Shown: positions 1 through 64,000 of the stretch, one piece after another
Layout of the letters: each line of letters starts with the position of its first letter
How positions within the stretch are numbered: position 1 is the first letter of the stretch
Assembly: GCA_032251515.1 (NCBI GenBank)
Contig: JAVVDU010000010.1
Span: 5,244 to 69,243, forward strand
DNA from: Gemmatimonadota bacterium
GTDB lineage: Bacteria; Gemmatimonadota; Gemmatimonadetes; Palauibacterales; Palauibacteraceae
DNA: 64,000 nucleotides
Reading direction: 5' to 3'
Position numbers and translations under genes: made by a program
The notes under the pieces: generated by a model
The model's input: only the letters and a program-made list of their open reading frames with translations
Database searches by the model: none
Told to the model about the DNA's origin: nothing

Positions 1-1204
1 CGCGCGCCACGTAGAGCAGCGGGCTCTCGCAGCGCCAGCAGTGCGGGTAGCTGTGGCGGAGCGTCCCGGCGCGCTCGAGAAGTCCCCGCGCGTCGAGGAG
101 CTCGAGGAGCCGCTCGTCGGCGTCCTTGACGAACCGGCCGCCGACCTCCCGGACGTCCGGCTCGAAACGCCCGGCGTCATCCACCGGGCGGACCACGGGC
201 AGGCCGGCCGAGCGCCCCAGCTCGAAGTCGTCCGCACCGAACGCGGGCGCGATGTGCACCAGCCCCGTGCCCTCCGCATCGCTCACGAACCCGGCGGGAA
301 CCAGGCGTCCGGTGCGCTCCCGGTACGAAGGGAGCAGGTCGAGCGGCCGCTCGTAGACCAGCTCCGCCAGCTCCGCGGCTTCCACGTCGCGGACCACGCG
401 CGCGTCCTCCCCGAGCAGGCTCGCCACGCGGGACCGGCCGAGCACGTACCTCTCCCCTTCCCGCTCCACCTCGACGTACGGGACATCGGGCCCGAACGCG
501 ACCGCCACGTTGGAGACGAGGGTCCACGGCGTGGTGGTCCAGACGAGCAGGTACCGGCCGGGCTCCCCGGCGACCGGAAAGCGGACGGTGACCGAGGGGT
601 CGGTGCGGTCGGCGTACCCCTGCGCGACCTCGTGGCTGGACAGGCCCGTGCCGCAGCGCGGACAGTAGGGGAGCACCTTGTGTCCCCGGTACAGCAGGCC
701 CTTGCGGTCGATCTCGGACAGCGCCCACCACACGGACTCCACGTACTCCGGCGTGAAAGTCACGTAGGGCCGGTCGTAATCGAGCCAGTAGCCGATCCGC
801 CGCGACAGGCGCTCCCAATCCTCCTTGTACGTGAACACGTTCTCGCGGCAGATGCGGTTGAATTCCGCGATTCCGATCCGCTCGATCTCGGGCTTGCCCG
901 AGATGCCGAGGTGCTTCTCCGCCTCGATCTCCACCGGCAGCCCGTGCGTGTCCCAGCCGGCGATGCGCGTGACGTGGAAGCCGCACATCGCCCGGTGACG
1001 GGCCACCGTGTCCTTGATCGTGCGCGCGAGGACGTGGTGGACGCCGGGCCGGCCGTTCGCCGTGGGCGGCCCCTCGTAGAACACGAACGAAGGCGCTCCC
1101 TCGCGCTGCCGCAGGCTCTCGTGGAAGGTGTCCTCGGCGGTCCACCGCTCGAGCACCTCCTGCTCGAGCGCGCCTATGGAATCGGGCAGCGGCGGATAGG
1201 ACAT
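1..1204 (-). CDS. ileS: isoleucine--tRNA ligase, N-terminal part; gene continues past the window start
   Basis: Not in the ORF track because it runs off the 5' edge. Hand translation of the minus strand from ATG at 1204..1202 gives MSYPPLPDSIGALEQEVLERWTAEDTFHESLRQREGAPSFVFYEGPPTANGRPGVHHVLAR... The PPTANG.PG.HH class-I aaRS signature is of the IleRS type seen in the FCB group and Thermus. The divIVA-ileS linkage is conserved. ORF 41..1228(+) is its same-phase antisense shadow. Confidence 0.75.
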   Translation of the reverse strand, partial: MSYPPLPDSIGALEQEVLERWTAEDTFHESLRQREGAPSFVFYEGPPTANGRPGVHHVLARTIKDTVARHRAMCGFHVTRIAGWDTHGLPVEIEAEKHLGISGKPEIERIGIAEFNRICRENVFTYKEDWERLSRRIGYWLDYDRPYVTFTPEYVESVWWALSEIDRKGLLYRGHKVLPYCPRCGTGLSSHEVAQGYADRTDPSVTVRFPVAGEPGRYLLVWTTTPWTLVSNVAVAFGPDVPYVEVEREGERYVLGRSRVASLLGEDARVVRDVEAAELAELVYERPLDLLPSYRERTGRLVPAGFVSDAEGTGLVHIAPAFGADDFELGRSAGLPVVRPVDDAGRFEPDVREVGGRFVKDADERLLELLDARGLLERAGTLRHSYPHCWRCESPLLYVAR

Positions 1205-1206
1205 GG

Positions 1207-1770
1207 TCAGTGCCCGGACTCGGCGTGACCGCCCCCGTCCCCGGCGTCGGCCGGGGTCCCGTCGGCGCGGGCTTCGCCGCCGGCCTCCGGAGCCGGGTCC
1301 CGCGGGTCCGGCCGTCGCCGCTCCTCCTCGTCCAGCTCGGCCAGGAAGCGTTCCGCCGTGGAACGCAGCGCCCGCAGCAGCCCCGCCCGTCGCGTCTCGA
1401 GCCCTGCGAGCTCCCGCCGCGCCTCGCGGAGGGCGAGATCCGTCTCGCGCCGGATCCCGGCCGCGTCCTGCTCCGCTTCGCGGATCCGCGACTCCGCCGA
1501 CCTCTCGGCCTGCCGCCGGGCCTCCTCGCGCAGCTCCTGCGCGGTGACCAGCGCCTCGTTCAGCGCCCGTTCCCGCTCCCGGAACGCCTCGAGCTGCTCC
1601 TCCTGGGCCTCCAGCCGGTCTCGCAGCCGTGCCTCCTGCCCCACCAGGTCATCGAGCCGCTCGGCCACGAGGTCGAGGAAGCCGTCCACCTGCCCGGGAT
1701 CGTACCCGCGCACCACGCGGCGGAAGTCCTCCTTCTTCTTCCGGACGTCCAGGGGCGTGAGTTCCATCAT
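1207..1770 (-). CDS. divIVA: DivIVA domain cell-division protein
   Basis: MMELTPLDVRKKKEDFRRVVRGYDPGQVDGFLDLV... is the canonical DivIVA N-terminus, followed by a coiled coil. The ATGA overlap with the yggS stop puts the start at 1770. Confidence 0.85.
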   Translation of the reverse strand: MMELTPLDVRKKKEDFRRVVRGYDPGQVDGFLDLVAERLDDLVGQEARLRDRLEAQEEQLEAFRERERALNEALVTAQELREEARRQAERSAESRIREAEQDAAGIRRETDLALREARRELAGLETRRAGLLRALRSTAERFLAELDEEERRRPDPRDPAPEAGGEARADGTPADAGDGGGHAESGH

Positions 1771-2507
1771 CGTTCCGGCCTCTCTCCCACGAGGATCGTG
1801 CCCAGACGCACCTCGGTACTCCCTTCCTCGATCGCGATCTCGAAGTCGTTGCTCATCCCCATCGACAGCACGGAGGCGTCATGCCCGAAGATCTCCTCCC
1901 GGCAGCGCCGAAAACACTCGGCGGTGCGCCGAAACGTGGCGCGCAACACGTCCTCGTCCCCGGTAAACGGTGCCATCGTCATCAGGCCGCGCACCGCGAG
2001 ACCGGGCAGCTCGCACACCCGGGCCACCTCCGCCGGCGCCGAGTCCACCGGAAATCCGCCTTTCGCTTCCTCGCCCGAGGCGTTCACCTGCACGAGCACC
2101 GGCAGGGGCTCACGACCGGCGCGCTCCGCCTCGAGCGACAGGCGGCGGGCGAGGCGCCGCGAGTCGACCGACTCGATGACATCGAACAGGGCGACGGCCC
2201 GCGCCGCCTTGTTCCGTTGCAGGTGCCCGACCATGTGCCAGCACAGCCCCAGCGTTCCCAGGGCCTCGCGCTTCCGCTCCGCCTCCCCCACGCGGTTCTC
2301 GCCGATCGCGGCGAACCCCGCCTCCGCCACGGCGCGCAGCACCCCGGCGGAGTGCCCCTTGGTGATGGGCAGTACGCGAACCGCGGCCGCGTCGCGGCCG
2401 CTGCGCTCCGCCGCCCTTTCCACCCGGGTCCGGACCCGGGCGATGCGCTCCCCCAGCTGGGTCTCGTTCACGGCGCGGAGTCTAGCCGCCGGGATGGGGC
2501 CGGGCAA
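1767..2507 (-). CDS. yggS: YggS/YlmE family PLP-binding homeostasis protein
   Basis: Alanine-racemase-N fold motifs (VLPITKGHSAG, HMVGHLQRNKA, LMTMAPF, SMGMSNDFEIAIEEGST). Conserved position upstream of divIVA. Confidence 0.85.
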   Translation of the reverse strand: MPGPIPAARLRAVNETQLGERIARVRTRVERAAERSGRDAAAVRVLPITKGHSAGVLRAVAEAGFAAIGENRVGEAERKREALGTLGLCWHMVGHLQRNKAARAVALFDVIESVDSRRLARRLSLEAERAGREPLPVLVQVNASGEEAKGGFPVDSAPAEVARVCELPGLAVRGLMTMAPFTGDEDVLRATFRRTAECFRRCREEIFGHDASVLSMGMSNDFEIAIEEGSTEVRLGTILVGERPER

Positions 2508-2636
2508 CGCGCCCGGGAAGGCGCGGCGGCGACGCGTACCGGACCGGATGCGACAGGGCCGGCCACGCGCGGCGCGGCCGGCCCCTCTGCGGTGGCGTCC
2601 CCGTCCGACGGGACCCGGCCCCGGGGGCCGGCGGAA

Positions 2637-3359
2637 TCAGCTCGTGATTCTCCAGTCGATCCGCTGCGCCACCCACACGCCGACGGGCTTGTCACGGTTC
2701 ATCGCGGGCGAGAAGCGCATCTGTTCCACCACCTGCTGCGCGGCATTGTCGAACGCCGGGTAGCCGCTCGACTTCTGGACCTGCGACTTGGCCGCGCGTC
2801 CGTTCTCGTCCACGAACACCCACAGCGTGACCTCGCCCGTGATCCCGGCCTCCCGCAGCATCGGCGGGTACAGCCGCTGCAGGACACGCGAGATCTCCGC
2901 GCCGTTCTTCATCCGCGGCTCCACGTCGCGCGGGATGTAGGAGGGCACGTCGGACGGCCGGGCGCCCTCGGGCGGCGGCGGCAGGTTCTCGACCGGGTTG
3001 TCCTCGAAGGTGGTCGGCGCGATGGTGACGTCCTCGTCCATGTTCACGTCCGCCGACACGCGCGGCGTAGCCGGGCGGGCGATCTGCTCCGGCGGCGGCG
3101 GGATCTTCACCTCGGGCGGCAGGTCGATGGACACGATCTCGTCGGTCACCGTGCCGATGTCGGCCGCCTGCAGCTGCGGGAACCAGGCGAACAGGGCGAA
3201 ATGGAGGAAGATCGCCCCCAGCACGCCCATCCACGTCCATCCGCCGTACGCCTGCTTGAACCGGTCGTTCGCCGTGAGCCAGGCGGCATCGCCTTCCCGG
3301 CGCTCCTTCAGCCGGTTTCTCCGGGCTCCACTGTCCTCGAGAGGGTTGTTCATCGTCAC
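2637..3359 (-). CDS. tonB: energy transducer TonB
   Basis: N-terminal TM segment, a Pro-rich spacer (PPEVKIPPPPEQ...PPPPE) and a TonB C-terminal domain (GEVTLWVFVDENGRAAKSQVQKSSGYPAFDNAAQQVVEQMRFSPA). ATGA coupling with the upstream exbD. Confidence 0.8.
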   Translation of the reverse strand: MTMNNPLEDSGARRNRLKERREGDAAWLTANDRFKQAYGGWTWMGVLGAIFLHFALFAWFPQLQAADIGTVTDEIVSIDLPPEVKIPPPPEQIARPATPRVSADVNMDEDVTIAPTTFEDNPVENLPPPPEGARPSDVPSYIPRDVEPRMKNGAEISRVLQRLYPPMLREAGITGEVTLWVFVDENGRAAKSQVQKSSGYPAFDNAAQQVVEQMRFSPAMNRDKPVGVWVAQRIDWRITS

Positions 3360-3799
3360 CTCCTCGCGCGCTGCACGCGCTGCTCGACTCGCGTGGCGAA
3401 CGTGACGCGGACCGCCCCCGCCGCCTGCAACTGCTTCGTCACCGTGTTGATGTCGGTGTACGGGACGTCCCGGTCTCCCCGGATCGCGACCACGAGCTCG
3501 CGGTTCTCCGAATAGATGGGCCGGATGACCTCGGAGATGATCTCCTGCGGCACGACCTGGTCGTTGATGAACACCGTGCCGTCCTGGTCCACCCAGACGT
3601 GCAGGATGTTCTTGCGCTTCTCATCGATCTTCTGAGTAGCCTGGGCCGTCGTCCAGTCGATCGGAACGTTCCGCTCGCGGCGGAACACGGTCGAGACCAT
3701 GAAGAAGATCAGGAGGAGGAACGCGATGTCCGCCATCGACGAGGACGGGATCTCGCTGTCCGCACCCGACTTCCGGCTGAAGCCCTTTCCCTTCGCCAT
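3356..3799 (-). CDS. exbD: biopolymer transporter ExbD/TolR
   Basis: ADIAFLLLIFFMVSTVF TM segment plus the ExbD periplasmic domain. Second of two tandem exbD copies. Confidence 0.85.
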   Translation of the reverse strand: MAKGKGFSRKSGADSEIPSSSMADIAFLLLIFFMVSTVFRRERNVPIDWTTAQATQKIDEKRKNILHVWVDQDGTVFINDQVVPQEIISEVIRPIYSENRELVVAIRGDRDVPYTDINTVTKQLQAAGAVRVTFATRVEQRVQRARR

Positions 3800-3800
3800 C

Positions 3801-4223
3801 TCACTCCTCGAGCATCTGCAGGGAGATCCGCTCGGCGCCCGCCAGCTTCACTTCGTCCAGCACGTTGATCATGTGCCGGTAGGCGGCCCCGGGATCCGTC
3901 TTGATCGCGGCGATCAGGTTCGCGTTCTGCTGCAGCTCCTGCCGCAGCAGCACGTCGACCTGGTCGTAGGGAATCACCTGCTCCTCCTGGCTCTCGCCCC
4001 GCTTCACGGTCACGGAGCCGTCCGGCCGGATGAGGAAGAAGATGATGTTCTTCGCGGACACTTCCTGAGTCTCGGCCTCCTCGGGGAGGACGATCGGAAG
4101 GCCCTTCTCCTCGTTGAACACCGTGGTGGTGAGGAAGAACACGAGGAGCAGGAACGCGATGTCCGCCATCGAGGCCGTCGGAATCTCGTCCGACACCCGT
4201 TCCTTCCGCTTCAGGATCGCCAT
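3801..4223 (-). CDS. exbD: biopolymer transporter ExbD/TolR
   Basis: MADIAFLLLVFFLTTTVF... ExbD family, a paralog of the downstream copy. Confidence 0.85.
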   Translation of the reverse strand: MAILKRKERVSDEIPTASMADIAFLLLVFFLTTTVFNEEKGLPIVLPEEAETQEVSAKNIIFFLIRPDGSVTVKRGESQEEQVIPYDQVDVLLRQELQQNANLIAAIKTDPGAAYRHMINVLDEVKLAGAERISLQMLEE

Positions 4224-4303
4224 CGTCGCTCTTTCGTCCTGGGGTTCGGCCCGGCTCCGTGCCGTGATCTACCCGCGGGGGGCACCCGCGGTCCGGCTCA
4301 CGC

Positions 4304-4951
4304 TCAGAGCCGCTGCTCCTTCTGGAGGCGCCAGATCAGGTCGAGCACCGCCTGCGCCCCCTTCTCCATGTCCGAGATCAGCGTGTCCACCCGTGACACG
4401 AAGTAGTTGTACGCCACGTGCACGGGAATGGCGATCGCCAGGCCCGATGCGGTGGTGATCAGGGCGATCTTGATGCCCGACGCGACGAGCGCGGGCTCCA
4501 CCTGCCCGGCCTCCTCGATCGCGGCGAACGCGGCGATCATTCCGATCACCGTGCCCAGGAAGCCGAGCATCGGCGCCACGTTCGCGATCGTGGCGAGCAC
4601 CGTGAGGCCTCGCTCGAGAAAGTCCAGCTCGATCGTTCCGGTGGTCGAGATCGCCTTGCCGATCTCCTTCTGCGAGCCACCTTCCTTCACGCGCCGCAGG
4701 CCCGTCAGCAGGATGGCGGCCACGGGGCCTCGCGTCTCGCGGGCCAGCTGGATCGCGTCGTCGAGCCGGCCGCCCTCGCCGAGCTCCTGGATTTCGGCCA
4801 GCAGCTTCTTCGAGTCGCGGTGCGCCACGAGGAGCGTCCACGCCTTGGCGAGAATCACGCCCAGGGCGACGAGCGAGCAGAGGACGAGCGGGAGCATCAT
4901 GAAGCCCCCGTCGTGGTAGATCGTCAGCAGCTCGTAACTGGTGTCTTGCAC
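4304..4951 (-). CDS. exbB: MotA/TolQ/ExbB proton channel
   Basis: Three TM helices, with the conserved ATIANVAPMLGFLGTVIGM and TTASGLAIAIPV motifs of ExbB/TolQ. Confidence 0.85.
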   Translation of the reverse strand: MQDTSYELLTIYHDGGFMMLPLVLCSLVALGVILAKAWTLLVAHRDSKKLLAEIQELGEGGRLDDAIQLARETRGPVAAILLTGLRRVKEGGSQKEIGKAISTTGTIELDFLERGLTVLATIANVAPMLGFLGTVIGMIAAFAAIEEAGQVEPALVASGIKIALITTASGLAIAIPVHVAYNYFVSRVDTLISDMEKGAQAVLDLIWRLQKEQRL

Positions 4952-5036
4952 GCGATCCGCTCCGTTGTCCGACGGTTCCTCCCACCGGCGCCGAGTCGAT
5001 CCAGTCTACGGCGCGCTCCGAATCCCGTCAACGCAC

Positions 5037-5879
5037 TCAGCCGCCCCCGCCGGCCAGCGCCGACTCGTGCCCGCCCTCGGCCGACGCGGCCGGCGGTGGC
5101 GCGGGCTCCGCCTCCCCGCTCCCCGTCTCGAGGCGCCGGTGGAGCTCGTCGGGCTTCAGGCCCCGGAACAGGCGCCCTCCACGCGCCAGCGAGATCTGTC
5201 CCGTCTCCTCGGAGATCACGACGACCTGGGCGTCCGTCTCCTCCGACAGCCCGAGGGCCGCACGGTGGCGCGTCCCCAGGGCCCGGTCCACGGCAGGCGA
5301 CTCCGACAGGCGCAGGATGACCGAGCCCGCGTACGCGATCTTGTCGCCCTTCACGATCACCGCCCCGTCGTGCAGCGGCGAATACGGCGTGAAGATCGTC
5401 GCGAGCAGCTCGGCCGTCAGGGTCGCGTCGATCGGCGTCCCGTGATCGACGTGGTCGAGCAGGTTCACCTCCTGCTCGATCGCGATGATGCCGCCCACCT
5501 TCGCCCGGGCGAGCCGGTCGGCGGCCCGCACCACCTCCTCGAGAACCTCCTGCCGCTCCAGCCGCGCGAACAGCTGGAACAGCCGGCTGCGGCCCAAACG
5601 GGCGAGCGCCGCGCGGAGTTCCGGCTGGAAGATCACGATGAGCGCGAAGGCGCCGTACGTGAAGATCTGCGACAGGAGGTACGGGATCAGGCGGAGGCCG
5701 AGCGCACCCGAAGCGACGTAGACGGTGACGAGCAGGACGAGGCCCACGAGGACCTGGAAGGCGCGCGTCCCGGTGTAGACGAGCAGGATGCGGTATACGA
5801 TCCAGGCGACGATCAGGATCTCGGCGAGATCCTTCCAGTCGAGGCGCAGAAAGCTGAAGTACTCGAACAGCGCCTGCAT
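5037..5879 (-). CDS. cdaA: diadenylate cyclase (c-di-AMP synthase), CdaA type
   Basis: Three N-terminal TM helices plus a DisA_N domain (LHDGAVIVKGDKIAYAGSVL..., GTRHRAALGLSEETDAQVVVISEETGQISL). Confidence 0.85.
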   Translation of the reverse strand: MQALFEYFSFLRLDWKDLAEILIVAWIVYRILLVYTGTRAFQVLVGLVLLVTVYVASGALGLRLIPYLLSQIFTYGAFALIVIFQPELRAALARLGRSRLFQLFARLERQEVLEEVVRAADRLARAKVGGIIAIEQEVNLLDHVDHGTPIDATLTAELLATIFTPYSPLHDGAVIVKGDKIAYAGSVILRLSESPAVDRALGTRHRAALGLSEETDAQVVVISEETGQISLARGGRLFRGLKPDELHRRLETGSGEAEPAPPPAASAEGGHESALAGGGG

Positions 5880-5900
5880 CGCCCGTCCCCTCCGTTCCGC

Positions 5901-6815
5901 TCAGCCGCCCGGCATGCCCGCCGGGACCGGGGGCACCGTGCCGGACGGCGTCGTCCGGCGGATCCGCTCCGCGAGGTCCAGGGCCCGTCGCACTGCCGCC
6001 ACGTCGTGCACCCGGAACAGGCGGGCGCCCCGCTCGAGGGCCGCCACGCAGGCGGCGAGCGTGCCCTCCAGGCGCTCCCGCAGGGGAAGGCCGAGAAGCT
6101 CGCCGATGAACGACTTGCGCGATGGCCCCACCAGCACCGGATACCCGAGCCCGGCGAACGTGCCGCAGCCGGCGATGAGCTCCAGGTTCCCCTCCGGCGA
6201 CTTCCCGAACCCGATGCCCGGATCCACCACGATCCCGTCCGCCGGGACGCCCCGCTCGCGGGCCAGGGCGGCGCGGCCCTCCAGGTAGCGGGCGACCTCC
6301 GGAACGAGCGCGCCGTAGCTCACGTCGTCCTGCATAGTGCGCGGGTCCCCCCGCATGTGCATCAGCACGAGGCCCGCTCCCGTGCGGGCACACAGGTCGG
6401 CGATGCCCGGCGATGCGGACAGCGCGGACACGTCGTTCACGACCACCGCACCGGCGTCCAGGGCCCGCGCGGCGACCTCCGGCTTCGTCGTGTCCACCGA
6501 GACGGGAACAGCCTCCGCGGCGAGCGCCGCCACCACGGTCCCGATCCGCCGCCACTCCTCGGCGGCGTCCACGGCCGCGGCGCCGGGACGCGTCGACTCC
6601 CCGCCCACGTCGACCAGGTCCGCGCCCTCGTCACACATGCGGCGCGCATGGGCGAGCGCGGCTCCGGGATCCCGCCAGCGACCGCCGTCGGAGAAGGAGT
6701 CCGGCGTGAGGTTCAGGATCCCCAGCACGACGGGCCGCTCGAGCGCGAACCGCCGGTCACGGGCCCGCCAGCTGCCGAACGGCGGGCGCCCGGTCCGCGG
6801 CGGCTCGTTCGACAC
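5901..6815 (-). CDS. folP: dihydropteroate synthase
   Basis: Pterin-binding motifs ILNLTPDSFSDGG, DVGGESTRPGA, SVDTTKPEVA, GAVVVNDVS, GIGFGK. Confidence 0.9.
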   Translation of the reverse strand: MSNEPPRTGRPPFGSWRARDRRFALERPVVLGILNLTPDSFSDGGRWRDPGAALAHARRMCDEGADLVDVGGESTRPGAAAVDAAEEWRRIGTVVAALAAEAVPVSVDTTKPEVAARALDAGAVVVNDVSALSASPGIADLCARTGAGLVLMHMRGDPRTMQDDVSYGALVPEVARYLEGRAALARERGVPADGIVVDPGIGFGKSPEGNLELIAGCGTFAGLGYPVLVGPSRKSFIGELLGLPLRERLEGTLAACVAALERGARLFRVHDVAAVRRALDLAERIRRTTPSGTVPPVPAGMPGG

Positions 6816-6817
6816 CG

Positions 6818-8806
<1,989 letters not shown>

Positions 8807-8836
8807 GTCCGTCCGTTCCCTCCGGCCCCGCGGCCG

Positions 8837-9424
8837 TCAGCTCTCGATCTTCGCCACGAAGGGCAGGTGCCGGAAGTCCTCGGCGTGGTCCAGCCCGTAG
8901 CCGACGAGAAAGTCCGGCGGGGCGTCGAACCCCACCCAGCGTGCGTCCAGGGACAGGTCCCGGGCCAGGTGCTTATGCAGCAGTGCGCACAGCTCCAGGG
9001 AGGCGGGCCGCCGCTCCCGCAGCGCCCCCGACAGCCGCCGGATCGTATTGCCGCTGTCGACGATGTCCTCGACGAGCAGGATGTGCCGGCCTTCGATCGG
9101 CGCCGTCGGGTCGTACAGGAGCTTCACGTCGCCCGAGCTCGTGGTGCCCGCGCCGTAGCTCGAGGCCACGATGAAGTCCACGTGCAGCGGCCGCTCGATG
9201 CAGCGCACCAGGTCGCTCAGGAAGATGAACGACCCCTTGAGCAGTCCCAGGACGAGCAGGTCTTCCCCCGGCGGGTAGTGCGCCGTGATGGAAGCGGCCA
9301 TCTCGCGCACCCGGCGGGCGATGTCGTCCGGAGTGTATACGACGGAGTGGAGCGGCTGCCCGCCGTTCCGGGCCAGCCAGCCGCGGACCGTCTCCGGAAC
9401 CGCTCCGGTCGCTCGCTCAGACAT
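8837..9424 (-). CDS. hpt: hypoxanthine phosphoribosyltransferase
   Basis: PRPP-binding motif ILLVEDIVDSGNT. Conserved tilS-hpt-ftsH synteny. Confidence 0.9.
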   Translation of the reverse strand: MSERATGAVPETVRGWLARNGGQPLHSVVYTPDDIARRVREMAASITAHYPPGEDLLVLGLLKGSFIFLSDLVRCIERPLHVDFIVASSYGAGTTSSGDVKLLYDPTAPIEGRHILLVEDIVDSGNTIRRLSGALRERRPASLELCALLHKHLARDLSLDARWVGFDAPPDFLVGYGLDHAEDFRHLPFVAKIES

Positions 9425-11030
9425 CCTCGACCTCGATCCACAGGTTTGCGTCCGGAGCCGGCACGGCGTCCGCGGCCGTCGCTACCCCCTCGACCCACAG
9501 CACCCGACCCGCGCGATCCGCGAGCACGAACCGGCGCCGCCGGTCCTCCCGGGGCACGCGCGACTCGCCGAACGTCTTCTTCAGCTTTCGCGTCCCGGCG
9601 GTCGTACGAATCCGCTGGCCCGGCAGCCAGGGCCCCAGGCTGAGGGGAAAATGCCCGCGTGGAACGCGCAGGGCAACGCGCGCGACCGCCCCGCCGGTTC
9701 CCGCCGGCGCCTCGCCGCTCCAGCGAATGCGTGCCACCCGGTCGCCCGCCCGCGCGGCGCCCCTTCCCCGCACGCCCGCCATGCGCAGGGCATCTCCTGC
9801 GCCTGCGCCCGGCATCCGCCGGACCGGGTCGCCGGCCGGGCCGGTCGGGCCACGCAGCACGATCTCATCGAACGAACGCTCCAGCCACAGGCCGCCACCG
9901 ACGTCCACCGTGCCGCCGCTCGGGCCCCGCCTGATAAACTCCTCCCCGGCCCGGGTTCCTCCCCGCGTGAGGTCGATGCCGGACGCCCGCGCCAGGCGGC
10001 GCAGCGCCCTCGCGCGCAGCTCCCGGGGGGCTTCGCCGAGGATGTCCCGGTCGAGGCGCACGGACCCGGCGGACGCGGACTCCCGAGCCGCGCGCCGCAG
10101 CAAGACCGCGGCGCGTGCATCGAGGAACCGGTCCACCCGGCGGGCTTCGTCCGCGAGACGGCACAGGTCCCCCACCACGTCGGTCCCGTCGGCCGACAGC
10201 CGACCGAGCACCCGCCGCATGCGCGTCCGGGTCCAGCGGAGATCCTCGTTCGCCGGATCCGCCTCGGCCATCACGCCGCGCGATGCGACGAACCCGGCCA
10301 GCTCCGACCGCCGGATTCCGAGCAGCGGCCGCACGAAGGGGCCCCGCCGCCAGGGAATGCCCGCGAGTCCCCGCAGCCCCGTGCCCCGCAGGACGCGGAA
10401 CAGCACGGTCTCCGCCTGGTCGTCGGCCTGGTGTCCGAGCGCGATGCGGTCCGCGCCCGCCACACGTGCCTCCCGGCGCAGGAAGGCGAGCCGGGCATCA
10501 CGGAATGCCGCCTGGGACCGACGCAGCGGCCGGGCCGGCGCGCCGAGGCGACATGGCACCCCGAGGCGGGCCGCCGTGGCCGCGCAGCGGCGGGCGACGT
10601 CGGAGGATCCGTCCCGCAGGCGGTGATCGAAGTGCGCCGCGTGCAGGGTGAGCCGCCGTTCCGCCCGCAGCTCCGCGAGCAGCAGGAGAAGGGCCGTGGA
10701 ATCGGGGCCGCCCGAGAAGGCGACGAGCACGCGGGAGCCATCCGGCAGGAGGTCCGGCCGGGCGGCGAGGGCGGCACGGAGCTCCTCCGCCGGACCCCGT
10801 GCACTCCGGGCCCGGTCCGGGTGACGCGCCGTCAGTCGGTGTCGCGCCCGGGCCGTGGCGCGGCGGAGGGGGGGAGGACGTCCCGCCAGCGGCTCGCGCC
10901 CCGGTGAAACCGCAGGCGCTGCGGGACCGGAACCGGCGCTCCGCGCGCCGCGGGCGGCGCGGCGGATCCGGCCGGCCGGGGCGCCACGGGCCGCGGCGGC
11001 GCGGCGGCGAGCTTGCGGTCCTGCGACCAC
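9417..11030 (-). CDS. tilS: tRNA(Ile)-lysidine synthetase; start uncertain
   Basis: PP-loop VLVAFSGGPDSTALLLLL, then HFDHRLRDGS and the TilS substrate-binding region. The maximal ORF is given. SGGPDS lies about 105 aa in with no canonical start nearby, so the true start is probably near 10790; a small ORF, 10832..11152, fills the gap to frr. Confidence 0.8.
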   Translation of the reverse strand: MVAGPQARRRAAAARGAPAGRIRRAARGARSAGSGPAAPAVSPGREPLAGRPPPLRRATARARHRLTARHPDRARSARGPAEELRAALAARPDLLPDGSRVLVAFSGGPDSTALLLLLAELRAERRLTLHAAHFDHRLRDGSSDVARRCAATAARLGVPCRLGAPARPLRRSQAAFRDARLAFLRREARVAGADRIALGHQADDQAETVLFRVLRGTGLRGLAGIPWRRGPFVRPLLGIRRSELAGFVASRGVMAEADPANEDLRWTRTRMRRVLGRLSADGTDVVGDLCRLADEARRVDRFLDARAAVLLRRAARESASAGSVRLDRDILGEAPRELRARALRRLARASGIDLTRGGTRAGEEFIRRGPSGGTVDVGGGLWLERSFDEIVLRGPTGPAGDPVRRMPGAGAGDALRMAGVRGRGAARAGDRVARIRWSGEAPAGTGGAVARVALRVPRGHFPLSLGPWLPGQRIRTTAGTRKLKKTFGESRVPREDRRRRFVLADRAGRVLWVEGVATAADAVPAPDANLWIEVEDV

Positions 11031-11160
11031 CCGCGCCCCTTGCCCCGCACGTAGATGTCGAGGGCGCGCCCCGCGTCGAGCGGGCGCGGCAGCGGGGGAC
11101 GCCGGTCGGCGTCCGGATCCGTCGTCGGGCGGACCGGTGGAGCATCTTCGCGCATGTCGA

Positions 11161-11718
11161 TCAGACCTCCATCACCTCGGCTTCCCTGTGCTCCAGCATC
11201 TCGTCGATGCGCGCGATGTGCTCGTCGGTGAGCTTCTGCACGGCGTCCATCTGCCGCCGACCCTCGTCCTCGCCGATCTCCCCCTCCTTGACCTTCGCCT
11301 CGATCTCGGACTTCGCCTTCTGGCGGGCGTGCCGCACCGCGATGCGCCCTTCCTCGGCGAACTTGTGCAGGAGCTTCACCATGTCCTTGCGCCGCTCCTC
11401 GGTGAGGGCGGGGATCGAGACCCGGATCAGGTTGCCGTCCACGGAGGGGTTCAGTCCCAGGTCGGCCGACTGGATCGCCTTCGCCACGGCGTTCACGAGG
11501 TTCGCATCCCACGGCTGGACGACCAGCAGCTGGGGCTCCGGCGCGGACACGGATGCGGTCTGCTTCAGGGGCATGCGCGACCCGTACGCCTCCACCTGCA
11601 CGACATCGAGAAGCGCCGGCGAGGCCTTGCCCGTCCTGACGCCCGCGAATTCGCGCTGCACGGCCTCCACGTTCCGGTCCATCTGGGTAGAAGCTTCCTT
11701 GAGCGTCGGGCTCGTCAT
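11161..11718 (-). CDS. frr: ribosome recycling factor
   Basis: Start taken at the internal M (MTSPTLKEASTQMDRNVEAVQREFAGVRTGKASPALLD...). 185 aa, typical Frr. Confidence 0.9.
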   Translation of the reverse strand: MTSPTLKEASTQMDRNVEAVQREFAGVRTGKASPALLDVVQVEAYGSRMPLKQTASVSAPEPQLLVVQPWDANLVNAVAKAIQSADLGLNPSVDGNLIRVSIPALTEERRKDMVKLLHKFAEEGRIAVRHARQKAKSEIEAKVKEGEIGEDEGRRQMDAVQKLTDEHIARIDEMLEHREAEVMEV

Positions 11719-11729
11719 TTCGCCACCTC

Positions 11730-12443
11730 TCAGGTTACGAGCGTCCCGATCCGCTCTCCCCGCAGGGCGGAGAGAATCGCCCCCGGCCGGCGGATGTTGA
11801 GCACGATGACGGGAAGCTGGTTCTCCCGGCACAGCGACATGGCAGCCGCGTCCATCACCTGCAGCTCGTTGTTGATCACGTCCCGGTAGGTCAGCTCCTC
11901 GAGGAACTCCGCCTCGGGATGCTCGGCCGGGTCGGCCGAGTACACGCCGTCGACCTTCGTCGCCTTCAGGATGACGTCGGCCTCCATCTCGATGGCCCGG
12001 AGAACCGCCGCCGTGTCGGTGGAAAAGTACGGGTTGCCGGTACCGCCCGCGAAGATCACGACGCGCCCCTTCTCGAGGTGCCGCAGGGCGCGGCGCCGGA
12101 TGTACGGCTCCGCCAGCTGTTCCATGCGGATCGCCGTCATCACGCGCGTCTCCACGCCCGAGCGCTCGAGCGCGTCCTGGAGGGCGAGGGCGTTGATCAC
12201 GGTGGCCAGCATGCCCATGTAGTCAGCGGACACCCGGTCCATGCCCTCGCGGCTGGCCTCGGTGCCGCGGACGATGTTTCCGCCCCCCACCACGAGGCCC
12301 AGCCTCACCCCCGCGGCGTGTACGGCACCGATCTCGCCGGTGAGGGTCTCGACGACCTGCGGCTCGATGCCGAATCCACGGGCCCCGGCGAGCGACTCGC
12401 CGGAGAGCTTCACCAGGGCCCGGGGATAGCGCAATCCGGTCAC
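11730..12443 (-). CDS. pyrH: UMP kinase
   Basis: [48 protein letters not shown]. Confidence 0.9.
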
Positions 12444-12453
12444 GGCCGGCGCC

Positions 12454-13305
12454 TCACTCCCCGATCTCGAACCGCGCGAAGCCGCGTACCGTCACGGCCT
12501 CGCCGTGCCGCCCCAGCAGCTCGCCCACCGTCACGTCGGGCTCGCGCACGAACGGCTGCAGGAGAAGCGCCTGCTGCTCGAAGAACTTCCGCATCCGTCC
12601 CTCCACGATCCGCTCGACGATCGCCTCGGGCTTGCCCTCGGCCTTCGTCTGTTCCGCCAGCACGGCCCGTTCCCGGTCTCGCACGTCCGCCGGGATGTCC
12701 TCCGGGGTCACCCCGGCCGGACGGGTCGCCGCCACGTGCATCGCGACCTGGCCCGCCACCGCGCGCGCATCGTCTCCCTCCGCCCCTTCGAGCTCCACCA
12801 CGACTCCGCGCTTGCCGTCGAAGTGAAGGTAGCTGCCGAGGGCCCGATCCGGGGCCGCCGCGAAGCGCACCGCCCGGTGCACCTGGATGTTCTCGCCGAT
12901 GCGGGAGCGCAGGTCGGCCACCTCGTTCGCGAAGGGCGCGAACGCCGGGCGAGCGAGCAGCGTCTCGCCGTCCACCGGCCGGCCGGAATCGAGATCCGAG
13001 GCGGCGACCGCCTCGGCGAGCCGGCGCGCGAACTCCTGGAAGTCCGCGTTGCGCGCCACGAAATCCGTCTCGCTCGCCACCGCCACCATCGCGGTGGCGT
13101 CCCCGCTCTCGACGATCTGCACGCTTCCCTCGGTCGTGTCGCGACCGGCGCGCTTCGCCGCCTTGGCGCTGCCCCACTGGCGGAGCAGGTCGATCGCCTT
13201 CTCCTCGTCGCCGCCGGCCTCGGACAGGGCCTTCTTACAATCCATCATTCCCGCGCCCGTGCGGTCGCGCAAGGATTTCACCGCCTGTGCCGTGATCCCG
13301 GACAT
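12454..13305 (-). CDS. tsf: translation elongation factor Ts
   Basis: Internal start [27 protein letters not shown]; UBA-like N-terminus plus the EF-Ts dimerisation domain. Confidence 0.9.
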
Positions 13306-13403
13306 CTCTGCCTGCTCTCCTCGCTCTGGGTCCCGGAGGCCACGTGGCGCGCATGCGTCGCGGCCGGTCGGGCCCGGTTCTCCGTGTGAAATCCGACTTC
13401 CCC

Positions 13404-13430
13404 AAAAAAAAAGGGCCACCGAGGTGGCCC
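13404..13430 (-). terminator. intrinsic terminator (or attenuator) between rpsB and tsf
   Basis: Minus-strand RNA GGGCCACC-UC-GGUGGCCC followed by a U9 run; 14 nt after the rpsB stop. This is the only long homopolymer in the window. Confidence 0.6.
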
Positions 13431-13443
13431 GCCGCCCCGCGGA

Positions 13444-14481
13444 TCAGGGAGAGCCGCCGGCCTCCCTGTCGCGCTCCGCCGCGGGCGCGGCCCCGGCTTC
13501 TTTGGCTTCCGGCTCGCCACCGCCGGCGTCCGTCACCGTCCCGGACGTCTCGTCCGCGGCAGCGACGTCCTCGGAACCGGCCTCCTCGGACGCGCCGGCC
13601 GGCCCCTCCGAGTCGTCCGCCGTCTCCGCGCTGCCCGGCTCGGGATCGGTCGGATGCAGCCGCCGCTTGATGAGCTCCGGCTTCGGCCGGCGCCGCGGCC
13701 GCTTCCGCCGCTTGGTCGGGCCCGCCGCTTCCGCCTCTCCCGTCTCGGTCGAGTACGTGTAGACCTCGCCCTCCTCCTCGGCGGCCTCGCCCTTCGGCTT
13801 GTCGCGCCGGGCGGCCTCGATCTCGTCGCAGATCGCCCGGGTGATCAGGGACACGGACCGAATCGCGTCGTCGTTGCCCGCGATGGGCACGGTCAGCATG
13901 TCCGGATCCGCGTTCGTGTCGGCGATGGCCACCACGGGGATCCCGAGACGGTTCGCCTCGCGGACCGCGATCTCCTCCTTCTTGGCGTCGACCACGAACA
14001 CGACGCCGGGAAGGCGATTCATGTCCTTGATGCCGGAGAGGTACCGGTCCAGCTTCTGGCGCTCCCGCTCGAGCAGCAGCTTTTCCTTCTTCGTGTAGAA
14101 CTCGAACGCCCCCTCCTCGGAGCCTCTCTCCAGCTCCTTGAGGCGGCGGATGTTCTGTTTGATCGTCTGGAAGTTCGTGAGCATGCCGCCGAGCCAGCGC
14201 TCGGTGACGTAAAACGTGCCCACGCGCTCCGCCTCCGCCCGGATGATCGGGGCGAGCTGCGGCTTGGTGCACACGAACAGGACGCCGCCGCCCGCACGGA
14301 CGGTCTCGCCGACGAGGGCGCGCGCCCGGTTCAGCTCCCGCAGCGTCTTCTTGAGGTCGATCAGGTAGATCCCGCCGCGCTCGGCGAAGATGTACCGGCG
14401 CATCTTCGGGTTCCAGCGGTGCGTCTGGTGCCCGAAGTGCACGCCCGCCTGCAGGAGTTCCTTCAGTCCGACTTCAGTCAT
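13444..14481 (-). CDS. rpsB: 30S ribosomal protein S2, with ~95-aa acidic C-terminal extension
   Basis: MTEVGLKELLQAGVHFGHQTHRWNPKMRRYIF...; the S2 core is followed by a long Glu/Asp/Ala/Gly-rich tail. Confidence 0.9.
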   Translation of the reverse strand: MTEVGLKELLQAGVHFGHQTHRWNPKMRRYIFAERGGIYLIDLKKTLRELNRARALVGETVRAGGGVLFVCTKPQLAPIIRAEAERVGTFYVTERWLGGMLTNFQTIKQNIRRLKELERGSEEGAFEFYTKKEKLLLERERQKLDRYLSGIKDMNRLPGVVFVVDAKKEEIAVREANRLGIPVVAIADTNADPDMLTVPIAGNDDAIRSVSLITRAICDEIEAARRDKPKGEAAEEEGEVYTYSTETGEAEAAGPTKRRKRPRRRPKPELIKRRLHPTDPEPGSAETADDSEGPAGASEEAGSEDVAAADETSGTVTDAGGGEPEAKEAGAAPAAERDREAGGSP

Positions 14482-14529
14482 GGGGTCCCGTGCTCGCTGG
14501 TCGATGTCGGTCGGTGTGGCGGCCCTGGA

Positions 14530-14925
14530 TCAGCGCTTCGAGAACTGGAAGCGCTTGCGGGCCTTCGGCCGGCCCGGCTTCTTGCGCTCCACGACACGCG
14601 GATCGCGCGTCAGGAGATCGTGCGCGCGCAGCGTCTGTCGCGTTTCCTCGTCCGACGAGAGGATGGCGCGGGCGATGGCCAGGCGGATCGCGTCGGCCTG
14701 GCCGGTCGGACCGCCGCCCCGCACGCGTATGTGGACGTCGAACGGGCCCACGTCGTCGATGACCTGGAGCGGCTTGCGCACCATCTCCTGGTGGCGGAGC
14801 TGCGGGAAGTACTCCTCCAGCGACCGCCCGTTGATCCTCCAGCCGGCCCCGCCGGGGGTCAGCCACACTCGCGCGACCGCCGCCTTGCGGCGCCCTACCG
14901 CCTGGAACTTCGTCTGATCCGTCAA
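14530..14925 (-). CDS. rpsI: 30S ribosomal protein S9
   Basis: GRRKAAVARVWL..., with the C-terminal PGRPKARKRFQFSKR. Confidence 0.9.
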   Translation of the reverse strand: MTDQTKFQAVGRRKAAVARVWLTPGGAGWRINGRSLEEYFPQLRHQEMVRKPLQVIDDVGPFDVHIRVRGGGPTGQADAIRLAIARAILSSDEETRQTLRAHDLLTRDPRVVERKKPGRPKARKRFQFSKR

Positions 14926-14968
14926 GCTTCCTCCGGCACCGGTCTGGTTGCTGCGGGGCCTGCGTGTC

Positions 14969-15397
14969 TCAGAACTCCAGCGCGCGGGGCTGCTGCGCCG
15001 CGTGCGGATGATCGGGTCCCGCGTACACCTTCAGCTTGGACAGCTGCCGACGCCCCAGCGCGTTCTTGGGCAGCATGCCCTTCACGGCCAGCTCGATGAC
15101 GCGCTCCGGGTAGCGGGCCATCATCGTCCGATAGGGGATGCGCCGTTCGCCTCCCATGTAGCCGCTGTGGCGGAAGTACTCCTTCTGGTCCGCCTTACGG
15201 CCCGTCAACCGGACGTCCCGCGCGTTCACGACGATCACGAAATCGCCCACGTCCAGGTGCGTGCTGTACGTCGGCTTGTGCTTCCCCTTGAGGACCGAGG
15301 CGACACGCGTGGCCAGGCGCCCGAGCACCTGGTCGCGGGCATCCACCACGAACCAGTCCCGCTGGATCTCACCGCCCTTGACTGAATACGTCTTCAT
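14969..15397 (-). CDS. rplM: 50S ribosomal protein L13
   Basis: Internal start [20 protein letters not shown]...; 142 aa. Confidence 0.9.
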
Positions 15398-15447
15398 CAC
15401 CGCGTCGCCCGTTCGCACGCGCCACGAATCGCTTCCGGCGTCGTGGG

Positions 15448-15487
15448 GAGAAAAAGCCGGCCGCCCCGCGTGTGGCAAGGGCGGCCG
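15448..15487 (-). terminator. candidate intrinsic terminator after the sigma-factor gene
   Basis: Minus-strand hairpin CGGCCGCCC-(12 nt)-GGGCGGCCG followed by GCUUUUUC. Confidence 0.35.
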
Positions 15488-15602
15488 CATCGATCCACTC
15501 GCAGCCGAGGAACCTACCGAGCCTCATCGAACGTGTCAACCCGCGTGCGGCCGGGCCGCGGGACGACACGGCGGGGCGCTCCAGGGCCCGGCCGACGGCG
15601 CG

Positions 15603-16451
15603 TCAATCGGACCGGAACGTATCCAGCCGGTCGCCGGATTCGCCCAGCCGAAGCCGCATGAGCGCCCGGTCCTTGATGGCCCGGACCCGCTCCCGGGACA
15701 GGCCCACGTGCCCGGCGATCTCCTCCAGCGTCTGCGGCGGCTCCGCACCGAGCCCGTAGTACCGCCGGACGATGTCCGCCTCCCGCTCGGGAATCCGGGT
15801 CAGGCCGTCCTCGATCGCCTCCCGCAGCGCCTCGCGGTCCGCCTTCTCGTCCAGGTCCACGCCGCCCGGGTCCTGGACCAGGTCGAGCAGCGTCGAGGCG
15901 GCGTGCCCGGCGACGGCCGCGTCGAGCGACACGTATCCGGCGCGCGCCGTCAGGGCGTCGGCGACCTCCTGCGGAGTCATGCCGACCTCCTCGGCGATCT
16001 CCTCGATGCGCGGCTCCCGCCCGAGGGACTGCGCGAGCCGGCGCGCGACGCGCGTGATCCGCTGCGCCGTGTCGATCCGGCCGGACGGATAGCGGACGAT
16101 GCGGGCCCCTTCCGACAGGGCGGCGAGGATCGATTGCCGGACCCACCAGGCCGCGTACGATACGAAGCGGACCCCTCTCGTCTCGTCGAACTTCCGCGCC
16201 GCGCGCAGGAGCCCGAGGTTGCCCTCGGTGACCAGGTCGGACAGCGGAACGCCGTGCCCCTCGAAGCGACGGGCCATGGCCACCACGTACCGCAGGTTTC
16301 CCCCCACCAGCGTCTCGAGCGCGGCGCTGTCCCCGGACCGGATGCGGCGGGCCAGCTCGACCTCCGCCTCACGGTCGAGACGGGGCTGAACCGCGATCTC
16401 GCGCAGGTACATTCCGAGCGCGTTCGACTCGGACTCTTCTCTCCTCGACAT
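15603..16451 (-). CDS. sigma-70 family RNA polymerase sigma factor; regions 1.2, 2, 3 and 4, no region 1.1; group uncertain
   Basis: Region 2: LVTEGNLGLLRAARKFDETRGVRFVSYAAWWVRQSI. Region 4: TLEEIAGHVGLSRERVRAIKDRALMRLR. Confidence 0.8.
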   Translation of the reverse strand: MSRREESESNALGMYLREIAVQPRLDREAEVELARRIRSGDSAALETLVGGNLRYVVAMARRFEGHGVPLSDLVTEGNLGLLRAARKFDETRGVRFVSYAAWWVRQSILAALSEGARIVRYPSGRIDTAQRITRVARRLAQSLGREPRIEEIAEEVGMTPQEVADALTARAGYVSLDAAVAGHAASTLLDLVQDPGGVDLDEKADREALREAIEDGLTRIPEREADIVRRYYGLGAEPPQTLEEIAGHVGLSRERVRAIKDRALMRLRLGESGDRLDTFRSD

Positions 16452-16533
16452 GGGCGAACCGGATGTCTGCAGGTCAGTACCGGGGCGGAGGCCGCATACC
16501 GGTCGCCAGGGGCGGCCGGGTCCGCCGGATCGC

Positions 16534-17310
16534 TCAGTGTATGGGACTCAGGAGCCGCCCCCAGCGGATCTCCGTGATCCACGGAAACGGCACCATCTTG
16601 TTCCTGTCGTAGGAAAAGTAGATCACCAGCGGCCGTCCCTTCACCGCATCGGAAGGAACGAAGCCCCAGTAGCGGGAGTCCTCCGAGTTGTCCCGGTTGT
16701 CGCCCATCACGAAGAAGCTGTCCGGTGAGACGACGATCGGACCCCAGTTGTCGCGGGTCGGCCGGTACTCCTGCACCCGCCGCCCGTCCGCCCGCACGAG
16801 ATGGGAGCGCTGCCAGTCGAACTGCGGACTGCGCGGATCCTCGAAGGGTCGGCTGTGCTTCGCGTACGGCTCGGCGACCGCCACGCCGTTCCGGTACAGC
16901 TGGCCGTCGACCATCATGAGGGTGTCGCCCGGCAGGCCGACGATCCGCTTCACGTAGTTCGTGTTCGCCACCTGGCCGGCCCGCTCCGGCGGCTCGAAGA
17001 CCGCGATGTCGCCGCGCCCCGGGGGATCGAGGGCCGGCAGGCGCAGGCTCGTGCCGGGAATCTCCGCTCCGTAAACCATCTTGTTCACGAGGAGAAAGTC
17101 TCCCACCAGGAGGGTGTTCTCCATCGACCCGGTCGGGATCTGGAACGCCTCGACCACGAACGTCCGGACGAGCAGGAAGAGGAGGAGCGCCACGGCCCCC
17201 GACTTCGTCCACTCCCACAGCCAGCGGCCCACCGAACCCGAATCCCCGGTCCGGTGCGCCGTCCCCTTCTGTCGTTCGCTCTTCGCCATTCTCCCCGTTC
17301 CCGGTTCCAC
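16534..17310 (-). CDS. lepB: signal peptidase I
   Basis: TM segment plus the catalytic box GSMENTLLVGDFLLVNKMVYG, and later motifs VKRIVGLPGD and GDNRDNSEDSRYWG. Confidence 0.9.
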   Translation of the reverse strand: MEPGTGRMAKSERQKGTAHRTGDSGSVGRWLWEWTKSGAVALLLFLLVRTFVVEAFQIPTGSMENTLLVGDFLLVNKMVYGAEIPGTSLRLPALDPPGRGDIAVFEPPERAGQVANTNYVKRIVGLPGDTLMMVDGQLYRNGVAVAEPYAKHSRPFEDPRSPQFDWQRSHLVRADGRRVQEYRPTRDNWGPIVVSPDSFFVMGDNRDNSEDSRYWGFVPSDAVKGRPLVIYFSYDRNKMVPFPWITEIRWGRLLSPIH

Positions 17311-17374
17311 GTGATCGTGTCTGTCTCGTGTCTGTCCGGGGCCGAAACGCTACATCCGGACCCTCAACAGAATA

Positions 17375-18175
17375 TCAACTCCAATGCAACCCCGCCGTTG
17401 CGCCCCGGTTTCCACGCCCCCGCCGGCGGGCGGCGGCACGGACCGCGGCATCGTTCGAGGCGCTCGCCGCGCCGGTGGTCGTGCCACGCCGGAACTCGAG
17501 CCCTCCGGGTCCCGTCCGCACCTCCGTGATGTGCGGCGGCAGCGGGACGAGGAGGCGGGGACCGGCCGCGCGCACCCCGGGAATCTGCAGGCGGGGCAGC
17601 AGCAGGGGAATCGCCAGCGCCGGAACGACGATCGGGCCGGCCTGCAGGGCGATCACCCGCAGCGCCCCGGTCCCCGGCTCGCGCACCTCCGGCACGAGCT
17701 CTACCGCGAGGCGTGCCGTGTCGGCCAGGATGTCCCGGATCACCTCCGGCGGCGCGACGCCGGACAGGTGCTCCGGCCGCAACCGGGCCGTCAGGACGAG
17801 GGTGGAGTCGCGGACCTCCACCGTCGGGTCCTCGATCCCCGCGGCGAGCAGGGGACCCCACGTATACGTGAGCAGGCTCTGCAGTTCGGCCTCGGAGAGG
17901 CGCACCGTTCCCCCGTCCGGGTCCGCCAGCTCCCGGATCCGGGCCTCGGCCCGCCGCGCCAGGGCCTCGCTCGGCTGGGAGGCGGGAGCCAGCTCGATCC
18001 GCCCCGCGAGCCGCGACAGGGGAGCGCGGAACGCCCACGCCCCGGCCGCCACGAGCGCGACCGCGAGCAGACATCCGATTCCCGACCGGCGTCTTCTTCC
18101 CACCCGCCCCTCTCCTCTCCCGGCGAGCGCGGACGAACCGCGCCTTCCGTCCGGGCGGCCCGCACGGCGGGCCAC
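17375..18175 (-). CDS. hypothetical membrane-anchored protein
   Basis: Sits 3 nt downstream of thpR on the same strand. Arg-rich N-terminus plus a TM segment (IGCLLAVALVAAGAWAF). No recognised family. Confidence 0.4.
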   Translation of the reverse strand: MARRAGRPDGRRGSSALAGRGEGRVGRRRRSGIGCLLAVALVAAGAWAFRAPLSRLAGRIELAPASQPSEALARRAEARIRELADPDGGTVRLSEAELQSLLTYTWGPLLAAGIEDPTVEVRDSTLVLTARLRPEHLSGVAPPEVIRDILADTARLAVELVPEVREPGTGALRVIALQAGPIVVPALAIPLLLPRLQIPGVRAAGPRLLVPLPPHITEVRTGPGGLEFRRGTTTGAASASNDAAVRAAARRRGRGNRGATAGLHWS

Positions 18176-18178
18176 CGC

Positions 18179-18742
18179 TCAATCGTTCGCGAGAAACGCC
18201 GTGTGCAGCGTCCGGTGCTCGTACTCCGCCGGGCCGGGAACGCTGCACACGAGATCCACCCGCGACACCTCGAAACCGTCGACCGTTTCCGCCCCGCACG
18301 TGGCGCGCGCCAGCGCCTCGGCCGCCGCCGGCCCGCCTCCGGGGCGGACGCGGCCCAGCGTCAGGTGCGGACGGAACGCCTTCCCATCGCCCGGGTGCCC
18401 GACGGCGGCCAGGGCGCGTTCGACGTCCGCGTACAGCCCGCCGAGCGCCGCGTCGGCCTCCACGCCCAGCCACAGCACGCGCGGCCGGCGCGGCGAGGGA
18501 AAGGCCCCGGGCCGCCCGAACCGCAGGCGGAACGACGGCCGCGACGCGACGGCGCCGTCGAGCGCCCGCACGATCCCGGCGACCTCCGCCTCGGGCACTT
18601 CGCCGAGGAAGCGCAGGGTCAGGTGGAGCCGCTCGGGCCGTACCCACCGGGCCCGGACCCCACCCCGCCGGAACGCTCCGGCCAGCCTGTCGATGGCCGC
18701 CCGCCGATCCGCCGGCACCGGGATGGCGACGAACACCCGCAT
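18179..18742 (-). CDS. thpR: RNA 2',3'-cyclic phosphodiesterase (ThpR/LigT, 2H family)
   Basis: Two H-x-T/S-x motifs: HLTLRFLG and HLTLGR. Confidence 0.85.
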   Translation of the reverse strand: MRVFVAIPVPADRRAAIDRLAGAFRRGGVRARWVRPERLHLTLRFLGEVPEAEVAGIVRALDGAVASRPSFRLRFGRPGAFPSPRRPRVLWLGVEADAALGGLYADVERALAAVGHPGDGKAFRPHLTLGRVRPGGGPAAAEALARATCGAETVDGFEVSRVDLVCSVPGPAEYEHRTLHTAFLAND

Positions 18743-18897
18743 TTCCCCACCTCGCGCGGTCCGTGTGCAACGCCGGCAGCCGCCCCGGAGGTTCCGGCGC
18801 GCCGCCGGTCTCCTTTCCCCGCCCCACGCCCCTGCCGTACGATGGATCCCTTGACCCGGTTCCGGAGGTGCGCAGGGTGAACATCCAGGATACGAAG

Positions 18898-19410
18898 ATG
18901 CCCGTTCACGCGATCCGCGTCGAGAAGGAGTGCCTCGGCTTCGCCGCCGGGCACTTCATCACGTACGGGGGCGGGCAGTGCGAGACGCTGCACGGCCACA
19001 ACTACCGCACGGGCGTCGAGCTGACCGGCCCGCTCGATGCACACGGCCTGGTGGTGGACTTCGTGATGGTGAAGCGCGAGCTGGAGGGAATCCTCCGTCC
19101 CCTCGATCACCGCATGCTGCTGCCCACCGGCAACCCGGCCCTGTCCGTCGAGCGGCGGGACGGCTCCGTGGAGGTGCGGCACGGCGACCGGCGCTACGTG
19201 TTCCCCGAGGAGGACGTCGCGTTCCTGCCCGTGGCCAACACGACGGCGGAGCTGCTCGCCGGCTGGATCGCGGAGCGGCTCGTGGAGCGGCTGGCGGCTC
19301 ACGGCGTGTCCGAGCCGGACGATCTGGTCATCGAAGTGGAGGAGTCGTTCGGGCAGAGCGCCACGGTTCGCCGCACCGGCGGGCGGCGGACAGCGCCTCC
19401 CGCCACCTGA
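18898..19410 (+). CDS. queD: 6-carboxytetrahydropterin synthase / PTPS-family protein (COG0720)
   Basis: AGHFITYGGGQCETLHGHNYRTGVEL, the C-x3-HGH zinc/catalytic motif. ATG at 18898; an alternative GTG is at 18877. Confidence 0.8.
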   Translation: MPVHAIRVEKECLGFAAGHFITYGGGQCETLHGHNYRTGVELTGPLDAHGLVVDFVMVKRELEGILRPLDHRMLLPTGNPALSVERRDGSVEVRHGDRRYVFPEEDVAFLPVANTTAELLAGWIAERLVERLAAHGVSEPDDLVIEVEESFGQSATVRRTGGRRTAPPAT

Positions 19411-19417
19411 GGCGGCC

Positions 19418-20875
19418 GTGCGGCTGCAGCGGACGGGCCCCGGGCGTCTCGCGGTCAGGGGAGGGCCCGAGCCGTCCGAGGTGTTCCGAGGTCTCGCCGG
19501 CAGGCCGGGGGCGCTGTGGCTCGACAGTTCCCTGCCCGGTGGATCGGCGGGCCGGCGCTCGTTCATCGCGGCGGACCCGTTCGCCGTCCTGACCTGCCGG
19601 GACGGACGCTGCCATCTCGCCGGGGCGGCCGGCGCCTTCCCGGTCGAGGGGCCCCCCTTCGACGCGCTGCACCGCCTGCTCGTGCGCTGGCCGGGCGACC
19701 CGGGAGACACGTTCGCCGGCGGCGCCGCCGGCTTCCTCGGCTACGAGCTCCTGCGCGAGCTGGAGGACGTTCCGCCGGCACGAGACCGCGACCTCGACGT
19801 TCCCGACCTGGAGATCGCCTTCTACGACCTGGTGCTGGGCTGGGACCATGCGGCCGGGTCCGCCTGGATCGCCTCCACGGGGCAGCCGGAGCGGGGGGCG
19901 GCGGCGCACCGGCGCCGGGAAGAGCGGCTCGCCGCCGGAGCGGCCTGGCTGCGGGGGGAGGCTCCGTCCGGGGCGGACCCGGGGCGCCGACCCTCCCCGG
20001 ATGCGCTCGCCACGCCGCCGCCCGGAGCGCCGACCGGCCGGCCGGGCCTCGCGGCGTCGTTCGACCGGCCCGGTTACGAGGCGGCGGTACGGGAGGCCAT
20101 CGAGCGGATCCGGGCGGGCGACATCTTCCAGGTGAACCTCGCGCAGCGCTTCGTGGCGCCGGCCGCCCCCGACCCGCTCGCCTTCCACCTCGCGTTGCGC
20201 GAGAGGTCTCCCGCCCCGTTCGGCGCGTTCTTCCGGGGCCACGACGCGGTGGTCGTGAGCGCCTCGCCGGAGCGCTTCCTCCGCGTGGACGCGGCGGGGC
20301 GGGTGGAGGCGCGCCCCATCAAGGGCACCCGTCCCCGGGGCGACACGCCGGCCCGGGACCGGGCCCTGGCGGCCGAACTGACGGCCAGCGCCAAGGACCG
20401 GGCCGAGAACCTGATGATCGTGGACCTCGTGCGGAACGACCTGTCGCGGGTCTGCCGGCCCGGGACCGTCCGGCCGCGAAAGATCTTCCAGCTCGAGTCG
20501 TACGCGACCGTGCACCACCTCGTCTCGGTGATCGAGGGCCGCCTGCGCCCGGGCACCGGCATCGTCGACCTCCTGCGGGCCGCGTTTCCCTGCGGCTCGG
20601 TCACCGGCGCGCCGAAACCACGGGCCATGGAGATCATCTCCGAGCTGGAACCCGTCCGCCGGGGACCGGCCTACGGCGCGATGGGCTGGTTCGGTGGCCC
20701 CGGGACGGCGGACCTCTCCGTGGCGATCCGCACGGCCGTGCTGAGCGGCGGACGGGCGACGTTCCACGTGGGCGGCGCAGTGGTGGCCGACTCGGACCCG
20801 GCCGCGGAGTACCGCGAGACGCTGGACAAGGGACGGGCCCTCGCGGCGGCCCTGGGAACGGACGAGCTGCAGTGA
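19418..20875 (+). CDS. pabB: aminodeoxychorismate synthase component I, or anthranilate synthase I family
   Basis: Chorismate-binding domain: GDIFQVNLAQRF, SASPERFLRVD, RPIKGTRPRG, ENLMIVDLVRNDL, AFPCGSVTGAPK, GAMGWFG. Confidence 0.85.
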   Translation: MRLQRTGPGRLAVRGGPEPSEVFRGLAGRPGALWLDSSLPGGSAGRRSFIAADPFAVLTCRDGRCHLAGAAGAFPVEGPPFDALHRLLVRWPGDPGDTFAGGAAGFLGYELLRELEDVPPARDRDLDVPDLEIAFYDLVLGWDHAAGSAWIASTGQPERGAAAHRRREERLAAGAAWLRGEAPSGADPGRRPSPDALATPPPGAPTGRPGLAASFDRPGYEAAVREAIERIRAGDIFQVNLAQRFVAPAAPDPLAFHLALRERSPAPFGAFFRGHDAVVVSASPERFLRVDAAGRVEARPIKGTRPRGDTPARDRALAAELTASAKDRAENLMIVDLVRNDLSRVCRPGTVRPRKIFQLESYATVHHLVSVIEGRLRPGTGIVDLLRAAFPCGSVTGAPKPRAMEIISELEPVRRGPAYGAMGWFGGPGTADLSVAIRTAVLSGGRATFHVGGAVVADSDPAAEYRETLDKGRALAAALGTDELQ

Positions 20876-21516
20876 TCCTCCTCATCGACAACTACGACTC
20901 GTTCGTCTACAACCTGGCGCGCTACTTCGAGGAGCTGGGCGAAGCGACCCGCGTGGTGCGCAACGACCGGATCGGGGCCGCCGAGGCGCTCGCCGCCGGC
21001 GCGACGCACCTCGTCCTGTCGCCCGGTCCGCGGACGCCGCGCGAGGCGGGAATCTGCCTCGAGCTGGTCCGGCTGGCGCGGGACGTCCCCACCCTCGGCG
21101 TCTGCCTCGGGCACCAGTGCCTGGGGGCCGCGTTCGGCGCCCGCGTCGTGCGGGGTCCGCCCGTGCACGGGAAGTGCAGCCGCATCCGGCACGACGGGAC
21201 GGACCTGTTCACCGGCCTGCCCTCTCCCCTGTCCGTCGTCCGCTACCACTCGCTCGTGGTGGACCCGGGCTCGCTGGGCCCGGACCTCGTGCCCCTGGCC
21301 TGGACGGAGGGCGGCATCCTCATGGCGCTGCGCCACCGGAGGCGTCCCGCGTGGGGCGTCCAGTTCCATCCCGAGGCCGTCCTCACCGAGGCCGGCCACG
21401 CGCTGCTGGCGAACTTTCTCGCGCTGGGACGCGGCCGGGCGCCGGGCGGTCGCGCGGCCGCCCTCCCCGCGCCCGAGGTGGCACCGGGATCCGTGGAGGC
21501 CCCGGCGGCGGAGTGA
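20872..21516 (+). CDS. pabA: aminodeoxychorismate/anthranilate synthase component II (class I glutamine amidotransferase)
   Basis: GTG start overlapping the pabB stop. VILLIDNYDSFVYNLARYF, GVCLGHQCLG (catalytic Cys), VQFHPE. Confidence 0.85.
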   Translation: MILLIDNYDSFVYNLARYFEELGEATRVVRNDRIGAAEALAAGATHLVLSPGPRTPREAGICLELVRLARDVPTLGVCLGHQCLGAAFGARVVRGPPVHGKCSRIRHDGTDLFTGLPSPLSVVRYHSLVVDPGSLGPDLVPLAWTEGGILMALRHRRRPAWGVQFHPEAVLTEAGHALLANFLALGRGRAPGGRAAALPAPEVAPGSVEAPAAE

Positions 21517-21559
21517 GCCGGAGGGCCGGCGGCGGGGGGCGATGACGGGCCACGCCTCC

Positions 21560-23113
21560 TCACCCGCCGACGACGGGCGCGCCCCCGCGGAAGTGCAGCG
21601 CCTCCGCCACGTGTCCGGCCTCGACGCGGCCGGATCCGGCGAGGTCGGCCACCGTCCGCGCGACGCGCAGGACCCGGTGCTGCGCGCGGCCGCCGAGCGG
21701 CAGCCGCTCCGCCGCCTCGCCGAGCAGGGCCTCGGCCCCGGCGGTGAGCCGGCACGCCTCGGCCAGTGCCGGTCCCGGGAGCTCGGCGTTGCACAGGGCG
21801 GCGCACGCCCCGGCCGAGGAGAGACGGGCCGCCCGGCGGCGCGCTCGCTCCCGGGCGTTCCGGACCCGGTCGCGCACGGCGGCCGTCCGCTCGCCCCCGT
21901 CCGCGCCGGGACGCATGTCGCGCCACGGCACGGCCGGCACCTCGAGCCGCAGGTCGAACCGGTCCAGCAGGGGGCCGCTGATCCGGCCCACGTAGCGGCG
22001 CACCGCTCCCTCGTCGCAGACGCAGCGACCCGTGCCGGAGGTGCGATAGCCGCAGGGACAGGGATTCATCGCGGCCACGAGCTGGAAGCGGGCCGGGAAC
22101 GAGGCCACGGTGCGGGCCCGCACGATCCGGACGCATCCTTGCTCCAGCGGTGCCCGCAGCCCCTCGAGCACCGATGCGCGGAACGCCTGGAGCTCGTCCA
22201 GGAACAGCACCCCCCGGTGCGCGAGGGACACTTCGCCCGGCGCGGGCGAGCTGCCCCCGCCGAGCAGCCCGGCGGCCGTCACGGTGTGGTGCGGGGCCCG
22301 GAACGGTCGCGCCACGCGCGCCGCCTCTCCGGCGGCCGCTCCGGACGCGATCCCGTGCACCATCATCGTCTCCACCGCCTCGGCGGCCGTGAGCGGCGGG
22401 AGAAGCCCGGGCAACCGGTTCGCGAGCATGGTCTTGCCCGCCCCCGGCTCGCCGCTCAGCAACAGATGGTGCCCACCGGCCGCGGCGATCTCGAGGGCCC
22501 GCCGGGCGGCGGACTGGCCTCGCACGTCGGACAGGTCCGGGTGGTTGGTCGCGGGAGCGGGCGGCGGCGCGCGGGGCGGGCGGGCGAGCGGCGCCCCCTC
22601 CTCCAGCCACGACAGTACCGCACCGAGGTCGGACGCCCCGAAGATGCGCAACCGCCCTTCGTGCAGCCCGGCGAGCTCGGACAGCCCGGCGCGCGGTACC
22701 ACGAGCGTGTCGATCCCCGCATCCCCGGCGGCGTGCAGGGCGAAGGCGAGCACGCCCCGGACCGGCCGGACAACGCCGCTGAGGCCCAGTTCGCCCACGA
22801 GGGCCGTCCGCGCCAGGCGGCGGTCCACGTCGGCTCCCCGCCGCGCCAGGATCGCCGCCGCGATCGGGAGGTCGAACGCCGCGCCGTCCTTGGGGAGATC
22901 CGCGGGCGCCAGGTTCACGGTGACCCGCAGGCCCGGGATCCGCCGCCCGAGCGCCGCGGCGGCGGCACGGACCCTCTCGGCCGTCGCCCGCGCGGAGGCG
23001 GCCGGGAGCCCGCTCGCGTGAATCCCGGGCGTGCCCCTGCGGACCGCCACTTCGATCCGCACGGGCACGGGCCGGATCCCACTCAGTCCATAGGCGGCGG
23101 CGACCCTGTACAC
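21560..23113 (-). CDS. comM: YifB/ComM family Mg-chelatase-like AAA ATPase
   Basis: Lon-like N-domain, Walker A LLSGEPGAGKTMLA, VLFLDELQAF, and the C-terminal Cys cluster AAMNPCPCGY. Confidence 0.85.
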   Translation of the reverse strand: MYRVAAAYGLSGIRPVPVRIEVAVRRGTPGIHASGLPAASARATAERVRAAAAALGRRIPGLRVTVNLAPADLPKDGAAFDLPIAAAILARRGADVDRRLARTALVGELGLSGVVRPVRGVLAFALHAAGDAGIDTLVVPRAGLSELAGLHEGRLRIFGASDLGAVLSWLEEGAPLARPPRAPPPAPATNHPDLSDVRGQSAARRALEIAAAGGHHLLLSGEPGAGKTMLANRLPGLLPPLTAAEAVETMMVHGIASGAAAGEAARVARPFRAPHHTVTAAGLLGGGSSPAPGEVSLAHRGVLFLDELQAFRASVLEGLRAPLEQGCVRIVRARTVASFPARFQLVAAMNPCPCGYRTSGTGRCVCDEGAVRRYVGRISGPLLDRFDLRLEVPAVPWRDMRPGADGGERTAAVRDRVRNARERARRRAARLSSAGACAALCNAELPGPALAEACRLTAGAEALLGEAAERLPLGGRAQHRVLRVARTVADLAGSGRVEAGHVAEALHFRGGAPVVGG

Positions 23114-23146
23114 GCCCGAACGATGGGGCGTCGGATCATCGCGCGG

Positions 23147-23656
23147 TCATCGCTCCGGCGAGGGATGCTCCGTCTCGGGGTCCGCTCCGCTCCGCAGGGC
23201 GGTCCAGGCCCGGGGGTGCGCCCGGACCAGGAGCCCGCCCATCGCGACGCCCGCCAGGATGTTCGCGGCGGCGACGAGCCCCCAGCCCGGCACGCGGGCA
23301 CCGCTCGCCTCGAGGGCGGTGAAACCCGCCAGGGAGAGGAAGAAGCCGGCCAGGCCGGCGTACAGCACGACGATCGCGAACGAGGGGTGTCTCTCCGCCT
23401 GCAGCACGAGCCACGCCGCGGCCGTACCGATCGCCAGGAAGGCGAGCAGGTGGAGTCCGTTCACCGCGAACACGGCGCCGGCGGTCCCGCCGCGGGCCCC
23501 CGTGCCGGCGAGCCCGGATCCGAGGTCGATCGCGGCGGCGAAGAAGGAACGGCCGGCCAGCAGGCTGGCCACCCCGAAGAACAGGACGATGGCGAGATAG
23601 CCCGCGAGGCCCGCGGTGAGGCCCTCCACGAGCACGAGTCGACGCCGTGGCTGCAT
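23147..23656 (-). CDS. hypothetical membrane protein, 4-5 TM
   Basis: Hydrophobic helices, no family recognised. Located downstream of comM. Confidence 0.4.
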   Translation of the reverse strand: MQPRRRLVLVEGLTAGLAGYLAIVLFFGVASLLAGRSFFAAAIDLGSGLAGTGARGGTAGAVFAVNGLHLLAFLAIGTAAAWLVLQAERHPSFAIVVLYAGLAGFFLSLAGFTALEASGARVPGWGLVAAANILAGVAMGGLLVRAHPRAWTALRSGADPETEHPSPER

Positions 23657-23740
23657 CGGACCCTCCCTGCTGGAGACCGGTCTCGCGTCCGCTCATGGAC
23701 CGTCTTGAAATCTGTCGGATCTCAGGTTCCGCGGCTACAC

Positions 23741-24784
23741 TTGCCCGGTCCGGTCGGCACGCCCGCCCCTTCGCGGCCCGGGCTTCTGCGCGGGCCGGCC
23801 CGCTGCGCCGGCAGAGAGGAGACCGTCCTGGCGAACCCAGCACACGCCCATCCCGCCGCGTCCGCGGCGCGACCGACGACGGCCGCCGCCGGTTACGCCG
23901 CCGCCGTCGCCGCCGGAGCGCTGTGGGGTACGACCGGACCGCTGAGCACGGCTCTCTACGCGACGGGCGCCGAGCTCACATCCGTCGGCTTCTGGCGCAT
24001 CGCCGTGGCCGCCGCCGGTCTCGCCGCGCTGGCGGTCGTGCGCCCGGCACTGCGGCGCGTGGACCGCACGGCGCTCCTCCTGGTCGGGGGGCTCGGCGGA
24101 GCGCTCGTGGCCCTGTTCGAGATCGCCTACCAGTTCGGCATCGCGGGCACAGGGGTGGCGGGCGCCGCGGCCCTGCTGTACACGGCGCCCGTGCTCGTGG
24201 CCCTCCTCGCCGGTCCGCTGCTCGGTGAGCAGGTCACCGCCCGGCGCCTTCTCCTGGCCGTCGCCGTGATGGCCGGAGCGGCCCTCACCGTGCTCGGCGG
24301 AACGGGCGTGGAAGAGGTCTTCCCGGACCGCGTGCGGGGACTGGTGGCGGGCGTGATCGGCGGACTTCTGGCCGCCCTCGCGTACGCCGGCACGACGCTG
24401 GTGGCCCGGTTCGCGGTGCCCCGCTACGGGGCGCTCCGCGTCCTCGCGCTCGAGATGATGGGAGGGACGCTCCTTCTGGCGGTGATCCTGCCGCTGGCGG
24501 GTCGGCCGCCCGCCCTGCCGGGCGGTCCCGGGGCCTGGCTGTACGTGCTGCTCCTCGCCCTCGGCGCGGTGCTGGGGGCGAACGCGCTCTTCTTCGCCGC
24601 CCTGAAGCGGATCGCGGCAGCCCCGGCTTCCGTGGCGGCCACCGTCGAGCCGGTCGTCGCGGCGGGACTGGGCGTCGTGCTGCTGGGACAGGTCCTCGCC
24701 CCGGCCGGGTGGCTCGGCCTGTCGCTCGTGGTGGCCGCCGTGGCGACGGGCTACCTGCTCGAAGCGCGCGCCGGCGCCGGATGA
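23741..24784 (+). CDS. EamA/DMT family transporter; start uncertain
   Basis: Ten predicted TM helices with a duplicated EamA pattern. In-frame TTG at 23741; no ATG or GTG near the first TM helix. Confidence 0.65.
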   Translation: MPGPVGTPAPSRPGLLRGPARCAGREETVLANPAHAHPAASAARPTTAAAGYAAAVAAGALWGTTGPLSTALYATGAELTSVGFWRIAVAAAGLAALAVVRPALRRVDRTALLLVGGLGGALVALFEIAYQFGIAGTGVAGAAALLYTAPVLVALLAGPLLGEQVTARRLLLAVAVMAGAALTVLGGTGVEEVFPDRVRGLVAGVIGGLLAALAYAGTTLVARFAVPRYGALRVLALEMMGGTLLLAVILPLAGRPPALPGGPGAWLYVLLLALGAVLGANALFFAALKRIAAAPASVAATVEPVVAAGLGVVLLGQVLAPAGWLGLSLVVAAVATGYLLEARAGAG

Positions 24785-24903
24785 GCGACGGACCGTCCGC
24801 ACCGCGAGGGACGCGCCGCATCCCGGGGAGATGCGTCGCGTCCTGGAGAAGTCCCCGTGGCCCGGGGCGTTTCGCGGCGCGGCGGATCCGCTAGATTCTC
24901 CCG

Positions 24904-25602
24904 GTGAACCGGAACGAGCCAGCCGCCCCGACCCGCCTGGAGCGCCTCGCGTGGCCGGCCGTGGTGGAGCACCTGCGCAGCTCGCCGCGGCTCCTGATGG
25001 CCGTGGGAAGCTGCGTTCAGCACGGGCCGCACCTTCCACTCGGCACGGACACGCTGATCGCCGAGCGGCTGGCGGAGGACGTTGCGGCGCGAACGGGCCT
25101 CCTGCTCGCGCCGACGTTCTCGTTCGGCGTCACGTCGCGGCGCGACCGGGAGTTCGCCGGCACGGCGGCGCTGGATCGAAAGACGCTGCACCGGGTGCTG
25201 AACGAGTTCGTGGAGTCGTGGGAGCGGCACGGCCTGCAGGAGATCGTGTTCCTGACCGCGAACGGCCATCCGCGGCACATCCAGGCCCTCGCGATGGTCG
25301 TCGCCGAGCGGGTCCGCGTCCGCTCCATCGACCTGCACGCGTTCGACCTGCGGCAGTTCCTGAGCGGCGCCTCGCGTCCGGACCACGGGGGCGAACTCGA
25401 GACCTCGCTGATGCTGCATCTCGCGCCGGATCTCGTCCGCTGCGAAGCGATCCCCGCGGCGGACGAACCGGAACAGGGCGCCGCGAGGCGCCGGCCCGGT
25501 CCGCTGGGGGCCGGGGGACGTCCGTGGCTGGCCAGTGCCGAGAAAGGACGCCGGATTCATGCGCATCTCGTCGAGACCATCACCCGGCGCCTCGCCGGTT
25601 GA
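24904..25602 (+). CDS. creatininase-family amidohydrolase
   Basis: GSCVQHGPHLPLGTD and HGGELETSLMLHL motifs of the creatininase / MftE-like fold. Confidence 0.8.
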   Translation: MNRNEPAAPTRLERLAWPAVVEHLRSSPRLLMAVGSCVQHGPHLPLGTDTLIAERLAEDVAARTGLLLAPTFSFGVTSRRDREFAGTAALDRKTLHRVLNEFVESWERHGLQEIVFLTANGHPRHIQALAMVVAERVRVRSIDLHAFDLRQFLSGASRPDHGGELETSLMLHLAPDLVRCEAIPAADEPEQGAARRRPGPLGAGGRPWLASAEKGRRIHAHLVETITRRLAG

Positions 25603-26368
25603 CGCCGGGCCGCGGCGAGCGCTGCGCCCCGGTCTCCACCCGGGGCGTTTCTCGCTGCTCGCGGCGCTCCTCGCCGGCGCGCTGCCCGGGCCCCTCGGCG
25701 CCCAGTCGGGCGAGACGCTCGACCAGGGGCGGTTCGAGATCCGGATCGACGGGGCCGTGCGCGGACAGGAGAGCTTCGCGATCCGCCGCCAGGGCGCCGG
25801 CATCATGGCCGTGGGACGCCTGAGCCGCGAAGGAGCGGGCGCGTGGATCGGCTCGGCGGAGGTCGGCCTGCGAACCGACGGGCCGGGCGGACCGCTGCGC
25901 TACGAGTACCGCTCGCTCCAGCGTCCCGTGACGCGCATCATCGCGACCCGGACCGGGCGCCGGATCCGGATCACCACGAACGACCCGGAGGGCGAGCGGA
26001 TGACGGAGCTCGCCCCCGACCCCGGCCTCGTCCTCCTGCAGCCCGGGGTCGCTCACCAGTACTGGTTTCTCGTGTACCGTCTTCGCTCGTCGTCCGGTGA
26101 CGCCCTGTCGACGCTGGATCCGCGCGCCGCACGCACGGGGCCCGTCCAGCTCCTGGACCGGCAGGACGTGGCGCTGGAAGGCCCGGACGGCGAGGTCCGA
26201 CAGGCGGTCCTGTCCGAGGTGCGGGTCGACGGCACGCTGCACCGCGTGTGGACGGATGCGGCCACGGACATCCTGCTCCGCGTCGAGATCCCGGAGCGGC
26301 GCTGGACCGCCGTGCGCCTGCCGGATCGATCCGAAGCCGAGTCCCTGTCCCCCGAGGAGGCACCATGA
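25559..26368 (+). CDS. secreted hypothetical protein (signal peptide)
   Basis: ATG at 25559 with an AAGGA RBS. FSLLAALLAGALPGPLGAQS signal. Overlaps the creatininase 3' end by 44 nt. No family recognised. Confidence 0.45.
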   Translation: MRISSRPSPGASPVDAGPRRALRPGLHPGRFSLLAALLAGALPGPLGAQSGETLDQGRFEIRIDGAVRGQESFAIRRQGAGIMAVGRLSREGAGAWIGSAEVGLRTDGPGGPLRYEYRSLQRPVTRIIATRTGRRIRITTNDPEGERMTELAPDPGLVLLQPGVAHQYWFLVYRLRSSSGDALSTLDPRAARTGPVQLLDRQDVALEGPDGEVRQAVLSEVRVDGTLHRVWTDAATDILLRVEIPERRWTAVRLPDRSEAESLSPEEAP

Positions 26369-27081
26369 CGGAGACGACGTCCGAGTCGAGCGCATCGCCC
26401 GTGGTGGAAGCGCCGCCGCTTCCGGCACTGCCGGTCCGCCTCGTCCAGGTGTTCACGTCGCCGGCCCGGCTGTTCGACGCCCTGGCCGCCACCCCGCGCT
26501 GGGTCGGCGCCCTGGTGACCGTGGTCGCGCTCGGCCTCGTGGTCCAGGCGCTGATCCCGGCCGACATGCTGCGAGAGCTCATGATGGCCGGCCTCCCCCG
26601 GGACGCCACGCCGGAGCAGATCGCTGCGGCCGAGCGGGGCGTGGAGATCGGGATGAACGTGCGCTGGGTCGGCACCGTCCTCTTCCCGCCCCTGCTGGTG
26701 CTGCTCGCGGCAGGCTACGTGCTCCTGGTCTGGAATACGCTCCTGGGGGGAGACGCCGGGTTCCGCCCGATCTTCGCCAGCGCCTCGCACGCCTACGTGA
26801 TCTGGGCGTTCGGCGGTCTCCTCACGCTGCCGCTCGTGCTGGCGAGCGGCGACCCCAGAACGGCCTTCGCACTCCACCTCCTGGTGCCGTTCCTCGAGCC
26901 CGACGGCTACGCCTTCCGGTTCCTGCGGGGGCTGAACGTGTTCGGACTGTGGACGATGATCGTGCTCGGGGTGGCGGTCAGCCGATTGTACCCGCGCCGG
27001 TCGGCCGGGGGAGCGGCCGCGGTGCTCGTCCTCACCTACGTCCTGCTGAAGGCCGTGGGCGCGATCCTGGCCCCGGCGTGA
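26362..27081 (+). CDS. Yip1-domain family membrane protein
   Basis: Start MTETTSESSASP; five TM helices with Yip1-like topology. Confidence 0.55.
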   Translation, partial: TMTETTSESSASPVVEAPPLPALPVRLVQVFTSPARLFDALAATPRWVGALVTVVALGLVVQALIPADMLRELMMAGLPRDATPEQIAAAERGVEIGMNVRWVGTVLFPPLLVLLAAGYVLLVWNTLLGGDAGFRPIFASASHAYVIWAFGGLLTLPLVLASGDPRTAFALHLLVPFLEPDGYAFRFLRGLNVFGLWTMIVLGVAVSRLYPRRSAGGAAAVLVLTYVLLKAVGAILAPA

Positions 27082-27282
27082 CCGGGTGAGACGCCGCGTC
27101 CGGCCCGCGCGCGGCGTCCCGCCCGGCGGCTTAACGAAACGGGCCCGGTGCGTGTTCTCCAGCGGGCGGATGCGCGACGCGCCGGACCGGCGATACCGCA
27201 CCGGCGAAACCGCCGTTGGTCCCCTCCCGTACGTCGACCGGGACCATGAATCTCCAGGCGAAACGGAACGAGCGATCGAACG

Positions 27283-28581
27283 ATGTCCCGTGGAAAGAAG
27301 ATAGGGATCGGAGCCGGCGTCCTCGTGGTGCTCGGCATGATGGCGGCGGCCGCCCTGGCCGGAGGACGCGAGAAGGGCGTCGAGGTGCGGGTCGAGGAGG
27401 TCGAGCGGCGCGACCTGGTCGCTCGGGTCTCCTCGACGGGGCACATCGAGCCCTTGAAGCTCGTCGACATCAGTGCCGACGTATCCGGCCGGATCGTCGA
27501 GCTGAACGTCGAGGAGGGCGACGAGGTGACCGAGGGAGACCTCCTCCTCGTCATCGACCCGGTCCGCTTCGAGGCCGCCGTGCAGCGGGCCGAGGCGGCG
27601 CTGGCGGAGGCGAAGGCCCGCGAGATCCAGGCGCGCACCAACGCCGGCCAGGCGCGGCGGGACTGGGAGAGGATCCGGGACCTGAAGGCCCGCCTGCCGG
27701 AGCTCGTCACCGAGACGGAGTTCGAGACCGCGCGCACGCAGGCGGAGGTGCAGGAGGCCCTGGCCGGCTCGGCCAAGCACGGTGTCGAGATGGCCGAGGC
27801 CAGCCTCGCCGAAGCCCGGGACGCGCTCTCCAAGACGGTGATCCGCTCCCCCATGAGCGGCCGCGTCACGCGGCTGAACGTGGAACGGGGAGAGACGGCG
27901 ATCGTGGGCACGATGAACAATCCTGGAAGCCTGCTGCTCACGGTGGCGGACCTGTCCGTCATGGAGGCCGTGATCGAGGTCGACGAGACGGACGTGCCGG
28001 AGATTGCGATCGGCGACTCCGTCTCGGTCACCATCGACGCGTTCCCGAACCGCGAGTTCCCGGGACGGGTCACGAAGATCGGGAACAGCTCGATCCGTCC
28101 CCGCACCCAGGGGCAGGCGAGCTCGGACCAGGCGATCGACTTCGAGGTGCGCGTGACGCTGGACGAGCCCGGCATCGCTCTGCGGCCGGATCTTTCGGCG
28201 TCGGCGGACGTGATCACCGACATCCGCGATGACGTCCTGGCCATCCCCATCATCGCGCTGACGCTGCGCGACCCGGGCGACTACGAGGAGATCCCCAGCG
28301 AGCTGCGCGAGACCGGGGACGGCGACACGGTGCCGGCCGGCCGGGCGGCGGCGAGGGACGGCTCCGAGCCAGTGGAGGGGGTGTTCGTGGTGGACGGCGA
28401 CCGTGTCCGGTTCCGCCCCGTGGAAGTCGGGATCGCGGGCGAGAGCCACTTCGAGGTGCTGAGCGGGCTGGAAGAGGGCGAGCGCGTCGTCTCCGGCACG
28501 TATCAGGCGATCCGGGAGCTGGAGGACGGGAGCGTCGTCCAGGTGGTCCGGGAGGACTCCACGGCGGAGGGGGCACGGTGA
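27283..28581 (+). CDS. efflux transporter periplasmic adaptor (MacA/HlyD family)
   Basis: N-terminal TM, biotinyl-lipoyl-like motifs ([42 protein letters not shown]) and a coiled coil. Confidence 0.85.
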
Positions 28582-29315
28582 GGGGAGAGGCGGAGATGGG
28601 AGCACCGGGCGAGGTCATCATCGAGACCCGGAACCTGCAGAAGCACTACGTGATGGGAGCGGAGACGATCCGGGCCCTGGCGGGAGTGGACGTGCAGGTG
28701 CGGCGGAACGAGTACATCGCGATCATGGGTCCCTCCGGGTCCGGCAAGTCCACGCTGATGAACCTCATCGGCTGTCTCGACACCCCGTCCGGCGGCGAGT
28801 ACGTCCTGAACGGGACCCCGGTCCAGGACCTGCACGACGACGAGCTGGCGCGGATCCGCAACCGGGAGATCGGCTTCGTATTCCAGACGTTCAACCTCCT
28901 GCCGCGCGCCTCGGCCCTCCACAACGTCGAGCTGCCGCTGATCTACGCCGGCGTGCCGTCCCGCGAGCGGCAGAAGAAGGCCAGGGAGGCGCTGGCGCGC
29001 GTCGACCTGGCCGACCGCACGGACCACCGGCCGAACGAGCTGTCGGGAGGCCAGCGCCAGCGCGTGGCGATCGCCCGCGCCCTCGTGAACGATCCCTCGA
29101 TCCTGCTGGCCGACGAGCCGACGGGGAACCTCGACTCGAAGACGTCCGCAGAGATCATGAACGTGTTCGACGAGCTCCACGCGGCGGGACAGACGATCAT
29201 CATGGTCACGCACGAGCACGACATCTCCGAGCGCGCGCAGCGCGTCGTGACGCTGCGGGACGGCCTGATCGAGTCCCACGACGCCCGGGCCGACGGCATC
29301 GTCGCGGGGGTGTGA
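28578..29315 (+). CDS. ABC transporter ATP-binding protein (MacB/LolD type)
   Basis: Walker [10 protein letters not shown], signature [15 protein letters not shown], Walker [12 protein letters not shown]. Confidence 0.9.
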
Positions 29316-29387
29316 GCGGTCCGCCCGGCCGCGCCGGCCGGGCGGGACAAGGAGCGGGACAAGGAACGGAAAGCGGGACCACGACGC

Positions 29388-30632
29388 GTGTACATCCTGG
29401 AAGGCATCCGCCTCGCGCTCCAGCAGGTCTGGCTGCACAAGCTGAAGTCCGTCTTCACGCTGATCGGCGTGGTGATCGGCATCACCTTCCTGATCGCCGT
29501 GATCACGATCGTGGAGGGGATGAACCGCTACGTGCAGGACGACTTCGCCGGCTCGCTGTTCGGGGTGAACACGTTCACGGTCGTCCGGCGCTCCCGCATC
29601 CAGACGGGCGCCGAGACCGACGAGCAGCGGCGCGCGCGGGCCCGTAACCCGGACCTCGAGCTGCACGACGTGGAGATCGTGCGGGCGGCCGTGCCGGATG
29701 CCTGGCGCTTCGCGTGGGCCGACGACCGGGGGTTCGACGAGGTCTCGTGGAAGGACCGCCGCCGCCGGAACATTCGCCTGATCGGCGCCTCGGACGGCTA
29801 CGAGGCGCTGCAGGGCTGGGAGATCGAAAGGGGACGGGGCCTGGCCCCGCTGGACGAACGGCGGGGGCTCCAGGTGGCGGTGATCGGGGCCGAGATCGCG
29901 GATCGCCTCTATCCGGACGTGGATCCGATCGGCAAGGAGATCCGCCTCGGCGCCCGCCGGTTCCGGGTCGTGGGCGTGTGGGAGCGGCAGGGCGGCCTGC
30001 TGGGCAACATCCGGGATGCCTCGGTCCTCATCCCCTTTTCCACCTGGCGCCAGGCCTTCGCCCGCGATCCGAACCGGGTCGGCGAGATCAGCGTGAAGTT
30101 CCGCACCGCCGAGGAGATGCGCGCCGGCATGGCGGCGGTGGAGGGGGCGCTGCGCGCGGACCGGGGGCTCAGACCGGGCGAGGAGAACACCTTCTGGCTC
30201 GAGACCTCCAACGAACTCCTGGACACCTGGGAGACGATCAGCCGCGTCCTGTTCGCCGCCATCCCCGGTCTCGTGTCGATCTCGCTCCTGGTCGGTGGCA
30301 TCGTGATCATGAACATCATGCTGCTGTCCGTGGCGGGCCGGGTGCGCGAGATCGGGATCCGCAAGGCGGTGGGCGCCCGCCGGGCCGACATCCTCGTCCA
30401 GTTCCTCGCCGAGTCGTCCACCCTGTCGCTCGTCGGGGCGGCGGTCGGGGTGCTCCTCGGCATCGGGATCGCCAAGGGCGTCGCGCGGTTCACGCCGCTT
30501 CCCGCCTCCGTACCGGTCTGGGCGATCGTCCTCGGACTGGCGCTCGGGCTGATCGTCGGCGTCGGCTCGGGCCTGTACCCGGCGTACCGGGCGGCACGGC
30601 AGGACCCGATCGTAGCCCTGCGCTATGACTGA
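29388..30632 (+). CDS. ABC transporter permease, FtsX/MacB family
   Basis: GTG start. N-terminal TM, a large periplasmic domain, and three C-terminal TM helices (FtsX fold). Confidence 0.85.
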   Translation: MYILEGIRLALQQVWLHKLKSVFTLIGVVIGITFLIAVITIVEGMNRYVQDDFAGSLFGVNTFTVVRRSRIQTGAETDEQRRARARNPDLELHDVEIVRAAVPDAWRFAWADDRGFDEVSWKDRRRRNIRLIGASDGYEALQGWEIERGRGLAPLDERRGLQVAVIGAEIADRLYPDVDPIGKEIRLGARRFRVVGVWERQGGLLGNIRDASVLIPFSTWRQAFARDPNRVGEISVKFRTAEEMRAGMAAVEGALRADRGLRPGEENTFWLETSNELLDTWETISRVLFAAIPGLVSISLLVGGIVIMNIMLLSVAGRVREIGIRKAVGARRADILVQFLAESSTLSLVGAAVGVLLGIGIAKGVARFTPLPASVPVWAIVLGLALGLIVGVGSGLYPAYRAARQDPIVALRYD

Positions 30633-31920
30633 CGCCCGGCGGATCCGCGGCATGGGCGTTCTCGCCACCCTGCGGGAGGGCGTCCGGGTGGCCATCGACT
30701 CCCTGCGCGCCAACAAGGTGCGCAGCGGCCTGACGATCCTCGGCGTGGCGATCGGGGTGCTCGTGGTGATGGCCATGGCCGCGGTGGTGCAGGGCCTGAA
30801 CGACAGCTTCGGGGAGGCGATCTCCGCGCGGGGCGCCACGACCTTCTACGTGTTCCACGCGCCCGTGGGCGGAGGCGGCATCCAGACCGGCCTCGAGGAG
30901 GAAGAGAACGAGTTCATGCGGAACCGGCCCCTCGACCCCGCGTGGGCCGAAGATCTGGCCCGCCTGCCCGGCATCGCCCGGGCGACCCCGCTGGCCGACC
31001 TCGGGCAGTCGGGTTTCCGCGCCCGCGCCGGGGAGGAGGAAGTCACGATCAGCCTGTACGCCGTGAACACCGCCTATCTCGAGATCGACGGCGGCGACGT
31101 GGTGGACGGCCGCTGGTTCACGAGCGTGGAGGACCAGCGGCGGGCCGCGGTCGCGGTGGTCGACTCGCAGGTGGCGGAGGACCTGTTCGGCGGCCTCGAC
31201 CCGATCGGGCGCCACCTCGTCATCGGCCGCCCGGGCCAGCGGAGTTCCCGCTTCGAGATCATCGGCCTGTACCGGCGGCCGCCCAACGTGTTCTCCGGCC
31301 TCGCCAGCCACTGGGTGTTCGTCCCCTTCTCCGCCGCCATGAAGGAGCTGGATGTGTGGGAGCGCCTCGTCGCGTTCAGCGTGCAGCCGGCGGAGGGGGT
31401 CTCGCTGGACCGGGCGATCGACCTCGTGCGGGGACGGATGCGACAGATCCGGGGCCTGAAGCCCGGACAGGACGACGATTTCAACATCATCACGCAGGAG
31501 GAGTTCCTCGAGCTGTGGAACGACCTCACGGGCGTCCTGTTCGTGGTGATGATCGCCCTGTCCGGCGTCGGGCTGCTGGTGGGCGGAGTGGGCGTGATCG
31601 GGATCATGATGATCTCGGTCACGGAGCGGACGCGGGAGATCGGCCTGCGCAAGGCGGTCGGAGCGAGGCGGCGTGACCTGCTGCTGCAGTTCCTCGTCGA
31701 GGCGGCGACGCTGACGGCGCTCGGCGGAGCGATCGGGATGGCGCTGGGCGCCGGGGCCGTGGCCCTGGTCACCGGCCTGACGCCGATCCCCGCCTCGGTG
31801 CCCCTGTGGGCCATCATCGCCGCGCTCGCCGCATCCATCCTCACGGGCGTCGGGTTCGGCCTCTACCCGGCCGCGCGCGGCGCCGCGCTCGACCCGGTGG
31901 ACGCCCTGCGGTACGAGTAG
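30625..31920 (+). CDS. ABC transporter permease, FtsX/MacB family (second copy)
   Basis: Paralog of the preceding permease, with the same architecture. Confidence 0.85.
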   Translation: MTDARRIRGMGVLATLREGVRVAIDSLRANKVRSGLTILGVAIGVLVVMAMAAVVQGLNDSFGEAISARGATTFYVFHAPVGGGGIQTGLEEEENEFMRNRPLDPAWAEDLARLPGIARATPLADLGQSGFRARAGEEEVTISLYAVNTAYLEIDGGDVVDGRWFTSVEDQRRAAVAVVDSQVAEDLFGGLDPIGRHLVIGRPGQRSSRFEIIGLYRRPPNVFSGLASHWVFVPFSAAMKELDVWERLVAFSVQPAEGVSLDRAIDLVRGRMRQIRGLKPGQDDDFNIITQEEFLELWNDLTGVLFVVMIALSGVGLLVGGVGVIGIMMISVTERTREIGLRKAVGARRRDLLLQFLVEAATLTALGGAIGMALGAGAVALVTGLTPIPASVPLWAIIAALAASILTGVGFGLYPAARGAALDPVDALRYE

Positions 31921-32005
31921 GCGGAAGCGCGGCGTGGCGCCGAAAGGCCGCGCCACGCATCCTGCACCCGTCCGCGAACGTGTCCGCCCGCAATCGGAGC
32001 GCATC

Positions 32006-32746
32006 ATGACTCCGTCCCCGCTCGACCTGCTCGCCATCGCGCCGCACCCCGACGACGCCGAGCTCCTGTGCGGCGGCGCGCTGGCGAAGTCCGCGGCGCT
32101 CGGCCGCTCGGTGGGCATCCTCGACCTTACGCGCGGCGAGACGGGCACCCGCGGCACGCCGGAGATCCGGGCCGAGGAAGCGCAGCGAGCCGCGCGAACG
32201 CTGGGGGTCGCGGTGCGTGAGACGCTCGGGCTGCCGGACGGCGGCGTGCGGGACGACGACGACGCGCGGGCCCGGCTCGTGGCCGCCCTGCGGCGGCTCC
32301 GGCCCCGCACGGTGATCCTGCCGTTCCCCCGCGGGCGGCACCCGGATCACGGGGCCACCGCCGCGCTCGGCCGCAGCGCCTGTTTCCTGTCCGGGCTCGC
32401 GAACTACGGCGGCGGGGAGCTGCGGGCCCTGCCGGCACACCGGCCCGCCAAGGTCGTGCACGCCCTCGCCTACCGCGAGGACGCCGTGAAGCCGACGTTC
32501 GTGGTGGGACTGGACGCGGAGGAGTTCGGCCGCAAGCTGGCGGCGGTCCGCTGCTACGCCTCACAGTTCGAGGGCGTGACGAAGGCCGGGGAGCTGTTCC
32601 CCACCGGCCAGCCGCTGCTCGAACTGGTGGAGACGCAGGGTCGCCACTACGGGTCGCTCGTGCGGCGACCGTTCGGCGAGCCCTACTGGACCGAGGAGAC
32701 CGTCGAGGTGCACGACATCTCGCGCCTCGAGGTCTTCTCGCTCTGA
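32006..32746 (+). CDS. bshB1: PIG-L/LmbE family deacetylase, BshB1-like
   Basis: Start MTPSPLDLLAIAPHPDDAELLCGGALAK..., the AHPDDxE zinc motif. The pattern parallels bacillithiol BshB1. Confidence 0.65.
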   Translation: MTPSPLDLLAIAPHPDDAELLCGGALAKSAALGRSVGILDLTRGETGTRGTPEIRAEEAQRAARTLGVAVRETLGLPDGGVRDDDDARARLVAALRRLRPRTVILPFPRGRHPDHGATAALGRSACFLSGLANYGGGELRALPAHRPAKVVHALAYREDAVKPTFVVGLDAEEFGRKLAAVRCYASQFEGVTKAGELFPTGQPLLELVETQGRHYGSLVRRPFGEPYWTEETVEVHDISRLEVFSL

Positions 32747-32790
32747 ATCCCCTCCGGACCCGCGCGACCCGAAACGAGTATCTGACCGGC

Positions 32791-33972
32791 ATGTCGAACG
32801 CCCCTCGAATCTACCTCGACCACGCGGCCACCTCGCCGCTGCGACCGGAGGCCCGGGCCGTCCGCGAAGCCTGCGCCGACGTCGCGGATGCGAACCCCGC
32901 CTCCGCGCACGGCTTCGGCCGCGCCGCGCTCGACGTGCTGGAGCGGGCCCGCCAGGGGCTGGCCGACCTGCTGGAAGCCCCGCGGGACGGGATCCTGTTC
33001 ACTTCGGGCGGCACCGCGTCCGACAACCTGGCGGTGCTCGGGTTTTCCCGCGCGCACGCCGGGCAGCGCCCCCTGGTCGTCGTGTCGGCCGTGGAGCACA
33101 AGGCCGTGCTGGGAGCGGCGCGGCGGGCCGCCGCCGAGGGAGCGGAACTGGTCGTGCTGCCGGTCGGCCCGGACGGCGCCGTCGACCCCGTCGACCTGGA
33201 GCACGCCCTGGACGGGGCGGACGACCGCCCCGCGCTCGTGTCCGTCATGTGGGCGAACAACGAGATCGGAACCGTGCAGCCCGTGGCGGACCTGTGCCGG
33301 ATCGCCCGCGCGCGGGGAGCCCGCTTCCACACGGACGCCGTGCAGGCGTTCGGGAAGATCCCGGTCTCCCTCGCCGAGGTCCCGGCCGACCTGCTGACCG
33401 TGACGGCACACAAGATCGGGGGACCGGTCGGCATCGGGCTGCTCGCCCGCCGGGAGGACGTGCCGCTGGAGCCGCTGTGCTACGGCGGCACGCAGGAGAA
33501 CGGGCTGTGGCCGGGGACCCAGGACGCGGCCGCGGCGGCGGCGTTCGCCGAGGCCGCCCGGCTCGCGGTGGCCGAGCGCCCGGACGCCGCGGCGCGCTGG
33601 CCGCGGCTGCGGGAAGCGCTGGCGGCCGAGCTGCGCGACGGGATCGAAGGCCTGGTCGTCCACGCCGAGGGGGCCGCCGCACGGCTTCCCCATCTCCTCA
33701 GCGTCGGCGTGCCGGGGGTGGACTCGGCGACCCTGCTGGTGGCCCTCGACATGGCGGGCGTCGCCGTGTCGTCCGGCTCGGCGTGCGGCAGCGGCAGTTC
33801 CTCCGGCTCGCACGTGCTCGCCGCGCTGGGACGCGAGAGATCCGGGCCGTACGCCGTCATCCGGTTCAGCTTCGGCCCCGCGACCACGTCCGAGGAGGTC
33901 CGCCGCGCCGCCGCGACCACCGTGCGGGCCGCGGCGCGGGCCCGGTCCGCCGGGAGCGCGTCGCCGGCGTGA
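32791..33972 (+). CDS. iscS: cysteine desulfurase (class V aminotransferase, IscS/NifS-like)
   Basis: IYLDHAATSP, PLP-Lys region TVTAHKIGGPVGIG, and the active-site loop SSGSACGSGSSSGSHVL. Confidence 0.85.
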   Translation: MSNAPRIYLDHAATSPLRPEARAVREACADVADANPASAHGFGRAALDVLERARQGLADLLEAPRDGILFTSGGTASDNLAVLGFSRAHAGQRPLVVVSAVEHKAVLGAARRAAAEGAELVVLPVGPDGAVDPVDLEHALDGADDRPALVSVMWANNEIGTVQPVADLCRIARARGARFHTDAVQAFGKIPVSLAEVPADLLTVTAHKIGGPVGIGLLARREDVPLEPLCYGGTQENGLWPGTQDAAAAAAFAEAARLAVAERPDAAARWPRLREALAAELRDGIEGLVVHAEGAAARLPHLLSVGVPGVDSATLLVALDMAGVAVSSGSACGSGSSSGSHVLAALGRERSGPYAVIRFSFGPATTSEEVRRAAATTVRAAARARSAGSASPA

Positions 33973-35054
33973 GCCGCTCCGTCCTGTGCGCCATGTCCGG
34001 CGGCGTGGACTCCAGCGTCGCCGCGGCCCTGCTCGTCGAGGCGGGCTGGCGCGTCATCGGCGCCACCGTGAAGACCTTCTGCTACGCGGACGTCCCGGCG
34101 GGCACGCGCTCCTGCTGCGGCCTGGAGGGCATCGCGGACGCGCGGGCCGTGGCCGCACGGCTCGGCGTGCCGCACCAGGTCTTCGATCTCGAGGACGACT
34201 TCACGCGCGACGTGATCGAGGACTTCGTGGCCGAGCACGCCGCCGGCCGCACTCCCATTCCCTGCGTGCGCTGCAACAGCTTCACGAAGTTCCGCGACCT
34301 GGTGCGGCGCGCCGACGCCCTGGACTGCGAGTTCCTGGCCACCGGCCACTACGCCCGCACCGTCCCCGCCGACGACGGTACCGTCCGCCTGGCCCGGGCC
34401 GCGGACGACGGAAAGGACCAGACCTACTTCCTGTGGGGCATCGAGCGTGGCGTGCTCCCCCGCCTCGCCTTCCCGCTGGGCGAGGCCCGCAAGAGCGAGG
34501 TGCGGGCGCGGGCGCGCGAGCTCGGCCTGGTGACCGCCGACAAGCCGGAGTCGTTCGAGATCTGCTTCGTGCCCGACGGCGACCACGTGGGCTTCCTGCG
34601 GCGGCGCCTGCCCCGGGCGCATCCGGCCGTGTCTGCCGGCCCGATCGTGCTGGAGGACGGCACGCGGGTGGGCGAGCACGCCGGCACCGCCGGCTTCACG
34701 GTCGGTCAGCGCAAGGGCCTCCCCGGCGGCTTTCCCGAGCCCATGTTCGTGGTCGAGGTGCGGCCCACGGCACGCGAGGTAGTGATCGGGCCGCGCGCCT
34801 CCCTCGCCCGCTCGCAGCTCGTGGCGGAACGGGGGAACTGGCTGGCGCCGCGGCCCGGAGCCGGCCGGGAGGTGGAGGTGCGGATCCGGCACCGGGCGCC
34901 CCTCGTGCCCGCCGTGGTGGAGGCGTCCGGCCCGGACGGCTTCACGCTGGCCCTGTCGGCGCCCCGGGAGGCGGTGACGCCGGGCCAGAGCGCCGTGCTG
35001 TACGGAGAGGACGGATCGGTGCTGGGCGGCGGCGTGATCACCGCGGCGGCGTGA
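33969..35054 (+). CDS. mnmA: tRNA-specific 2-thiouridylase MnmA
   Basis: GTG overlapping the iscS stop. PP-loop VLCAMSGGVDSSVAAALL; catalytic Cys in PCVRCNS; DQTYFLW. Lies in the frame of ORF 33249..35054. Confidence 0.85.
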   Translation: MSRSVLCAMSGGVDSSVAAALLVEAGWRVIGATVKTFCYADVPAGTRSCCGLEGIADARAVAARLGVPHQVFDLEDDFTRDVIEDFVAEHAAGRTPIPCVRCNSFTKFRDLVRRADALDCEFLATGHYARTVPADDGTVRLARAADDGKDQTYFLWGIERGVLPRLAFPLGEARKSEVRARARELGLVTADKPESFEICFVPDGDHVGFLRRRLPRAHPAVSAGPIVLEDGTRVGEHAGTAGFTVGQRKGLPGGFPEPMFVVEVRPTAREVVIGPRASLARSQLVAERGNWLAPRPGAGREVEVRIRHRAPLVPAVVEASGPDGFTLALSAPREAVTPGQSAVLYGEDGSVLGGGVITAAA

Positions 35055-35064
35055 TCACCGCGGC
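35031..35064 (+). repeat. perfect 17-bp tandem duplication (ggcgtgatcaccgcggc x2) at the mnmA 3' end
   Basis: Seen directly in the sequence. The second copy supplies the mnmA stop codon. With one copy removed the C-terminus would read ...GVITAAT* instead of ...GVITAAA*. Confidence 0.7.
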
Positions 35065-35121
35065 AACCTGATCGTCGCGGCGGGAGGATCGCCGCGGCCC
35101 ACGCCCCCCCGCGGCGCCCCG

Positions 35122-36270
35122 TCAGTGCCGCAGCTGCTCGGCCTCGACGAGCTTCGCGAGCGCCTCGCGGCCCTCCTCGCTCAGCCGGTCGGGCAGCCGC
35201 ACGACGACCCGCACGAGCTGGTCCCCGCGCCGCTCCCCCTTTTCCACTCCCTGCCCCTTGATGCGGAAGGTGGTGCCGGACTGCGTCCCCGGAGGGATGC
35301 GGAGCACGACGCGGCGATTGTCGGGCGTCCGCACGCGGACCTTGGAGCCCATCATGGCCTGCGCGAGGTTGATGGGGATCTCGCAGCGCAGGTCCAGCCC
35401 GTCGCGCTCGAAGAAGGGGTCCGGTTTGACCTTGAACTGGACGATGAGATCGCCCGGCGGCCCGCCCTGCGGACCGCGCTCGCCCTGGCCGGACACCCGC
35501 AGACGGGACCCGTCGTCCACGCCGGCGGGAACGGTGACGGCGATGCGACGGCGCTGCGACACCTCCCCCCGGCCCTCGCAGGCGGGGCACGGCTGCTCGG
35601 GGACCGTGCCGCGGCCGAAGCAGGCCGGGCAGGGCCGCGGAATGGAGAACGACCCCTGGCCGAAAGTGATCGTGCCCCTGCCCCGGCACTCGGGGCAGGA
35701 CGACTGCGTCGCTCCCGGCGCGGCGCCGGAGCCGCGGCAGGCGGCGCACTCCTCGCGCACCGGAACGGAGATCCGGACCTTGCCTCCGCGCACCGCGGTG
35801 CGGAACGAGATCTCCACCAGGAACTCCACGTCCCGACCGCGCTCCGGGCCGGACGTCCGCTCGGCCGTGCGCCGGCCGAAGTCGAAGATCGACCCGAAGA
35901 TGTCGCCGAGCCCTCCGAGGTCCTCGAAGCGGAAACCGCGCCCCCCGGCCGGACCGCCGACGCCGCCGCCCGCCGCGCCCTCCGGGGAGGGCCGAGATCC
36001 GCCGGCGCGACCGAATCCGCCCGACGCCGCGAACCCGTCGAGGCCGCCGAACCGCCGATAGCGGTCGTACGTCTTCCGCTTCTCCGGGTCCGACAGTACG
36101 TCGTAGGCCTCCGCGACCTCCTTGAACTTCTCGCCCGCCGAGGGATCGTCCGGATTCGCGTCGGGGTGGTACCGCTTCGCCAGCTTCCGGTACGCCTTCT
36201 TGATCTCGTCGGCCGACGCTCCCGCCGCGACGCCCAGCGTCGCGTAATGATCCTTCGTCCGGGTCGCCAT
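35122..36270 (-). CDS. dnaJ: molecular chaperone DnaJ
   Basis: J-domain with HPD ([15 protein letters not shown]), a G/F region, and four CxxCxGxG zinc-finger repeats. Confidence 0.95.
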
Positions 36271-37058
36271 CAGTCCCGTACGTCTCCGTCCGCCCCGAGC
36301 GGGCGGTCCCCGGGCGCCGCGCCGGCGTCCTTCGCATCGTCCGCCGCGTCGGGGTCGTCGGCCTCGTCCACGGCCGCCGGGGCGTCGGCCTCCCCCTCCC
36401 AGCGGCGGACCTCGACCTGCGCTGGCCGTACGAGAAAGCCGCGCAGCCGGTACCCGTGCGCGAACACCCGCCCGACGGTCTCGTCTTCCTCCGGACGCTC
36501 CGCCGGCTCCACGCGGAGGGCCTGGTGGACCTCCGGATCGAAGGGCGCGCCCTCCGCCTCCACCCGCTGCAGCCCGTGTTCGGCCAGCGCCTTCTCGAGA
36601 TTCCGCCGGATCAGGTCGAGACCCCGGTCCAGCGCCTCGACCGTCGTCGTCTCATCCGGCAGATCGCGCCAGCGGGCGAGGTCGTCGAGCGCCGGGACCA
36701 CCGCGCGGGCGATGTCCGCCTGTGCCTGCACGCGGAAGTCCTCCCGCTCGCGGGCGGTGCGCTTGCGGAAGTTGTCGAACTCGGCGGCCAGCCGGAGCAG
36801 CCGGTCGTTCAGCGATGCGATCTCGTCGCGTGCGCGCTCGAGCTCGACGAGCAGCACCTCCGCCTCGGGCAGCTCGGCCAACTCGCCGGCGGGAGATTCC
36901 CCGCCGGCCTCCGGGCCCGTGGCCCCGGTCGCCTCCCCTGCGGCGTCGGCGGGCTCCGCCGGGGAGCCATCCCGTTGCGCCCGGGAGACGCCTCCCTCCT
37001 CCTCGCGGCCGGTGTCCGCCTCCGGCGCGCCGTTCCTACCACGTGACCTGCGGCTCAA
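36270..37058 (-). CDS. grpE: nucleotide exchange factor GrpE; start uncertain
   Basis: [17 protein letters not shown] coiled coil plus the C-terminal beta domain. TTG at 37058 overlaps the upstream stop as TTGA, with a GGGAGG RBS; an alternative ATG is at 37118. Confidence 0.8.
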
Positions 37059-37936
37059 CCCGTCCTCCCTCTGGTTGGTTCTCCCGCGGCGGGTGGTTCG
37101 ACCCGCTCGTCCAGCCATCCCGCCAGGTCCTCCAGCGCGGCCGGCGCCTGCGGGTCGTGGAACAGCGCGTGCCGCGCTCCTTCGTACTCCCGGATCCGGG
37201 CGGCCGGTTCCAGGCGCGCCGCGAGGTCGCGTGCCGCCTCGTTGCTCACGATGCGCTCGTCCCCGGCCAGCAGAAAGAGCGCCGGCACGTCGAGTCGCGA
37301 CGCCCCGCTCCGCAGCACCGCCGCCCCGCGCCGCATCTCGCCCCACGTCCGCGCGCTGATCCGCCGGTGCACGAGCGGATCCGCTTCCCAGGCCAGCCGG
37401 TCCGCCTCGCGCCGGAAGATGTCCTCGAGCGGGAGACCGTTGTCGAGCGTGAGTCCCGGTGCGACGGCGTCCGCCACGGCGCCCAGGGTCCGCTTCCAGC
37501 CGGGAACCCGGACGGCGGCCTCCACGAAGGGCGCGGAGAACACCACGCCCCGCAGCGTACCGGGGTCCGCCGCCAGGACGAAGCGCCCGGCCACCAGTCC
37601 GCCCAGCGAATGCCCGAACACGAAGATCGGCGCCCCGGTCTGCTCCGGCACGGCGGCGGCGCGCAGGGCCTCGAGGTCCTCCACCAGGAGCCCGAGCCGG
37701 GCCACGTGCCCGCGGCGACCCGGGGAACGGCCGTGCCCCCGCATGTCCGCGGCATGCACCGCGAAGCCCCGGCCGGACAGGAACGTCCCCACCGGCTCGT
37801 ACCGCCCGGCGTGCTCGCCGAGCCCGTGCACCAGGAGAACGTGTCCCCGTGCGGCGCCTGCGTCACCCCACGAGCGCCGGAACAGCTTCGCGCCGCCGGC
37901 TCCCGGAAACCAGCCGCCGTCCGCCGCGTCGGTCAT
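37055..37936 (-). CDS. alpha/beta hydrolase (lysophospholipase / monoacylglycerol-lipase-like)
   Basis: [14 protein letters not shown], nucleophile elbow GHSLGG, catalytic His near the C-terminus. ATGA overlap with cinA. Confidence 0.8.
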
Positions 37937-38457
37937 CGGGCCGCCTCCAGTCGCGCGAGCAGGAGCCGGAGGGCGCCGTCCACTGCCGCCGCACGCACGG
38001 CCTCCCGCCCGCCGTCGGCACGGAGGAGTCGCGCCTCGGCATCGTCGCACCCCGGCCCGGCGACGGCGAGCCACACCGTCCCCACGGGCTTGCCCGGCGA
38101 TCCTCCTCCCGGACCGGCCACGCCGGTCACGGCCAGCGCCCAGTCGGCCCGCGCGGCCCGCCGGGCGCCGCGGGCCATGGCGCGCGCCACCTCCTCCGAC
38201 ACGGCACCCCGGACGCGCAGGATTTCCGCGTCCACCCCCAGCAGATCGGACTTGAGACCGTCGGCGTAGGCGATGATTCCGCCCACGAACCCGGTCGAGG
38301 CGCCGGGCACCGCGGTGATCGCGGCTCCCAGCGCACCTCCGGTGCAGCTCTCCGCGACCGCCAGCGTCGACCGTCGTCCGGCGAGGCGTGCGAGGACGGT
38401 CCGGACCAACGGGGCATGGGACGATTCCCGCGGCCCGGGAGCGGCCCCGGAGCTCAC
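37933..38457 (-). CDS. pncC: CinA C-terminal domain protein (nicotinamide-nucleotide amidohydrolase PncC family)
   Basis: [17 protein letters not shown]... then [12 protein letters not shown]. Confidence 0.85.
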
Positions 38458-39095
38458 GCTCCTTCTGCCGGCCGCCGCCGGAACGCCCGCACGTAGATCA
38501 CGAGCGACACCACCGTCAGCAGGAGGGCCACGGCGAGCGACGCGCTGGTGAACCAGCCGTGCAGCCGGGACCAGGTGCGGAACAGCCCGCCGGTCCAGTC
38601 GTGTTCCAGCGCCGCGGTCCGCAGCGCCAGCCAGGCGATCATCGCACCGATGAACACGTTCTGCGCGAACGCCTTCCGCTTACCGATGGTCCGGGCGCCG
38701 AACACGACGCCACGCCGGGCGGCACGGGTGCGCAGGCCCGTCACCAGGAGCTCGCGCCCGAAGAACAGGACGAGCACCCACCACGCCACCCCTCCGAACA
38801 CGGGGAGCTGCCCCAGCGCCGGGTCGGCACGCGTGAGGATCCAGAACGGGACGAGGGTCGCGACGAGCAGCAGCTTGTCGGCCATCGGATCGACCAGCTT
38901 GCCGAAGTCGGTGATCTCCCCTCGCTGGCGCGCCAGGGCCCCGTCCACGAGGTCCGAAACGGCGGCGACGACGAACACCAGCCCCGCCGCGAGGCGCGCC
39001 GACGAGTCCGGCTGCAGCAGGAGCAGGGCGACCACGGGCGCCAGCACCACGCGGACCGCCGTGATGAGGTTCGGGAGGTTCCAGGTCGGGGCCAT
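38454..39095 (-). CDS. pgsA: CDP-diacylglycerol--glycerol-3-phosphate 3-phosphatidyltransferase
   Basis: Internal start [18 protein letters not shown]-alcohol phosphatidyltransferase motif [12 protein letters not shown]...[10 protein letters not shown]. Confidence 0.85.
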
Positions 39096-39105
39096 GGAAT
39101 CCCGC

Positions 39106-39681
39106 TCAGGCAAGCGCGCCGACGACGCGGACCGCGGCATCCAGGAGCGGCTCGAGCACCCCCTCACGGCGCAGGGCCGACGTCTCGTGGATCGTCCGGT
39201 CCCCGGCGTCGAGGCACCGGGCGAGCTCGTCCCGGTCGATGGCGTCCGCGAGGTCCCGCTTGTTGAACTGCAGGAGCAGGGGGACCGCCCCGCCGCCGGG
39301 CAACTCCGCCAGGTCGGTCGCGAGCTCCCGGAACGCCACGAGGTTCGCCTGCAGGCGGCCCGGGGCGCCATCGGCGACGAACACGATCGCGTCGGCGGAA
39401 CCAAGCAGCCGGCGGCGCAGTGCATCCGGCACGCCGGCGCCCGCCGGGGCCAGGAGCTGCAGGCGCAGGTCCCGCTCGTGCAGCCGACCCAGCTCCACGG
39501 TCAGCAGGTCGAACAGGACGGTGCCGCCCGTCTCGTCGGTCGGAGCGAGCAGCGGGCCCGTGCACGCGGCGTCCAGCGAATCGCGCACGGCCCGCAGCGT
39601 CTCCGTCTTCCCGGCGCCCCGCGGCCCCGCGTAGACGATGCGCGCGTGGACATCGAGCGCGTCCGCGTCCGAGCGCTCCAC
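39106..39681 (-). CDS. mglA: MglA-like Ras-superfamily small GTPase
   Basis: GTG start after GGAGG. P-loop ARIVYAGPRGAGKTETL (compare MglA KIVYYGPGLCGKTTNL), G3 LLAPAG, ADAIVFVADG, G4 LLQFNKRDL, ETSAL. Confidence 0.7.
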   Translation of the reverse strand: MERSDADALDVHARIVYAGPRGAGKTETLRAVRDSLDAACTGPLLAPTDETGGTVLFDLLTVELGRLHERDLRLQLLAPAGAGVPDALRRRLLGSADAIVFVADGAPGRLQANLVAFRELATDLAELPGGGAVPLLLQFNKRDLADAIDRDELARCLDAGDRTIHETSALRREGVLEPLLDAAVRVVGALA

Positions 39682-39685
39682 GCCG

Positions 39686-40024
39686 TCAGGCCTCCTCGAG
39701 TTCCGCGAGGTCCTCCTCCATCCCGGCGAGGATCGCCGTGGCCCGCTTGCGCAGGAGCGGCTTCTCCTCCCAGGCGAGGTAGTCGCGCAGCAGCAGGACG
39801 TTGTCCACGTCCGGGTGCGCCTTGAGGTATCCCAGCGCGGCGAGCCGCCGCAGCGGGAGCGGGCTGAACAGCTCCCGCTGGTTACGCGCCATCTGGTCGC
39901 GGGCCATCCACACCGTGAGGCCGGCCGCCGCGGCCGCCCCGACGATGACGCCCGCGACGATGCGCGCCACCTTCCACGTCGCATCCGTCCGATCGTCCCG
40001 GATCTTCACGATCCTTCGCACCAT
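39686..40024 (-). CDS. hypothetical small membrane protein (1 TM) immediately upstream of the MglA-like GTPase
   Basis: TM segment IVAGVIVGAAAAAGLTVWMA and a helical C-terminus. Not a roadblock/LC7 (MglB) sequence by eye. Confidence 0.45.
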   Translation of the reverse strand: MVRRIVKIRDDRTDATWKVARIVAGVIVGAAAAAGLTVWMARDQMARNQRELFSPLPLRRLAALGYLKAHPDVDNVLLLRDYLAWEEKPLLRKRATAILAGMEEDLAELEEA

Positions 40025-40612
40025 TCACATCTCCCGGCGTCCCGTGAACGCCTCGGCGATGGTCACTCCGTCCGCGTACTCCAGGTCTCCACCGACTGGC
40101 AGACCCCGTGCCAGCCGGGTGACGCGCAGGCCATCCAGGTCCGCCGCGAGGCGGTGCAGGTACGCCGCCGTCGCCTCGCCCTCCACGCTGGGGTTGGTGG
40201 CGATGATGAGCTCCCGCACGTCACCCCCCAGCCGTCGCATCAGCGAGGCGATGTTCAGCTCGTCCGGTCCGATCCCGTCCAGCGGCGACAGGTGGCCGCC
40301 CAGCACGTGGTACCGGCCCCGGAACTGCCCCGCACTCTCGATCGCCGCGATGTCGGACGATTCCTCCACCACGCAGATCGAGGCCGCGTCGCGCCGCGGG
40401 CTCCGGCACAGCTCGCAGGGGTCCGCGCCGCTCAGGTTGCCGCACTCCGAGCAGGGCCGGACCTCGTCGACCACCCGCTCGATCGCCCGCGCCAGGCGGC
40501 GCGCCTCCTGCGGAGGGGCCTTGAGCAGGAAGTAGGTCAGCCGCTGCGCCGTCTTGCGGCCGATCCCGGGCAGTCGCCCGAACTCCTGGACGAGGGATTC
40601 GATCGCCGACAC
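40025..40612 (-). CDS. recR: recombination protein RecR
   Basis: HhH LPGIGRKTAQRL, C4 zinc finger CSECGNLSGADPCELC, and a Toprim domain. Confidence 0.9.
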   Translation of the reverse strand: MSAIESLVQEFGRLPGIGRKTAQRLTYFLLKAPPQEARRLARAIERVVDEVRPCSECGNLSGADPCELCRSPRRDAASICVVEESSDIAAIESAGQFRGRYHVLGGHLSPLDGIGPDELNIASLMRRLGGDVRELIIATNPSVEGEATAAYLHRLAADLDGLRVTRLARGLPVGGDLEYADGVTIAEAFTGRREM

Positions 40613-40628
40613 GTGCGCGATCGCCCCC

Positions 40629-40961
40629 TCAGCCCAGCAGGGAGCCGAGGCCCGGCAGCGGCATGCCGCCGGCCGCCTTGCGCATCTCCGTCTCCAGCAG
40701 CTCCCGCGCGCGCCGCTGCGCTTCCGATACCGCCGCCAGCACCAGGTCCTCCAGCATCTCCACGTCTGAGGGGTCCACCGCGGAAGGGTCGATCCGGATC
40801 GTCCGGATGCTTCCCTTTCCGTCGGCCGTCACCTCCACGAGGCCCCCTCCCGTGGCGGCCGTGACCGTCTCCTTCTCGAGCCGCTCCTGGGCTTCCGCCA
40901 TGCGCGACTGCATCTGCTGGCCGAGCTGGAACAGCTGCTGGATATCGTTCAGGTTCTTCAC
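40629..40961 (-). CDS. ybaB: YbaB/EbfC nucleoid-associated protein
   Basis: MKNLNDIQQLFQLGQQMQSRMAEAQERL... typical YbaB. Conserved dnaX-ybaB-recR order. Confidence 0.9.
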   Translation of the reverse strand: MKNLNDIQQLFQLGQQMQSRMAEAQERLEKETVTAATGGGLVEVTADGKGSIRTIRIDPSAVDPSDVEMLEDLVLAAVSEAQRRARELLETEMRKAAGGMPLPGLGSLLG

Positions 40962-40968
40962 CCCTCCA

Positions 40969-42720
40969 TCACTCCTTGAGCTCGAGGTCCAGGGTTTCTA
41001 CCGCCTGCCGCAGTCGTGGGTCCGTCTCCATCCACCGGCGCAGTTTCTGGTCCCGCGCCGCCTCGGCCGTCATGCGACGCGGCCCGTCCCCGGCGTTCAG
41101 CTCGAACACGAGGTCCGCGGGCTCGAGACCCAGCCGGGCGCCGAGCTCCCGCCGGAGCCCGTCCGATCGGGCCGGGTCCCCCAGGAACTCGTCCAGGTCG
41201 GTGACGAGGCCGCCCGGGACCTCCAGCCGCACCGTGGAGCCATCGAGCCCCTGGATCGTGGCGCCCCGCAGGCCGATCGCGGCGCCCCGCAGGCTGCGGC
41301 CGCGCACCGCCTCCAGGGCGCCGCGCCACGCCTCGTGCAGCGAGCCGGCGCCCGCCCCCCCCGCCGGTTCCGCGGCCCGGTCCGCCGCCTGCCCGGTGGC
41401 CGGCTGCGCTGCCGGCTCCGGCGGCGGATCCGCCTTCGGACGGGCGCGCGATGGCGGCCCGTCGGCTTCCACGGGCCCCGGTCGCGACGCGGCCGGAGCG
41501 GGCTCCGACCGGCCGCGCGGCGACCGGGGCGCGGCACGGGGGGGCGTTCGGCGCGCCCGCGTGGGCTCGCTCCCGCCCTCCAGCAGGCCCAGCAACTCGT
41601 CCAGCCCCACGATCGCGTCCACGCTGGCGAGCCGCAGCAGCAGCATCTCGACCTGGATCCGGGGCTGCGAGCTCCGCCGCAGCCGCCCCGAAGCCTCGAA
41701 TTCCGCCGCGGCGGCCAGCATGCGAAGCAGCTCCTCCACGGAGAACCGGTCGGCGGCCTCCCGGAACGCGGTCCGCGACTCCGGCGCGAGCTCGGCGGTG
41801 TCCGCCTCGGGGTCGAGCCGCAGGGCCAGCAGGACCCGCAGCGCCTCGCCGAGGCCGCGGGCGAACTCCGCCAGGTCGTATCCGTCATCGAGGAGGCCCT
41901 GCACGAACGGGAACACGCTGGCCCGGTCGCGCTCCGCGACGCGCGCGAACAGCTCCAGGTATCGCTCCTCCTCGACGAGTCCCAGCAGCCGTCGCACGTC
42001 CTCGGTCCGTACCTCCGAGCCGGAGAACGAGAGTACCTGGTCGAGCATCGACAGGGCGTCGCGCACGCCCCCGTCCGCCCGGCGCGCGATCGGCAGGAGC
42101 GCGCCCTCCTCTGCCTCGACCCCCTCCAGGGCGAGGACCTCGCGCAGCCGCTCCACGAGCTCCGGTACCGTCACCCGACGGAAGTCGAACCGCTGCACGC
42201 GCGACAGCACGGGCGCCGCGGTCTGCCGGATCTTCTGCGGCTCGGTCGTCGCGAAGACGAAGATCACCCGCGGCGGCGGCTCCTCCAGGATCTTGAGCAG
42301 CGCATTCCACGCTTCCCGGGTGAGCATGTGGGCCTCGTCCACGATGTAGATCTTGTGGCGGTCTTCGTCCGACGGAGCGTACATCGCCCGCTCGCGCAGG
42401 TCCCGCGCATCATCCACGCCCCGGTGGCTCGCCGCGTCGATCTCCACCACGTCCACCGCCGTGCGGCCGGCCCAGATCCGCTCGCAGGACTCGCACGTGC
42501 CGCACGGCTCGCCCGCCGATCGGGCCTCGCAGTTCAAAGCCATGGCGAGAACGCGGGCCGCGGTGGTCTTGCCGATGCCGCGCGGGCCGCAGAACAGGTA
42601 GGCGTGCGCGGCGCGCCCCTCCTCCACGGCGGCCCGGAGGGTCCGGGACACGTGATCCTGGCCGATCAGCTCGGAGAAATGGCGCGGGCGGTGGCGGCGT
42701 GCGAGCGCTGTGCGATACAT
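40969..42720 (-). CDS. dnaX: DNA polymerase III subunit gamma/tau
   Basis: Walker A GPRGIGKTTAARVLA, zinc module CGTCESC, Walker B YIVDEAHML, sensor motifs, and a Pro/Ala-rich tau linker. Confidence 0.9.
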   Translation of the reverse strand: MYRTALARRHRPRHFSELIGQDHVSRTLRAAVEEGRAAHAYLFCGPRGIGKTTAARVLAMALNCEARSAGEPCGTCESCERIWAGRTAVDVVEIDAASHRGVDDARDLRERAMYAPSDEDRHKIYIVDEAHMLTREAWNALLKILEEPPPRVIFVFATTEPQKIRQTAAPVLSRVQRFDFRRVTVPELVERLREVLALEGVEAEEGALLPIARRADGGVRDALSMLDQVLSFSGSEVRTEDVRRLLGLVEEERYLELFARVAERDRASVFPFVQGLLDDGYDLAEFARGLGEALRVLLALRLDPEADTAELAPESRTAFREAADRFSVEELLRMLAAAAEFEASGRLRRSSQPRIQVEMLLLRLASVDAIVGLDELLGLLEGGSEPTRARRTPPRAAPRSPRGRSEPAPAASRPGPVEADGPPSRARPKADPPPEPAAQPATGQAADRAAEPAGGAGAGSLHEAWRGALEAVRGRSLRGAAIGLRGATIQGLDGSTVRLEVPGGLVTDLDEFLGDPARSDGLRRELGARLGLEPADLVFELNAGDGPRRMTAEAARDQKLRRWMETDPRLRQAVETLDLELKE

Positions 42721-42811
42721 GTCGAGAAGCTACCCTCGGCGAACGGCCATCGAAAGCGCGGCCCGGGGATGGTCACGAGCCGACGGAGGCGAGTCGGCGC
42801 TCTCGGAGGGA

Positions 42812-42915
42812 CGAAACCTCCCGGGCGGACCGCGGCGACCTTTGCGCGCTTACCGCTGCTACCTTCACGGTCCTGACGGGGTTCACGCCCGCCGGCCCCA
42901 CGGGCCCGGGAGGCG
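42812..42915 (-). ncRNA. ffs: signal recognition particle RNA (4.5S type, ~100 nt)
   Basis: The minus-strand RNA contains the domain-IV motif GUCAGGACCGUGAAGGUAGCAGC (E. coli GUCAGGUCCGGAAGGAAGCAGC). The 5' CUCCCGGGCCCG pairs with the 3' CGCCCGGGAG to close the helix. Intergenic, upstream of dnaX as in many bacteria. Confidence 0.65.
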
Positions 42916-42918
42916 GAC

Positions 42919-42948
42919 AAGCTAGATCCGGGGGGATCGGCCGTCAAA
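42919..42948 (-). promoter_or_regulatory. sigma70-like promoter for ffs
   Basis: Minus strand: TTGACG - 17 nt - TAGCTT, placed ~7 nt upstream of the inferred SRP RNA 5' end. Confidence 0.45.
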
Positions 42949-42996
42949 CGCCGCCGGCCCGGCAGCGGACGGTCGGCCCCGTCGGCCCGGGGGGCG

Positions 42997-43377
42997 TCAG
43001 GCCTCGTCGGCCCGGAACGCGTCGGGCCAGTGTTCCACCAGCGGTCGGCCGCCCGGCGCGACCACGACCTCCGCCACGTCGAACCGGAACTCGCCCCCCG
43101 TCCCCGGGTGGCCGGCGATCCACGCGCCGGCCGCCGCCACGAGGTGCCGCCGCTTCCGCCGGTCCACGGCGTCGGCCGGGCGTCCCCCCGGGCCGAGCCG
43201 GCGCGTCTTCACCTCCACGAACGCCACCGTGCGGCCATCCCGGACGACGAGGTCGATCTCGCCGCGCCCCGCGCGCCAGTTCCGCGCCACGACCCGGATG
43301 CCCCGCCGCTCGAGCCACGCCGCGACGATCGCCTCGCCCCGTGCTCCCGTCGATTCCACCCGACCCTCCCGGTCCAT
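42997..43377 (-). CDS. yraN: YraN family (UPF0102) predicted endonuclease
   Basis: GEAIVAAWLERRGIRVVARNWRAGRGEIDLVVRDGRTVAFVEVKTR. Confidence 0.85.
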   Translation of the reverse strand: MDREGRVESTGARGEAIVAAWLERRGIRVVARNWRAGRGEIDLVVRDGRTVAFVEVKTRRLGPGGRPADAVDRRKRRHLVAAAGAWIAGHPGTGGEFRFDVAEVVVAPGGRPLVEHWPDAFRADEA

Positions 43378-43478
43378 CGTCCCCCGCCGGCTCCCGGCCA
43401 GTGGTGCACGGGAGACGGCACCGGGTCGTCATCGGAGCCGGCGGAAGGAAAGGCGCCGGGACGGTCGGGCCCGATCGG

Positions 43479-44303
43479 TCAGGTCGGGAACCGCCATCCC
43501 TCGCGGGCGACCTCCGTCCGGCCGCGCCAGCCCGCCGCCGCCAGGAGCGACGGGAGATCGGCGGCGGTCCGGAACGCGGGATAGACGTGCGTCAGGAGAA
43601 GGAGCCCCGGCGCCGCCCCGGCCGCGACGGCCGCGACGGAGGCCGGGGAGAGGTGGTTGTCGACCGCGTGGGAATCCGGCAGGGCGCATTCGCACACGAG
43701 GAGATCGGCCCCGCGCGCGAAGGACGCGAGCTCGGGGCAGGGACCGGTGTCCCCCGTGTAGACGATCGTCCCCGGGCCGCCCGCGAGCCGCAGCGCCTGG
43801 CTCTCGGCGGTGTGCGGAACGGGCTGACCGCGCAGCGTCACCGCCCCGCCGAGCACCGTGTCGGCGCCGGGGCGCATCTCGCAGATCTCGACCGGGAACC
43901 CCGGGTCGGTCACGAACGGGCCGAACGCCGCCGCCATGCGGTCGACCAGGTCCCGGGTGCCCCGGGGCCCGTGGATCCGCAGGGGCTCCTCCCGCGTCTC
44001 GGGCAGGAGTGCGTGGGTGAGGGCGAACAGCAGCCCCGGCATCGCGCCGACGTGGTCGGCGTGGAAGTGCGTGAGCACGAGGTCGGTGATCCGCGACCAC
44101 GGCAGGCCGAGGCGGGCCATCGCCTGCAGCGCCCCGGGCCCGCAGTCGAGCAGGGCCCGTACGGGACCGCTCTCGAGCCAGTAAGCGGAACAGGCGCGGT
44201 CGGCCTCCGGCACGACGGTGCCACATCCGACCACGACGAAGCGGTCGCCCGGTGCAGCGGGCTCCGGAACCGGCGCCGGGGGGCGGCCGCCGGCCTCCGT
44301 CAC
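43479..44303 (-). CDS. MBL-fold metallo-hydrolase, RNase Z/ElaC-like
   Basis: GTG start in a GTGA overlap with the smc stop. FVVVGCGTVVPEADRACSAYWLE...LLDCGPGA...LVLTHFHADHVGAMPGLLFAL (HxHxDH), and a C-terminal LLLTHVYP. Confidence 0.75.
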   Translation of the reverse strand: MTEAGGRPPAPVPEPAAPGDRFVVVGCGTVVPEADRACSAYWLESGPVRALLDCGPGALQAMARLGLPWSRITDLVLTHFHADHVGAMPGLLFALTHALLPETREEPLRIHGPRGTRDLVDRMAAAFGPFVTDPGFPVEICEMRPGADTVLGGAVTLRGQPVPHTAESQALRLAGGPGTIVYTGDTGPCPELASFARGADLLVCECALPDSHAVDNHLSPASVAAVAAGAAPGLLLLTHVYPAFRTAADLPSLLAAAGWRGRTEVAREGWRFPT

Positions 44304-47300
44304 GCGACCTGTCCCCGGGGCAGGTCGCGGATGTCCATCGCCACGAGGGTGCTCACGCCCGGCTCCTGCATCGTCACGCCGTAGATGTGGTCGGCCGCCT
44401 CGATGGTGCGGGGGTTGTGCGTGATGACGATGAACTGGGTGCTCTCCTTGAACCGCTCGAGCATCGCCGTGAAGCGTCCGATGTTCGACTCGTCCAGCGG
44501 CGCGTCCACCTCGTCCATCACGCAGAAGGGGCTCGGCTTCGCCAGGTAGATCGCGAACAGGAGCGCCAGCGCGGTGAGCGCCCGCTCCCCGCCCGACAGC
44601 AGGTGGATCCGCTGCGTGCGCTTGCCGCGCGGGCTCGCCGAGATCTCGATCGGCGAATCGAGCGGATCGGCCGGGTCCTCGAGCCACACGTCCGCCTCGC
44701 CTCCCTCGAACAGCGTCACGAAGATGCGCTGGAAGTTCTCGCGCACCTGCTCGAACACCTGCTCGAACGAGCGGGACGCCGCCTCGTTGATCCGCTGGAT
44801 CGATCCGAGAAGGTCGTCGCGCGCCGACACCAGGTCCTCCCGCTGCCCCTGGAGGAAGTCGAGCCGCTCCTTCTCCTCGTCGTACTCGGCCGCCGCCAGG
44901 AGGTTGACCGGACCCAGCGAGGCGAGCGACTCCCGCACTTCCTCGAGCTCGGTCCGCCAATCCTCGGGAGACCCTTCGGCCGGACGTTCCACGCGCGCCC
45001 GCAGGCTCTCGAGTTCCTCCTCCCATTCGGCCTCGATGCGCTCGCGGATCGCCGCCCGCGCCCCGTGCAGGCGCGTCGCCTCCAGCTCCAGCTCGTGCAG
45101 CCGGTCGGCGGTCTGCCGCTCCCGCTGCCGCAGGGCGCGCAGCGCCGTCTCGCGGCGCTCCACCTCGTCGCGGCGCTCCGCGAGCCCTTCCGTCGCCCGC
45201 GCGACCTCGTCGGCGAGGGCCCGCCGCTCGCCGAACAGGCGCTCCAGCGATTCCTCGCTCGCCGCCAGCGCGGCGTGGCCCGCCTCGATGGCAGCCTCCC
45301 GCTCGGCCTTCTCGGCGGCCAGGCGCCGTTCCCGCTCCGCGAGCTCTTCGTCCCGCTCCGCGAGACGCCGCGTCCGCTCGGCCGCCGCCGCCGCTTCGGC
45401 CTCTGCCCGGGCGATCCGCAACCGCGACTCCTGCAGCGCGGCGCTGCCGGCCTCCCAGTCCCCGGTCGCCGTGGCCAGTTCCGCGCGGCAGTCGGACAAC
45501 GACGCCTCGACCCGCTCGCGTTCCGTCCGCAGCTCCGCGAGCCGCTCCGAGCCCGCCTCCTGCTCCGGCCCCCCGCGGCCCAGCATTTCCTCGAGCTCCA
45601 CGATCCGACCGTCGAGCTCGGCCGACAGCCGCCGGGCCCGCTCGAGTCCCGCGGCCGCGTCGTCCCGCGCCTCGACGGCGGCGCGAAGCCGGACCGATGC
45701 CTCCTCCAGCGCCCGGTCCGCCGCGGCGGCTTCCGCCGCGAGGCGCCGGGTCCGTGCGGACTCCGCCTCGACCTCGCCCTGTGCCTCTTCCACGCGGCGC
45801 TCCAGGTCGTCGAGGCGGCGCCGGAGCTCGTCCAGCTCCGCCCGGCGCCGCAGGGCCCCGCGCCCGCCCGCCGGCCGGCCGATCCGGACCGCGCCGGCCG
45901 CGTCCTGTCCGCTGCCGTCGGGCGCCACCCAGGGCCCGGTCGCCGGCCCGAAGCCCTCGGCGCGGGACTCGACCCCCGCCAGCAGGGCCCGCACCCAGGG
46001 CGCCCCGGCTCCGCGCGCCTCCACGCGCGCCAGGAGTCCCCCCTTTCCGGCCCGCGCGACCGGGCCGGGATCCAGGGGAAGCAGCACGACGCCCTCCCCT
46101 TCGCCCCGCGCCTGCAGCCAGGCGCGAACGCGCTCCACCGTCCGCCAGTCATCCACCACGACGGCGTGCAGGAAGCTCCCCAGGTGTGCCTCGACCGCCG
46201 CGACGTCGGCGGCTGGGACGCGCACGCAATCGGCCAGGACGCCGTGCGTGCCCGGCGAGGCGGCCGGGTCCTCCAGCAGGGCCGTGACGACGGACGGGAG
46301 GTCGCGCCCCGAGTCGAGCAGCGCCGCGAGCGCCGCGGCCCGTTCACGCGCCGCCGAAAGCTCGCCGGCGAGAGCCGCGTGCCGCTCGCGCGCCTCCCGC
46401 TCGCCGTCCCGTCCGGTCCGCTCCGCCTCCCGCGCCGCCTCGAGTCGAGCCTCGAGCTCCGCCCGCTCCTGCGCCGCGGCGGCCGTCCGGGCCTCGTGGG
46501 CGGCGAGATCCTCCGCGTACCGGTCCGCGCCCGCGCGCAGCTCGTCGCGCTCCGCCCGCCGGCGCTCGAGCTCCCGCTGCCGTTCGTGCTGCCGCTCGCG
46601 CAGCGCTTCCGCCTCCGCCCCGGCGGACCCGATCCCGGCGATGAGCCGGTCCAGCTCGGCACGCGCCTCCGCCTCGAGCGCGGCGAGCTCGGAGCGCCGC
46701 GCGCGCAGCCGGCCCACGCGCTCGTCCAGGCCGGCCTCCTCCTCCCGCAGGCTGCGCAGCGCCGCTTCGGCCTCCGTCGCGGCAGCGGCGGCTTCCTCGC
46801 GCTCCTCGGCGATCCGGCGCCGGCCGGCCGCCATCTCGTCCCGCTCGGCGGCCAGTCCGTCGAGGCGCGCGCGTGCCGTGGCGATCCGCTCCTCGGTCAG
46901 CAGCCGCTCCCGCTCCAGGGCTTCGAGGCGCCCCCGCACCTCCTCCAGGCGGCTCGCGGCAGCCGTCCGGTTCCGCTCCCGCTCCACCAGGTCGAGGCGC
47001 AACGCCTCGACCTCGGTCTCCTCCACCCCGAGGCTGCTCTCCGCCTCGGGCCGCACGCGCCGTGCCTCGGCGAGGGCCTCGTCGACCTCCCGCATCCGGT
47101 CCTCGATGGCGGCGAGGCGCGCGTCGGCCACCGCCACCTCGAGCACCAGGCGGCGCTCGCGCAGCTCCTGCCAGCGGCGCGCCCGGCCACGCTGGCGGGC
47201 CAGCGAACGGACCTTGCTCTCGACCTCACCGATCACGTCCTCGAGCCGGCGCAGGTCATGCTCCGCCTGCTCCAGCCGCCGCAGGGCGGTCCGCCTGCGG

Positions 47301-47815
47301 TCCTTGTAGCGGCCGACCTCCGCCGCCTCCTCGAACAACGAGCGCCGCTCTTCGGCCCGGTCGCTGAGAATCGCGTCGATCATCCGGCTCTCGATGATCG
47401 AGTAGGCGTTCGCTCCGAGCCCCGTGTCGCGGCACAGGTCCTGGATGTCGCGCAACCGAACGGCGCGCTCGTTCAGCGTGTAGACGCTCTCGCCGCCACG
47501 CAGCACCGTGCGTCCGATCACCACCTCGGCGTGCGGAACGGAGAGCAGGCCGTCCTCGTTGGAGAGGGCGAGCTGGACCTCGGCGCGGTGGACCGGCTTC
47601 CGCCCCGACGTGCCCTGGAAGATCGCCTCCTCCATCCGGCTGCCCCGGATCGCGGACGGCCGCTGCTCGCCGAGCACCCAGCGCAGGGCGTCGGAGATGT
47701 TCGACTTGCCGCACCCGTTCGGGCCGACGATGGCCGTGATCCCTTCCCGGAAGTCGATGTGGATCCGGTCGGCGAACGACTTGAAGCCGTGCAGGGTCAA
47801 GGACCGGACCTTCAC
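44300..47815 (-). CDS. smc: chromosome segregation protein SMC
   Basis: Start VKVRSLTLHGFKSFADRIHIDFREGITAIVGPNGCGKSN (Walker A). Long coiled coils, a hinge, the C-terminal signature LSGGERALTALALLF, and Walker B VMDEVDAPLDE. 1171 aa. The upstream 470 codons of the 1641-aa ORF are a non-coding extension. Confidence 0.9.
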   Translation of the reverse strand: MKVRSLTLHGFKSFADRIHIDFREGITAIVGPNGCGKSNISDALRWVLGEQRPSAIRGSRMEEAIFQGTSGRKPVHRAEVQLALSNEDGLLSVPHAEVVIGRTVLRGGESVYTLNERAVRLRDIQDLCRDTGLGANAYSIIESRMIDAILSDRAEERRSLFEEAAEVGRYKDRRRTALRRLEQAEHDLRRLEDVIGEVESKVRSLARQRGRARRWQELRERRLVLEVAVADARLAAIEDRMREVDEALAEARRVRPEAESSLGVEETEVEALRLDLVERERNRTAAASRLEEVRGRLEALERERLLTEERIATARARLDGLAAERDEMAAGRRRIAEEREEAAAAATEAEAALRSLREEEAGLDERVGRLRARRSELAALEAEARAELDRLIAGIGSAGAEAEALRERQHERQRELERRRAERDELRAGADRYAEDLAAHEARTAAAAQERAELEARLEAAREAERTGRDGEREARERHAALAGELSAARERAAALAALLDSGRDLPSVVTALLEDPAASPGTHGVLADCVRVPAADVAAVEAHLGSFLHAVVVDDWRTVERVRAWLQARGEGEGVVLLPLDPGPVARAGKGGLLARVEARGAGAPWVRALLAGVESRAEGFGPATGPWVAPDGSGQDAAGAVRIGRPAGGRGALRRRAELDELRRRLDDLERRVEEAQGEVEAESARTRRLAAEAAAADRALEEASVRLRAAVEARDDAAAGLERARRLSAELDGRIVELEEMLGRGGPEQEAGSERLAELRTERERVEASLSDCRAELATATGDWEAGSAALQESRLRIARAEAEAAAAAERTRRLAERDEELAERERRLAAEKAEREAAIEAGHAALAASEESLERLFGERRALADEVARATEGLAERRDEVERRETALRALRQRERQTADRLHELELEATRLHGARAAIRERIEAEWEEELESLRARVERPAEGSPEDWRTELEEVRESLASLGPVNLLAAAEYDEEKERLDFLQGQREDLVSARDDLLGSIQRINEAASRSFEQVFEQVRENFQRIFVTLFEGGEADVWLEDPADPLDSPIEISASPRGKRTQRIHLLSGGERALTALALLFAIYLAKPSPFCVMDEVDAPLDESNIGRFTAMLERFKESTQFIVITHNPRTIEAADHIYGVTMQEPGVSTLVAMDIRDLPRGQVA

Positions 47816-49350
47816 CACGGCCTCCCGCGCCGGGATACCAGCCGCGGCTCCTGGCCCGCGGCTCGCAGCATCTCGCCCAGCGGAGCCGCCGCCTCCTCGG
47901 ACTCGAAGGCGCCGGCGTACAGCGCGTACACCTCCTGCCCTTCCTCTCCGGCCGGCACGACGTAAGCGATCCCCGGGGAAAGGCCCGCCTCCTCGAGACG
48001 GCGCACGGCCGCCCGGCCCTCGTCCGCGGTGTGGAACACGCCGACGAGCCACGCGAGACCGACGGGCCGCACGTCCCACGCCCGCGCCCGCTCCTTGTGT
48101 CCCGCCTCCACGAGCTCGCGCATCAGCGATTCCCCCGCGGTCCGCTCCGCCCGCGCCCCGGCCAGCACGCGGTAGTAGACCCGCCCCCGGATCGGCGTGG
48201 GCGCCACGAACAGCGCCGCCGCACGGCCGCCCTCCCGCAGCTGGCGCGCCGCGTCCTCGGGCCGCGCGAAGCTCGCGATCAGAACGGAATACGGCAGCTC
48301 GGGGGCGGCCGGGCCCGCGGGCAGCTCCGGCGGAGCGAACTCCGCCGGGCCCTCTCCCGGATCCGGGTCGTCCGCGGCGTCCGCTCCCGCGGCGGCCCGA
48401 CCGGCGGACGGCCCGCCAGCCTCGCCCGGACCGGACGCATCCGCCACGACGGCGCCTTCCGGCGCGCCATCGCCGTCCCCGCTGCCCCCGGCCAGCAACG
48501 CCCACGCCAGCACTGCCCCGACGGCGAACACGGCGACGACGATGGGCAGCTGCCACCCGAATCGGCGGCGCGGTGGTCGGTCGGTCGCCCCCGCGCGCCC
48601 CTCCGGCGCGGCGGCGCCTCCCGCCGCGCGGCCCTCTCCCGCGGCGGCGGCGTCTCCCGGGCCCGTGGCCGCCCTCATCGCCTCCGCTTCGGCCCCGGGC
48701 CGAGGAGCGCCCGCCGGCCGCTCGACCCGCGCGAGGAGCGGCGCACCTGCCAGCAGGGCCGGTTCCTTCACGTCGCCGATCGCGATGCAGCCGTCCAGGG
48801 GAAGGTCGAAGTCCGGATCCGGTCCGTACTCGCCGGCCAGGTCCTCCTCCGCCACGTAGAGGAGCACCGTGCCGCCCCGTTCGGCCACCCGGCGCAGCAG
48901 CCGATGGAATGCCGGAACCTCGCGCAGGCGGCCGAGGGGGAGGGCCCGGGCACCCGCCGGCAGATACGCGAACGCCTGGCGCGGCGCGGAACGCGCGGCC
49001 CGCGACAGGGGAAGGTCTCCGGCGAGCGAGCGGGTGAGACCGGGCGCGTCCACCGCGTCCATCAGACCGTCCAGCTCCTCCGCGCCCGGCACCGTGCAGG
49101 CGAGAAACGTGCGGCCCCGCCGCCGGCCCACCAGGTCGGCGAGGCCCGCGGCCACGCCCGCGGACCAGGCCCCCCCGCCCCGCTCGCGGACCAGCGCCAC
49201 CACCGAGGCGGACGCGGGAAGCCACGGGATGGCCTCGCCTGCCGGCTCGGCCCCGGGCTCCGGTCCGCGCTCCGGTCCGCGCTCCGTCACGGGCCCCGAT
49301 CGGGACCCCGGCCCGGCCACCGGCTCAGGCATCCGGCCCGACTCAGGCAT
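47812..49350 (-). CDS. SPOR-domain protein with a cytoplasmic degenerate ParA/MinD-like domain (bitopic)
   Basis: Stop overlaps the smc start. The N-terminal region SVVALVRERGGGAWSAGVAAGLADLVGRRRGRTFLACTVPG aligns by eye to a ParA/MinD deviant Walker A in which both lysines are lost. TM segment LPIVVAVFAVGAVLAWALL. C-terminal tandem SPOR-like repeats (YSVLIASFARPEDAARQL...; YALYAGAFESEEAAAPLGEML). Confidence 0.55.
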   Translation of the reverse strand: MPESGRMPEPVAGPGSRSGPVTERGPERGPEPGAEPAGEAIPWLPASASVVALVRERGGGAWSAGVAAGLADLVGRRRGRTFLACTVPGAEELDGLMDAVDAPGLTRSLAGDLPLSRAARSAPRQAFAYLPAGARALPLGRLREVPAFHRLLRRVAERGGTVLLYVAEEDLAGEYGPDPDFDLPLDGCIAIGDVKEPALLAGAPLLARVERPAGAPRPGAEAEAMRAATGPGDAAAAGEGRAAGGAAAPEGRAGATDRPPRRRFGWQLPIVVAVFAVGAVLAWALLAGGSGDGDGAPEGAVVADASGPGEAGGPSAGRAAAGADAADDPDPGEGPAEFAPPELPAGPAAPELPYSVLIASFARPEDAARQLREGGRAAALFVAPTPIRGRVYYRVLAGARAERTAGESLMRELVEAGHKERARAWDVRPVGLAWLVGVFHTADEGRAAVRRLEEAGLSPGIAYVVPAGEEGQEVYALYAGAFESEEAAAPLGEMLRAAGQEPRLVSRRGRPW

Positions 49351-50893
49351 CCGGCTCGATTCCCGTCACCCAGCTCTGCAGCCGGCGCTCGCGCTGGAGC
49401 TGCCGGGCGGCCGCGTCCGCCTCGGCCCGGGTGGCGAACGGGCCCACGAGGCCGCGATGCCAGGTCTCGCCCGCGAGGTCGCGGATCGTCTGGACCGCGA
49501 CCGGAAACCCGGCCTCGGAGAGGTCCGTCACCAGCCGCTCGATCCCTTCCGGCTGCCGCGCGGAACCGACGATCGCGTAGTAGCCCGGCGGCGGTCCCGT
49601 CTCGCCGCCCTCCGCCGGCGGCAGTTCCTCCGGCGGGCCCGCGCCGTCGGGCGCCGTCCGCTCGCCCTCCGCCGCCGCGAGCGCGTCCCGCGGGGCGCGA
49701 CGGCCGGGATCCGCCGGCGGTCCGCCCGCTTCCGCGACGTCAGGGCGCGGGACGGGCGGCACCCAGCGGACCGGAACCCACCAGGCGTCGGCCGGGGCCT
49801 CGAGCGGGCGGGAGCCGCCGCCCGGCGCCACGAGCCGCAGTCCGTCCGCCGTGCGGGAGAGCACGCCGCCATCCGGCAGGCCGAGCGGCAGGTCGCCGGC
49901 CCACGTGCCCCTGACCTCCACGGGCAGCCCCCCGGAGACGGGCAGCCGCCAGATGGCCTCCCCGTCCGTGACGAGCAGCGCCTCGCCGAACAGCGACGGC
50001 CGGATCTCGCGAGCCGTCGCCGGAAGCGTCGCGAGGCGCCGGACGGTGAACGCGAACCGGTTCACCGCGAAGATGGCCGGGGGATCCGCGATGGCGGCGT
50101 AGATCTCGTGCGAAGAGGGCGATGCGGCCAGCGCCGTGATCGGGCCGTCGAACCTGGCCCTCCCGACCGGCTCCAGCGACTCGACCGCCAGCGCGACGAG
50201 CGCCCGCGGGTCATCGTCATCCCGGAAGACCAGCCGTCGTCCCCAGCCCGCCACGAGCCCCGGAGGGGGGGCGCCCACGCCGCCCGTTTCCGGCGGCGCG
50301 GTCGCATCCGAATGCGGGATGACCTGGAGCGTCGCGCGGCCCTCCGCCTCCGCCAGCACCGCCACCCCGTCGTGGATCGCGCCGGCCCACAGGACGTTCC
50401 CGGACGCCTCGTGCTCCCACCGGCGATCGCCTGCGAGCGCCAGCAGGTCCGGCGCCCCGGCCGCGGCCCAGGCGACGGCCCCTTCCCCGGAGGCGCGCAG
50501 CCGGAGCTCGCCCCGCGCGATCCGGCCCAGTTCCGTGACCGAATCGCGGGCGACGTCGTACCGGAAGACGCGGCCGGCCGGCCCGGCCAGCGCCACGAGC
50601 GCTCCCTCGAGGTGCCGCGCCTCGGCGACCGGCGGCAGGCGGGTGCCCCCTTCGCGCACCGTCCGGTCGGGCGACGCGAGATCCCGCAGCTGTGCCGGTC
50701 CTCCGTCCCGCGGCAGGGCGAGCAGACCCCACTCCTCGGCAGCCCGGCCGACCACGAGAGCCGTGCCTTGCGGAGCCGGTGCGTCGGCCCGCCGCTCCGG
50801 GCGCTGGTCGGACCGGCCGTCGCAGCCCGCGGCGGCGAGGACGGCGGCCGCCACGGCCAGGATTCCGTGCCTTCGTGCAGTTCGTGGTGCCAA
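49343..50893 (-). CDS. SPOR-domain lipoprotein
   Basis: TTG start. Lipoprotein signal RRHGILAVAAAVLAAAGC, a repeat-rich central region that may be a beta-propeller, and a C-terminal SPOR domain (YYAIVGSARQPEGIERLVTDLSEAGFPVAVQTI...GLVGPFATRAEADAAARQLQRE). Overlaps the next gene by 8 nt. Confidence 0.55.
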   Translation of the reverse strand: MAPRTARRHGILAVAAAVLAAAGCDGRSDQRPERRADAPAPQGTALVVGRAAEEWGLLALPRDGGPAQLRDLASPDRTVREGGTRLPPVAEARHLEGALVALAGPAGRVFRYDVARDSVTELGRIARGELRLRASGEGAVAWAAAGAPDLLALAGDRRWEHEASGNVLWAGAIHDGVAVLAEAEGRATLQVIPHSDATAPPETGGVGAPPPGLVAGWGRRLVFRDDDDPRALVALAVESLEPVGRARFDGPITALAASPSSHEIYAAIADPPAIFAVNRFAFTVRRLATLPATAREIRPSLFGEALLVTDGEAIWRLPVSGGLPVEVRGTWAGDLPLGLPDGGVLSRTADGLRLVAPGGGSRPLEAPADAWWVPVRWVPPVPRPDVAEAGGPPADPGRRAPRDALAAAEGERTAPDGAGPPEELPPAEGGETGPPPGYYAIVGSARQPEGIERLVTDLSEAGFPVAVQTIRDLAGETWHRGLVGPFATRAEADAAARQLQRERRLQSWVTGIEPDA

Positions 50894-51027
50894 CGAGCTC
50901 GCCTCAGGGGTTCGCGTGCGGCCTGCGCCGCGGGACGGCGCCTCCGGCCGCCGAATAGTGCCCCACCGGACGATCCCCCGCAAGAAACCCGGAACGCGCC
51001 TGCCGATGCGACCCGTTGACGCCCGGC

Positions 51028-54000
51028 TCAGAAGATCTCCCCCACCGACACGGACCAGATCCCGTCGCCCGGCCCGCGCGAACGCCCCGTGGGAACGGCG
51101 TAGTCGAGCCGCAGGATCGCGAAGAACAGGTTCAACCGGATGCCCGCGCCGTAGCTGGCCAGCGGCGCCCGCCGGCGCACGATGTCGTCGTCCCGGTCCC
51201 GCTGCAGGACCAGCGACGACCGTCCCGGCGTCCACGCCACGCCCAGGTCGAAGAACAGCGTCGCGTCGAGCGCCGGGAAGTTCAGCGGCAGCCAGGCATC
51301 CTTGCGGGCGTTGAGGAGCGGCAGACGCATCTCGGAGTTCAGCAGCAGGACGCTCGACCCGATGAGTTGCTCCTGCGCCGGACAGAACAGGTCGGAGCCG
51401 CTGCGCTCCCGGGAAGCGACGCATTCGTCGAGCTCGAAGGAGCCGAGATCGTATCCGCGGAGGAAGTACGGGCCGCCCCACGCGAACGTGAACTCCTCCG
51501 CGTCGTCGCCCGCCGTCGTCCCGACGCGTGTGAACGAGAGCAGCCGCTGCGCGAACACGAGGGAGCCGGGGAGCGGCGTGTAGTGCCGCAGGTCCGCTGT
51601 CAGGTCGGCCAGGTTCAGGTCGCCGGCCGACAGGGACGCGCCGAGGCGGAGCCGGCGGCCGGCCACGGCGCCCGTGAATCCGGGCAGCGAGTTGTCGAAC
51701 ACGTACGCGATGGTCGGAACGAGGAAAGCCCGCGTCGGTCCGTCGAGCACGGTCGTGAAGCCGTCGCCCCGCGTGGCATCGAAGCCCCGCAGGACGAGGT
51801 CCGTCTGGATCGAAGAGGCCTCGAGGCCGAAGTCGAAACGGGCGAACGAGCTGAGCGGCGCCTGCGCGAGGATTCCCACCGAGCGGAACTGGTCGCGCTG
51901 GAACAGCTCGAACTGTCCGACCGAGCCGGGGCGGCCGGGCACCTCGCCCGATCGGCGGCCGAAGAAGCGGAAGAAGGGGAACTGGCGGAAGCTGACCCCC
52001 AGGTTCACCCGGTTCTTCAGGTACGTGTACGAGGTGAACACCTGCGCGTCGTCGAACGACCCCTGGACCGCGGCGGCGATCCACAGGTTGTGGTTGCCCA
52101 GCATGTCGGACAGGGAGACGAAGGAGCCCCCGCTCACGGAGTTTCCGAAGAACCCGCCCACCTGCGCGCCGATCGTGGGCCGGCCCACGATGTCGGGGCT
52201 CAGCCGGGCCGTGTAGTCCCGGCTGGTGAAGGCCGCCGTGTCCGGCAGAGCGAGGCTCGCCGAGTCGAGGAGGGCCCGGACCGACCGGGGATCTTCGGCC
52301 GCGGCCACCGCGAGGGCCTCACCGTCGCCACCGAGGTCCGAGCGCCGGAAACCCCCGTCGGCGCGGTAGAACGAGGACGGCTCGCCCCCGTCGCCCCGCG
52401 CCCCGTCGCCGTCCACCACCCCACCGCCGTCCGCCGCCCCACCGCCACCGTCGCCGCGCCGCTCCACGAGACGGATCCGTCCGACCTGGTCCGCCGCCGT
52501 CGGGGTGGAGCCCGGAGCACCCGCGGGGCCGGCCTTCTCCGTCGGCCGGTCCGCCACGTAGATGTTGAATCCGGCGTCCTCGAAGTAGGAGAACGCCAGG
52601 CGGTCCGCCGCACGGGCCCACGTGAGACCGGGACTCGTGAGCAGCGCCCCCTCGCCCATGGCGCCGGTGAGGCTGTGCGTCAGGCGCGTCGTCCGTCCGG
52701 CCCCCCGGTCGTGCAGGTAGACGTCGAACGCGCCGGCCCGCGTCGCCAGGTACGCCACGACCGAACCGTCCGGGGACCAGGCAGGATCGATCGCCGTTCC
52801 GCCCTCCTGGCCGGGCAGAAGGCTCTTCTCTCCCGTCGCCGGATCGAGGATCGCGATCCGCAACGGTCCGAACACGAGGCGTTCGAAGTCCGACTCCGGC
52901 GTGTCGTCCGTCGCGTAGGCCAGCAGACGCCCGTCCGGCGACCAGGCGGGATGGAGCTGCGAGAACCGATCCGCCGTCAGACGCTCGAGGCGGTCCGTTC
53001 CGACCTCCCAGGCGTAGAGGTCGCTGATCCCGCCGCGCAGTCCCGTGAACGCGATCCGCCTTCCGTCAGGCGACCAGGTCGGCGACTGGATGCCGTTCAG
53101 GTCCGGCGTCCAGCGCGACACGACCTCGCCCGTCTCCGCGTCGGCCACGATGAGCGCGTCCCGCCCCCCCGCGGCCGCCACGAAGGCCACCCGCCGGCCG
53201 TCGGGCGCCCACTCCGCCGCCGACGTCAGGTACCGCAGGCTCTCGAAGCTCCCGCTGCGGGCCGCGGCGGCGAGGCGCCGCAGGGGACGACCGGTCTCGA
53301 CGTCGGCCACCCACAGATCGAAGAAGCCGTGCAGGTCGTGCGCCCGGTCCGACAGGTAGACGAGCCGCGTGCCGTCGGGCGACAGGGCGGGCGCGATGTA
53401 GCTCGGCGAGGACGCGCGCCCCGTCGGCAGGGCGTGGTCGGTCACGCGCCGCGCCACGGTCCGCACGTCGCCGGCCCGCCGGATCGACGGCACGTGGGCC
53501 GCCCGCACCGCGTCGTGCCACTCCCGGGTCAGGTCTTCCAGCCCGATGCCGAGGGTCCGCTCGAAGGCGCCCCGGATCCCGAGGGCGCCGGCGCGCTTCA
53601 GCAGGAGCCCGATCGCCTCGTCGCCCCAGCGGGCGCCGATCCAGTTCCACAGAGACTGACCGAAGCGGTAGGAGAGGAAGTCGTGGAACCGATCCATCTC
53701 CTCGATCGTGCGCAGGTAGCCCGACAGGGTCGCATCGCGCATCCAGGCGGACGTCTTGGCGTCGATGCGGCCGACCGACAGGTACTCCGCCATTCCCTCC
53801 ATGAACCACAGGCTGGGCACGAAGGCGAACGGCGATGCGCTCTGCTCGACCACCCCGCGGCGCAGGATGTCGAACTGGAACGCGTGGACGATCTCGTGTC
53901 CGAGCACGTGCTCGAACTCCGCCCACGATCCCGTCAGGGGGAGCAGCACCCGGTCGCGCAGCGACTCGGTGACGCCGCCGGTGGACTCGTCGACGTGCCC

Positions 54001-54315
54001 CCCGAGCACGTTCGTCTGCTGGAAGTCCGTCTGGGAGGCGTACAGGATGATCGGCTTGCGGCGGGCGAACTCGTGGTCGAGGATCCGGCTCAGGCGCCCG
54101 TAGATCCGCTCCGCCATGCGAGCCGCCTGGACCGCGGCTTCGCGCTCTTCCTCGTAGAAGTAGATGTCGAAGTGGGCCGTCTCGATGATCCGGAAGTCGC
54201 GCGGCCGGTACTGGACGCGGTTCCGTGACGACTGGGCGCCGGCCGGCGGCGGAAGCAGGAGCGCGGCGAGTCCGGCGAGGAGGGCCGTGACGGGGGCGGC
54301 ACGGCCGGCGGTCAC
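51028..54315 (-). CDS. secreted multidomain protein: HExxH zincin-like N-domain + TolB/PD40 beta-propeller repeats + C-terminal Omp85 (surface-antigen) beta-barrel
   Basis: Signal peptide ...LLLPPPAGAQS. HEIVHAF HExxH motif. Repeated SPDGxRxAF/Y WD40-like blades. A Gly/Asp linker. C-terminal Omp85 motifs (LRGYDLGSFE..., LFFDLGVAW, GAGIRLNLFFAILRLDYAVP), ending in F. Confidence 0.7.
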   Translation of the reverse strand: MTAGRAAPVTALLAGLAALLLPPPAGAQSSRNRVQYRPRDFRIIETAHFDIYFYEEEREAAVQAARMAERIYGRLSRILDHEFARRKPIILYASQTDFQQTNVLGGHVDESTGGVTESLRDRVLLPLTGSWAEFEHVLGHEIVHAFQFDILRRGVVEQSASPFAFVPSLWFMEGMAEYLSVGRIDAKTSAWMRDATLSGYLRTIEEMDRFHDFLSYRFGQSLWNWIGARWGDEAIGLLLKRAGALGIRGAFERTLGIGLEDLTREWHDAVRAAHVPSIRRAGDVRTVARRVTDHALPTGRASSPSYIAPALSPDGTRLVYLSDRAHDLHGFFDLWVADVETGRPLRRLAAAARSGSFESLRYLTSAAEWAPDGRRVAFVAAAGGRDALIVADAETGEVVSRWTPDLNGIQSPTWSPDGRRIAFTGLRGGISDLYAWEVGTDRLERLTADRFSQLHPAWSPDGRLLAYATDDTPESDFERLVFGPLRIAILDPATGEKSLLPGQEGGTAIDPAWSPDGSVVAYLATRAGAFDVYLHDRGAGRTTRLTHSLTGAMGEGALLTSPGLTWARAADRLAFSYFEDAGFNIYVADRPTEKAGPAGAPGSTPTAADQVGRIRLVERRGDGGGGAADGGGVVDGDGARGDGGEPSSFYRADGGFRRSDLGGDGEALAVAAAEDPRSVRALLDSASLALPDTAAFTSRDYTARLSPDIVGRPTIGAQVGGFFGNSVSGGSFVSLSDMLGNHNLWIAAAVQGSFDDAQVFTSYTYLKNRVNLGVSFRQFPFFRFFGRRSGEVPGRPGSVGQFELFQRDQFRSVGILAQAPLSSFARFDFGLEASSIQTDLVLRGFDATRGDGFTTVLDGPTRAFLVPTIAYVFDNSLPGFTGAVAGRRLRLGASLSAGDLNLADLTADLRHYTPLPGSLVFAQRLLSFTRVGTTAGDDAEEFTFAWGGPYFLRGYDLGSFELDECVASRERSGSDLFCPAQEQLIGSSVLLLNSEMRLPLLNARKDAWLPLNFPALDATLFFDLGVAWTPGRSSLVLQRDRDDDIVRRRAPLASYGAGIRLNLFFAILRLDYAVPTGRSRGPGDGIWSVSVGEIF

Positions 54316-54319
54316 GGCA

Positions 54320-54742
54320 TCAGCTCCCGGCGGGCGACGGGTCCGCGATGCGTGTCGTGGGCGCGTCTCCCCACAGCTCCTCGAGCCGGTAGAAGTCGCG
54401 TACCCGCGGCAGGAACACGTGCACCACGATCGACACGAAGTCGAGCAGGATCCACGAGGCGGGCCCCTTGCCCTCGATCCCCACCGGGCGCGCGCCGGCG
54501 GCCCGGGCGCGTTCGAGCACCCGCTCGGCGATCGCCCGGGCGTGCGTGTCGCTGTCGCCCGAGGCGATCACGAACCAGTCGGCGGCGTCGGACAAGCCGC
54601 GCAGGTCGAGCAGCAGCGGATCGCGGGCCTTCCGCTCCAGCAGCGCCTCGAGGATCGCCGCGAGCTCGGGCGGCTTCGCCTCCGGACGCCCGTCCGGGCG
54701 GGAGCCGCTCCGGCGTCCGCTTCCCTTCGCCCCGCCCTTCAT
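54320..54742 (-). CDS. rsfS: ribosome silencing factor RsfS (iojap)
   Basis: Start MKGGAKG...; WFVIASGDSDTHARAIAERVLE...WILLDFVSIVVHVFLPRVRDFYRLEELW. Confidence 0.85.
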   Translation of the reverse strand: MKGGAKGSGRRSGSRPDGRPEAKPPELAAILEALLERKARDPLLLDLRGLSDAADWFVIASGDSDTHARAIAERVLERARAAGARPVGIEGKGPASWILLDFVSIVVHVFLPRVRDFYRLEELWGDAPTTRIADPSPAGS

Positions 54743-54777
54743 CGCGTCGCCGCGCTCCTCCCCGTGCACTGCCGGCG

Positions 54778-56685
54778 TCAGTCCTCGATCTGGTAGGCCA
54801 CGGCCCACGCCCCCGGCCCCACGTGGACGCCGAGCACGGCCGTGGCCGGCCCGGCGAGGATCTCCACGGGATCGTACCGCGTCTCGAGCTCCCGCACGAT
54901 CCGGTCCGCCATCTCCGCGGCCGCGAAGTGCGCCACGCCCAGCCGGTAGCGGCGCGCCTCGAGCAGGCGCTCGTCCAGCAGCCCCAGCACGCGCTCCAGC
55001 ACCGCCTCGCTGCCGCGCACCCGGCCGATCGCCGTCAGGCGGCCATCGTCGCTCAGGCTGAGGATCGGCTTCAGGTCGAGCCGCTCGCCGAGCCACGCTC
55101 GGGCCCGGCCGATCCTCCCCGAGCGGGCGAGATACTCCAGCGTTTCGACCGTGAACAGGATGTTCGACCGGGCGCGGACGCGCTCCAGCTCGCGGAGCAC
55201 CTCCGGCAGCTCGCGTCCCTCGTCGAGCAGCTCGACGGCGCGCACGGCCAGCAGCCCGGCGCCCAGCGAGCCGGACCGCGAGTCGAAGGCCGCCCCCTCG
55301 ACGCCGGCCGTGTCCCGCAGCGCGGCGGCGCCCGCGCCGTACGTGCCCGACACCGCCGAGCTGAGGAAGATGCCCAGGACCGACTCCGCGCCTCCGGCGA
55401 TGCCGCGCCGGTACGCCTCCGCGAACGCGGCGGGAGCGGGCTGCGAGGTGGACGGCTCCGGGGCCCCCTCGCGCCGTATCAGGTCGTAGAGCGCCGCGGC
55501 GTCGATGTCCACCCCGTCCCGGTACGAGATGTCGCCGACCACGACCTGGAGTGGCACCACGGCCACTCCGTGCCGTTCGGTCCACTCGTGCGGCAGGTCA
55601 CAGGACGAGTCCACGACCACCGCCACGTGCGTCGTCGCGCCGGCCAGCGACGTGTCCTCGATCCGCTCGGAGACGACTTCCCCGAACCGCGACAGCGTGG
55701 CGACCACTTCCTCCGGCCGGTCGGCGTGCACGTGCACCTTGGCGAGGTCCCCCGCCCGCAGGACGATGAGCGATGTGCCCTGCCCGCCGAGGGCCGCACG
55801 GAGCTCGGCCTCCGGGGGAAGCGCACCGCCGCGGATCGCGACCTGGGTGCAGTAGCGGCCCTCGTCCGCACCCACCCCCGACTGGCGGGCGAAGTACAGG
55901 CCGCCGGCAGCCGGCGCCTCCTCGAGGTGGTCGTCGCGGATCTTTCCCTCGATGTAGTGGAGGATCCCCTCGAAGAAGCTGACGAAGCCCTTGGCGCCGG
56001 CGTCCACCACCCCCGCCTGCCGCAGGGCGGGAAGCATGTCGCGCGTGCGCTGCAGCGAGCGCTCGGCGGCGTCCTGCATCTCGTGCAGCCACGCGTGGAA
56101 GTCGTCACTGCCCGAGGCGGTCCGCCGCCGGGCCTCGGCGGCCATGTCACGCGCCACCGTGATGATGGTGCCCTCGCGGGGGCGCTCGAGGACCTCCTGC
56201 AGGGCGGCGGCGGCGCCGGTCAGCGCCTCGGCGACCTCGCTCGATCCCGCCCGGACCTGGTCACGCAGGCCGGAGGCGAAGCCGAGCAGAAAGCGGGAGA
56301 ACAGCATCCCGGAGTTGCCCCGCGCCGCGAGCACGCTGGCCTCGGCCGCCCGTTCCGCCACCTCGGAGAGCGAGCGGCTCTCCAGCGGGCGCACCGCCTC
56401 GGCCACGGAGCTCAGGGTGAGCGCGAGGTTCGTTCCCGTGTCGCCGTCCGGGACGGGAAACACGTTGATCCGGTCCAGTTCCTCGCGCTGCCGGCGGACG
56501 TTCCGGACTCCCGCCAGGATCACCCGGCGGAGGCGCCGCCCATCGAGGTAGGCGATGCGGCGCGGCGAAGGACCTTCCCCGGTCGTGGGCGCCGGGCCGG
56601 GCTCCGGCGATGCGGCGGACCCGGAGTCCGGGCGTGCCGGCTCTCCGGGCATCCCACCATCGGGTGCGAGCGGCGTTTCGCCCAC
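54778..56685 (-). CDS. DAK2 (DhaL/FakA-N-like) domain - DegV (FakB-like) fusion protein
   Basis: N-terminus RINVFPVPDGDTGTNL (DAK2). C-terminus HVAVVVDSSCDLPHEWTERHGVAVVPLQVVVGDISYRDGVDIDAAALYDLI...PSTSQPAPAAFAEAYRR...FLSSAVSGTYGAG (DegV). Start uncertain; ATG at 56652 is plausible. Confidence 0.75.
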   Translation of the reverse strand: MGETPLAPDGGMPGEPARPDSGSAASPEPGPAPTTGEGPSPRRIAYLDGRRLRRVILAGVRNVRRQREELDRINVFPVPDGDTGTNLALTLSSVAEAVRPLESRSLSEVAERAAEASVLAARGNSGMLFSRFLLGFASGLRDQVRAGSSEVAEALTGAAAALQEVLERPREGTIITVARDMAAEARRRTASGSDDFHAWLHEMQDAAERSLQRTRDMLPALRQAGVVDAGAKGFVSFFEGILHYIEGKIRDDHLEEAPAAGGLYFARQSGVGADEGRYCTQVAIRGGALPPEAELRAALGGQGTSLIVLRAGDLAKVHVHADRPEEVVATLSRFGEVVSERIEDTSLAGATTHVAVVVDSSCDLPHEWTERHGVAVVPLQVVVGDISYRDGVDIDAAALYDLIRREGAPEPSTSQPAPAAFAEAYRRGIAGGAESVLGIFLSSAVSGTYGAGAAALRDTAGVEGAAFDSRSGSLGAGLLAVRAVELLDEGRELPEVLRELERVRARSNILFTVETLEYLARSGRIGRARAWLGERLDLKPILSLSDDGRLTAIGRVRGSEAVLERVLGLLDERLLEARRYRLGVAHFAAAEMADRIVRELETRYDPVEILAGPATAVLGVHVGPGAWAVAYQIED

Positions 56686-56764
56686 GGGCCTCCCTCCTGC
56701 CGGGTCCCAGTTCCGTCGAGTCGCACGGCCGGCGCTCCGGTCCGGTCGGCTCGCCGGACGCGGC

Positions 56765-57214
56765 TCAGGTCTCCGCGACCACCCAGACCGAGATCTCCGG
56801 CTGGACGTCCGCGTGCAGGCGGACGGGCACCTTGTACACCCCCAGCTGCTTGATCGGTTCGTCCAACTGGATGATGTGCCGGTCGATCTCGTGTCCCTGC
56901 TCCGCCAGCGCCTGCGCGATGTCGGCCGTGGTCACCGACCCGAACAGGCGTCCCTCCTCGCCGGCCTTCACATGGAAGGTGACCGCTACGCCCGCCAGCC
57001 GTTCGCCCACCGCCTCGGCGCGCTCGAGGTCCCGCGTCGAGCGGGCCGCCACGTGACGGCGCTCCTCCTCGAGCCGCCGCAGGTTCGCGTCGGTCGCCTC
57101 GTAGGCGAGCCCCTGCGGGAGAAGGAAGTTCCGGGCGTACCCCGCCTTCACGTCCACCACCTCGCCCGCGTCACCGAGCTTCTCCACGTCCTGCCTCAGG
57201 ATGATCCGGACCAT
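56765..57214 (-). CDS. rplI: 50S ribosomal protein L9
   Basis: MVRIILRQDVEKLGDAGEVVDVKAGYARNFLLPQGLA. Confidence 0.9.
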   Translation of the reverse strand: MVRIILRQDVEKLGDAGEVVDVKAGYARNFLLPQGLAYEATDANLRRLEEERRHVAARSTRDLERAEAVGERLAGVAVTFHVKAGEEGRLFGSVTTADIAQALAEQGHEIDRHIIQLDEPIKQLGVYKVPVRLHADVQPEISVWVVAET

Positions 57215-57254
57215 TGTTCCCCTGTCTTCGCTGCAGTGTCCCGGGGCGATCGCT

Positions 57255-58196
57255 TCAGCGCCCCGCCCCTCCCCCGCCGCGGGCGGGAAGCCGCTCCCGC
57301 ACGCGCAGCCAGGTGTCTCCGATCCCCACCACGAGCGCCGCCCCGAACACGACGGGGTAGGCGAGCACGACGCCGACGCCGAGCAGGAGCCACGTGCCGA
57401 TCGACGGGGCCGCCGCGGCGGCGAGCCAGCCGAGGATCGCCCCGCCGCGTGCCAGGTACAGGGCGGTCATGAACACGGTGGCGTTCTCGCCCACCCGGAA
57501 TGCCGCCGCTCCGAGCGGCAGCGCGAGGAGGGCGAGCCCCGCCACCAGGATCCACACGAACTCGTCCCGGAACCGGAAGGCGCGCACCGCGGGCGGCCGC
57601 CCGGCCCCCTCCGCGGCGGGGCGCACGAAGTACCAGCCCGCCGCGAGCGCCGCCATCGTGGCCAACGCCAGCAGGGCCGGGTACACGTCGTGCTGAAAGG
57701 CCGCCCAGGCGTCGATCGCCGCCCGGATCGAGTCCCCCGTCGCCTCCGTGCCGCTCCCGGACTCGAACAGTCGGGACGCCGCGAGCGCCGCCTCCCGGAT
57801 CCGGGCGGCCATCCACCCGTCGATCGCCACCCCGAAGCCGGGCCGCACCACGGTCACCCCGAGCACCGCGCCGAGCCCCAGGACCGTGGCCGCGAACGCG
57901 CGGTCGAGGAGTCCCGTCGGCCGGCGCAGGCCCACCAGCGCCACGAACATCCCGCCCGACAGCAGTCCCCAGCCGCGCTCCATCATCCAGCCGGCCTCCG
58001 AGCGGCCCGCGCCGAACGCCAGCGCGAGGATCACGCCCGCCATGGCCAGCGACGCGACCTCGCGCCCGCGGAACGCCAGGAGCAGCAGGGCGAACGGGAT
58101 CGCGAGGAGCGGGAACGGCCCGATCGGCGACAGGAGCAGCGCCGCGCCCAGCAGGGCCACGATCGCCGCCGTTCCCTTCCTGTTTCCGCTCATCAC
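57255..58196 (-). CDS. polytopic membrane protein, DUF2232/YybS-like
   Basis: ~8 TM helices. Positioned between rpsR and rplI, exactly where yybS sits in Firmicutes (rpsF-rpsR-yybS-gdpP-rplI). Confidence 0.5.
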   Translation of the reverse strand: MMSGNRKGTAAIVALLGAALLLSPIGPFPLLAIPFALLLLAFRGREVASLAMAGVILALAFGAGRSEAGWMMERGWGLLSGGMFVALVGLRRPTGLLDRAFAATVLGLGAVLGVTVVRPGFGVAIDGWMAARIREAALAASRLFESGSGTEATGDSIRAAIDAWAAFQHDVYPALLALATMAALAAGWYFVRPAAEGAGRPPAVRAFRFRDEFVWILVAGLALLALPLGAAAFRVGENATVFMTALYLARGGAILGWLAAAAAPSIGTWLLLGVGVVLAYPVVFGAALVVGIGDTWLRVRERLPARGGGGAGR

Positions 58197-58239
58197 CCCG
58201 CTTACCCGCGGCGCCGCCCGGCCGTCCGGCTCGCGCGGC

Positions 58240-58458
58240 TCAGTCGTAATAGCCCTGGATGTAAGGCACGAGAGCGAGGTAGCGGGCCCGCTTGATCGCC
58301 GTCCCCAGCTGTCGCTGGTGCGCCGCGCAGGTGCCCGTGGCGCGGCGGGGGAGGATCTTCCCCCGGTCCGTCACGAAGCGGATCAGCACGTCGGCGTCCT
58401 TGTAGTCGATCTTCTCGACGTTCTTCTCGCAGAACCGGCAGACCTTCCGGAATCCCAT
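58240..58458 (-). CDS. rpsR: 30S ribosomal protein S18
   Basis: Internal start [39 protein letters not shown]...; 72 aa. Confidence 0.9.
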
Positions 58459-58462
58459 CGTC

Positions 58463-58861
58463 TCAATCCTCGTCGTCGTCGGAATCGTCGTCGGAATCGT
58501 CGTCGGAATCGTCGTCCTCGTCTTCGTCTTCGTCCTCCTCCTCGTCCCGCATCGAGGCGGGCAAGGGGAGCTCTCCCTCGGAGAGCACGACGAGGTGACG
58601 CAGCACGTCGTCATCCAGCTTCAGGAGCCGCTCGAACTCGGGCAGCACGTCCGGTTCGGCGGTGAACTGGGCCACGACGTAGTAGCCGTTGTCGTTCCGG
58701 TCGATGGGATAGGCGAGATGGCGCTTGCCCCAGTGCTCCACGGCCGTGATCTCCGCGCCCTCGCCGGCGAGGATCTTCTCGTGGTAGCGCTCGAGCCGGG
58801 CATCGATGTCCTCGGTGCCCAGCGCCGACTTGAAGATGTAGACGACCTCGTAGTCGCGCAT
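58463..58861 (-). CDS. rpsF: 30S ribosomal protein S6 with a poly-acidic tail
   Basis: GGAGG RBS, start [14 protein letters not shown]... C-terminus [26 protein letters not shown]. Confidence 0.9.
58473..58532 (-). repeat. in-frame 12-nt tandem repeat (gaatcgtcgtcg x ~3.5) encoding the (DDDS)n tail of S6
   Basis: Seen directly: atcgtcgtcggaatcgtcgtcggaatcgtcgtcggaatcgtcgtc. Confidence 0.7.
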
Positions 58862-59003
58862 CGTTCCTCCTTCGGTCTCGTTCGGCCCCGGGCGCGCCAC
58901 CCGGGGCAGGAGCATGTTCAGCGGCCCGCTCCCGTACGGCGCGGAGCGGGGGCGGGCCAAACCTAGGCGCCCGGGCGGGCGCCCTCAAGCCGGACCGGCG
59001 TCC

Positions 59004-61151
59004 TCACCCGGCCAGCGGCAGCCAGGCGGCGAGCCACGCGGCCAGGCGTCCGGCCGCCTCCAGCGTCTCCGCGGACACCTCCACCACCTCCACGCCGTGC
59101 ACGCGGGCGAACCACGGCGCCAGCACCAGCGACACGACGCTGATCAGCTTGATCACGATGTTCATCGACGGGCCCGACGTGTCCTTGAACGGGTCGCCCA
59201 CCGTGTCCCCCACGACGGCGGCCTTGTGCGGGTCCGACCCCTTCCCGCCGTGCGCTCCGCCCTCGATGTACTTCTTCGCGTTGTCCCACGCGCCCCCGGC
59301 GTTGGCCATGTACAGGGCGAGCAGCACGCCGCTCAGCGTGGCGCCGGCGAGCAGTCCGCCCAGCGCTTCCACGCCGATGAACCGGCCGACGAGGATCGGA
59401 ACGAGGATGGCGACCAGCCCCGGCAGGACCATCTCGCGAAGCGCCGCGCGCGTCGAGATGTCCACGCAGCGGGCCGAGTCCGGCTCGGCCGTTCCCTCCA
59501 TGAGGCCGGCGATCTCGCGGAACTGTCGCCGCACCTCCTCCACCATCCCCGCGGCGGCCCGTCCTACCGCCGTCATGGTGAGCGAAGCGATGAAGAACGG
59601 CGTGATGCCTCCGATGAACAGCCCGATCACCACGTACGGGTCGGTCAGGTCGATACCCGTGCGGGTGAGCCCGACCGCGTTGGCGTACGCCGAGAACAGG
59701 GCGAGCGCCGTGAGCGCCGCCGAGCCGATCGCGAAGCCCTTGCCGATCGCCGCCGTCGTGTTCCCCAGGGCGTCGAGGCCGTCGGTGATCCGGCGCACCT
59801 CGGGCCCGAGCCCGCTCATCTCGCTGATCCCGCCCGCGTTGTCGGCGATCGGACCGTATGCGTCCACGGACATGGTCACGCCCACCGTGGCCAGCATGCC
59901 CACCGCGGCGATCCCGATTCCGTACAGGCCCGCGAAGTTGACGGCGAGGAAGATCGACAGACAGATCAGAAGCAGCGGCACCGCGACCGATTCCATGCCG
60001 ATCGCCAGGCCCGTGATGATGTTCGTCGCCGCCCCCGTCTCCGACGAGCGGGCGATCGTGCGGATCGGTCGGCCCGCCGTGTAGTACTCCGTGGCCAGGC
60101 CGATCCCGATGCCGACCAGCGAGCCGAACAGCATCGCCCAGAACGGCCCGGCGGCGGGGTGGAGCCACGTCCAGAGGCCCTCACGCCCGCTCCCCGCCAG
60201 GATGTCGAGGCGGACCGTCACGAACCACGCCCCGATCCAGAACAGGATCGCGGCGACGAACGTCGTGTTCCGCAGGGCCGCCGCCGGGTTCATCTTCTCG
60301 AGCACCCGCATCGACAGCACGCCGAACACGCTCGCCACCAGGCCGATCATCGCGTAGAGCACCGGCAGGGCCATCGCCTCCAGGCGCTTCTCCGGCCCGA
60401 TGGCGAGCGCCGTGGCCCCGAGCACGATCGTGGCCACGATGGATCCGACGTAGGACTCGAAGATGTCGGCGCCCATGCCGGCCACGTCCCCGACGTTGTC
60501 GCCCACGTTGTCGGCGATCGTCGCCGGGTTGCGGGGATCGTCCTCGGGGATTCCGGCCTCCACCTTGCCGACCAGGTCCGCTCCGACGTCGGCCGCCTTC
60601 GTGTAGATCCCGCCGCCGATGCGGGCGAACAGGGCGATGGACGAGGCACCCATCGCGAAGCCGGAGATGATCTCCCCGAACCCGCGCAGGCCTACGCTCT
60701 CGGGCCGGAAGATCAGGAGCACGGCACCGATCCCGACCAGTCCGAGGCTCGCGACGGCGAGACCCATGACCGCGCCGCCACTGAACGCGACCCGCAGCGC
60801 CTTGCCCTGCCCGTGGGCCCGCGCCGCCTCCGTGGTCCGGACGTTGGCCAGCGTCGCGGCCCGCATTCCCACGAACCCGGCCACGATGGAACTGAACGCG
60901 CCGAACACGTACGCGGCGGCCGTGCGGCCGTCGATGAGCAGCATAAGCATGAGCGCCACCACCGCGACGAACGGGATGAGAACGGAGTATTCCCGCCGCA
61001 GGAAGGTCATGGCGCCCGCCTGGATCTGGCGTGCCAGGCCCTGCATCACGTCGCTGCCCTCCGGCTGCGACCGCACGTACGCGAACAGGCCCAGCGCGAA
61101 CGCCAGCCCCCCCAGTCCGAGCCACAGGGCCCAGCCGATGGTGTCCATCAC
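59004..61151 (-). CDS. hppA: membrane-bound proton-translocating pyrophosphatase
   Basis: [55 protein letters not shown] and the C-terminal [13 protein letters not shown]...[15 protein letters not shown]. 715 aa, ~16 TM helices. Confidence 0.9.
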
Positions 61152-61203
61152 GGAACGCTCTCTCCTGTACGAGTTCCCGCGCCGCCGCCGCAGCGCGCCG
61201 CCC

Positions 61204-61773
61204 TCACGACCGGTTCGCCCGGTTCATCGCCTCTTCGACGCCGTCTGCCAGCCAGCACTCCACCGCCTCCGCGGCCCGCCCGAAGCCCGCCAGCACGAGT
61301 TCCTCCTCGTCGGGACGGGGCGGCGAGAGGACCCAGTCGGCGAGGTCCACGTCGCGGTCCCCCGGTCCCCCGACGCCGATCCGCAGGCGGGCGTAATCCC
61401 GCGACCGCAGCGCCCCCTCCACCGAGAGCAGGCCATTGTGGCCGCCCGCCGAACCCGAGGCCCGGACGCGGAAGCGCCCCGGCGGGAGCGCGACGTCGTC
61501 CACGAGGACGAGCAGGTCCTCGTCGGGACGGAAATCCTCGCGCTCTCCCCAGGGGCGAAGCGCCCTGCCGCTACGGTTCATCCAGGTCAGCGGCTTGACC
61601 AGCCGTACGTCCTGCCCGCTCACGCCGCCGCCCGTTCCGGCCGCCGGTCCGTCCCGTCGGAACGCCGGCAGGTCCCAGCGCGCGACCAGGTGGTCGGCCA
61701 GCCACCAGCCCGCGTTGTGACGGGTGTCGCGGTACCGCTCGCCCGGATTCCCGAGGGCGAGGATCAGCTTCAC
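61204..61773 (-). CDS. pth: peptidyl-tRNA hydrolase
   Basis: [23 protein letters not shown]...GGHNGL. Confidence 0.9.
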
Positions 61774-61800
61774 GTCGTCGGAAGGCGGCGGAAGACGGGG

Positions 61801-62460
61801 TCAGTCCGTGTCCTCGTCCTCGTCCGGCCGGGCCGAGAGCACCTCGGGTTCCACGTCCTCCCCGATGAGCTCGAGTCCCTCCTCCTCGGCCTCTTCCTCC
61901 TCGACGATGCGCGGCGCCGCGACGGCGCAGATCGTGAGATCGCCGTCGTCGCGCACGTCGAGTCCGCCCGCGTCGATGTCCCGCACGTGCAGCGAGTCGC
62001 CGATATCCAGCGCCGAGATGTCGACCTCGAACAATTCCGGGATGTCCGTCGGCAGGCACTCGACCTCGATCTCGTGGCGGATCTGCTGCAGGACGCCGCC
62101 GTTCTTCACGCCCGTCGCCGAGCCGGTCAGATGGAGCGGCACGTTCACGACCAGCTTCTCGTCCACGTTGATCTGGAAGAAGTCCACGTGCAGGATCCGC
62201 GGCCGGACGGGGTGGCGCTGCACGTCGCGGATCAGCACCCGTCGCGGCCGTCCCCTGCCCACCGTCAGGTCGATCAGCGTGTTCTCCACGGAGATGCCCG
62301 CCAGCAGGGCCTCGAGCTCCCGCTCGTCCACGGCCACGGACACGGGATCGATCCCGTGTCCGTACAGGCTCCCGGGGATCCTCCCCTCCTGCCGCATCCG
62401 CCTGGCGGGCCCCTTGCCCCGCTCCTCGCGCGCCTCGACGCGCAGCTTCGCCTCTGTCAT
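61801..62460 (-). CDS. rplY: 50S ribosomal protein L25 / general stress protein Ctc, with an acidic C-terminal tail
   Basis: Two-domain L25/Ctc: a conserved N-domain plus the Ctc C-domain, then EEEEAEEEGLE...DEDEDTD. The rplY-pth linkage is conserved. Confidence 0.85.
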   Translation of the reverse strand: MTEAKLRVEAREERGKGPARRMRQEGRIPGSLYGHGIDPVSVAVDERELEALLAGISVENTLIDLTVGRGRPRRVLIRDVQRHPVRPRILHVDFFQINVDEKLVVNVPLHLTGSATGVKNGGVLQQIRHEIEVECLPTDIPELFEVDISALDIGDSLHVRDIDAGGLDVRDDGDLTICAVAAPRIVEEEEAEEEGLELIGEDVEPEVLSARPDEDEDTD

Positions 62461-62533
62461 CGCTCCGTCCCGTGTTCGCTTCCCTGGGGCCCGTCGCGAC
62501 TGCGCGACCGGGCACTTCGGCCGAGCAGCCCGT

Positions 62534-63493
62534 TCAATCGAACAGCTTGCTCACCGACCGGTTGTAATGCGTGCTCTCGATGGCCCGCGCCAGCAGGCTC
62601 GCGATCGACACGACCGTCAGGTTCGGCAGCGCCTGCCGCGTATCCTCCGGGATGTCGATCGTGTCCGTCACCGCGATCTCGACGATCTCCTGGCCCGCCA
62701 GGCGCTCCACCGCAGGCCCCGACAGCAGCGCGTGCGTGGCGATGCAGTACACCTCGGTGGCCCCTCGCTCCCGCAGCGCCTGGATCGCGTTCACCATGGT
62801 GCCCGCGGTGTCGACCATGTCGTCGGGGATCACGCAGCGGCGGCCCCGCACCTCGCCGACCACGTTCACCACCTCGGTCACGTTCGCCGTGGGCCGGCGC
62901 TTGTCGATGATCGCGAGGCCCGCGCCCATCCGCTTCGCGTAGCCGCGCGCCATCTTCGCCGCGCCCACGTCGGTGGCCACGACGACCACGTCCTCCAGCT
63001 TCCGCGACCGGAAGTGCTCCATGAACGCCGGCGCGGCGTACAGGTGGTCGACCGGGATGTCGAAGAACCCCTGCAGCTGGTGCTGGTGCAGGTCGATCGT
63101 GATGACCCGGTCGGCCCCCGCCGCCACGATCAGGTTCGCCATCAGCTTCGCCGCGATCGACACGCGCGGCTGGTCCTTCCGGTCCTGCCGCGCGTACCCG
63201 AAGTAGGGCACGACCGCGGTGACGCGCGCCGCCGATGCCCGCTTGGCCGCATCGATGAGCAGCAGCAGCTCGAGCGTGTTCTCCGCCGGCGGACTCGTCG
63301 GCTGGATCACGAACACGTCGCGACCGCGCACGTTCTCGTCGATCCGGACGAAGATCTCTCCGTCCGCGAACCGGCGGATCGTCACCTCGCACAGCGGCTG
63401 CCCCAGCTCGGCGGCGATGCGGGCCGCGAGGCCCGGGTTCGCCGTCCCGGTCAGCACCATCATCGGCGTGCCGGTCGCGGACATCTCCGTCAT
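62534..63493 (-). CDS. prs: ribose-phosphate pyrophosphokinase
   Basis: FADGEIFVRIDENVRGRDVFVIQ, and the PRPP-binding loop VIPDDMVDTAGTM. Confidence 0.9.
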   Translation of the reverse strand: MTEMSATGTPMMVLTGTANPGLAARIAAELGQPLCEVTIRRFADGEIFVRIDENVRGRDVFVIQPTSPPAENTLELLLLIDAAKRASAARVTAVVPYFGYARQDRKDQPRVSIAAKLMANLIVAAGADRVITIDLHQHQLQGFFDIPVDHLYAAPAFMEHFRSRKLEDVVVVATDVGAAKMARGYAKRMGAGLAIIDKRRPTANVTEVVNVVGEVRGRRCVIPDDMVDTAGTMVNAIQALRERGATEVYCIATHALLSGPAVERLAGQEIVEIAVTDTIDIPEDTRQALPNLTVVSIASLLARAIESTHYNRSVSKLFD

Positions 63494-63572
63494 GGTCCCG
63501 GCTCGCTCCCTCTTCGCGGGCGGTCAGGGGTCCGGAACGAGCCGGGCATCATACAGGCCATCGCGGAGACCG

Positions 63573-64000
63573 TCAACCGGCCGCACCGCTGCGCTCGTCC
63601 GGCATCGCGGGCTGGAACGGGGACGCGCCACCCTCCGCCCCGTGCAGGTAGAGGAGCTGCGTCGGATAGGCGAACTCGATGCCCTCCCTGTCGAAGCGCT
63701 CCAGCAGGGCGAGGTTGATCTCCTGCTGCACGTCCATGTACGCGTTGTAGTCGGGGACCATCATGTAGTAGACGGTCTCGTAGACGAGCGACGAGTCCCC
63801 GAACGCCTTGAAGTGGCAGCGGTCGAAGCGCGTGCGCTCGCACGACTCGATCGTGTCGCGCACGATCCCGGGAATCCGTCCCGCCAGGTCGGGCGGCGTC
63901 TGGTAGATCACCCCGAACGAGAACAGCACGCGGCGCTCGGACATGCGGCCGTAGTTGCGGATCCGGCTCTGCAGCAGGTCGGTGTTCGCGAACACGAGCT
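63573..64000 (-). CDS. mechanosensitive ion channel (MscS family), C-terminal part; gene continues past the window end
   Basis: The MscS beta/cytoplasmic domain pattern (RVLFSFGVIYQTPPD...NLALLERFDREGIEFAYP). Confidence 0.6.
   Translation of the reverse strand, partial: LVFANTDLLQSRIRNYGRMSERRVLFSFGVIYQTPPDLAGRIPGIVRDTIESCERTRFDRCHFKAFGDSSLVYETVYYMMVPDYNAYMDVQQEINLALLERFDREGIEFAYPTQLLYLHGAEGGASPFQPAMPDERSGAAG

Follow-up and report, generated by a model that had tools for sequence, protein, structure and literature searches.

The window, that is, the whole 64-kb stretch of DNA analysed, contains a PTPS gene, encoding a COG0720/PF01242 protein, which is followed by pabB and pabA, with thpR on the opposite strand and folP farther away. 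The features, in order of position, are as follows.

5901-6815, - strand: folP, dihydropteroate synthase (PF00809, 263 bits), adjoining ftsH and apart from the operon
18179-18742, - strand: thpR, RNA 2',3'-cyclic phosphodiesterase of the 2H family (131 bits to TIGR02258, whose cut-off is 65.7; also PF02834)
18743-18876, no strand: divergent intergenic region of 134 bp, the presumed promoter region of PTPS-pabB-pabA
18877-19410, + strand: PTPS gene, GTG start at 18877 and TGA stop at 19410, 177 aa
18979-18999, + strand: signature codons C35-E36-T-L-H39-G-H41 (CETLHGH), read from the sequence
19418-20875, + strand: pabB, aminodeoxychorismate synthase component I, GTG start and TGA stop, 485 aa (333 bits to TIGR00553, whose cut-off is 328; also PF00425 and PF04715)
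20872-21516, + strand: pabA, glutamine amidotransferase component II (PF00117 GATase, 174 bits)

The gene arrangement given in the original prediction was found as described: thpR and the PTPS gene diverge across 134 bp; pabB starts at the eighth base after the PTPS stop ("8 nt later" in the prediction, a gap of 7 nt); and the pabA GTG (20872-20874) overlaps the pabB TGA (20873-20875) as GTGA. The pabB product carries the PabB-type PIKGT lysine, and the folP that had been placed in the same window is the PF00809 gene listed above, whose product is 46% identical to the FolP of locus L018. Upstream of the PTPS gene, an Rfam scan found no riboswitch (THF, preQ1), and a promoter/terminator scan, uninformative in this DNA of 73% GC, gave no match to the sigma-70 consensus. 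Downstream, a 1080-aa ORF (21542-24784) proposed by a GC3 gene caller was rejected as spurious; comM (- strand), an ORF with no Pfam match, and an EamA-type gene lie there, as in the syntenic loci.

The order thpR<>PTPS-pabB-pabA-comM is kept in relatives of the Gemmatimonadota lineage at 55-66% identity. The PTPS operon with pabB-pabA recurs at five loci (L001, L015, L085, L086, and L087), and the synteny with thpR was found at L001, L085, L086, and L087, all of them pabBA-type relatives. Because the genes are conserved, a chance origin of these features is not an issue. thpR itself probably stands functionally outside the PTPS-pabB-pabA module.

The PTPS gene product matches Pfam PF01242 with E = 8e-21 and is identical to a database protein from a Gemmatimonadota MAG (P0001), where it is named "6-carboxytetrahydropterin synthase". 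Its top NCBIfam match is the QueD equivalog model TIGR03367, although its score of 65.7 bits lies below the cut-off of 89.25. The CETLHGH motif noted in the original prediction is present, with C35-E36 directly before T-L-H39-G-H41, and can be read in three ways: (i) as ExxHGH, with E36 three residues ahead of H39; (ii) formally as CxxxHGH, with C35 four residues ahead of H39; and (iii) as the complete CExxHGH. These patterns denote PTPS-III, QueD, and PTPS-I/III hybrids that work in both pathways, respectively (PMC5041015), in agreement with the COG0720 signature rules that the prediction had given. Phillips 2012, as summarised in PMC5041015, describes such CExxHGH hybrids as functioning in the folate and queuosine pathways. 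By its motif class, as judged from the sequence, the protein is a PTPS-I/III (CExxHGH). For the COG0720 literature, we relied on PMC5041015, PMC3223725, PMC9894224, and Dittrich 2008 (PMC2229834).

To place the protein among characterised enzymes, we compared it with those of solved structure, and by sequence the top matches were the PTPS enzymes of P. vivax and P. falciparum, which aligned over the full length (E = 3e-20 to 2e-19; 30% identity to PvPTPS). E. coli QueD, in contrast, matched only in the N-terminal part, with E values of 3e-6 to 7e-5. The same division was seen in the fold. An AF2 model of the protein (pLDDT 90) has the PF01242 tunnel fold, and its top PDB matches were the Plasmodium PTPS structures 2a0s and 1y13 (E ~2e-18, TM 0.82/0.88, rmsd 2.1 Å), whereas Foldseek placed QueD at E ~1e-6 and TM ~0.5. 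Moreover, the alignment revealed an insertion of ~30 residues common to the window protein and Plasmodium PTPS and absent from QueD; the window protein, with its extra hairpin insertion, has 177 aa against the 121 aa of E. coli QueD.

At the signature itself, E36 aligns with the catalytic Glu of PvPTPS and PfPTPS, including PfPTPS Glu38, and C35 aligns with the catalytic Cys of E. coli QueD, all other catalytic residues being retained; the E. coli QueD sequence used in this alignment agrees with the PDB 4ntk match. In PfPTPS, 6-HMDP formation needs Glu38 (Dittrich 2008; PMC2229834). Six residues, namely H26, H39, H41, D77, H78, and E125, are invariant in both of our alignments, A1 and A2. On the basis of known PTPS and QueD structures, we take the three histidines H26, H39, and H41 to be the Zn ligands, D77-H78 to be the dyad, and E125 to be the pterin-anchoring Glu. 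The window protein thus shares with Plasmodium PTPS (1Y13, 2A0S) the ExxHGH motif, the fold subtype, the insertion, the Zn His triad, the Asp-His dyad, and the pterin Glu, whereas the residue before the Glu is a Cys here, an Arg in Plasmodium, and a non-Cys residue in classic bacterial PTPS-III. With E. coli QueD (PTPS-I; PDB 4NTK), it has in common the PF01242 fold, a Cys placed as in CxxxHGH, the Zn ligands, and the Asp-His dyad, but the sequence alignment is confined to the N-terminal half, and the que-gene context is absent from the PTPS locus. The claim that the protein is of the PTPS-III or hybrid type, rather than an ordinary QueD, is supported by the sequence matches, the alignment, the fold match, and the sub-cut-off QueD score.

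Among 202 members of the clade, the signature Glu is kept in 201, the remaining one having Asp, and the CE motif is found in 190. Another 11 members, all within the pabBA-type subclade of the window gene, have Ala or Pro in place of the Cys. Clade members from Chloroflexota, which carry the CE motif and are ~50% identical to the window protein, lie in operons of the forms PTPS-HPPK-DHPS-FolC-FolE, PTPS-HPPK-DHPS, and PTPS-[HPPK::FolE2], where they occupy the folB position. Most clade members outside the Gemmatimonadota pabBA lineage reside in tetrahydromethanopterin (H4MPT)/methylofuran C1 islands, sometimes beside pabB. These island loci carry genes for fhcA/D/C, mch, rimK (myfB), ATP-grasp_3, Hydantoinase_A, AA_kinase, and DUF6513+Pterin_bind; the PTPS gene lies directly 3' of a CitG-like gene at 46 of 82 loci.

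No match to FolB, FolK, FolE, QueC, QueE, or QueF was obtained in the 64-kb window by tblastn with E. coli seeds, and Chloroflexota seeds for FolK, FolC, FolE, FolE2, and the PabC domain found only the expected pabB and folP there. That folK, folE, folC, and pabC did not turn up in the 64-kb window counts against the folate reading set out below. At the 87 related loci, queries with E. coli seeds, which could miss distant homologues, detected no QueC, QueE, or QueF, and within the window and these 87 loci an E. coli FolB seed found no FolB. In line with the original proposal of a folate rather than a queuosine role, the conserved pabBA operon, the relatives in the folB slot, and the lack of que genes at the 87 loci favor a role in pterin and pABA supply over one in queuosine synthesis.

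Gene structure, motif, fold type, conservation, and comparative context are observed here; what the enzyme does, that the genes form one transcript, and where the product goes are inferred. We conclude that the gene probably encodes an enzyme of the PTPS-III type that is expressed together with aminodeoxychorismate synthase to supply pteroate precursors, most likely for folate. In the proposed mechanism, a Zn-dependent tunnel-fold enzyme would act on 7,8-dihydroneopterin triphosphate, supplied by GTP cyclohydrolase I, and, with Glu36 as the catalytic base, would cleave the side chain to yield 6-hydroxymethyl-7,8-dihydropterin, which FolB normally forms once the substrate has been dephosphorylated. 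The PTPS gene would share an operon, with translational coupling, with pabB and pabA, whose products would form aminodeoxychorismate on the way to p-aminobenzoate. The operon would therefore supply both precursors of dihydropteroate; FolK, and after it FolP, would join them, folate being the most likely destination.

FolB, which also makes 6-hydroxymethyl-7,8-dihydropterin and also has a tunnel fold, differs from PTPS-III in family and chemistry: it acts without metal on dephosphorylated dihydroneopterin, whereas PTPS-III uses Zn and has the triphosphate as its substrate. The predicted product and pathway position of the window protein are nevertheless those of FolB, and the PTPS gene may be redundant with FolB instead of replacing it. 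PTPS-III enzymes are COG0720 paralogs that bypass FolB; besides the Plasmodium PTPS enzymes, they include the bacterial ones reportedly described by Pribat in 2009. The window gene shares with them the clustering with folate-pathway genes, but its partners are pabB and pabA, not folK, folP, or folE.

The hybrid motif also admits an extension of the PTPS-III explanation, compatible with it, in which one enzyme, as the sole COG0720 protein, would form 6-HMDP via Glu36 for folate and 6-carboxytetrahydropterin via Cys35 for queuosine. We consider this dual function possible, though somewhat unlikely. It fits the exact CExxHGH motif, reported for hybrids active in both pathways (PMC5041015, in its summary of Phillips 2012), as well as the alignment of Cys35 with the QueD catalytic Cys, the otherwise complete set of catalytic residues, and the persistence of the Cys across most of the clade. 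However, 11 members of the window gene's own subclade do without the Cys, no que gene is linked at any of the 87 loci, the match to the QueD equivalog model falls short of its cut-off, and the fold differs from the QueD subtype.

A second alternative, which we regard as improbable, is that the module feeds dH4MPT and not folate, with the PTPS in the pterin branch (at the inferred "Orf19" place) and PabB/PabA providing pABA for RFAP synthase. The COG0720 gene of the H4MPT islands is apparently the "Orf19" of methylotroph islands, as judged from gene order, and literature searches gave no usable source that equates Orf19 with a COG0720 protein. An island of the order orf19-orf20-afpA-orf21-orf22 is listed in PMC3615186, which also states that in methylotrophs pabB is commonly found with genes of H4MPT biosynthesis. 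In keeping with such a role, the PTPS gene follows the CitG-like gene among C1-island genes at the 46 loci mentioned above, the island group includes four Gemmatimonadota loci (L019, L029, L039, and L045), and pabB lies inside the islands at L039 and L081, in the latter as a PabB::PabC fusion. The island proteins belong to the same clade as the window PTPS, with 47-56% identity and the same CE motif, but the window gene lies outside any island of this kind and belongs to a subclade that is phylogenetically apart from the island-embedded ones. Further, no H4MPT/methylofuran gene was found in the 64-kb window or, within 10 kb, at the syntenic loci L001, L085, L086, and L087, the window has a canonical folP, and the sister members from Chloroflexota are in true folate operons. 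Since most clade members sit in H4MPT/methylofuran islands, sometimes with pabB, the product could nonetheless feed methanopterin alongside, or in place of, folate, provided that the genome has this pathway elsewhere than in the window.

The weakest reading, an ordinary QueD with a coincidental pabBA adjacency, has in its favor the formal CxxxHGH, the NCBI source name, and the top NCBIfam rank of the QueD model, but was rejected as highly improbable, given the score below the model cut-off, a sequence and fold ~10 or more orders of magnitude nearer to Plasmodium PTPS than to QueD, a Glu that is invariant where the Cys is dispensable in the window subclade, and a linkage to pabBA, folK/folP/folE, or H4MPT genes that is conserved across phyla, with que linkage seen at none of the 87 loci.

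The public name of this protein probably misstates, or half states, its function, and metabolic reconstructions of the Gemmatimonadota lineage could then wrongly show a FolB gap or credit a queuosine step. No new kind of system is revealed, the family being already known; the gene is probably an ordinary, mislabelled member of the PTPS-III family. The clade does, however, bring one signature, CExxHGH, into three contexts, namely pabBA operons, folK-folP-folE operons, and H4MPT/methylofuran islands, and 6-hydroxymethyl-dihydropterin is the product needed in all of them. More speculatively, and in our estimate rather unlikely, the PTPS-pabB-pabA "pteroate-precursor module" may have begun in H4MPT cofactor islands and then been relocated and recruited to folate, or one promiscuous enzyme may feed folate, methanopterin, and, via its Cys, queuosine. 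PTPS and pabB are still found together in the H4MPT islands of some Gemmatimonadales and Rokubacteria.

The PTPS-family (COG0720) gene lies in the following arrangement, in a window from a Gemmatimonadota metagenome-assembled genome (MAG); every element that had been predicted originally, including the CETLHGH motif, is present in the sequence.

5901-6815 (-): canonical folP, adjoining ftsH
18179-18742 (-): thpR, above the NCBIfam cut-off; divergent from the PTPS-family gene, with 134 bp between
18877-19410 (+): PTPS-family gene; PF01242, E = 8e-21
18979-18999 (+): codons of the signature C35-E36-T-L-H39-G-H41, read from the sequence
19418-20875 (+): pabB; TIGR00553, 333 bits against a cut-off of 328; PabB-type PIKGT lysine present
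20872-21516 (+): pabA; PF00117, 174 bits

The PTPS stop codon is separated from the pabB start by 7 nt, and the GTG start of pabA overlaps the pabB TGA, as GTGA. No folK, folE/folE2, folC, or pabC was found within the 64-kb window, and no riboswitch was found upstream of the PTPS gene; scans for promoter and terminator consensus sequences gave no informative result. The window has a GC content of 73%. The 177-residue product of the 18877-19410 (+) gene matches, at 100% identity, a protein encoded on a 70,795-bp contig and named "6-carboxytetrahydropterin synthase" by NCBI.

Published signatures, which agree with the rules given in the original prediction, are CxxxxxHGH for PTPS-II, CxxxHGH for PTPS-I (QueD), ExxHGH for PTPS-III, and CExxHGH for a hybrid that works in both the folate and the queuosine pathways (PMC5041015, summarizing Phillips et al. 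2012). PTPS-III is described as taking the place of FolB in numerous bacteria as well as in some eukaryotes, with eight prokaryotic cases and one eukaryotic case validated (PMC3223725). In Plasmodium falciparum PTPS, Glu38 is required for the formation of 6-hydroxymethyl-7,8-dihydropterin (6-HMDP), and an E38C mutant yields the conventional product only (Dittrich et al., PMC2229834). An alignment of the signature residues, proposed earlier as a check, placed Glu36 of the window protein opposite this Plasmodium Glu, and Cys35 opposite the catalytic Cys of Escherichia coli QueD. Moreover, His26/His39/His41, Asp77-His78, and Glu125 are invariant in all aligned sequences; from PTPS and QueD structures generally, we take these to be the Zn ligands, the catalytic dyad, and the pterin-binding Glu, respectively.

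Among the 120 closest database homologs (52-66% identity), the residues preceding xxHGH are CE in 109, AE in 9, PE in 1, and CD in 1. When these were combined with 82 loci from a genome-collection scan, Glu was retained in 201 of the 202 sequences, with an Asp in the remaining one, and the Cys was missing from 11 of the 78 members of the window's own subclade versus none of the 124 elsewhere. Because the sequences without the Cys group together on the tree, they do not represent independent events. The pattern nevertheless shows that Glu, rather than Cys, is under uniform constraint in this lineage.

The closest solved relatives by sequence are the P. vivax and P. falciparum PTPS proteins, which align over the full length with 30% identity (E = 3e-20 to 2e-19), whereas the E. 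coli QueD alignment is confined to residues ~15-74 (E = 3e-6 to 7e-5). Likewise, an AlphaFold2 model of the window PTPS (mean pLDDT 90.2) matches the Plasmodium structures 2a0s and 1y13 with E ~2e-18, TM 0.82/0.88, and an rmsd of 2.1 Å, and QueD structures only with E ~1e-6 and TM ~0.5. Plasmodium PTPS shares with the window protein a ~30-residue β-hairpin insertion that QueD lacks.

Across the clade, the homologs occur in three kinds of context, namely (i) pabBA, (ii) folate-operon, and (iii) C1-island. In the pabBA type, which forms the window's subclade (55-66% protein identity), the order thpR<>PTPS-pabB-pabA-comM is kept in four loci (L001, L085, L086, and L087), and a Gemmatimonadales locus, L015, likewise has PTPS-pabB, with an AE motif. 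The folate-operon type comprises Chloroflexota proteins, ~50% identical and with a CE motif, whose genes occupy the exact usual folB position in PTPS-HPPK-DHPS-FolC-FolE (L018), in PTPS-HPPK-DHPS (L041), and ahead of an HPPK::FolE2 fusion (L024 and L058). In the latter two Anaerolineales/Anaerolineae MAGs, a single ORF directly after PTPS (L024 10477-11967; L058 10479-12002) joins HPPK (PF01288) to a FolE2-type GTP cyclohydrolase (PF02649), and the enzymes on either side of the PTPS step are thus fused.

The C1-island type forms the majority (Planctomycetota, Acidobacteriota, Rokubacteria, and some Gemmatimonadota), with PTPS embedded in tetrahydromethanopterin (H4MPT)/methylofuran C1-transfer islands ordered fhcA/D/C - mch - rimK (myfB) - citG-like - PTPS - ATP-grasp_3 - Hydantoinase_A - AA_kinase - DUF6513/Pterin_bind protein; the CitG-like gene lies immediately upstream of PTPS in 46 of 82 loci. 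A published account describes the association of pabB with genes of H4MPT biosynthesis as common in methylotrophs and lists an orf19-orf20-afpA-orf21-orf22 island (PMC3615186). A 647-residue PabB::PabC fusion (Chorismate_bind + Aminotran_4) directly follows PTPS in a Rokubacteria MAG (L081 2572-4515), inside an mch-rimK-citG ... ATP-grasp/hydantoinase/AA-kinase H4MPT-type island, and a pabB fragment ends the island of L039 (Gemmatimonadales). Judging by gene order, Orf19 of the methylotroph islands is presumably the clade's COG0720 protein. A ~490-residue protein that combines DUF6513, a weakly matching Pterin_bind domain, and PterinBD-DUF4346 (L055 11189-12658; homologs in L017, L035, L039, and L051) also occurs in H4MPT-type islands and presumably corresponds, in the methanopterin pathway, to dihydropteroate synthase. 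The L039 island further contains an ORF (12257-13801) with an SDR domain and a pterin-4a-carbinolamine dehydratase (PF01329), which may represent either a genuine fusion or a pair of genes that a simple ORF caller has joined. Two "uncultured Alcaligenaceae" MAGs (L005 and L079) carry an island-type rimK-citG-PTPS whose PTPS groups with Planctomycetota on the tree, which could reflect mis-binning or horizontal transfer.

All three contexts share a need for 6-HMDP, the PTPS-III reaction product, which is pyrophosphorylated before its condensation with a moiety derived from pABA. The window PTPS appears translationally coupled to aminodeoxychorismate synthase (PabB and PabA), so that the operon would supply the pterin and pABA branches together. 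We consider this supply to be probably of the PTPS-III type and folate its most likely destination, because (i) no H4MPT/methylofuran gene is within reach in the window or in the four syntenic relatives, (ii) the subclade stands apart from the island-embedded ones on the tree, (iii) a canonical folP is in the window, and (iv) the Chloroflexota relatives sit in true folate operons. The original interpretation stands in substance but is incomplete. The gene may take the place of FolB or may be redundant with it.

The retained Cys might, as a tentative and compatible addition, confer QueD activity on a dual-function PTPS-I/III; searches seeded with E. coli sequences detected no QueC, QueE, or QueF near any of the 87 related loci or in the window. 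It is rather unlikely that the PTPS-pabB module derives from cofactor islands of the methanopterin pathway and was either taken over for folate or now supplies more than one cofactor. The module might also feed an H4MPT pathway elsewhere in the genome, but methanopterin is unlikely to be its principal destination. That the gene simply encodes a monofunctional QueD, in line with its annotation, is very improbable; the NCBIfam QueD equivalog model gives the window PTPS 65.7 bits, below its cut-off of 89.25. The name in public databases is probably incorrect, or correct only in part. The PTPS-III or PTPS-I/III kind, already described, is represented here in a lineage of Gemmatimonadota in which its linkage to pabBA is conserved.

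The thpR product, a 2H-family cyclic phosphodiesterase (18179-18742, -), is the divergent PTPS neighbor in every pabBA-type locus seen (the window, L001, L085, L086, and L087). This adjacency is probably coincidental, since synteny extends across this entire stretch of housekeeping DNA, and a tie to cyclic-phosphate pterin intermediates would be pure speculation. Two high-GC3 ORFs that match no Pfam family (17375-18052, -; 23147-23692, -) have syntenic counterparts in L001 and L086, likewise without Pfam matches. The sole Rfam match in the window at the gathering threshold is a bacterial small SRP RNA (42816-42911, -; RF00169, 42.3 bits). A few kb downstream of the operon, a creatininase-family gene (24904-25602, +; PF02633, 169 bits) belongs to the synteny shared by all pabBA-type relatives. 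In archaea, certain creatininase-family proteins carry out deformylation steps related to pterin or riboflavin.

Follow-up and report, generated by a model that had tools for sequence, protein, structure and literature searches.

What becomes of a Ras-like switch once the gene for its GTPase-activating protein (GAP) has been deleted? The locus described here may offer a natural experiment of this kind. It lies in a 64-kb stretch of Gemmatimonadota DNA (hereafter, the window) and encodes a GTPase resembling MglA, preceded by a gene for a small membrane protein. An initial annotation proposed that this small protein, rather than the roadblock GAP MglB, is the partner of the GTPase, and that the two form a membrane-anchored regulator or effector pair. 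The locus thus raises two questions: whether the GTPase is an MglA, and whether MglB has been replaced by the small protein or lost.

A diverged MglA relative encoded without mglB

The GTPase gene has 192 codons and begins with GTG (Table 1). The product is 191 aa rather than the 192 aa stated in the initial annotation, the last codon being the stop; an identical protein is present in the NCBI annotation. GC content at the three codon positions (0.84, 0.49 and 0.93) is usual for real genes in this window of 73% GC. The P-loop, ADAIVFVADG and NKRD motifs read from the sequence at the outset are all present. Among PDB sequences compared by phmmer, the best match was MglA, over the full length (E 4e-22), with Arl3 as the next family (E 4e-4). 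An AF2 model shows a confident G-domain (pLDDT 85, pTM 0.85), and the top 14 Foldseek matches to this model are all MglA (TM 0.81-0.87; best 6izw_A, TM 0.87, E 4e-18), followed by the next family at E 2e-9. Scans with Pfam and NCBIfam gave no family above cut-off, with weak matches to Arf (E 0.002) and AAA_16. The closest relatives in both sequence and structure are MglA proteins, as first suggested. We conclude that the 191-aa protein, judged by sequence and predicted fold, is a relative of MglA. It is 30% identical to MglA of M. xanthus and at most 48% identical to its closest relative, and its branch is the longest in the family.

Comparison with canonical Group 1 MglA, which occurs with MglB (M. 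xanthus, T. thermophilus; PDB 6izw, 3t12), shows the same fold with two sets of residues that have fared differently. The nucleotide- and Mg2+-binding elements are retained: GxxxxGK[ST] (GPRGAGKT), T54, D58, G81 and a G4 motif of the form [NT]KxD (NKRD). Conversely, none of the other Group 1 features (Gly21, R53-T54, and TVPGQ with Gln82) is intact. An arginine finger beside the G2 threonine (R53-T54) is described as universal among Group 1 MglA proteins (Wuichet & Sogaard-Andersen 2014). G21, R53, T78, V79, P80 and Q82 are all replaced in the window protein, which carries R21, G53 and A82, and the β2 residues F56 and F59, which contact MglB, are leucines (VLFDLL versus LFFDFL). In MglA, R53 is an intrinsic arginine finger. 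Hydrolysis is abolished by Q82A, whether intrinsic or stimulated by MglB, and is strongly reduced in both forms by R53A and by G21V (PMC3199381). By analogy with these mutants, the loss of R53 and Q82 predicts a loss of hydrolysis.

Assignment of the flanking genes by Pfam bears out the position of the pair between recR and pgsA, within a cluster that is packed head to tail (Table 1). We assigned dnaX with the help of related loci, where the counterparts found with the 583-aa window protein as query match DNA_pol3_delta2, DNAX_ATPase_lid and DNA_pol3_gamma3. The overlap of the small gene and the GTPase gene by GTG...TGA that had been described does not exist: the TGA of the small gene (39688-39686) is followed by four nucleotides (cggc) and then by the GTPase start codon, GTG, at 39681. 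The closest spacing is instead found between recR and the small gene, where the stop and start codons abut (TGAATG). A scan of 34.5-44 kb for promoters and terminators found none on the minus strand, weak evidence at 73% GC that fits a single transcription unit; the whole cluster is probably co-transcribed.

Table 1. Features of the GTPase locus (positions in the window)
Feature	Position	Strand	Basis and remarks
dnaX, 583-aa ORF upstream of ybaB	40969..42720	minus	ORF and related loci
ybaB/ebfC (formerly DUF149)	40629..40961	minus	Pfam
recR	40025..40612	minus	Pfam RecR_HhH, RecR_ZnF, Toprim_4, RecR_C
Small membrane protein, 112 aa	39686..40024	minus	ORF, homologs, AF2; N-terminal tail, one hydrophobic helix, HEAT-like domain
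Predicted TM segment, residues 22-40, IVAGVIVGAAAAAGLTVWM	39905..39961	minus	Kyte-Doolittle 19-residue mean 2.08
C-terminal helical domain, residues ~52-111	39692..39871	minus	three helices; conserved
Shine-Dalgarno-like GAGGAGG	39691..39697	minus	sequence; within 3' end of small gene, 9 nt before GTPase GTG
MglA-derived small GTPase, 191 aa	39106..39681	minus	sequence match, fold, synteny
G1/P-loop GPRGAGKT	39604..39627	minus	sequence; Arg at MglA Gly21 (Ras Gly12) site
G2 Gly53-Thr54	39520..39525	minus	alignment; intrinsic arginine finger R53 lost, switch-I Thr retained
G3 APAGA (MglA TVPGQ)	39436..39450	minus	alignment; catalytic Gln82 to Ala, Gly81 retained
G4 NKRD, guanine specificity	39253..39264	minus	sequence; intact
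pgsA-like CDP-alcohol phosphatidyltransferase	38454..39095	minus	Pfam and synteny; 10 nt downstream of GTPase stop
CinA C-terminal (PncC-like) domain gene	37933..38457	minus	Pfam; overlaps pgsA stop by 4 nt

The absence of a roadblock gene beside the GTPase, remarked on from the start, extends to the whole window. No match to mglB was found by tblastn (E<=1) in the 64 kb or in 85 related loci (L001-L085), and Robl_LC7 matched none of the 37 window ORFs that were scanned with Pfam, flanking genes included. The arrangement of a coupled module, with mglB within four genes of mglA, is thus absent from the 64-kb window.

The small membrane protein is a phylum-wide neighbour

The small protein has the length, the single TM helix and the helical C-terminus first ascribed to it, as judged from hydropathy and an AF2 model in which the TM segment lies inside a long helix (residues 12-52). 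Its C-terminal domain has the motif LFSP.PLRRLAALGYL...LLRDYLAWEE.PLLRKRA..IL. The model is all-alpha, and its fold matches are HEAT/ARM repeats that do not reach significance (Foldseek E >0.2). No Pfam model matches, Robl_LC7 and the HEAT models included; the only sub-threshold match in Pfam and NCBIfam is DUF2613, on the TM segment, and a profile of the family gave 0 matches among PDB sequences. Profile and fold comparisons likewise detected no similarity to roadblock proteins or RomX. We therefore rejected a roadblock identity, in keeping with the initial annotation, which had noted no roadblock features by eye: the model is all-alpha, and sister loci carry the true mglB as a gene of its own.

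RomX (PDB 8ZNA) is also a small all-helical protein of organisms that have MglA, and would be a plausible analogue of the soluble domain of the small protein. However, RomX, which binds MglA-GTP, consists of three long helices in a soluble bundle and pairs with RomR-REC, whereas the small protein carries a membrane anchor, and its HEAT-like hairpins are short. Set beside HEAT-like proteins (alphaRep/PBS-HEAT, E. coli YibA, AP adaptor and karyopherin repeats), it would consist of just one short unit joined to a membrane helix.

To place the locus in context, we compared about 175 Gemmatimonadota loci from MAGs and metagenomes, sampled with a cap at the "best 80"; all counts given here refer to these samples. 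Homologs of the small protein (417, in 167 clusters at 50% identity) were seen only in Gemmatimonadota, in a 112-aa form like that of the window and a 90-aa form. In loci of the 90-aa type the order is recR-small-mglB-mglA-pgsA: a Robl_LC7 (mglB) gene follows the small gene in all 83 loci with room for it, and mglA comes next after mglB in 61 of 61. In loci of the 112-aa type the small gene follows recR in 85 of 85, and a GTPase gene lies between it and pgsA in 43, usually 4-5 nt from the small gene. It is missing from the other 42, where the small gene is kept with no GTPase gene within +-4 kb. The small ORF is thus conserved in relatives, and recR is always upstream of it.

These data bear on the proposal that the small protein is a dedicated membrane-anchored regulator or effector of the GTPase that replaces MglB. 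Its tight adjacency to the GTPase gene in 43 loci, and its position directly before mglB-mglA in 83 of 83 sister-clade loci, would fit such a role. So would the charge bias of the 90-aa forms, in which K+R counts around the TM segment (1.1 versus 3.6) favour a cytoplasmic C-domain. However, the counts in the 112-aa forms are neutral (3.1 versus 3.2) and leave the topology ambiguous, although a hydropathy of ~2.0 supports the TM segment itself. The small protein lacks resemblance to roadblock proteins and RomX, and its gene is always coupled directly to recR, in a cluster of housekeeping genes. Moreover, it coexists with genuine MglB, which argues against replacement, and persists where the GTPase is gone. 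Constraint points the same way: the ratio of C-domain to RecR divergence is 0.87, 0.90 and 0.93 across the three classes of locus, including the group in which the GTPase too has been lost and the small gene kept. Since constraint is equal with or without MglA and MglB, the core function of the small protein is independent of the GTPase. We consider a dedicated partner that replaces MglB quite improbable. The small gene stands beside a true mglB-mglA pair in one clade and persists without either in another; therefore, the absence of MglB reflects gene loss, not replacement. We conclude that the small protein is an older, phylum-wide neighbour and not a substitute for MglB.

Catalytic residues of MglA are often replaced where mglB is missing

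In the sister clade, mglB-mglA stands between the small gene and pgsA, in a dnaX-ybaB-recR...pgsA-cinA-grpE-dnaJ context. The GTPase gene has the same place in the same context; by position, it descends from the mglA of that operon. In a tree of recR and the small gene, the MglB-containing loci fall into one clade (69 of 69) and 80 MglB-less loci into the complementary clade, within which GTPase presence or absence changes 3 times. Retrieval by synteny showed orthologs of the GTPase to be common and diverged, and we rejected the impression of a very rare protein given by a word-indexed search, which had returned 8 proteins.

Residue conservation differs sharply between the two clades. MglA proteins linked to MglB are 71% identical to that of M. 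xanthus and keep the P-loop GPGLGGKT with G21 (54/54), the RT pair (49/49) and TVPGQ (49/49). Among 41 MglB-less GTPases, G21 is found in none, R53 in 26 and Q82 in 18, whereas GK[ST] and D58 are present in all 41 and N[KR]RD in 40 (the exception, L019, has GKRD).

We judge it fairly probable, from sequence, predicted structure and analogy with characterised MglA mutants, that the window GTPase is a positional ortholog of mglA whose mglB was deleted, that it is independent of a GAP and probably deficient in hydrolysis, and that the small protein is no surrogate for MglB. The ancestral Gemmatimonadota cluster would have been dnaX-ybaB-recR-small-mglB-mglA-pgsA-cinA, with mglB deleted once in the lineage of the window. 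After this deletion, Gly21 would have been replaced in every descendant, and several sub-lineages would also have lost R53, the catalytic glutamine and the TVPGQ motif around it; the window protein appears to have lost all three (R21, G53, APAGA). From the binding motifs, the predicted fold and purifying selection in the nearest clades, we infer that it still binds guanine nucleotide and that its hydrolysis of GTP is very slow or absent. If so, it would be a GAP-independent, mostly GTP-loaded MglA-like adaptor and not a fast-cycling polarity switch.

The GTPase might instead still cycle, either because a GAP encoded elsewhere supplies catalytic residues in trans or because R21 acts in cis. Our search for a GAP covered the 64 kb of the window; an mglB, another GAP or a RomR/RomX-like gene might lie elsewhere in the genome. 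Eukaryotic precedents exist for catalytic residues supplied in trans, an arginine by RasGAP and an asparagine by RapGAP. HAS-GTPases hydrolyse GTP without the canonical glutamine. In principle, the P-loop R21 could take over a catalytic role; it recurs in 8 of the 41 MglB-less orthologs, one of them the window protein, where R53 is missing. However, R21 is not consistently paired with loss of R53: four orthologs (L035, L025, L026 and L020) have both arginines and three (L001, L008 and L003) have neither. We therefore rejected compensation for R53 by R21. Q82 has given way to a variety of residues (A, E, D, G, R and T), as expected under relaxed rather than redirected selection, and Ras G12R, the equivalent substitution, is GAP-insensitive. 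Continued cycling thus seems decidedly improbable to us.

Finally, the motifs might have been lost by neutral decay in a non-functional relic that is heading for deletion. Within the cluster, the GTPase evolves fastest: its median identity to the window protein is 39.6%, versus 54-80% for five of the six neighbours that were represented in enough loci (only an a/b-hydrolase, at 46%, is similarly low). The longest branch is that of the window protein, related lineages have lost the gene on at least 2-3 occasions, and one ortholog (L027) appears frameshifted. Nevertheless, a relic is highly improbable and a pseudogene unlikely: 42 of the 43 loci have an undamaged ORF, the nucleotide-binding motifs have been kept despite overall identities of 30-60%, the coding signature of the window gene is strong (GC3 0.93, GC2 0.49) and its G-domain is confidently modelled, and dN/dS for pairs of GTPases is 0.08-0.32 in the nearest degenerate clades, which neighbour the window protein and are where it was measured (pgsA, 0.11-0.26). 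These clades are under purifying selection.

Discussion

The closest parallel to a hydrolysis-deficient MglA left behind by deletion of mglB is found in Bdellovibrio bacteriovorus, whose MglA (Bd3734) is an orphan without MglB, has S21 and has been read as permanently GTP-bound; there, mglB was lost within dnaX/recR/mglA/DUF149 synteny (Milner et al. 2014, PMC3983030). In both cases mglB is gone from a dnaX/recR/mglA/ybaB (DUF149) neighbourhood, Gly21 is replaced and a functional GTPase gene has been kept. In contrast to the window protein, Bdellovibrio MglA retains R53 and TVPGQ and has 82% similarity to M. xanthus MglA. The two also belong to different phyla, and no RomR or TPR partner is known for the window GTPase.

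Orphans account for 59 of 449 MglA homologs (for example SofG; PMC4316618), and the window GTPase resembles them in having no mglB within four genes. However, SofG is a paralog that coexists with MglA and MglB and keeps the Group 1 catalytic residues, whereas the window orphan would be the former operon copy, with those residues lost. Its descent is tied to canonical Group 1 MglA by the syntenic mglBA operon that sister Gemmatimonadota still carry.

At one locus in one phylum, MglB-linked MglA is almost frozen, whereas every MglB-less descendant has replaced the glycine equivalent to Ras G12. Many of these descendants, although still under purifying selection, also lack the arginine finger and the catalytic glutamine. 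To the single case of Bdellovibrio our analysis thereby adds a graded series of apparently GAP-free MglA proteins, which could be used to probe the role of an MglA that does not cycle.

The perfect adjacency of the small gene and mglB-mglA in the sister clade could reflect a functional link. It is conceivable, if unlikely, that the MglA/MglB system of Gemmatimonadota has a third component, specific to this phylum and hitherto overlooked, in the small TM/HEAT-like protein, and that in the lineage of the window this protein holds a GAP-less, hydrolysis-dead MglA constitutively at the membrane. The small protein would then be a membrane anchor or effector encoded directly upstream of every sister-clade mglB-mglA, and a Ras-like switch would be tied to genes of DNA repair and the nucleoid (dnaX-ybaB-recR) or of phospholipid synthesis (pgsA). 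We also draw attention to the small protein in its own right, as a conserved, uncharacterised membrane protein encoded between recR and mglB/mglA/pgsA throughout Gemmatimonadota.

Gene organization around the GTPase

Every gene of the GTPase region is carried on the minus strand, and packing is tight. The ATG of the small gene, which encodes the 112-aa protein predicted to be helical and membrane-anchored, immediately abuts the recR TGA; GAGGAGG lies 9 nt upstream of the GTPase GTG, and 10 nt separate the GTPase stop from the pgsA ATG. The initial annotation had the small gene and the GTPase gene overlapping as GTG...TGA; this was wrong in detail, since 4 nt lie between the TGA and the GTG, but the remainder of that observation stands. 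Codon-position GC of the GTPase frame is 0.84/0.49/0.93, as in neighbouring genes, and the same 191-aa protein appears in the NCBI annotation of a Gemmatimonadota MAG. A scan of the minus strand from 34.5 to 44 kb revealed neither a sigma-70-like promoter nor an intrinsic terminator.

Genes of the GTPase region, in order along the minus strand
Gene	Window position	Strand	Remark
dnaX	42720-40969	minus	
ybaB	40961-40629	minus	
recR	40612-40025	minus	
small gene	40024-39686	minus	112-aa ORF
GTPase	39681-39106	minus	191-aa ORF, GTG start
pgsA-like	39095-38454	minus	CDP-alcohol phosphatidyltransferase
cinA	38457-37933	minus	CinA C-domain
hydrolase	37055-38074	minus	alpha/beta hydrolase
grpE	36270-37346	minus	listed as 358 aa from GTG
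dnaJ		minus	

The GTPase is derived from MglA

The window GTPase had no match above threshold in Pfam or NCBIfam. A sequence search of the PDB matched it over its full length to M. xanthus and T. thermophilus MglA (E 4e-22 to 2e-21), with Arl3 as the next family (4e-4). When its AF2 model (pLDDT 85, pTM 0.85) was searched with Foldseek, the top 14 matches were all MglA (best 6izw_A, TM 0.87, E 4e-18), followed by Arl3 (E 2e-9). The alignment is in register with MglA numbering: the P-loop, GPRGAGKT, has Arg at the Gly21 position (Gly12 of Ras), G53-T54 stands where MglA has R53-T54, and APAGA replaces TVPGQ, with Ala at Gln82. T26, T54, D58, G81 and NKRD are all kept; nucleotide-binding motifs and the predicted fold are retained.

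Substitution Q82A abolishes both intrinsic and MglB-stimulated hydrolysis by MglA, and R53A and G21V strongly reduce both (PMC3199381). Group 1 MglA is defined by R53 and TVPGQ (PMC4316618). By evolution the window GTPase is a Group 1 descendant, but it departs from the group at R53, TVPGQ and G21, and coupled MglB is lacking. Judged from its sequence, it is an MglA derivative that has lost its catalytic residues, and the description that fits it best is degenerate orphan MglA. Other orphan MglAs have been described (59 of 449, SofG and Bdellovibrio MglA among them; PMC4316618); in the literature, the only mention we found of MglA in Gemmatimonadota was an entry in a list of taxa.

Three classes of locus

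We gathered loci with a small-protein homolog from GTDB species genomes, assemblies and metagenomes, and annotated them by profile and pairwise searches; the locus sets are capped samples of MAGs and metagenomes, with related loci covered over ±4-6 kb. All share the order dnaX-ybaB-recR-small ... pgsA-cinA-(hydrolase)-grpE-dnaJ, and they fall into three classes. Class A loci (Gemmatimonadales, Gemmatimonadaceae and others) encode a small protein mostly of 89-95 aa, called up to 152 aa. A Robl_LC7/MglB gene (~165 aa) follows the small gene in 83/83 loci with room for it, and a 224-aa MglA comes next in 61/61. This MglA has GPGLGGKT in 54/54 distinct sequences, and R-T and TVPGQ each in 49/49; that of class A locus L090 shares 71% identity with M. 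xanthus MglA. Class B comprises the window and 43 loci with a 112-aa small protein and no mglB, the GTPase gene directly following the small gene. A tblastn search with Gemmatimonadales MglB at E<=1 gave zero matches in the 64-kb window and in L001-L085, the loci with the 112-aa type of small protein. In the 42 class C loci, which include Palauibacter chromosomes, pgsA directly follows the small gene, and no GTPase was found within ±4 kb.

In a neighbour-joining tree of recR plus the small protein (short proteins), class A makes up one clade (69/69); the complementary clade, of 80 leaves, holds classes B and C, and within it GTPase presence or absence requires three parsimony changes. In the simplest history, mglB was lost once and the GTPase at least two or three times thereafter. 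Loss is likelier than gain because linkage of mglBA with dnaX/recR/ybaB has also been reported in deltaproteobacteria (PMC3983030). The window GTPase gene descends from the mglA of this operon, with mglB lost and G21, R53 and Q82 replaced.

Other features also vary among the loci. Class A mglA (L090:6799-7473, L091:6805-7479, L094:6793-7467; 224 aa) carries a ~30-residue insertion, PGWPVEDPTKQKAVADPWHEGDYLVEEIDGMWIERAPYF, between G4 and G5, which is missing from M. xanthus MglA and the 191-aa MglB-less GTPases. In MglB-less GTPase loci, CinA is short (~170 aa, just the C-terminal domain) and an extra Hydrolase_4 alpha/beta hydrolase gene precedes grpE; mglB-mglA loci have full-length CinA (MoCF_biosynth+KH+CinA, ~415 aa; L090:8138-9388) and no hydrolase. 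Hydrolase presence follows GTPase presence, with loci L031 and L071 as exceptions. A contig from a MAG labelled 'Akkermansiaceae bacterium' (L014, CAXMRU010000131.1) has a complete dnaX-ybaB-recR-small-GTPase-pgsA cluster of the Gemmatimonadota type, and its small protein shares 63% identity with that of the window; the contig is probably mis-binned.

The small membrane protein

A word-indexed search gave 417 small-protein homologs at E<=0.1, the best 120 of 417 being 57-82% identical, and an HMM scan of 1.84 billion representatives gave 167 clusters at 50% identity. All members with an organism name are from Gemmatimonadota. A variable N-tail precedes a hydrophobic segment (Kyte-Doolittle ~2.0) and a strongly conserved C-domain, LFSP.PLRRLAALGYL..HP.V..V.LLRDYLAWEE.PLLRKRA..IL..ME. 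By positive-inside counts, the C-domain of the 90-aa proteins is more likely to be cytoplasmic (1.1 vs 3.6 K+R); for the 112-aa proteins the counts are neutral. This small membrane protein, encoded across Gemmatimonadota in the slot between recR and mglB/mglA/pgsA, is one of three new findings here.

The initial annotation suggested that this protein may be a membrane partner of the GTPase in place of MglB. Consistent with this, its gene always adjoins mglB-mglA in class A and the GTPase gene in class B, and its model suggests a HEAT-like fold. However, in class A it coexists with a true MglB and therefore is not an MglB substitute, and in class C it is kept without any GTPase. The ratio of C-domain to RecR divergence is 0.87 in class A, 0.90 in class B and 0.93 in class C, indicating that selection on the small protein was not relaxed by loss of MglB or of MglB and MglA, and its tightest and sole universal coupling is to recR. 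Hence, we consider the partner model unlikely, and conclude that the small protein needs neither MglA nor MglB for its core function, although it may in addition interact with them.

Graded decay of MglB-less MglA

All 41 class B GTPases retain GK[ST] and D58, and 40 retain N[KR]RD (L019 has GKRD). Gly21 is found in none (A in 26, R in 8, E in 4, S in 2, P in 1), R53 is kept in 26 and Q82 in 18. About half are otherwise canonical (ERT, TVPGQ), A21 aside; the remainder show varied catalytic losses (GST+SAPGD, GST+TAPGE, RT+GLPGD, RS+TAPAG, GG+AIAAT), and the window GTPase (GGT+APAGA) has the longest branch, with 30% identity to M. xanthus MglA. The GTPase evolves fastest of the cluster genes: its orthologs have a median of 39.6% identity to the window protein, compared with 80% for recR, 74% for ybaB, 67% for pgsA, 64% for the small protein and dnaX, 54% for cinA and 46% for the hydrolase. 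In the GTPase ortholog at L027:1308-2039, similarity ends just past NKRDLP and unrelated sequence follows, which points to a frameshift, by pseudogene formation or assembly error.

This pattern matches and extends that of Bdellovibrio, where mglB has disappeared from this same neighbourhood, and MglA, with S21, is proposed to be permanently GTP-bound; A or S occupies position 21 in 5/9 MglB-less species (PMC3983030). We suggest that the window GTPase binds GTP but would hydrolyse it very slowly and, given cellular GTP/GDP ratios, would be mostly GTP-loaded. It may thus act as a GAP-independent adaptor, its output set by expression or binding partners and not by the GTPase cycle. Slightly less probable than the membrane-partner model is that a trans-acting GAP, or R21 in cis, serves the GTPase. 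A decaying relic is the least likely reading, since Nei-Gojobori dN/dS for pairs within degenerate GTPase clades is 0.08-0.32 (0.24 for L003/L019, the pair nearest to the window), comparable to pgsA (0.11-0.26), and the degenerate proteins thus remain under selection, which is purifying in the sister clades. Also new here are a graded decay series inside one syntenic locus and, in a gene family that selection still preserves, the complete loss of the hydrolysis determinants G21, R53 and Q82.

Other features of the window

The grpE ORF begins with a long Arg/Gly/Pro-rich N-terminal stretch, and codon-position GC is anomalous in a crude sub-range (36270-36900), and the real start is thus probably located well past the first possible start codon; grpE shows that first-start ORF calls are unreliable in this 73% GC window. 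Similarly, in an SMC-like ORF (44300-49225, minus; listed as 1641 aa) the SMC_N match starts at residue 473, and thus the listed start is probably too far upstream or the protein has a long N-terminal extension. A 169-aa ORF (23147-23656, minus) has a good coding signature (GC3 0.91) and zero Pfam matches at E<=0.001. An Ala_racemase_N (YggS-like) gene sits beside that of a DivIVA homolog, and a TonB-ExbD-ExbD-ExbB cluster comes next (1207-1770 and 2637-4951, both minus). The window otherwise encodes housekeeping functions: FtsH, ribosomal proteins, sigma-70, signal peptidase, H+-PPase and a MacB-type ABC transporter.

Follow-up and report, generated by a model that had tools for sequence, protein, structure and literature searches.

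SPOR domains recognize glycan strands that amidases have denuded, and in this way FtsN, DamX, and DedD become concentrated at the constricting septum. Chromosome-organizing factors are tied to the divisome by chains of proteins, namely, MatP-ZapB-ZapA in Escherichia coli (the "Ter linkage") and ZapT-ZauP-ZapA in Caulobacter. To our knowledge, the coordination of segregation with septum closure outside of the model phyla is largely unknown. In Streptococcus pneumoniae, CpsD, which resembles ParA, is found at the division site and binds ParB (PMC4574921). The CpsD/RocS case is one of a membrane-partnered protein of the BY-kinase/ParA fold that communicates with the segregation machinery from the division site (PMC4574921; bioRxiv 10.1101/359943).

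Here, we analyzed a locus of a Gemmatimonadota bacterium in which smc is preceded by a gene for a bitopic protein that combines a cytoplasmic pseudo-ATPase domain with periplasmic SPOR domains. In the literature that connects SPOR with Gemmatimonadetes, SMC, Walker A, or ParA, or Gemmatimonas with SMC, we found no published description of this arrangement. The bitopic protein is similar to FtsN, DamX, and DedD in its cytoplasmic N-terminus, single transmembrane (TM) helix, flexible periplasmic linker, and C-terminal SPOR region, and septal targeting is expected because SPOR domains bind denuded glycans (see also PMC7822825). Unlike these proteins, it contains two SPOR domains and a folded pseudo-ATPase domain of ~180 residues, whereas their cytoplasmic tail is short or disordered, and its gene is coupled to smc, outside any division cluster. 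It further differs from FtsN in that no similarity to the essential domain was detected with Pfam and NCBIfam.

The N-terminal domain (N-domain) of the bitopic protein has its best profile and structure match among the BY-kinases (Wzc, Etk, BceF, VpsO, and CapB/CpsD), which are also membrane associated and share the conserved central PGL...G...LPAG region. Unlike the BY-kinases, the N-domain no longer carries the Walker A, A', and B residues, is not followed by a C-terminal tyrosine cluster, lies N-terminal to the TM helix rather than C-terminal to a two-TM co-polymerase, and is encoded outside any polysaccharide gene context. CpsD-ParB provides the precedent for a BY-kinase-fold protein that communicates with the segregation machinery at the septum. 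However, CpsD is itself an active autokinase that signals through its phosphorylation state, its anchor is CpsC rather than SPOR domains, its partner is ParB, and its gene does not accompany smc. MinD, ParA, FlhG, and BcsQ require ATP-dependent dimerization via the deviant Walker A motif, both lysines of which are missing from the N-domain, and they employ an amphipathic C-terminal helix, whereas the bitopic protein resides in the membrane by virtue of its TM helix. MatP-ZapB-ZapA and ZapT-ZauP-ZapA are conceptual analogs of the link proposed below but consist of unrelated, wholly cytoplasmic proteins, with no peptidoglycan-binding element.

Organization of the smc locus

Within the window (the whole 64,000-nucleotide stretch of DNA that was analyzed), four tightly packed genes on the minus strand encode, in this order, a putative SPOR lipoprotein, the bitopic protein, SMC, and an MBL-fold hydrolase (Table 1). 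All elements of the four-gene operon in the original prediction were found in place, including the overlap of stop and start codons at every junction (8, 4, and 4 nt; the two shorter ones are both GTGA). The size of the 8-nt overlap follows from the choice of ATG 49350 as the start of the bitopic gene, for which there are in-frame alternatives at 49332, 49320, and 49290; NCBI lists the same protein (P0001) with a start 20 codons later, yielding 492 aa, and the first ~40 residues are not conserved. A Shine-Dalgarno-like run, GGGAGG, is located 5 nt upstream of the GTGA shared by the bitopic gene and smc, and the MBL gene has no start upstream of its conserved core other than GTG 44303. A scan of the 42.5- to 51.5-kb region detected no sigma-70 promoters or intrinsic terminators, a result that is uninformative at 75% G+C or for a non-model phylum.

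Table 1. Features of the smc locus (window coordinates)
Feature	Coordinates	Strand	Details
SPOR lipoprotein	49343..50893	-	516 aa from TTG 50893
Lipoprotein beta-propeller	49766..50731	-	Residues ~55-376; AF2 model and Foldseek
Lipoprotein SPOR domain	49367..49591	-	Residues 435-509; PF05036, 48.7 bits (cutoff 21)
Lipoprotein stop/bitopic ATG overlap	49343-49350	-	ATGCCTGA, 8 nt
Bitopic protein	47812..49350	-	512 aa with ATG 49350
Cytoplasmic MinD/ParA-superfamily (BY-kinase-like) domain	48694..49230	-	Residues ~41-219; without nucleotide-binding motifs
Transmembrane helix	48487..48555	-	Residues ~266-288; WQLPIVVAVFAVGAVLAWALLAG
Bitopic SPOR domain 1	48103..48291	-	Residues 354-416; PF05036, 21.4 bits alone (cutoff 21)
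Bitopic SPOR domain 2	47845..48045	-	Residues 436-502; PF05036, 25.4 bits alone (cutoff 21)
Bitopic stop/smc start overlap	47812..47815	-	GTGA; stop TGA within start GTG-A
smc	44300..47815	-	1171 aa
smc stop/MBL start overlap	44300..44303	-	GTGA
MBL-fold hydrolase	43479..44303	-	274 aa

The smc product matched the TIGR02168 (SMC_prok_B) model with 879.4 bits (cutoff 567.35), residues 4-1162 being aligned with model positions 3-1181. In Pfam, SMC_N spans residues 3-1155, and SMC_hinge is weak but present (34 bits). As noted originally, smc does not adjoin scpA or scpB: neither ScpA nor ScpB turned up in the window genes that were scanned. The location of scpAB away from smc is not unusual; in Bacillus subtilis, smc belongs to the rnc-smc-ftsY cluster, and scpAB is elsewhere. 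The string LLARVE is common to the SMC hinge and the N-domain of the bitopic protein and is probably compositional.

The bitopic protein and its N-domain

In the bitopic protein, the pseudo-ATPase domain lies in the cytoplasm and is connected by a disordered linker to the single TM helix; a second disordered linker, in the periplasm, leads to the two SPOR domains. Its overall PF05036 score is 36 bits, with SPOR domain 2 as the best stretch, and SPOR was the sole match in the Pfam/NCBIfam search; thus, both proteins encoded ahead of smc score above the PF05036 cutoff, in agreement with the initial identification of two SPOR-domain proteins. The TM helix (maximum Kyte-Doolittle window, 2.6) contains a nearly invariant W283 and is preceded by PRRRFG and followed by the acidic GSGDGDG. 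Because arginines precede and acidic residues follow the helix, the positive-inside rule indicates an N-in/C-out topology, so the proposed tethering through a single helix to periplasmic SPOR repeats was borne out. The linker between the pseudo-ATPase domain and the TM helix (~50 residues) is of low complexity, and residues 213-265 include no Tyr.

Scanned against Pfam at E <= 10, 30 N-domains yielded no meaningful match. A profile of the N-domain compared with PDB sequences identified BceF (E = 1e-9), Wzc (4e-7), and MinD (1.8e-3), and the AF2 model has a pLDDT of 93. By profile as well as by fold, the closest relatives are the BY-kinase domains of BceF, Wzc, CapB, and VpsO, followed by ParA/MinD proper. 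The N-domain has the MinD/ParA-superfamily (SIMIBI alpha/beta) fold. Thus, the description of this domain as ParA/MinD-like holds at the level of the superfamily, but its nearest relatives are BY-kinase domains, with ParA/MinD second.

The Walker A alignment that was originally made by eye agrees with the HMMER alignment to BceF and places RERGGGAWS of the window protein against the deviant Walker A motif, KGGxGK[ST]. Both P-loop lysines are replaced in this protein, as predicted, and the loss of the catalytic one is family wide: among 224 aligned family members, the respective column contains W in 129, a gap in 31, and R in 28; K does not rank with the eight commonest residues. The Walker B Asp position is occupied by Y165 in the window protein and by Y, F, L, V, H, or C in the column across the same 224 members. 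In the column of the first Asp of Walker A', N (100), D (60), and S (34) are found, with C in the window protein. By these motifs, the whole family is predicted to consist of pseudo-ATPases that have lost the Walker A Lys and the Walker B Asp, extending to 224 members the earlier prediction of a catalytically dead domain. The same columns rule out active ATPase or kinase function, so that the N-domain must serve for binding in a way that does not depend on nucleotides. The family would be a clear case of a P-loop positioning ATPase fold turned into a nucleotide-free scaffold and, with no Pfam or NCBIfam model for the N-domain, would deserve a new family definition.

Conservation of the bitopic-smc pair and its possible function

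The bitopic protein family includes at least 503 representative clusters (50% identity) at E < 1e-10. Among the 150 family members listed, most are 430-590 aa long with the N-domain at the N-terminus, and a C-terminal SPOR was detected in 6 of the 10 members sampled with Pfam. All named sources are Gemmatimonadota, Longimicrobiales and Gemmatimonadales included. An NTGA overlap joins the TGA stop of the bitopic gene with the smc start in 32 of 32 loci, among which SMC identity to the window SMC drops to 39-41%, and the 4-nt overlaps are the same in gene calls made independently for other assemblies. The outer neighbors downstream vary (DnaX-YbaB-RecR, a TonB receptor, or DAHP synthase). The arrangement is not due to chance because it was found in 32 independent loci, and the synteny with smc extends beyond the single genome in which it was first noticed, recurring across the phylum. 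The bitopic gene and smc with the 4-nt overlap form the invariant, Gemmatimonadota-specific core of the operon, and the lipoprotein and MBL hydrolase genes are its frequent, looser members.

A larger block, from FakAB and PD40/Omp85 through RecR, is collinear in many genomes, so part of the synteny reflects plain vertical inheritance. Genome collinearity is a partial contributor and is insufficient as the whole explanation, given that the flanks differ between orders, whereas the 4-nt pair stays. Every smc among these loci begins with M-K (NTG AAG), so a TGA in the upstream frame is built into the smc start, making the 4-nt overlap easy to evolve and retain. The conserved final residues of the bitopic protein coincide with the Shine-Dalgarno-like run of smc, and some of the conservation at this C-terminus may be due to translational constraint. 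A paralogous architecture (P0167, locus L029) has the same N-domain but no SPOR and does not adjoin smc; therefore, the N-domain is not intrinsically an SMC module.

The best explanation, which we favor with modest confidence, is that the bitopic protein is a septum-anchored, dead-ATPase adaptor that is co-produced with SMC and links the septum to chromosome handling. By analogy with characterized SPOR proteins, the periplasmic SPOR domains would bind denuded glycans, gathering the protein at the septum, with the dead-ATPase domain exposed to the cytoplasm at the division site. The bitopic protein and SMC would be produced from one mRNA with coupled translation. Because the two are encoded for such coupled synthesis in every genome examined, the cytoplasmic domain would most likely, judging solely from the gene coupling, recruit or restrain a chromosome-organization factor at the closing septum. 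This factor might be SMC or a partner associated with it (ParB or ParA, for example), and the outcome could be coordination of nucleoid clearance with constriction. Adjacency and translational coupling are signs of co-expression, not of contact, and the physical tie of SMC to the septum that was envisaged originally would draw its support from the strict operon coupling. We regard as rather doubtful the more specific version in which the N-domain directly binds SMC, or ParB or ParA acting with SMC, so that a single polypeptide bridges denuded peptidoglycan and the chromosome-condensing machinery. If true, a Gemmatimonadota-specific device would read the progress of the septum outside the membrane and clear or hand over DNA inside, as a functional analog of the MatP-ZapB-ZapA or CpsD-ParB-RocS linkages built from other components. 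This phylum-wide, uncharacterized family pairs a predicted reader of septal peptidoglycan with a MinD/ParA/BY-kinase pseudoenzyme hard-wired to smc.

A possible, albeit less probable, alternative is that the bitopic protein is an ordinary divisome SPOR protein that corresponds in Gemmatimonadota to FtsN, DamX, or DedD and uses its cytoplasmic domain to bind divisome components such as FtsA, FtsZ, or a MinC/MinD-type regulator, with smc located downstream by housekeeping co-transcription and no tie to SMC. The bitopic N-in topology with C-terminal SPOR is the one seen in these three proteins, JGI names homologs "DedD" or "DamX," and the N-domain shares its fold with MinD, a protein that acts on FtsZ and has MinC as a binding partner. 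Ribosomal proteins, dnaX, recR, and ftsH mark the region as a housekeeping block, and co-transcription of smc with functionally unrelated genes, rnc and ftsY, occurs in B. subtilis. However, the retention of the 4-nt overlap in all 32 loci while the other neighbors vary is tighter than passive co-transcription predicts, and the Pfam and NCBIfam scans showed no sequence similarity to FtsN, DamX, or DedD beyond the SPOR domains.

We consider it improbable that the bitopic protein acts as a pseudo-BY-kinase in the regulation of envelope polymer synthesis, with its dead domain pairing or competing with an active BY-kinase, a polysaccharide co-polymerase complex, or a peptidoglycan synthase and the SPOR proteins placing this regulation at the septum. 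Sequence profiles and structure alike place BY-kinase domains closest to the N-domain, pseudoenzymes often regulate active paralogs, and the locus has envelope neighbors, namely, the beta-propeller SPOR lipoprotein and a PD40/Omp85 outer-membrane protein. Nevertheless, no polysaccharide-export or glycosyltransferase genes were found in the operon or among the window genes scanned, the tyrosine cluster is missing, with no Tyr in the post-domain linker, and the order of kinase-like domain, TM helix, and periplasmic domain is opposite to that of Wzc. Furthermore, the invariant partner is smc rather than an envelope gene. Finally, although long overlapping open reading frames (ORFs) occur in all frames and the bitopic gene has several candidate starts, the notion that the ORFs or overlaps are artifacts of the very high G+C content (74-79%), with spurious ORFs and chance starts, was rejected on homolog and structure evidence: all four products have significant curated-family matches, dozens to hundreds of homologs share the domain order, the AF2 models reach pLDDT values of 93 and 81, and the 4-nt overlaps reappear in independent gene calls.

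The MBL-fold hydrolase and the SPOR lipoprotein

In all loci of sufficient length, an MBL gene is found downstream of smc; an S8 peptidase gene is inserted in loci L030-L032 and, in Gemmatimonadales, lies between smc and the MBL gene. The hydrolase matched PF12706 (64.7 bits) and PF00753 (52.7 bits), scoring higher than the curated cutoff in both cases, and carries the HxHxDH metal motif (THFHADH). Against the RNase Z model TIGR02651, it scored 119.8 bits (cutoff 292.95), with model positions 3-147 of 302 as the best stretch. Hence, the RNase Z-like label assigned initially is loosely right, but true RNase Z identity is ruled out by the score below the cutoff. The hydrolase aligns over its full length with the 253-residue cyclic-nucleotide phosphodiesterase model NF041851, also with a score (107.9 bits) below the cutoff (400). 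By sequence, the protein belongs to the RNase Z/Apyc1-like branch and is assignable to neither family.

From its predicted signal peptide, the putative SPOR lipoprotein continues through a disordered tether into a beta-propeller, and a further disordered linker leads to the SPOR domain at the C-terminus. With TTG 50893 as the start, its N-terminus is MAPRTARRHGILAVAAAVLAAAGC, with a lipobox-like LAAAGC in which the -3 residue is A, not L, V, or I; Cys24 is kept in at least 90% of 38 homologs. The AF2 model (pLDDT 81) shows the propeller at residues 55-376 and SPOR at residues 437-512. The propeller region is all beta, with block pLDDT mostly 85-97, and its fold matches in Foldseek (E ~1e-10) are cd1 nitrite reductase, NirF, AztD, and YVTN propellers; in the profile search, the lipoprotein matched the YVTN propeller 1l0q (E = 0.003). 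The lipoprotein is a looser operon partner than the other genes: no SPOR lipoprotein gene was called at this position in the Longimicrobiales locus L028, and in locus L032, the gene is duplicated.

The smc-linked operon

All real genes between 43.4 and 50.9 kb of the window (G+C content of the window, 70-79%) lie on the minus strand, as judged from translations and junction sequences. Stop and start codons overlap at each junction, as stated in the original prediction: ATGCCTGA between the lipoprotein and bitopic genes, an overlap that hinges on the bitopic start chosen (in-frame alternatives at 49332, 49320, and 49290), and GTGA at both the bitopic/smc and smc/MBL junctions. The NCBI record of the bitopic protein (P0001, locus tag RRA92_04355, from a Gemmatimonadota metagenome-assembled genome, 100% identity) starts 20 codons farther downstream, and the first ~40 residues show no conservation. 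A GGGAGG run is located 5 nt upstream of the smc start, and the GTG of the MBL gene is the sole start upstream of its conserved core.

Coordinates of the operon, its surroundings, and variant features of related loci (L-numbers, other Gemmatimonadota)
Feature	Location	Strand	Remarks
SPOR lipoprotein gene	49343-50893	-	TTG start; translation, Pfam
Bitopic protein gene	47812-49350	-	Translation, Pfam SPOR
smc	44300-47815	-	Start GTG 47815; TIGR02168
MBL-fold hydrolase gene	43479-44303	-	Start GTG 44303; Pfam
Bitopic/smc junction	47812-47835	-	Ribosome-binding-like run; equivalent in L001-L028
PD40/Tricorn-like beta-propellers with C-terminal Omp85 barrel	51028-54315	-	1095 aa; directly upstream of SPOR operon
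Dak2, FakA middle domain, and DegV in one polypeptide	54778-56685	-	Conserved in related loci
dnaX-ybaB-recR cluster	40025-42720	-	Widespread; downstream of operon
162-aa ORF	42944-43432		Between dnaX-ybaB-recR and MBL gene; no family match; conserved solely in closest locus, L011
Long ORFs of 75% G+C stretch (33986-38496)	33986-35071, 35125-37359, 37459-38496, 34706-36337	+, +, +, -	No Pfam match
GrpE	36270-37346	-	Identified in the 33986-38496 region
Aminotransferase	32791-33972	+	Identified beside the 33986-38496 region
CdaA-type diadenylate cyclase adjoining FtsH and ExbB/ExbD/ExbD set	5037-5900 and 6818-8836	-	
S8 subtilisin-like peptidase gene	L030 12846-15161, L031 11885-14146, L032 12062-14350		Between smc and MBL gene, Gemmatimonadales
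Two tandem SPOR-lipoprotein genes	L032 4105-7001		Upstream of bitopic gene

The lipoprotein (83 homologs) contains one SPOR domain (Pfam, 48.7 bits), and at least 90% of 38 aligned sequences retain its candidate lipidation residue, Cys24. AF2 modeling (pLDDT 81) placed the beta-propeller at residues 55-376 and the SPOR domain at 437-512, joined by a disordered linker; a signal helix and a disordered tether (23-49) precede the propeller. The propeller matches cd1 nitrite reductase, NirF, AztD, and YVTN propellers, resemblances that say nothing specific on function. SMC was identified by profile match (TIGR02168, 879 bits versus a cutoff of 567). The hydrolase belongs to the MBL fold (Lactamase_B_2, 64.7 bits), but its earlier description as RNase Z-like is only loose because it scores 120 bits against an RNase Z cutoff of 293 and gives an end-to-end alignment to a cyclic-nucleotide phosphodiesterase model that likewise stays under the cutoff (108 bits versus 400). 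As predicted, smc is not adjoined by scpA or scpB, and no ScpA or ScpB was detected among the window genes scanned; this absence carries no evidential weight because the 64-kb window covers only part of a larger genome, and it is normal for other bacteria to encode smc apart from scpAB.

Scanning a single genome from each species yielded 24 loci, all from Gemmatimonadota metagenome-assembled genomes. The order SPOR lipoprotein, bitopic protein, SMC was found in 24 of 24 (tblastn), followed by the MBL gene where the contig is long enough, mostly within a longer collinear block from FakA-DegV and PD40/Omp85 through DnaX-YbaB-RecR. The outer gene context differs on the contigs inspected for distant members (Longimicrobiales, Gemmatimonadales, and those from a second profile search). 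The Longimicrobiales locus L028 lacks the lipoprotein gene at that position and encodes a TonB receptor downstream; in Gemmatimonadales loci, DAHP synthase replaces dnaX, and the S8 peptidase gene follows the smc stop after a 1-nt gap and overlaps the MBL start by 4 nt. In 32 of 32 loci, with SMC identity to the window down to 39-41%, the bitopic gene immediately precedes smc and ends in a TGA that overlaps the start of smc (GTGA, TTGA, or ATGA); a TGA in the upstream frame is built in because smc starts M-K (NTG AAG) in all of them. Given that this strict, phylum-wide translational coupling is retained while the outer context varies, the bitopic gene and smc are the invariant core, with the MBL gene nearly always and the lipoprotein gene usually nearby.

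The bitopic protein and its inactivated N-terminal domain

The bitopic protein contains two SPOR domains (21.4 and 25.4 bits when scanned singly, cutoff 21 bits). After a linker rich in A/G/P/R (residues ~213-262), the sole strongly hydrophobic segment (~266-288) is preceded by PRRRFG and trailed by GSGDGDG, which places the N-terminus inside by the positive-inside rule and bears out the predicted single transmembrane helix; the helix is connected to the SPOR domains by ~60 linker residues in the periplasm, rich in A, P, G, E, and D. A full-length query against a 5.8-billion-protein index retrieved 78 homologs, all of identical layout and, where named, all from Gemmatimonadota. In source annotations, the protein is named "DedD/DamX," "SPOR domain-containing," or simply "hypothetical." Searching 1.84 billion representatives exhaustively with a profile of the N-terminal domain yielded 503 clusters at E < 1e-10; the 150 clusters listed are mostly 430-590 aa with the domain N-terminal, and a C-terminal SPOR domain was found by Pfam in 6 of 10 members sampled.

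The N-terminal domains (residues ~40-235, 30 aligned family members) had no match in a Pfam scan. Against PDB sequences, the alignment profile matched BceF (E = 1e-9), Wzc (4e-7), VpsO (6e-4), and CapB (1.6e-3) and, more weakly, Escherichia coli MinD (1.8e-3), FleN (0.1), and ParA (0.6). The confident AF2 model (pLDDT 93.1, pTM 0.87) shows beta/alpha alternation, and a Foldseek search against PDB returned BY-kinase domains at the top (E ~5e-6, TM ~0.6), followed by MinD and FlhG. In view of these matches, the by-eye ParA/MinD assignment was correct at the superfamily level, with bacterial tyrosine kinases as the closest branch.

In HMMER alignments, the Walker A GK[ST] of BceF corresponds to A-W-S (W62), the Walker A' DxD to A-C-T, and the Walker B Asp of VpsO to Y165. 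Among 224 family members aligned to the model, the P-loop lacks conservation; the catalytic lysine, whose loss had been predicted, is replaced by W in 129, a gap in 31, and R in 28, with K not ranking in the top eight residues. At the first position of Walker A', N occurs in 100, D in 60, and S in 34, and the Walker B column is Y, F, L, V, H, or C. Because the catalytic columns are lost family-wide and no tyrosine cluster follows the domain in the bitopic protein, the entire family consists of pseudo-ATPases/pseudo-kinases; recent decay confined to the window genome is ruled out by the same survey. The strongly conserved end of the domain (GAPLLARVERP, 48700-48730, minus strand) shares the string LLARVE with the SMC hinge region (GGLLARVEARG, ~46.0 kb), probably a compositional coincidence.

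Possible role at the septum

SPOR domains are recruited to amidase-processed septal peptidoglycan and would bring the bitopic protein there. The cytoplasmic domain would then serve as a nucleotide-independent adaptor that engages SMC, or a segregation factor associated with it, at the septum as it closes, as suggested by the coupling with smc and by the precedent of CpsD, a ParA-like BY-kinase located at the septum that binds ParB (PMC4574921). We lean toward this reading as a whole; direct contact with SMC or ParB specifically appears doubtful.

The main rival, an ordinary divisome SPOR protein merely co-transcribed with smc, is possible but less likely. The layout is shared with FtsN, DamX, and DedD, from which the bitopic protein differs by its extra folded cytoplasmic module. 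Besides the built-in TGA, two observations caution against reading too much into the coupling with smc. The homologs P0159, P0167, and P0217 combine the same N-terminal domain with an acidic E/D/P/A linker of 650-800 residues, one transmembrane helix, and a small (~100 residues), Cys-containing periplasmic domain without SPOR; in the one such locus inspected (L029, 8001-11288), the paralogous gene adjoins M48 peptidase and pilin-like genes, away from smc. Thus, bitopic proteins of Gemmatimonadota use the domain more generally as a cytoplasmic module, and it is not exclusive to SMC. Furthermore, the codons of the invariant C-terminal R-x-G (R507, G509) form a GGAGG/GGAAGG-like run that lies 5-7 nt ahead of the start of smc, so C-terminal conservation may partly reflect a ribosome-binding-site constraint for smc. 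A pseudo-BY-kinase acting in septal envelope synthesis is improbable because polysaccharide genes are not associated.

Bitopic SPOR division proteins are already known as a class; what is new here is the pseudo-ATPase module on such a protein and the conserved operon with smc. The original prediction did not recognize the arrangement as a described system, and full-text literature searches likewise gave no account of a SPOR protein with a MinD/ParA/BY-kinase-fold domain, of a SPOR-smc operon, or of Gemmatimonadota division proteins.

Neighboring genes

The PD40/Omp85 protein had no POTRA match and is of unusual Omp85 architecture. Its gene immediately precedes the SPOR operon, both in the window and in most of the related loci, and the protein could be an envelope partner for the lipoprotein with the propeller and SPOR domain. 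The Dak2-FakA-DegV polypeptide is an apparent fusion of the fatty-acid kinase subunits FakA and FakB. The CdaA/FtsH/Exb neighborhood is ordinary housekeeping context.

Follow-up and report, generated by a model that had tools for sequence, protein, structure and literature searches.

Outer-membrane assembly is driven by Omp85 proteins, and every well-studied one that we know of uses POTRA domains. Here we consider a gene (referred to below, together with its product, as X) in a 64,000-nucleotide stretch of a Gemmatimonadota genome, which we call the window, where an Omp85-like C-terminal region follows a zinc protease-like domain and a propeller. The locus raises three questions: whether such a fusion is genuine, whether it belongs to a known family, and what role a barrel with these attachments may play in the cell. 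As detailed below, X is confirmed as a real, intact outer-membrane protein that combines a zinc protease, a TolB-like propeller, and a BamA-type barrel. All coordinates are positions in the window, and all features described lie on the minus strand.

An intact gene for a four-part protein

The open reading frame of X (51028..54315) runs from a GTG start at 54315 to a TGA stop at 51028-51030 and encodes a peptidase-propeller-Omp85 protein of 1095 aa. An earlier note on this DNA had described a single intact frame here with a four-part architecture; the frame is present, on the minus strand, the four parts are real, and every motif quoted (HEIVH, the PDG blades, RGY, LFFD, and the terminal F) is found in X. 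An identical NCBI protein (P0001) is named 'BamA/TamA family outer membrane protein [Gemmatimonadota bacterium]'. An artefactual fusion, in which separate protease/propeller and barrel genes were joined by a frameshift or an assembly error, has a negligible probability: a protein search returned more than 120 homologues, each 1055-1127 aa long and spanning 97-100% of the query, mostly on separate contigs and from separate samples, the match to X is unbroken in 80/80 genome loci and likewise in 80 metagenome loci, and coding GC3 (0.93, the same as in the adjacent genes) is even along the whole frame. The full-length homologues and continuous loci rule out a joining of separate genes, and the fusion is genuine.

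The protein begins with a predicted Sec signal peptide (aa 1-27; 54235..54315), read from the sequence as LLLPPPAGA before the junction and QSS after it, and without a lipobox Cys; the AF2 model has a helix near the N terminus (aa 6-19), and the region is weakly conserved (25% identity). The protease and propeller that follow are separated from the barrel by two further segments. One is a disordered Gly/Asp/Ala-rich linker (aa 598-647; 52375..52524; pLDDT 33-41), which the earlier note had treated as a feature of the protein; family members have as little as 1 aa or as much as 79 aa of it, at 16-22% identity, making it lineage-specific rather than a family hallmark. The other is a conserved pre-barrel segment (aa 648-712; 52180..52374) of the pattern SFYR…GFR…ALLDSA.LALPDT…Y.V.L.PD.VGR, in which S648, Y650, R657, L690, P691, D692, and Y701 are invariant.

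A zinc protease, a propeller, and a barrel

The N-terminal domain (aa 28-285; 53461..54234) has a thermolysin-like catalytic fold and is the catalytic domain of a gluzincin (clan MA(E)) metallopeptidase, which bears out and narrows the original description of an HExxH zincin-like domain. The HExxH and downstream Glu of that clan are intact, as H140, E141, H144, and E173 (the last within WFMEGMAEY). The zinc-binding and catalytic motif, HEIVH (aa 140-144; 53884..53898), is predicted from invariant residues: H140, E141, and H144 are unchanged in all 43 sequences from the phylum and in all 11 of a cross-phylum set. E173 stands 29 residues past H144 at the head of EGMAEY (aa 173-178; 53782..53799), part of a W-F-x-E-G-x-A-E-Y motif in which W170, E173, G174, E177, and Y178 are unchanged across phyla. 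E173, rather than E177, is presumed to be the third zinc ligand because of its likeness to the M1 'WLNEG' motif and to the M9 spacing; we take the 29-residue spacing to be closer to that of M9 than to that of M1. Both zinc-site motifs (HExxH and W..EG.AEY) are kept in the cross-phylum set at 26-42% identity, and of all domains of X the protease is conserved best (68% identity within the phylum, 43% across phyla). The invariance of the zinc site argues for an active site under selection and for predicted catalysis.

X itself reaches the gathering score of no Pfam peptidase family and gives only weak matches to BSP (E 0.013) and M9 (E 0.038), each under the cut-off; some homologues do reach Peptidase_MA_2 (PF13485; e.g., P0267, with 51 bits versus a cut-off of 32). 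The nearest folds include secreted collagenases (M9) and M30 proteases. M9 collagenases, the M30 enzymes hyicolysin and lugdulysin, and M1 aminopeptidases share with X an HExxH and a later Glu in W.xEG, but their catalytic domains are only 10-15% identical to that of X, which is missing the flanking domains of those enzymes.

The second domain is a six-bladed PD40/TolB-like beta-propeller (aa 300-597; 52525..53418), identified by Pfam, profile comparison, Foldseek, and AF2. At least five blades had been counted previously; we find five explicit [WL][SA]PDG blades (at aa 311, 369, 414, 458, and 513) and a degenerate sixth (WARAADRLAF, aa 566-575), with a Pfam PD40 match at E 2.4e-28, over the gathering score. 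In the AF2 model the propeller consists of 6 x 4 strands at a pLDDT of ~90. TolB, itself a six-bladed PD40 propeller, is the best match in both sequence and fold, at E 3e-26 for the propeller profile against the PDB and E 1e-11 in Foldseek; TolB has an N-terminal alpha/beta domain, whereas X is without it. A TolB ortholog was considered and rejected, as TIGR02800 gives 105 bits versus a cut-off of 343 and covers profile positions 197-298 only. The label 'Tol biopolymer transport system component' in the source annotation refers to the domain and is not an ortholog call.

Pfam, AF2, and Foldseek identify the C-terminal region (aa 713-1095; 51031..52179), which ends in …VGEIF with a terminal F, as a 16-stranded Omp85 beta-barrel. 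PF01103 scores 46 bits on X versus a cut-off of 24 (the model aligning to aa 892-1095 only) and is matched by 42/43 homologues; AF2 places 16 long strands over aa 729-1094; and Foldseek returns BamA barrels at E 5e-9 and a probability of 1.0. The Omp85 signature (V/I/L)RG(F/Y) appears as L-R-G-Y at aa 952-955, its RGY (aa 953-955; 51451..51459) lying in loop L6 between strands 11 and 12 of the AF2 model (919-932 and 988-1001). R953 and G954 are invariant across phyla, hhalign aligns the RGY with the VRGF motif of BamA, and a Cys pair present in L6 within the phylum aligns with the L6 Cys pair of BamA. LFFDLGVAW is found at aa 1020-1028 and GAGIRLNLFFAILRLDYAVP at aa 1055-1074; barrel identity is 51% within the phylum and 30% across phyla. 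The PF01103 match, the 16 strands, the L6 motif, and the BamA-like fold make X a member of the Omp85 superfamily, and the Omp85 barrel first proposed by eye is genuine. The accompanying suggestion that the protein is self-inserting is unsupported. X has a normal aromatic beta-signal at its terminus, which suggests that X is itself a BAM substrate. The BamA-like features (the RGY in L6 and the L6 Cys pair) could mean that the barrel is more than an anchor.

The absence of POTRA noted earlier is upheld: 0/43 family members match POTRA models at E<=0.01, and the pre-barrel segment, aligned over 25 sequences, has no Pfam match at E<=10 and none among PDB sequences. That segment is not recognizable as a POTRA; the only hints of a relic are its low-confidence AF2 topology (b-b-a-a-b-b) and its position opposite BamA POTRA5 in hhalign, at a probability of just 5%. 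BamA, TamA, and TamL have the L6 RGF/Y motif and the C-terminal aromatic residue in common with the X barrel, whereas X is without POTRA and carries about 700 aa of unrelated N-terminal domains. Assignment as BamA or TamA was rejected, since X has neither five nor three POTRA domains and the NCBIfam listing holds no BamA or TamA match; only Omp85_fam (22.9 bits versus 200) and TamL (13 bits versus 400) are listed.

Family membership and gene neighbourhood

The earlier note could not assign the architecture to any characterised protein. It matches the 'WD40-Omp85' (or 'WD40-like') subfamily of the Omp85/TpsB superfamily defined by Heinz and Lithgow in 2014 (Front Microbiol 5:370, PMC4104836), in which PD40 (PF07676) repeats are combined with a PF01103 barrel without POTRA. 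Their Table S3 gives as Phyre2 best matches TolB (2w8b, 2ivz), BamA/TamA barrels, and M1-type aminopeptidases (1z5h, 4kxd, 3qnf, 4fgm) (PMC4104836); X has the same domains, in the order aminopeptidase-like (M1-type) domain, PD40/TolB-like propeller, POTRA-less barrel. X is thus a member of an already catalogued subfamily, and its architecture is not new. Those authors counted POTRA-less subfamilies as members of the Omp85 superfamily, advanced a 'BamA-BamB fusion' hypothesis for WD40-Omp85 that emphasized the analogy to BamB and not the conserved zinc site, and do not mention Gemmatimonadota in text or supplements (PMC4104836). A 2024 paper repeats this domain make-up as 'divergent WD40 and peptidase domains', and we found no experimental study of subfamily members in the literature.

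The minor subfamilies were seen by Heinz and Lithgow as patchy and horizontally transferred (PMC4104836); X, in contrast, is found throughout the phylum as a core gene in a fixed syntenic position, and two other phyla show it linked to tamB. Relatives number at least 576 matches in species-representative genomes, and the N-terminal domain matches 1053 protein clusters (at 50% identity) at E<=1e-30, mostly of 950-1190 aa, with the domain set unchanged in distant members. X is a core gene in several related phyla, often lies beside genes for outer-membrane assembly, and behaves vertically; the copy in the window is an ordinary member of the family.

In the window, the stop codon of rsfS (ribosomal silencing factor, 54320..54742; Pfam RsfS, E 1.5e-28) lies 4 nt ahead of the GTG of X, an adjacency that recurs in 21 metagenome loci and in locus L088. 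Downstream on the same strand, as had been noted from the sequence, come a SPOR-domain lipoprotein (49343..50893; …LAAAGC lipobox, Pfam SPOR E 9e-13), a second SPOR gene (47812-49350; Pfam SPOR E 9e-9), and smc (44300-47890; Pfam SMC_N E 7e-67). The SPOR/SPOR/SMC order recurs in most of 80 Gemmatimonadota loci, SPOR genes following X in at least 42 of them, and the block S6-DUF2232-L9-(FakA)-RsfS-X-SPOR-SMC is kept down to 36% identity. No tamB, bamA, or rseP lies near X in Gemmatimonadota. Neighbours of this kind, housekeeping genes of the ribosome and chromosome, say little about function, and gene order kept within one phylum can be inherited rather than functional.

Other phyla place X differently. 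In Cand. Eisenbacteria, seven independent contigs have the order rseP, Omp85-with-POTRA (best NCBIfam match BamA), tamB, and X, with X last; in one of these (locus L085) the start of X overlaps the tamB stop by 4 nt. Ignavibacteria have a tight same-strand run made up of a TamB/AsmA-like gene, RNase R, and X, in that order (15-16 loci and one complete genome). A Rhodothermales contig has X divergent from PBP2-RodA; the context of this member and of three other homologues, on unassigned metagenome contigs, is unrelated.

A candidate role in envelope quality control

Our main reading, to which we assign a probability of roughly 0.5, is that X is a periplasm-facing, outer-membrane-anchored metalloprotease in quality control of envelope and outer-membrane biogenesis. 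X would be exported by Sec, and its 16-strand barrel would be put into the outer membrane, presumably by BAM via the terminal aromatic beta-signal, leaving the N-terminal module in the periplasm, hung from barrel strand 1 by the flexible, variable-length linker. There the gluzincin protease would be packed beside the six-bladed propeller (a putative placement), and the propeller would most likely select or hold an extended or unfolded polypeptide, or a partner lipoprotein, for the protease; substrate-selecting propellers are familiar from tricorn, DPP-IV, and S9 peptidases. The main task of the barrel would be to anchor the protein in the outer membrane and to position it, with a likely work site beside the BAM/TAM machinery and a quality-control or processing role functionally like that of BepA at BAM. 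BepA is an E. coli M48 HExxH periplasmic zinc metalloprotease with a TPR domain that acts in quality control at BAM. The likeness is one of function, with no homology implied: M48 is unrelated to the M1/M9/M30-like gluzincin of X, and BepA is soluble and BAM-associated, whereas X is barrel-anchored.

A periplasmic topology is suggested by the attachment of the N-terminal module to strand 1, whose N-terminal end is periplasmic in Omp85 topology, and by the closest enzyme-Omp85 precedent, PlpD, whose enzyme domain stays periplasmic (PMC11116518). The earlier note had cited PlpD by analogy; the comparison is better reversed, as it favours a periplasmic over a secreted or surface enzyme. Like X, PlpD (a PL-Omp85 or patatin-Omp85, formerly 'type Vd') has an enzyme N-terminal to a BamA-type 16-strand barrel. 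The enzyme of PlpD is a patatin lipase, where X has a zinc protease and propeller; PlpD also dimerises and keeps one POTRA, against which the enzyme packs, whereas X has no detectable POTRA. X itself was rejected as a patatin-Omp85, having no patatin or POTRA match. For the remaining parts of the main reading, an active protease under selection is indicated by the invariant zinc site and by the protease being the best-conserved domain, and a link to outer-membrane biogenesis by the Eisenbacteria operon and the Ignavibacteria gene run.

Alternatively, the barrel might be an active Omp85 insertase or translocase in which the BamB-like propeller and the protease replace POTRA as the periplasmic substrate arm, making X a third OMP-assembly or TamB-docking Omp85 beside BamA and TamA. 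The cross-phylum invariance of the L6 RGY motif, the closeness of the barrel fold and L6 Cys pair to those of BamA, the position directly after tamB in Eisenbacteria, and the hypothesis of Heinz and Lithgow (PMC4104836) all favour this. We nevertheless consider it unlikely, because X is without POTRA, through which substrates and TamB are bound in known systems, its barrel is less conserved than its protease, a POTRA-bearing Omp85 already adjoins tamB in the Eisenbacteria operon, and PlpD illustrates that an Omp85 barrel can act as a mere scaffold (PMC11116518).

It is improbable that X is instead a non-catalytic envelope tether, its propeller binding a Pal-like lipoprotein or peptidoglycan-associated partner to link outer membrane and wall at division sites and its protease fold serving as a binding module. 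Such a tether would account for the SPOR and SMC neighbours and for PBP2-RodA in Rhodothermales, and the propeller is indeed closest to TolB; yet the weak score on the TolB model, the missing TolB N-terminal domain, and the restriction of the SPOR link to one phylum tell against it, and zinc-site residues that are all invariant over large evolutionary distances argue for catalysis. More doubtful still is a type-V-like autotransporter whose barrel exports the protease-propeller passenger to the surface for nutritional protein digestion, as the N-terminal 'passenger', long flexible linker, and C-terminal barrel, along with the secreted M9 and M30 relatives of the protease fold, might suggest. 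The PlpD domain is periplasmic, and a closed Omp85 barrel is impassable to a folded domain (PMC11116518); a propeller of roughly 300 aa with a 260-aa helical protease is unlike a beta-helix passenger, a linker of about 1 aa in some homologues is too short for threading through the barrel, and housekeeping core-gene behaviour with fixed synteny is atypical of nutrient-scavenging exoenzymes. This reading is the PlpD-style one of the earlier note, after the old type Vd model.

Returning to the periplasmic quality-control protease, several observations add to what had been one line in a 2014 catalogue, namely a barrel bearing a TolB-like propeller and a zinc protease that is conserved and apparently active. 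The residues of the zinc site do not vary between phyla, and no other domain is as well conserved as the protease; whole phyla have X as a core gene in conserved synteny, which in Gemmatimonadota is the fixed housekeeping block S6–L9–(FakA)–RsfS–X–SPOR–SMC; and it is encoded with tamB in two phyla, one of which adds a bamA-like gene and rseP. To our knowledge, few of the BAM accessory proteins of E. coli have obvious homologues in the bacteria that carry X. Core synteny, strict selection on the catalytic site, and tamB linkage together make X a candidate for a missing envelope quality-control factor, with relatives in cultured hosts (Gemmatimonas, Rhodothermus, and Ignavibacterium). More tentatively, X may be a third Omp85 component of outer-membrane biogenesis, ancient and passed on vertically, in the group formed by Gemmatimonadota, Eisenbacteria, Ignavibacteria, and Rhodothermales: a POTRA-less barrel at or beside the BamA-TamB bridge, with its own BepA-like protease and BamB/TolB-like propeller. 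If so, quality control of stalled OMPs or lipoproteins in these bacteria would be the work of a membrane-embedded subunit rather than of soluble factors.

The gene and its subfamily

A single minus-strand ORF (54315→51028; GTG start, TGA stop) encodes the fusion protein (1095 aa), and its GC3 of 0.93 is typical of a real gene in a window with a GC content of about 73%. Plus-strand translation of the same coordinates is riddled with stops, and a 1070-aa antisense ORF spanning the gene (51016-54228, plus strand) was rejected as a high-GC shadow ORF, since the GC3 signal belongs to the minus-strand frame. An identical NCBI entry exists (from a Gemmatimonadota MAG), and more than 120 homologues (1055-1127 aa, 44-71% identity) each span 97-100% of the protein, which confirms the one intact fused ORF at 51028-54315 described in the earlier note and refutes the alternative that the fusion is an assembly artefact. 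A scan for promoters and terminators around the gene found none, such a scan being uninformative at 73% GC.

The same note had considered the architecture unassignable; in fact, it has been catalogued. Heinz and Lithgow (2014, PMC4104836) recognised ten subfamilies within the Omp85/TpsB superfamily, among them 'WD40-Omp85' (or 'WD40-like'). Their Table S2 contains architectures combining PF07676 and PF01103, and in their Table S3 the WD40-Omp85 cluster has a barrel matching BamA/TamA, a propeller matching TolB (2w8b, 2ivz), and a column of its own for the best aminopeptidase hit (1z5h, 4kxd, 3qnf, 4fgm, 4ar1). Because these entries cover the PD40, barrel, and aminopeptidase-like parts alike, the architecture can be placed, and the protein very probably belongs to this subfamily. 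The same authors compared WD40-Omp85 to a BamA-BamB fusion, and ascribed the patchy spread of minor Omp85 subfamilies to horizontal transfer (PMC4104836). Our literature searches found no experimental characterisation of the subfamily.

Domain architecture and the catalytic site

Every motif quoted in the earlier note is present where it had been placed, including HEIVH (aa 140-144), RGY (aa 953-955), LFFDLGVAW, GAGIRLNLFFAILRLDYAVP, and the terminal F; the propeller comprises five explicit [WL][SA]PDG blades and one degenerate sixth. Pfam searches matched PD40 (E 2.4e-28, above the gathering score) and Omp85 (PF01103, 46 bits vs a cut-off of 24), while peptidase matches of the protein alone were weak (BSP, E 0.013; M9, E 0.038). 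An AlphaFold2 model built on a 43-sequence alignment (pLDDT 78, pTM 0.71) contains a signal helix (aa 6-19), a sheet-plus-helix domain (aa 42-281), six four-stranded blades (aa 300-597, pLDDT ~90), a disordered stretch (aa 612-674), a small conserved pre-barrel segment (aa 648-712, low confidence), and a barrel of sixteen long strands (aa 729-1094), in which a long loop between strands 11 and 12 (aa 938-987) carries the RGY motif. In a Foldseek search of the PDB, nothing matched over the full length; the structures recovered were TolB (E 1e-11) and BamA barrels (E 5e-9, probability 1.0). A sequence profile retrieved only TolB-type propellers from the PDB sequences, and neither the fold nor the sequence libraries of the PDB that we searched contained a solved structure of any family member. 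Together, these data show a Sec-type leader, a flexible tether, a six-bladed TolB-like propeller, and a BamA-type, 16-strand barrel that carries the L6 signature and ends in an aromatic residue at its C-terminus, bearing out the domain anatomy originally proposed.

The folds closest to the modelled protease domain are M9 collagenase (7wss, score 16.3) and M30 lugdulysin (7bb8, 16.2), followed by ERAP1 (3qnf, 14.2), ColT (14.2), ColG (13.5), other M1 aminopeptidases, factor F3 and LTA4H (12-13.5), and thermolysin (9.6); given these matches to M9, M30, M1, and thermolysin, the N-terminal domain, as modelled, is the catalytic domain of a gluzincin (clan MA(E)). Ten residues (H140, E141, H144, W170, E173, G174, E177, Y178, R953, and G954) are invariant in 43/43 homologues within the phylum and in 11/11 across phyla. 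Judged by its sequence, the W-F-x-E-G-x-A-E-Y box, which lies 29 residues beyond the second His, corresponds to the third-ligand box of gluzincins (WLNEG in M1). The zinc site is intact and strongly conserved in a thermolysin-like fold, and catalysis itself is predicted. Identity within the phylum and across phyla amounts to 68% and 43% for the protease, 58% and 36% for the propeller, 51% and 30% for the barrel, and 16% and 22% for the linker. The Gly/Asp-rich linker, which had been said to take the POTRA position together with the propeller and peptidase, ranges from 1 to 79 residues across the family, and is thus a local feature rather than a family hallmark.

Two further conserved features are worth recording. 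An invariant G-G-V-T-E (aa 113-117; window 53965-53979, minus strand), 23 residues upstream of HExxH, falls roughly at the GxMEN substrate-anchoring strand of M1 aminopeptidases, a match by position only, and may matter for whether the enzyme is an exo- or an endopeptidase. In barrel loop L6, C965 and C978 (window 51382-51423, minus strand) are invariant within Gemmatimonadota and, in an hhalign overlay, lie opposite the two Cys residues of loop L6 in E. coli BamA; in the cross-phylum alignment they are not conserved.

The original reading of no obvious POTRA also stands: Pfam POTRA models match 0/43 full-length homologues, and the isolated pre-barrel segment (25 sequences) gave no Pfam match at E≤10 and none among PDB sequences in a profile search. 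This pre-barrel stretch has a conserved sequence (SFYR…GFR…ALLDSA.LALPDT…Y.V.L.PD.VGR), for which AlphaFold2 gives, at low confidence, a β-β-α-α-β-β fold. In an hhalign comparison with E. coli BamA (using an approximate BamA sequence) it is co-linear with POTRA5 at a probability of only 5%, and we do not claim a POTRA identity for it; it contains no recognisable POTRA and is possibly a relic.

Family spread and gene neighbourhood

When species were each represented by one genome, at least 600 pattern matches were obtained, at least 576 of which encode relatives. The best 80 of these loci are full-length matches, down to 36% identity; nearly all carry Gemmatimonadota labels (Longimicrobiales, Gemmatimonadales), the others being unlabelled or evidently mis-binned. 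At E≤1e-3, a profile of the N-terminal domain retrieved 4516 clusters (50% identity); tightening the threshold to E≤1e-30 left 1053. The top 150 are mostly 950-1190 aa long. Distant members (26-42% identity, 995-1046 aa) have the same Pfam domains. Named sources in the family include Rhodothermales (one cluster), Candidatus Eisenbacteria (a clade), and Ignavibacteria (another clade). A few family members (L013; P0415, P0422, P0452) bear the MAG labels Pseudomonas sp., Candidatus Udaeobacter, Saccharimonadaceae, and Limnocylindria, which are probably binning errors because they conflict with the nearest relatives (Gemmatimonadota, Eisenbacteria). Most Ignavibacteria members (about 1050-1065 aa) lack a precomputed PF01103 match despite their family-like length; the Pfam model seems unable to recognise barrels as divergent as theirs, which may explain their annotation as only 'peptidase MA family' or 'Tol' proteins.

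The findings on gene context are new here. Most of the best 80 genome loci, and about 21 metagenome loci, share the Gemmatimonadota same-strand order S6–DUF2232–L9–(FakA)–RsfS–fusion gene–SPOR–(SPOR)–SMC. In the window, the stop codon of rsfS (ribosomal silencing factor; 54320-54742, minus strand; PF02410, E 1.5e-28) lies 4 nt ahead of the GTG, so the two genes are probably co-transcribed, and their adjacency recurs in Gemmatimonadota-type loci. Downstream on the minus strand follow genes for a SPOR-domain lipoprotein (49343-50893) and a second, Ala/Gly/Pro-rich SPOR-domain product (47812-49350), and then smc (44300-47890), an order kept across Gemmatimonadota.

In two other lineages the gene lies near envelope-biogenesis genes. 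On seven independent Candidatus Eisenbacteria contigs it is last in an operon after rseP (M50+PDZ), a POTRA-bearing Omp85 gene (635-687 aa, best NCBIfam match BamA), and tamB (1350-1440 aa, PF04357), whose end it overlaps by 4 nt on one of the seven. In Ignavibacteria (15-16 loci and one complete genome), a TamB/AsmA-like gene (1500-1700 aa; NCBIfam TamB, E 2e-24; DUF748), RNase R, and the fusion gene form a tight same-strand run, followed by Prs–L25–Pth–H⁺-PPase–S6–SSB–S18–L9. The L25-Pth-H+-PPase-S6-(SSB-S18)-L9 block (12596-19532 in L171, CP065001.1, Ignavibacteriales; 1-6955 in L088) is downstream of the gene in Ignavibacteria and upstream in Gemmatimonadota; it looks like a cross-phylum remnant of synteny, and the sharing of essentially one housekeeping block supports long-standing vertical inheritance in these phyla. 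On Rhodothermales contigs (L081-L083, 4615-7727), in one clade only, the gene is divergent from a PBP2–RodA (elongasome) pair, with a 64-aa ORF between. The neighbourhoods of four further homologue contigs yielded no recurrent partner, and the window contains no tamB, bamA, or rseP.

Topology and possible function

We favour, at roughly even odds (about 0.5), a periplasmic, outer-membrane-anchored protease. The barrel would be inserted by BAM, rather than inserting itself as had been suggested, and the N-terminal module would stay periplasmic, since its junction with barrel strand 1 sits at the periplasmic rim and the linker of some homologues is too short to thread through the barrel. To our knowledge, PlpD, a patatin-Omp85 fusion, is the sole enzyme-Omp85 fusion studied. 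By analogy, its enzyme domain, which is kept in the periplasm (PMC11116518), points the same way, so that a comparison originally drawn for a self-inserting outer-membrane protease or chaperone now favours a periplasmic enzyme over a secreted or surface one. A surface-exposed, autotransported protease, for which that same linker would have to span the barrel, is accordingly an improbable alternative.

The role of the propeller may resemble that in tricorn, DPP-IV, and S9 enzymes, namely to present the protease with a partner protein or with polypeptides in extended form. Were the protein instead a TolB-like tether without catalytic activity, working at the division site, the propeller and the SPOR neighbours would be accounted for; this reading is improbable beside a zinc site invariant across phyla. 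The BamA-type barrel with its L6 signature could instead be that of an active insertase working without POTRA domains, a reading that we regard as unlikely for a protein whose protease is its best-conserved part. For the periplasmic protease, the Eisenbacteria and Ignavibacteria operons suggest a working site at or near the BAM/TAM machinery; the specific role of a BAM/TAM-associated quality-control subunit is a tentative proposal, rather doubtful at present.

The protein is a further member of the known but uncharacterised WD40-Omp85 subfamily. Its interest lies in strict catalytic-site conservation, core-gene synteny, and recurrent tamB linkage, which together open a long-ignored Omp85 subfamily to experiment.
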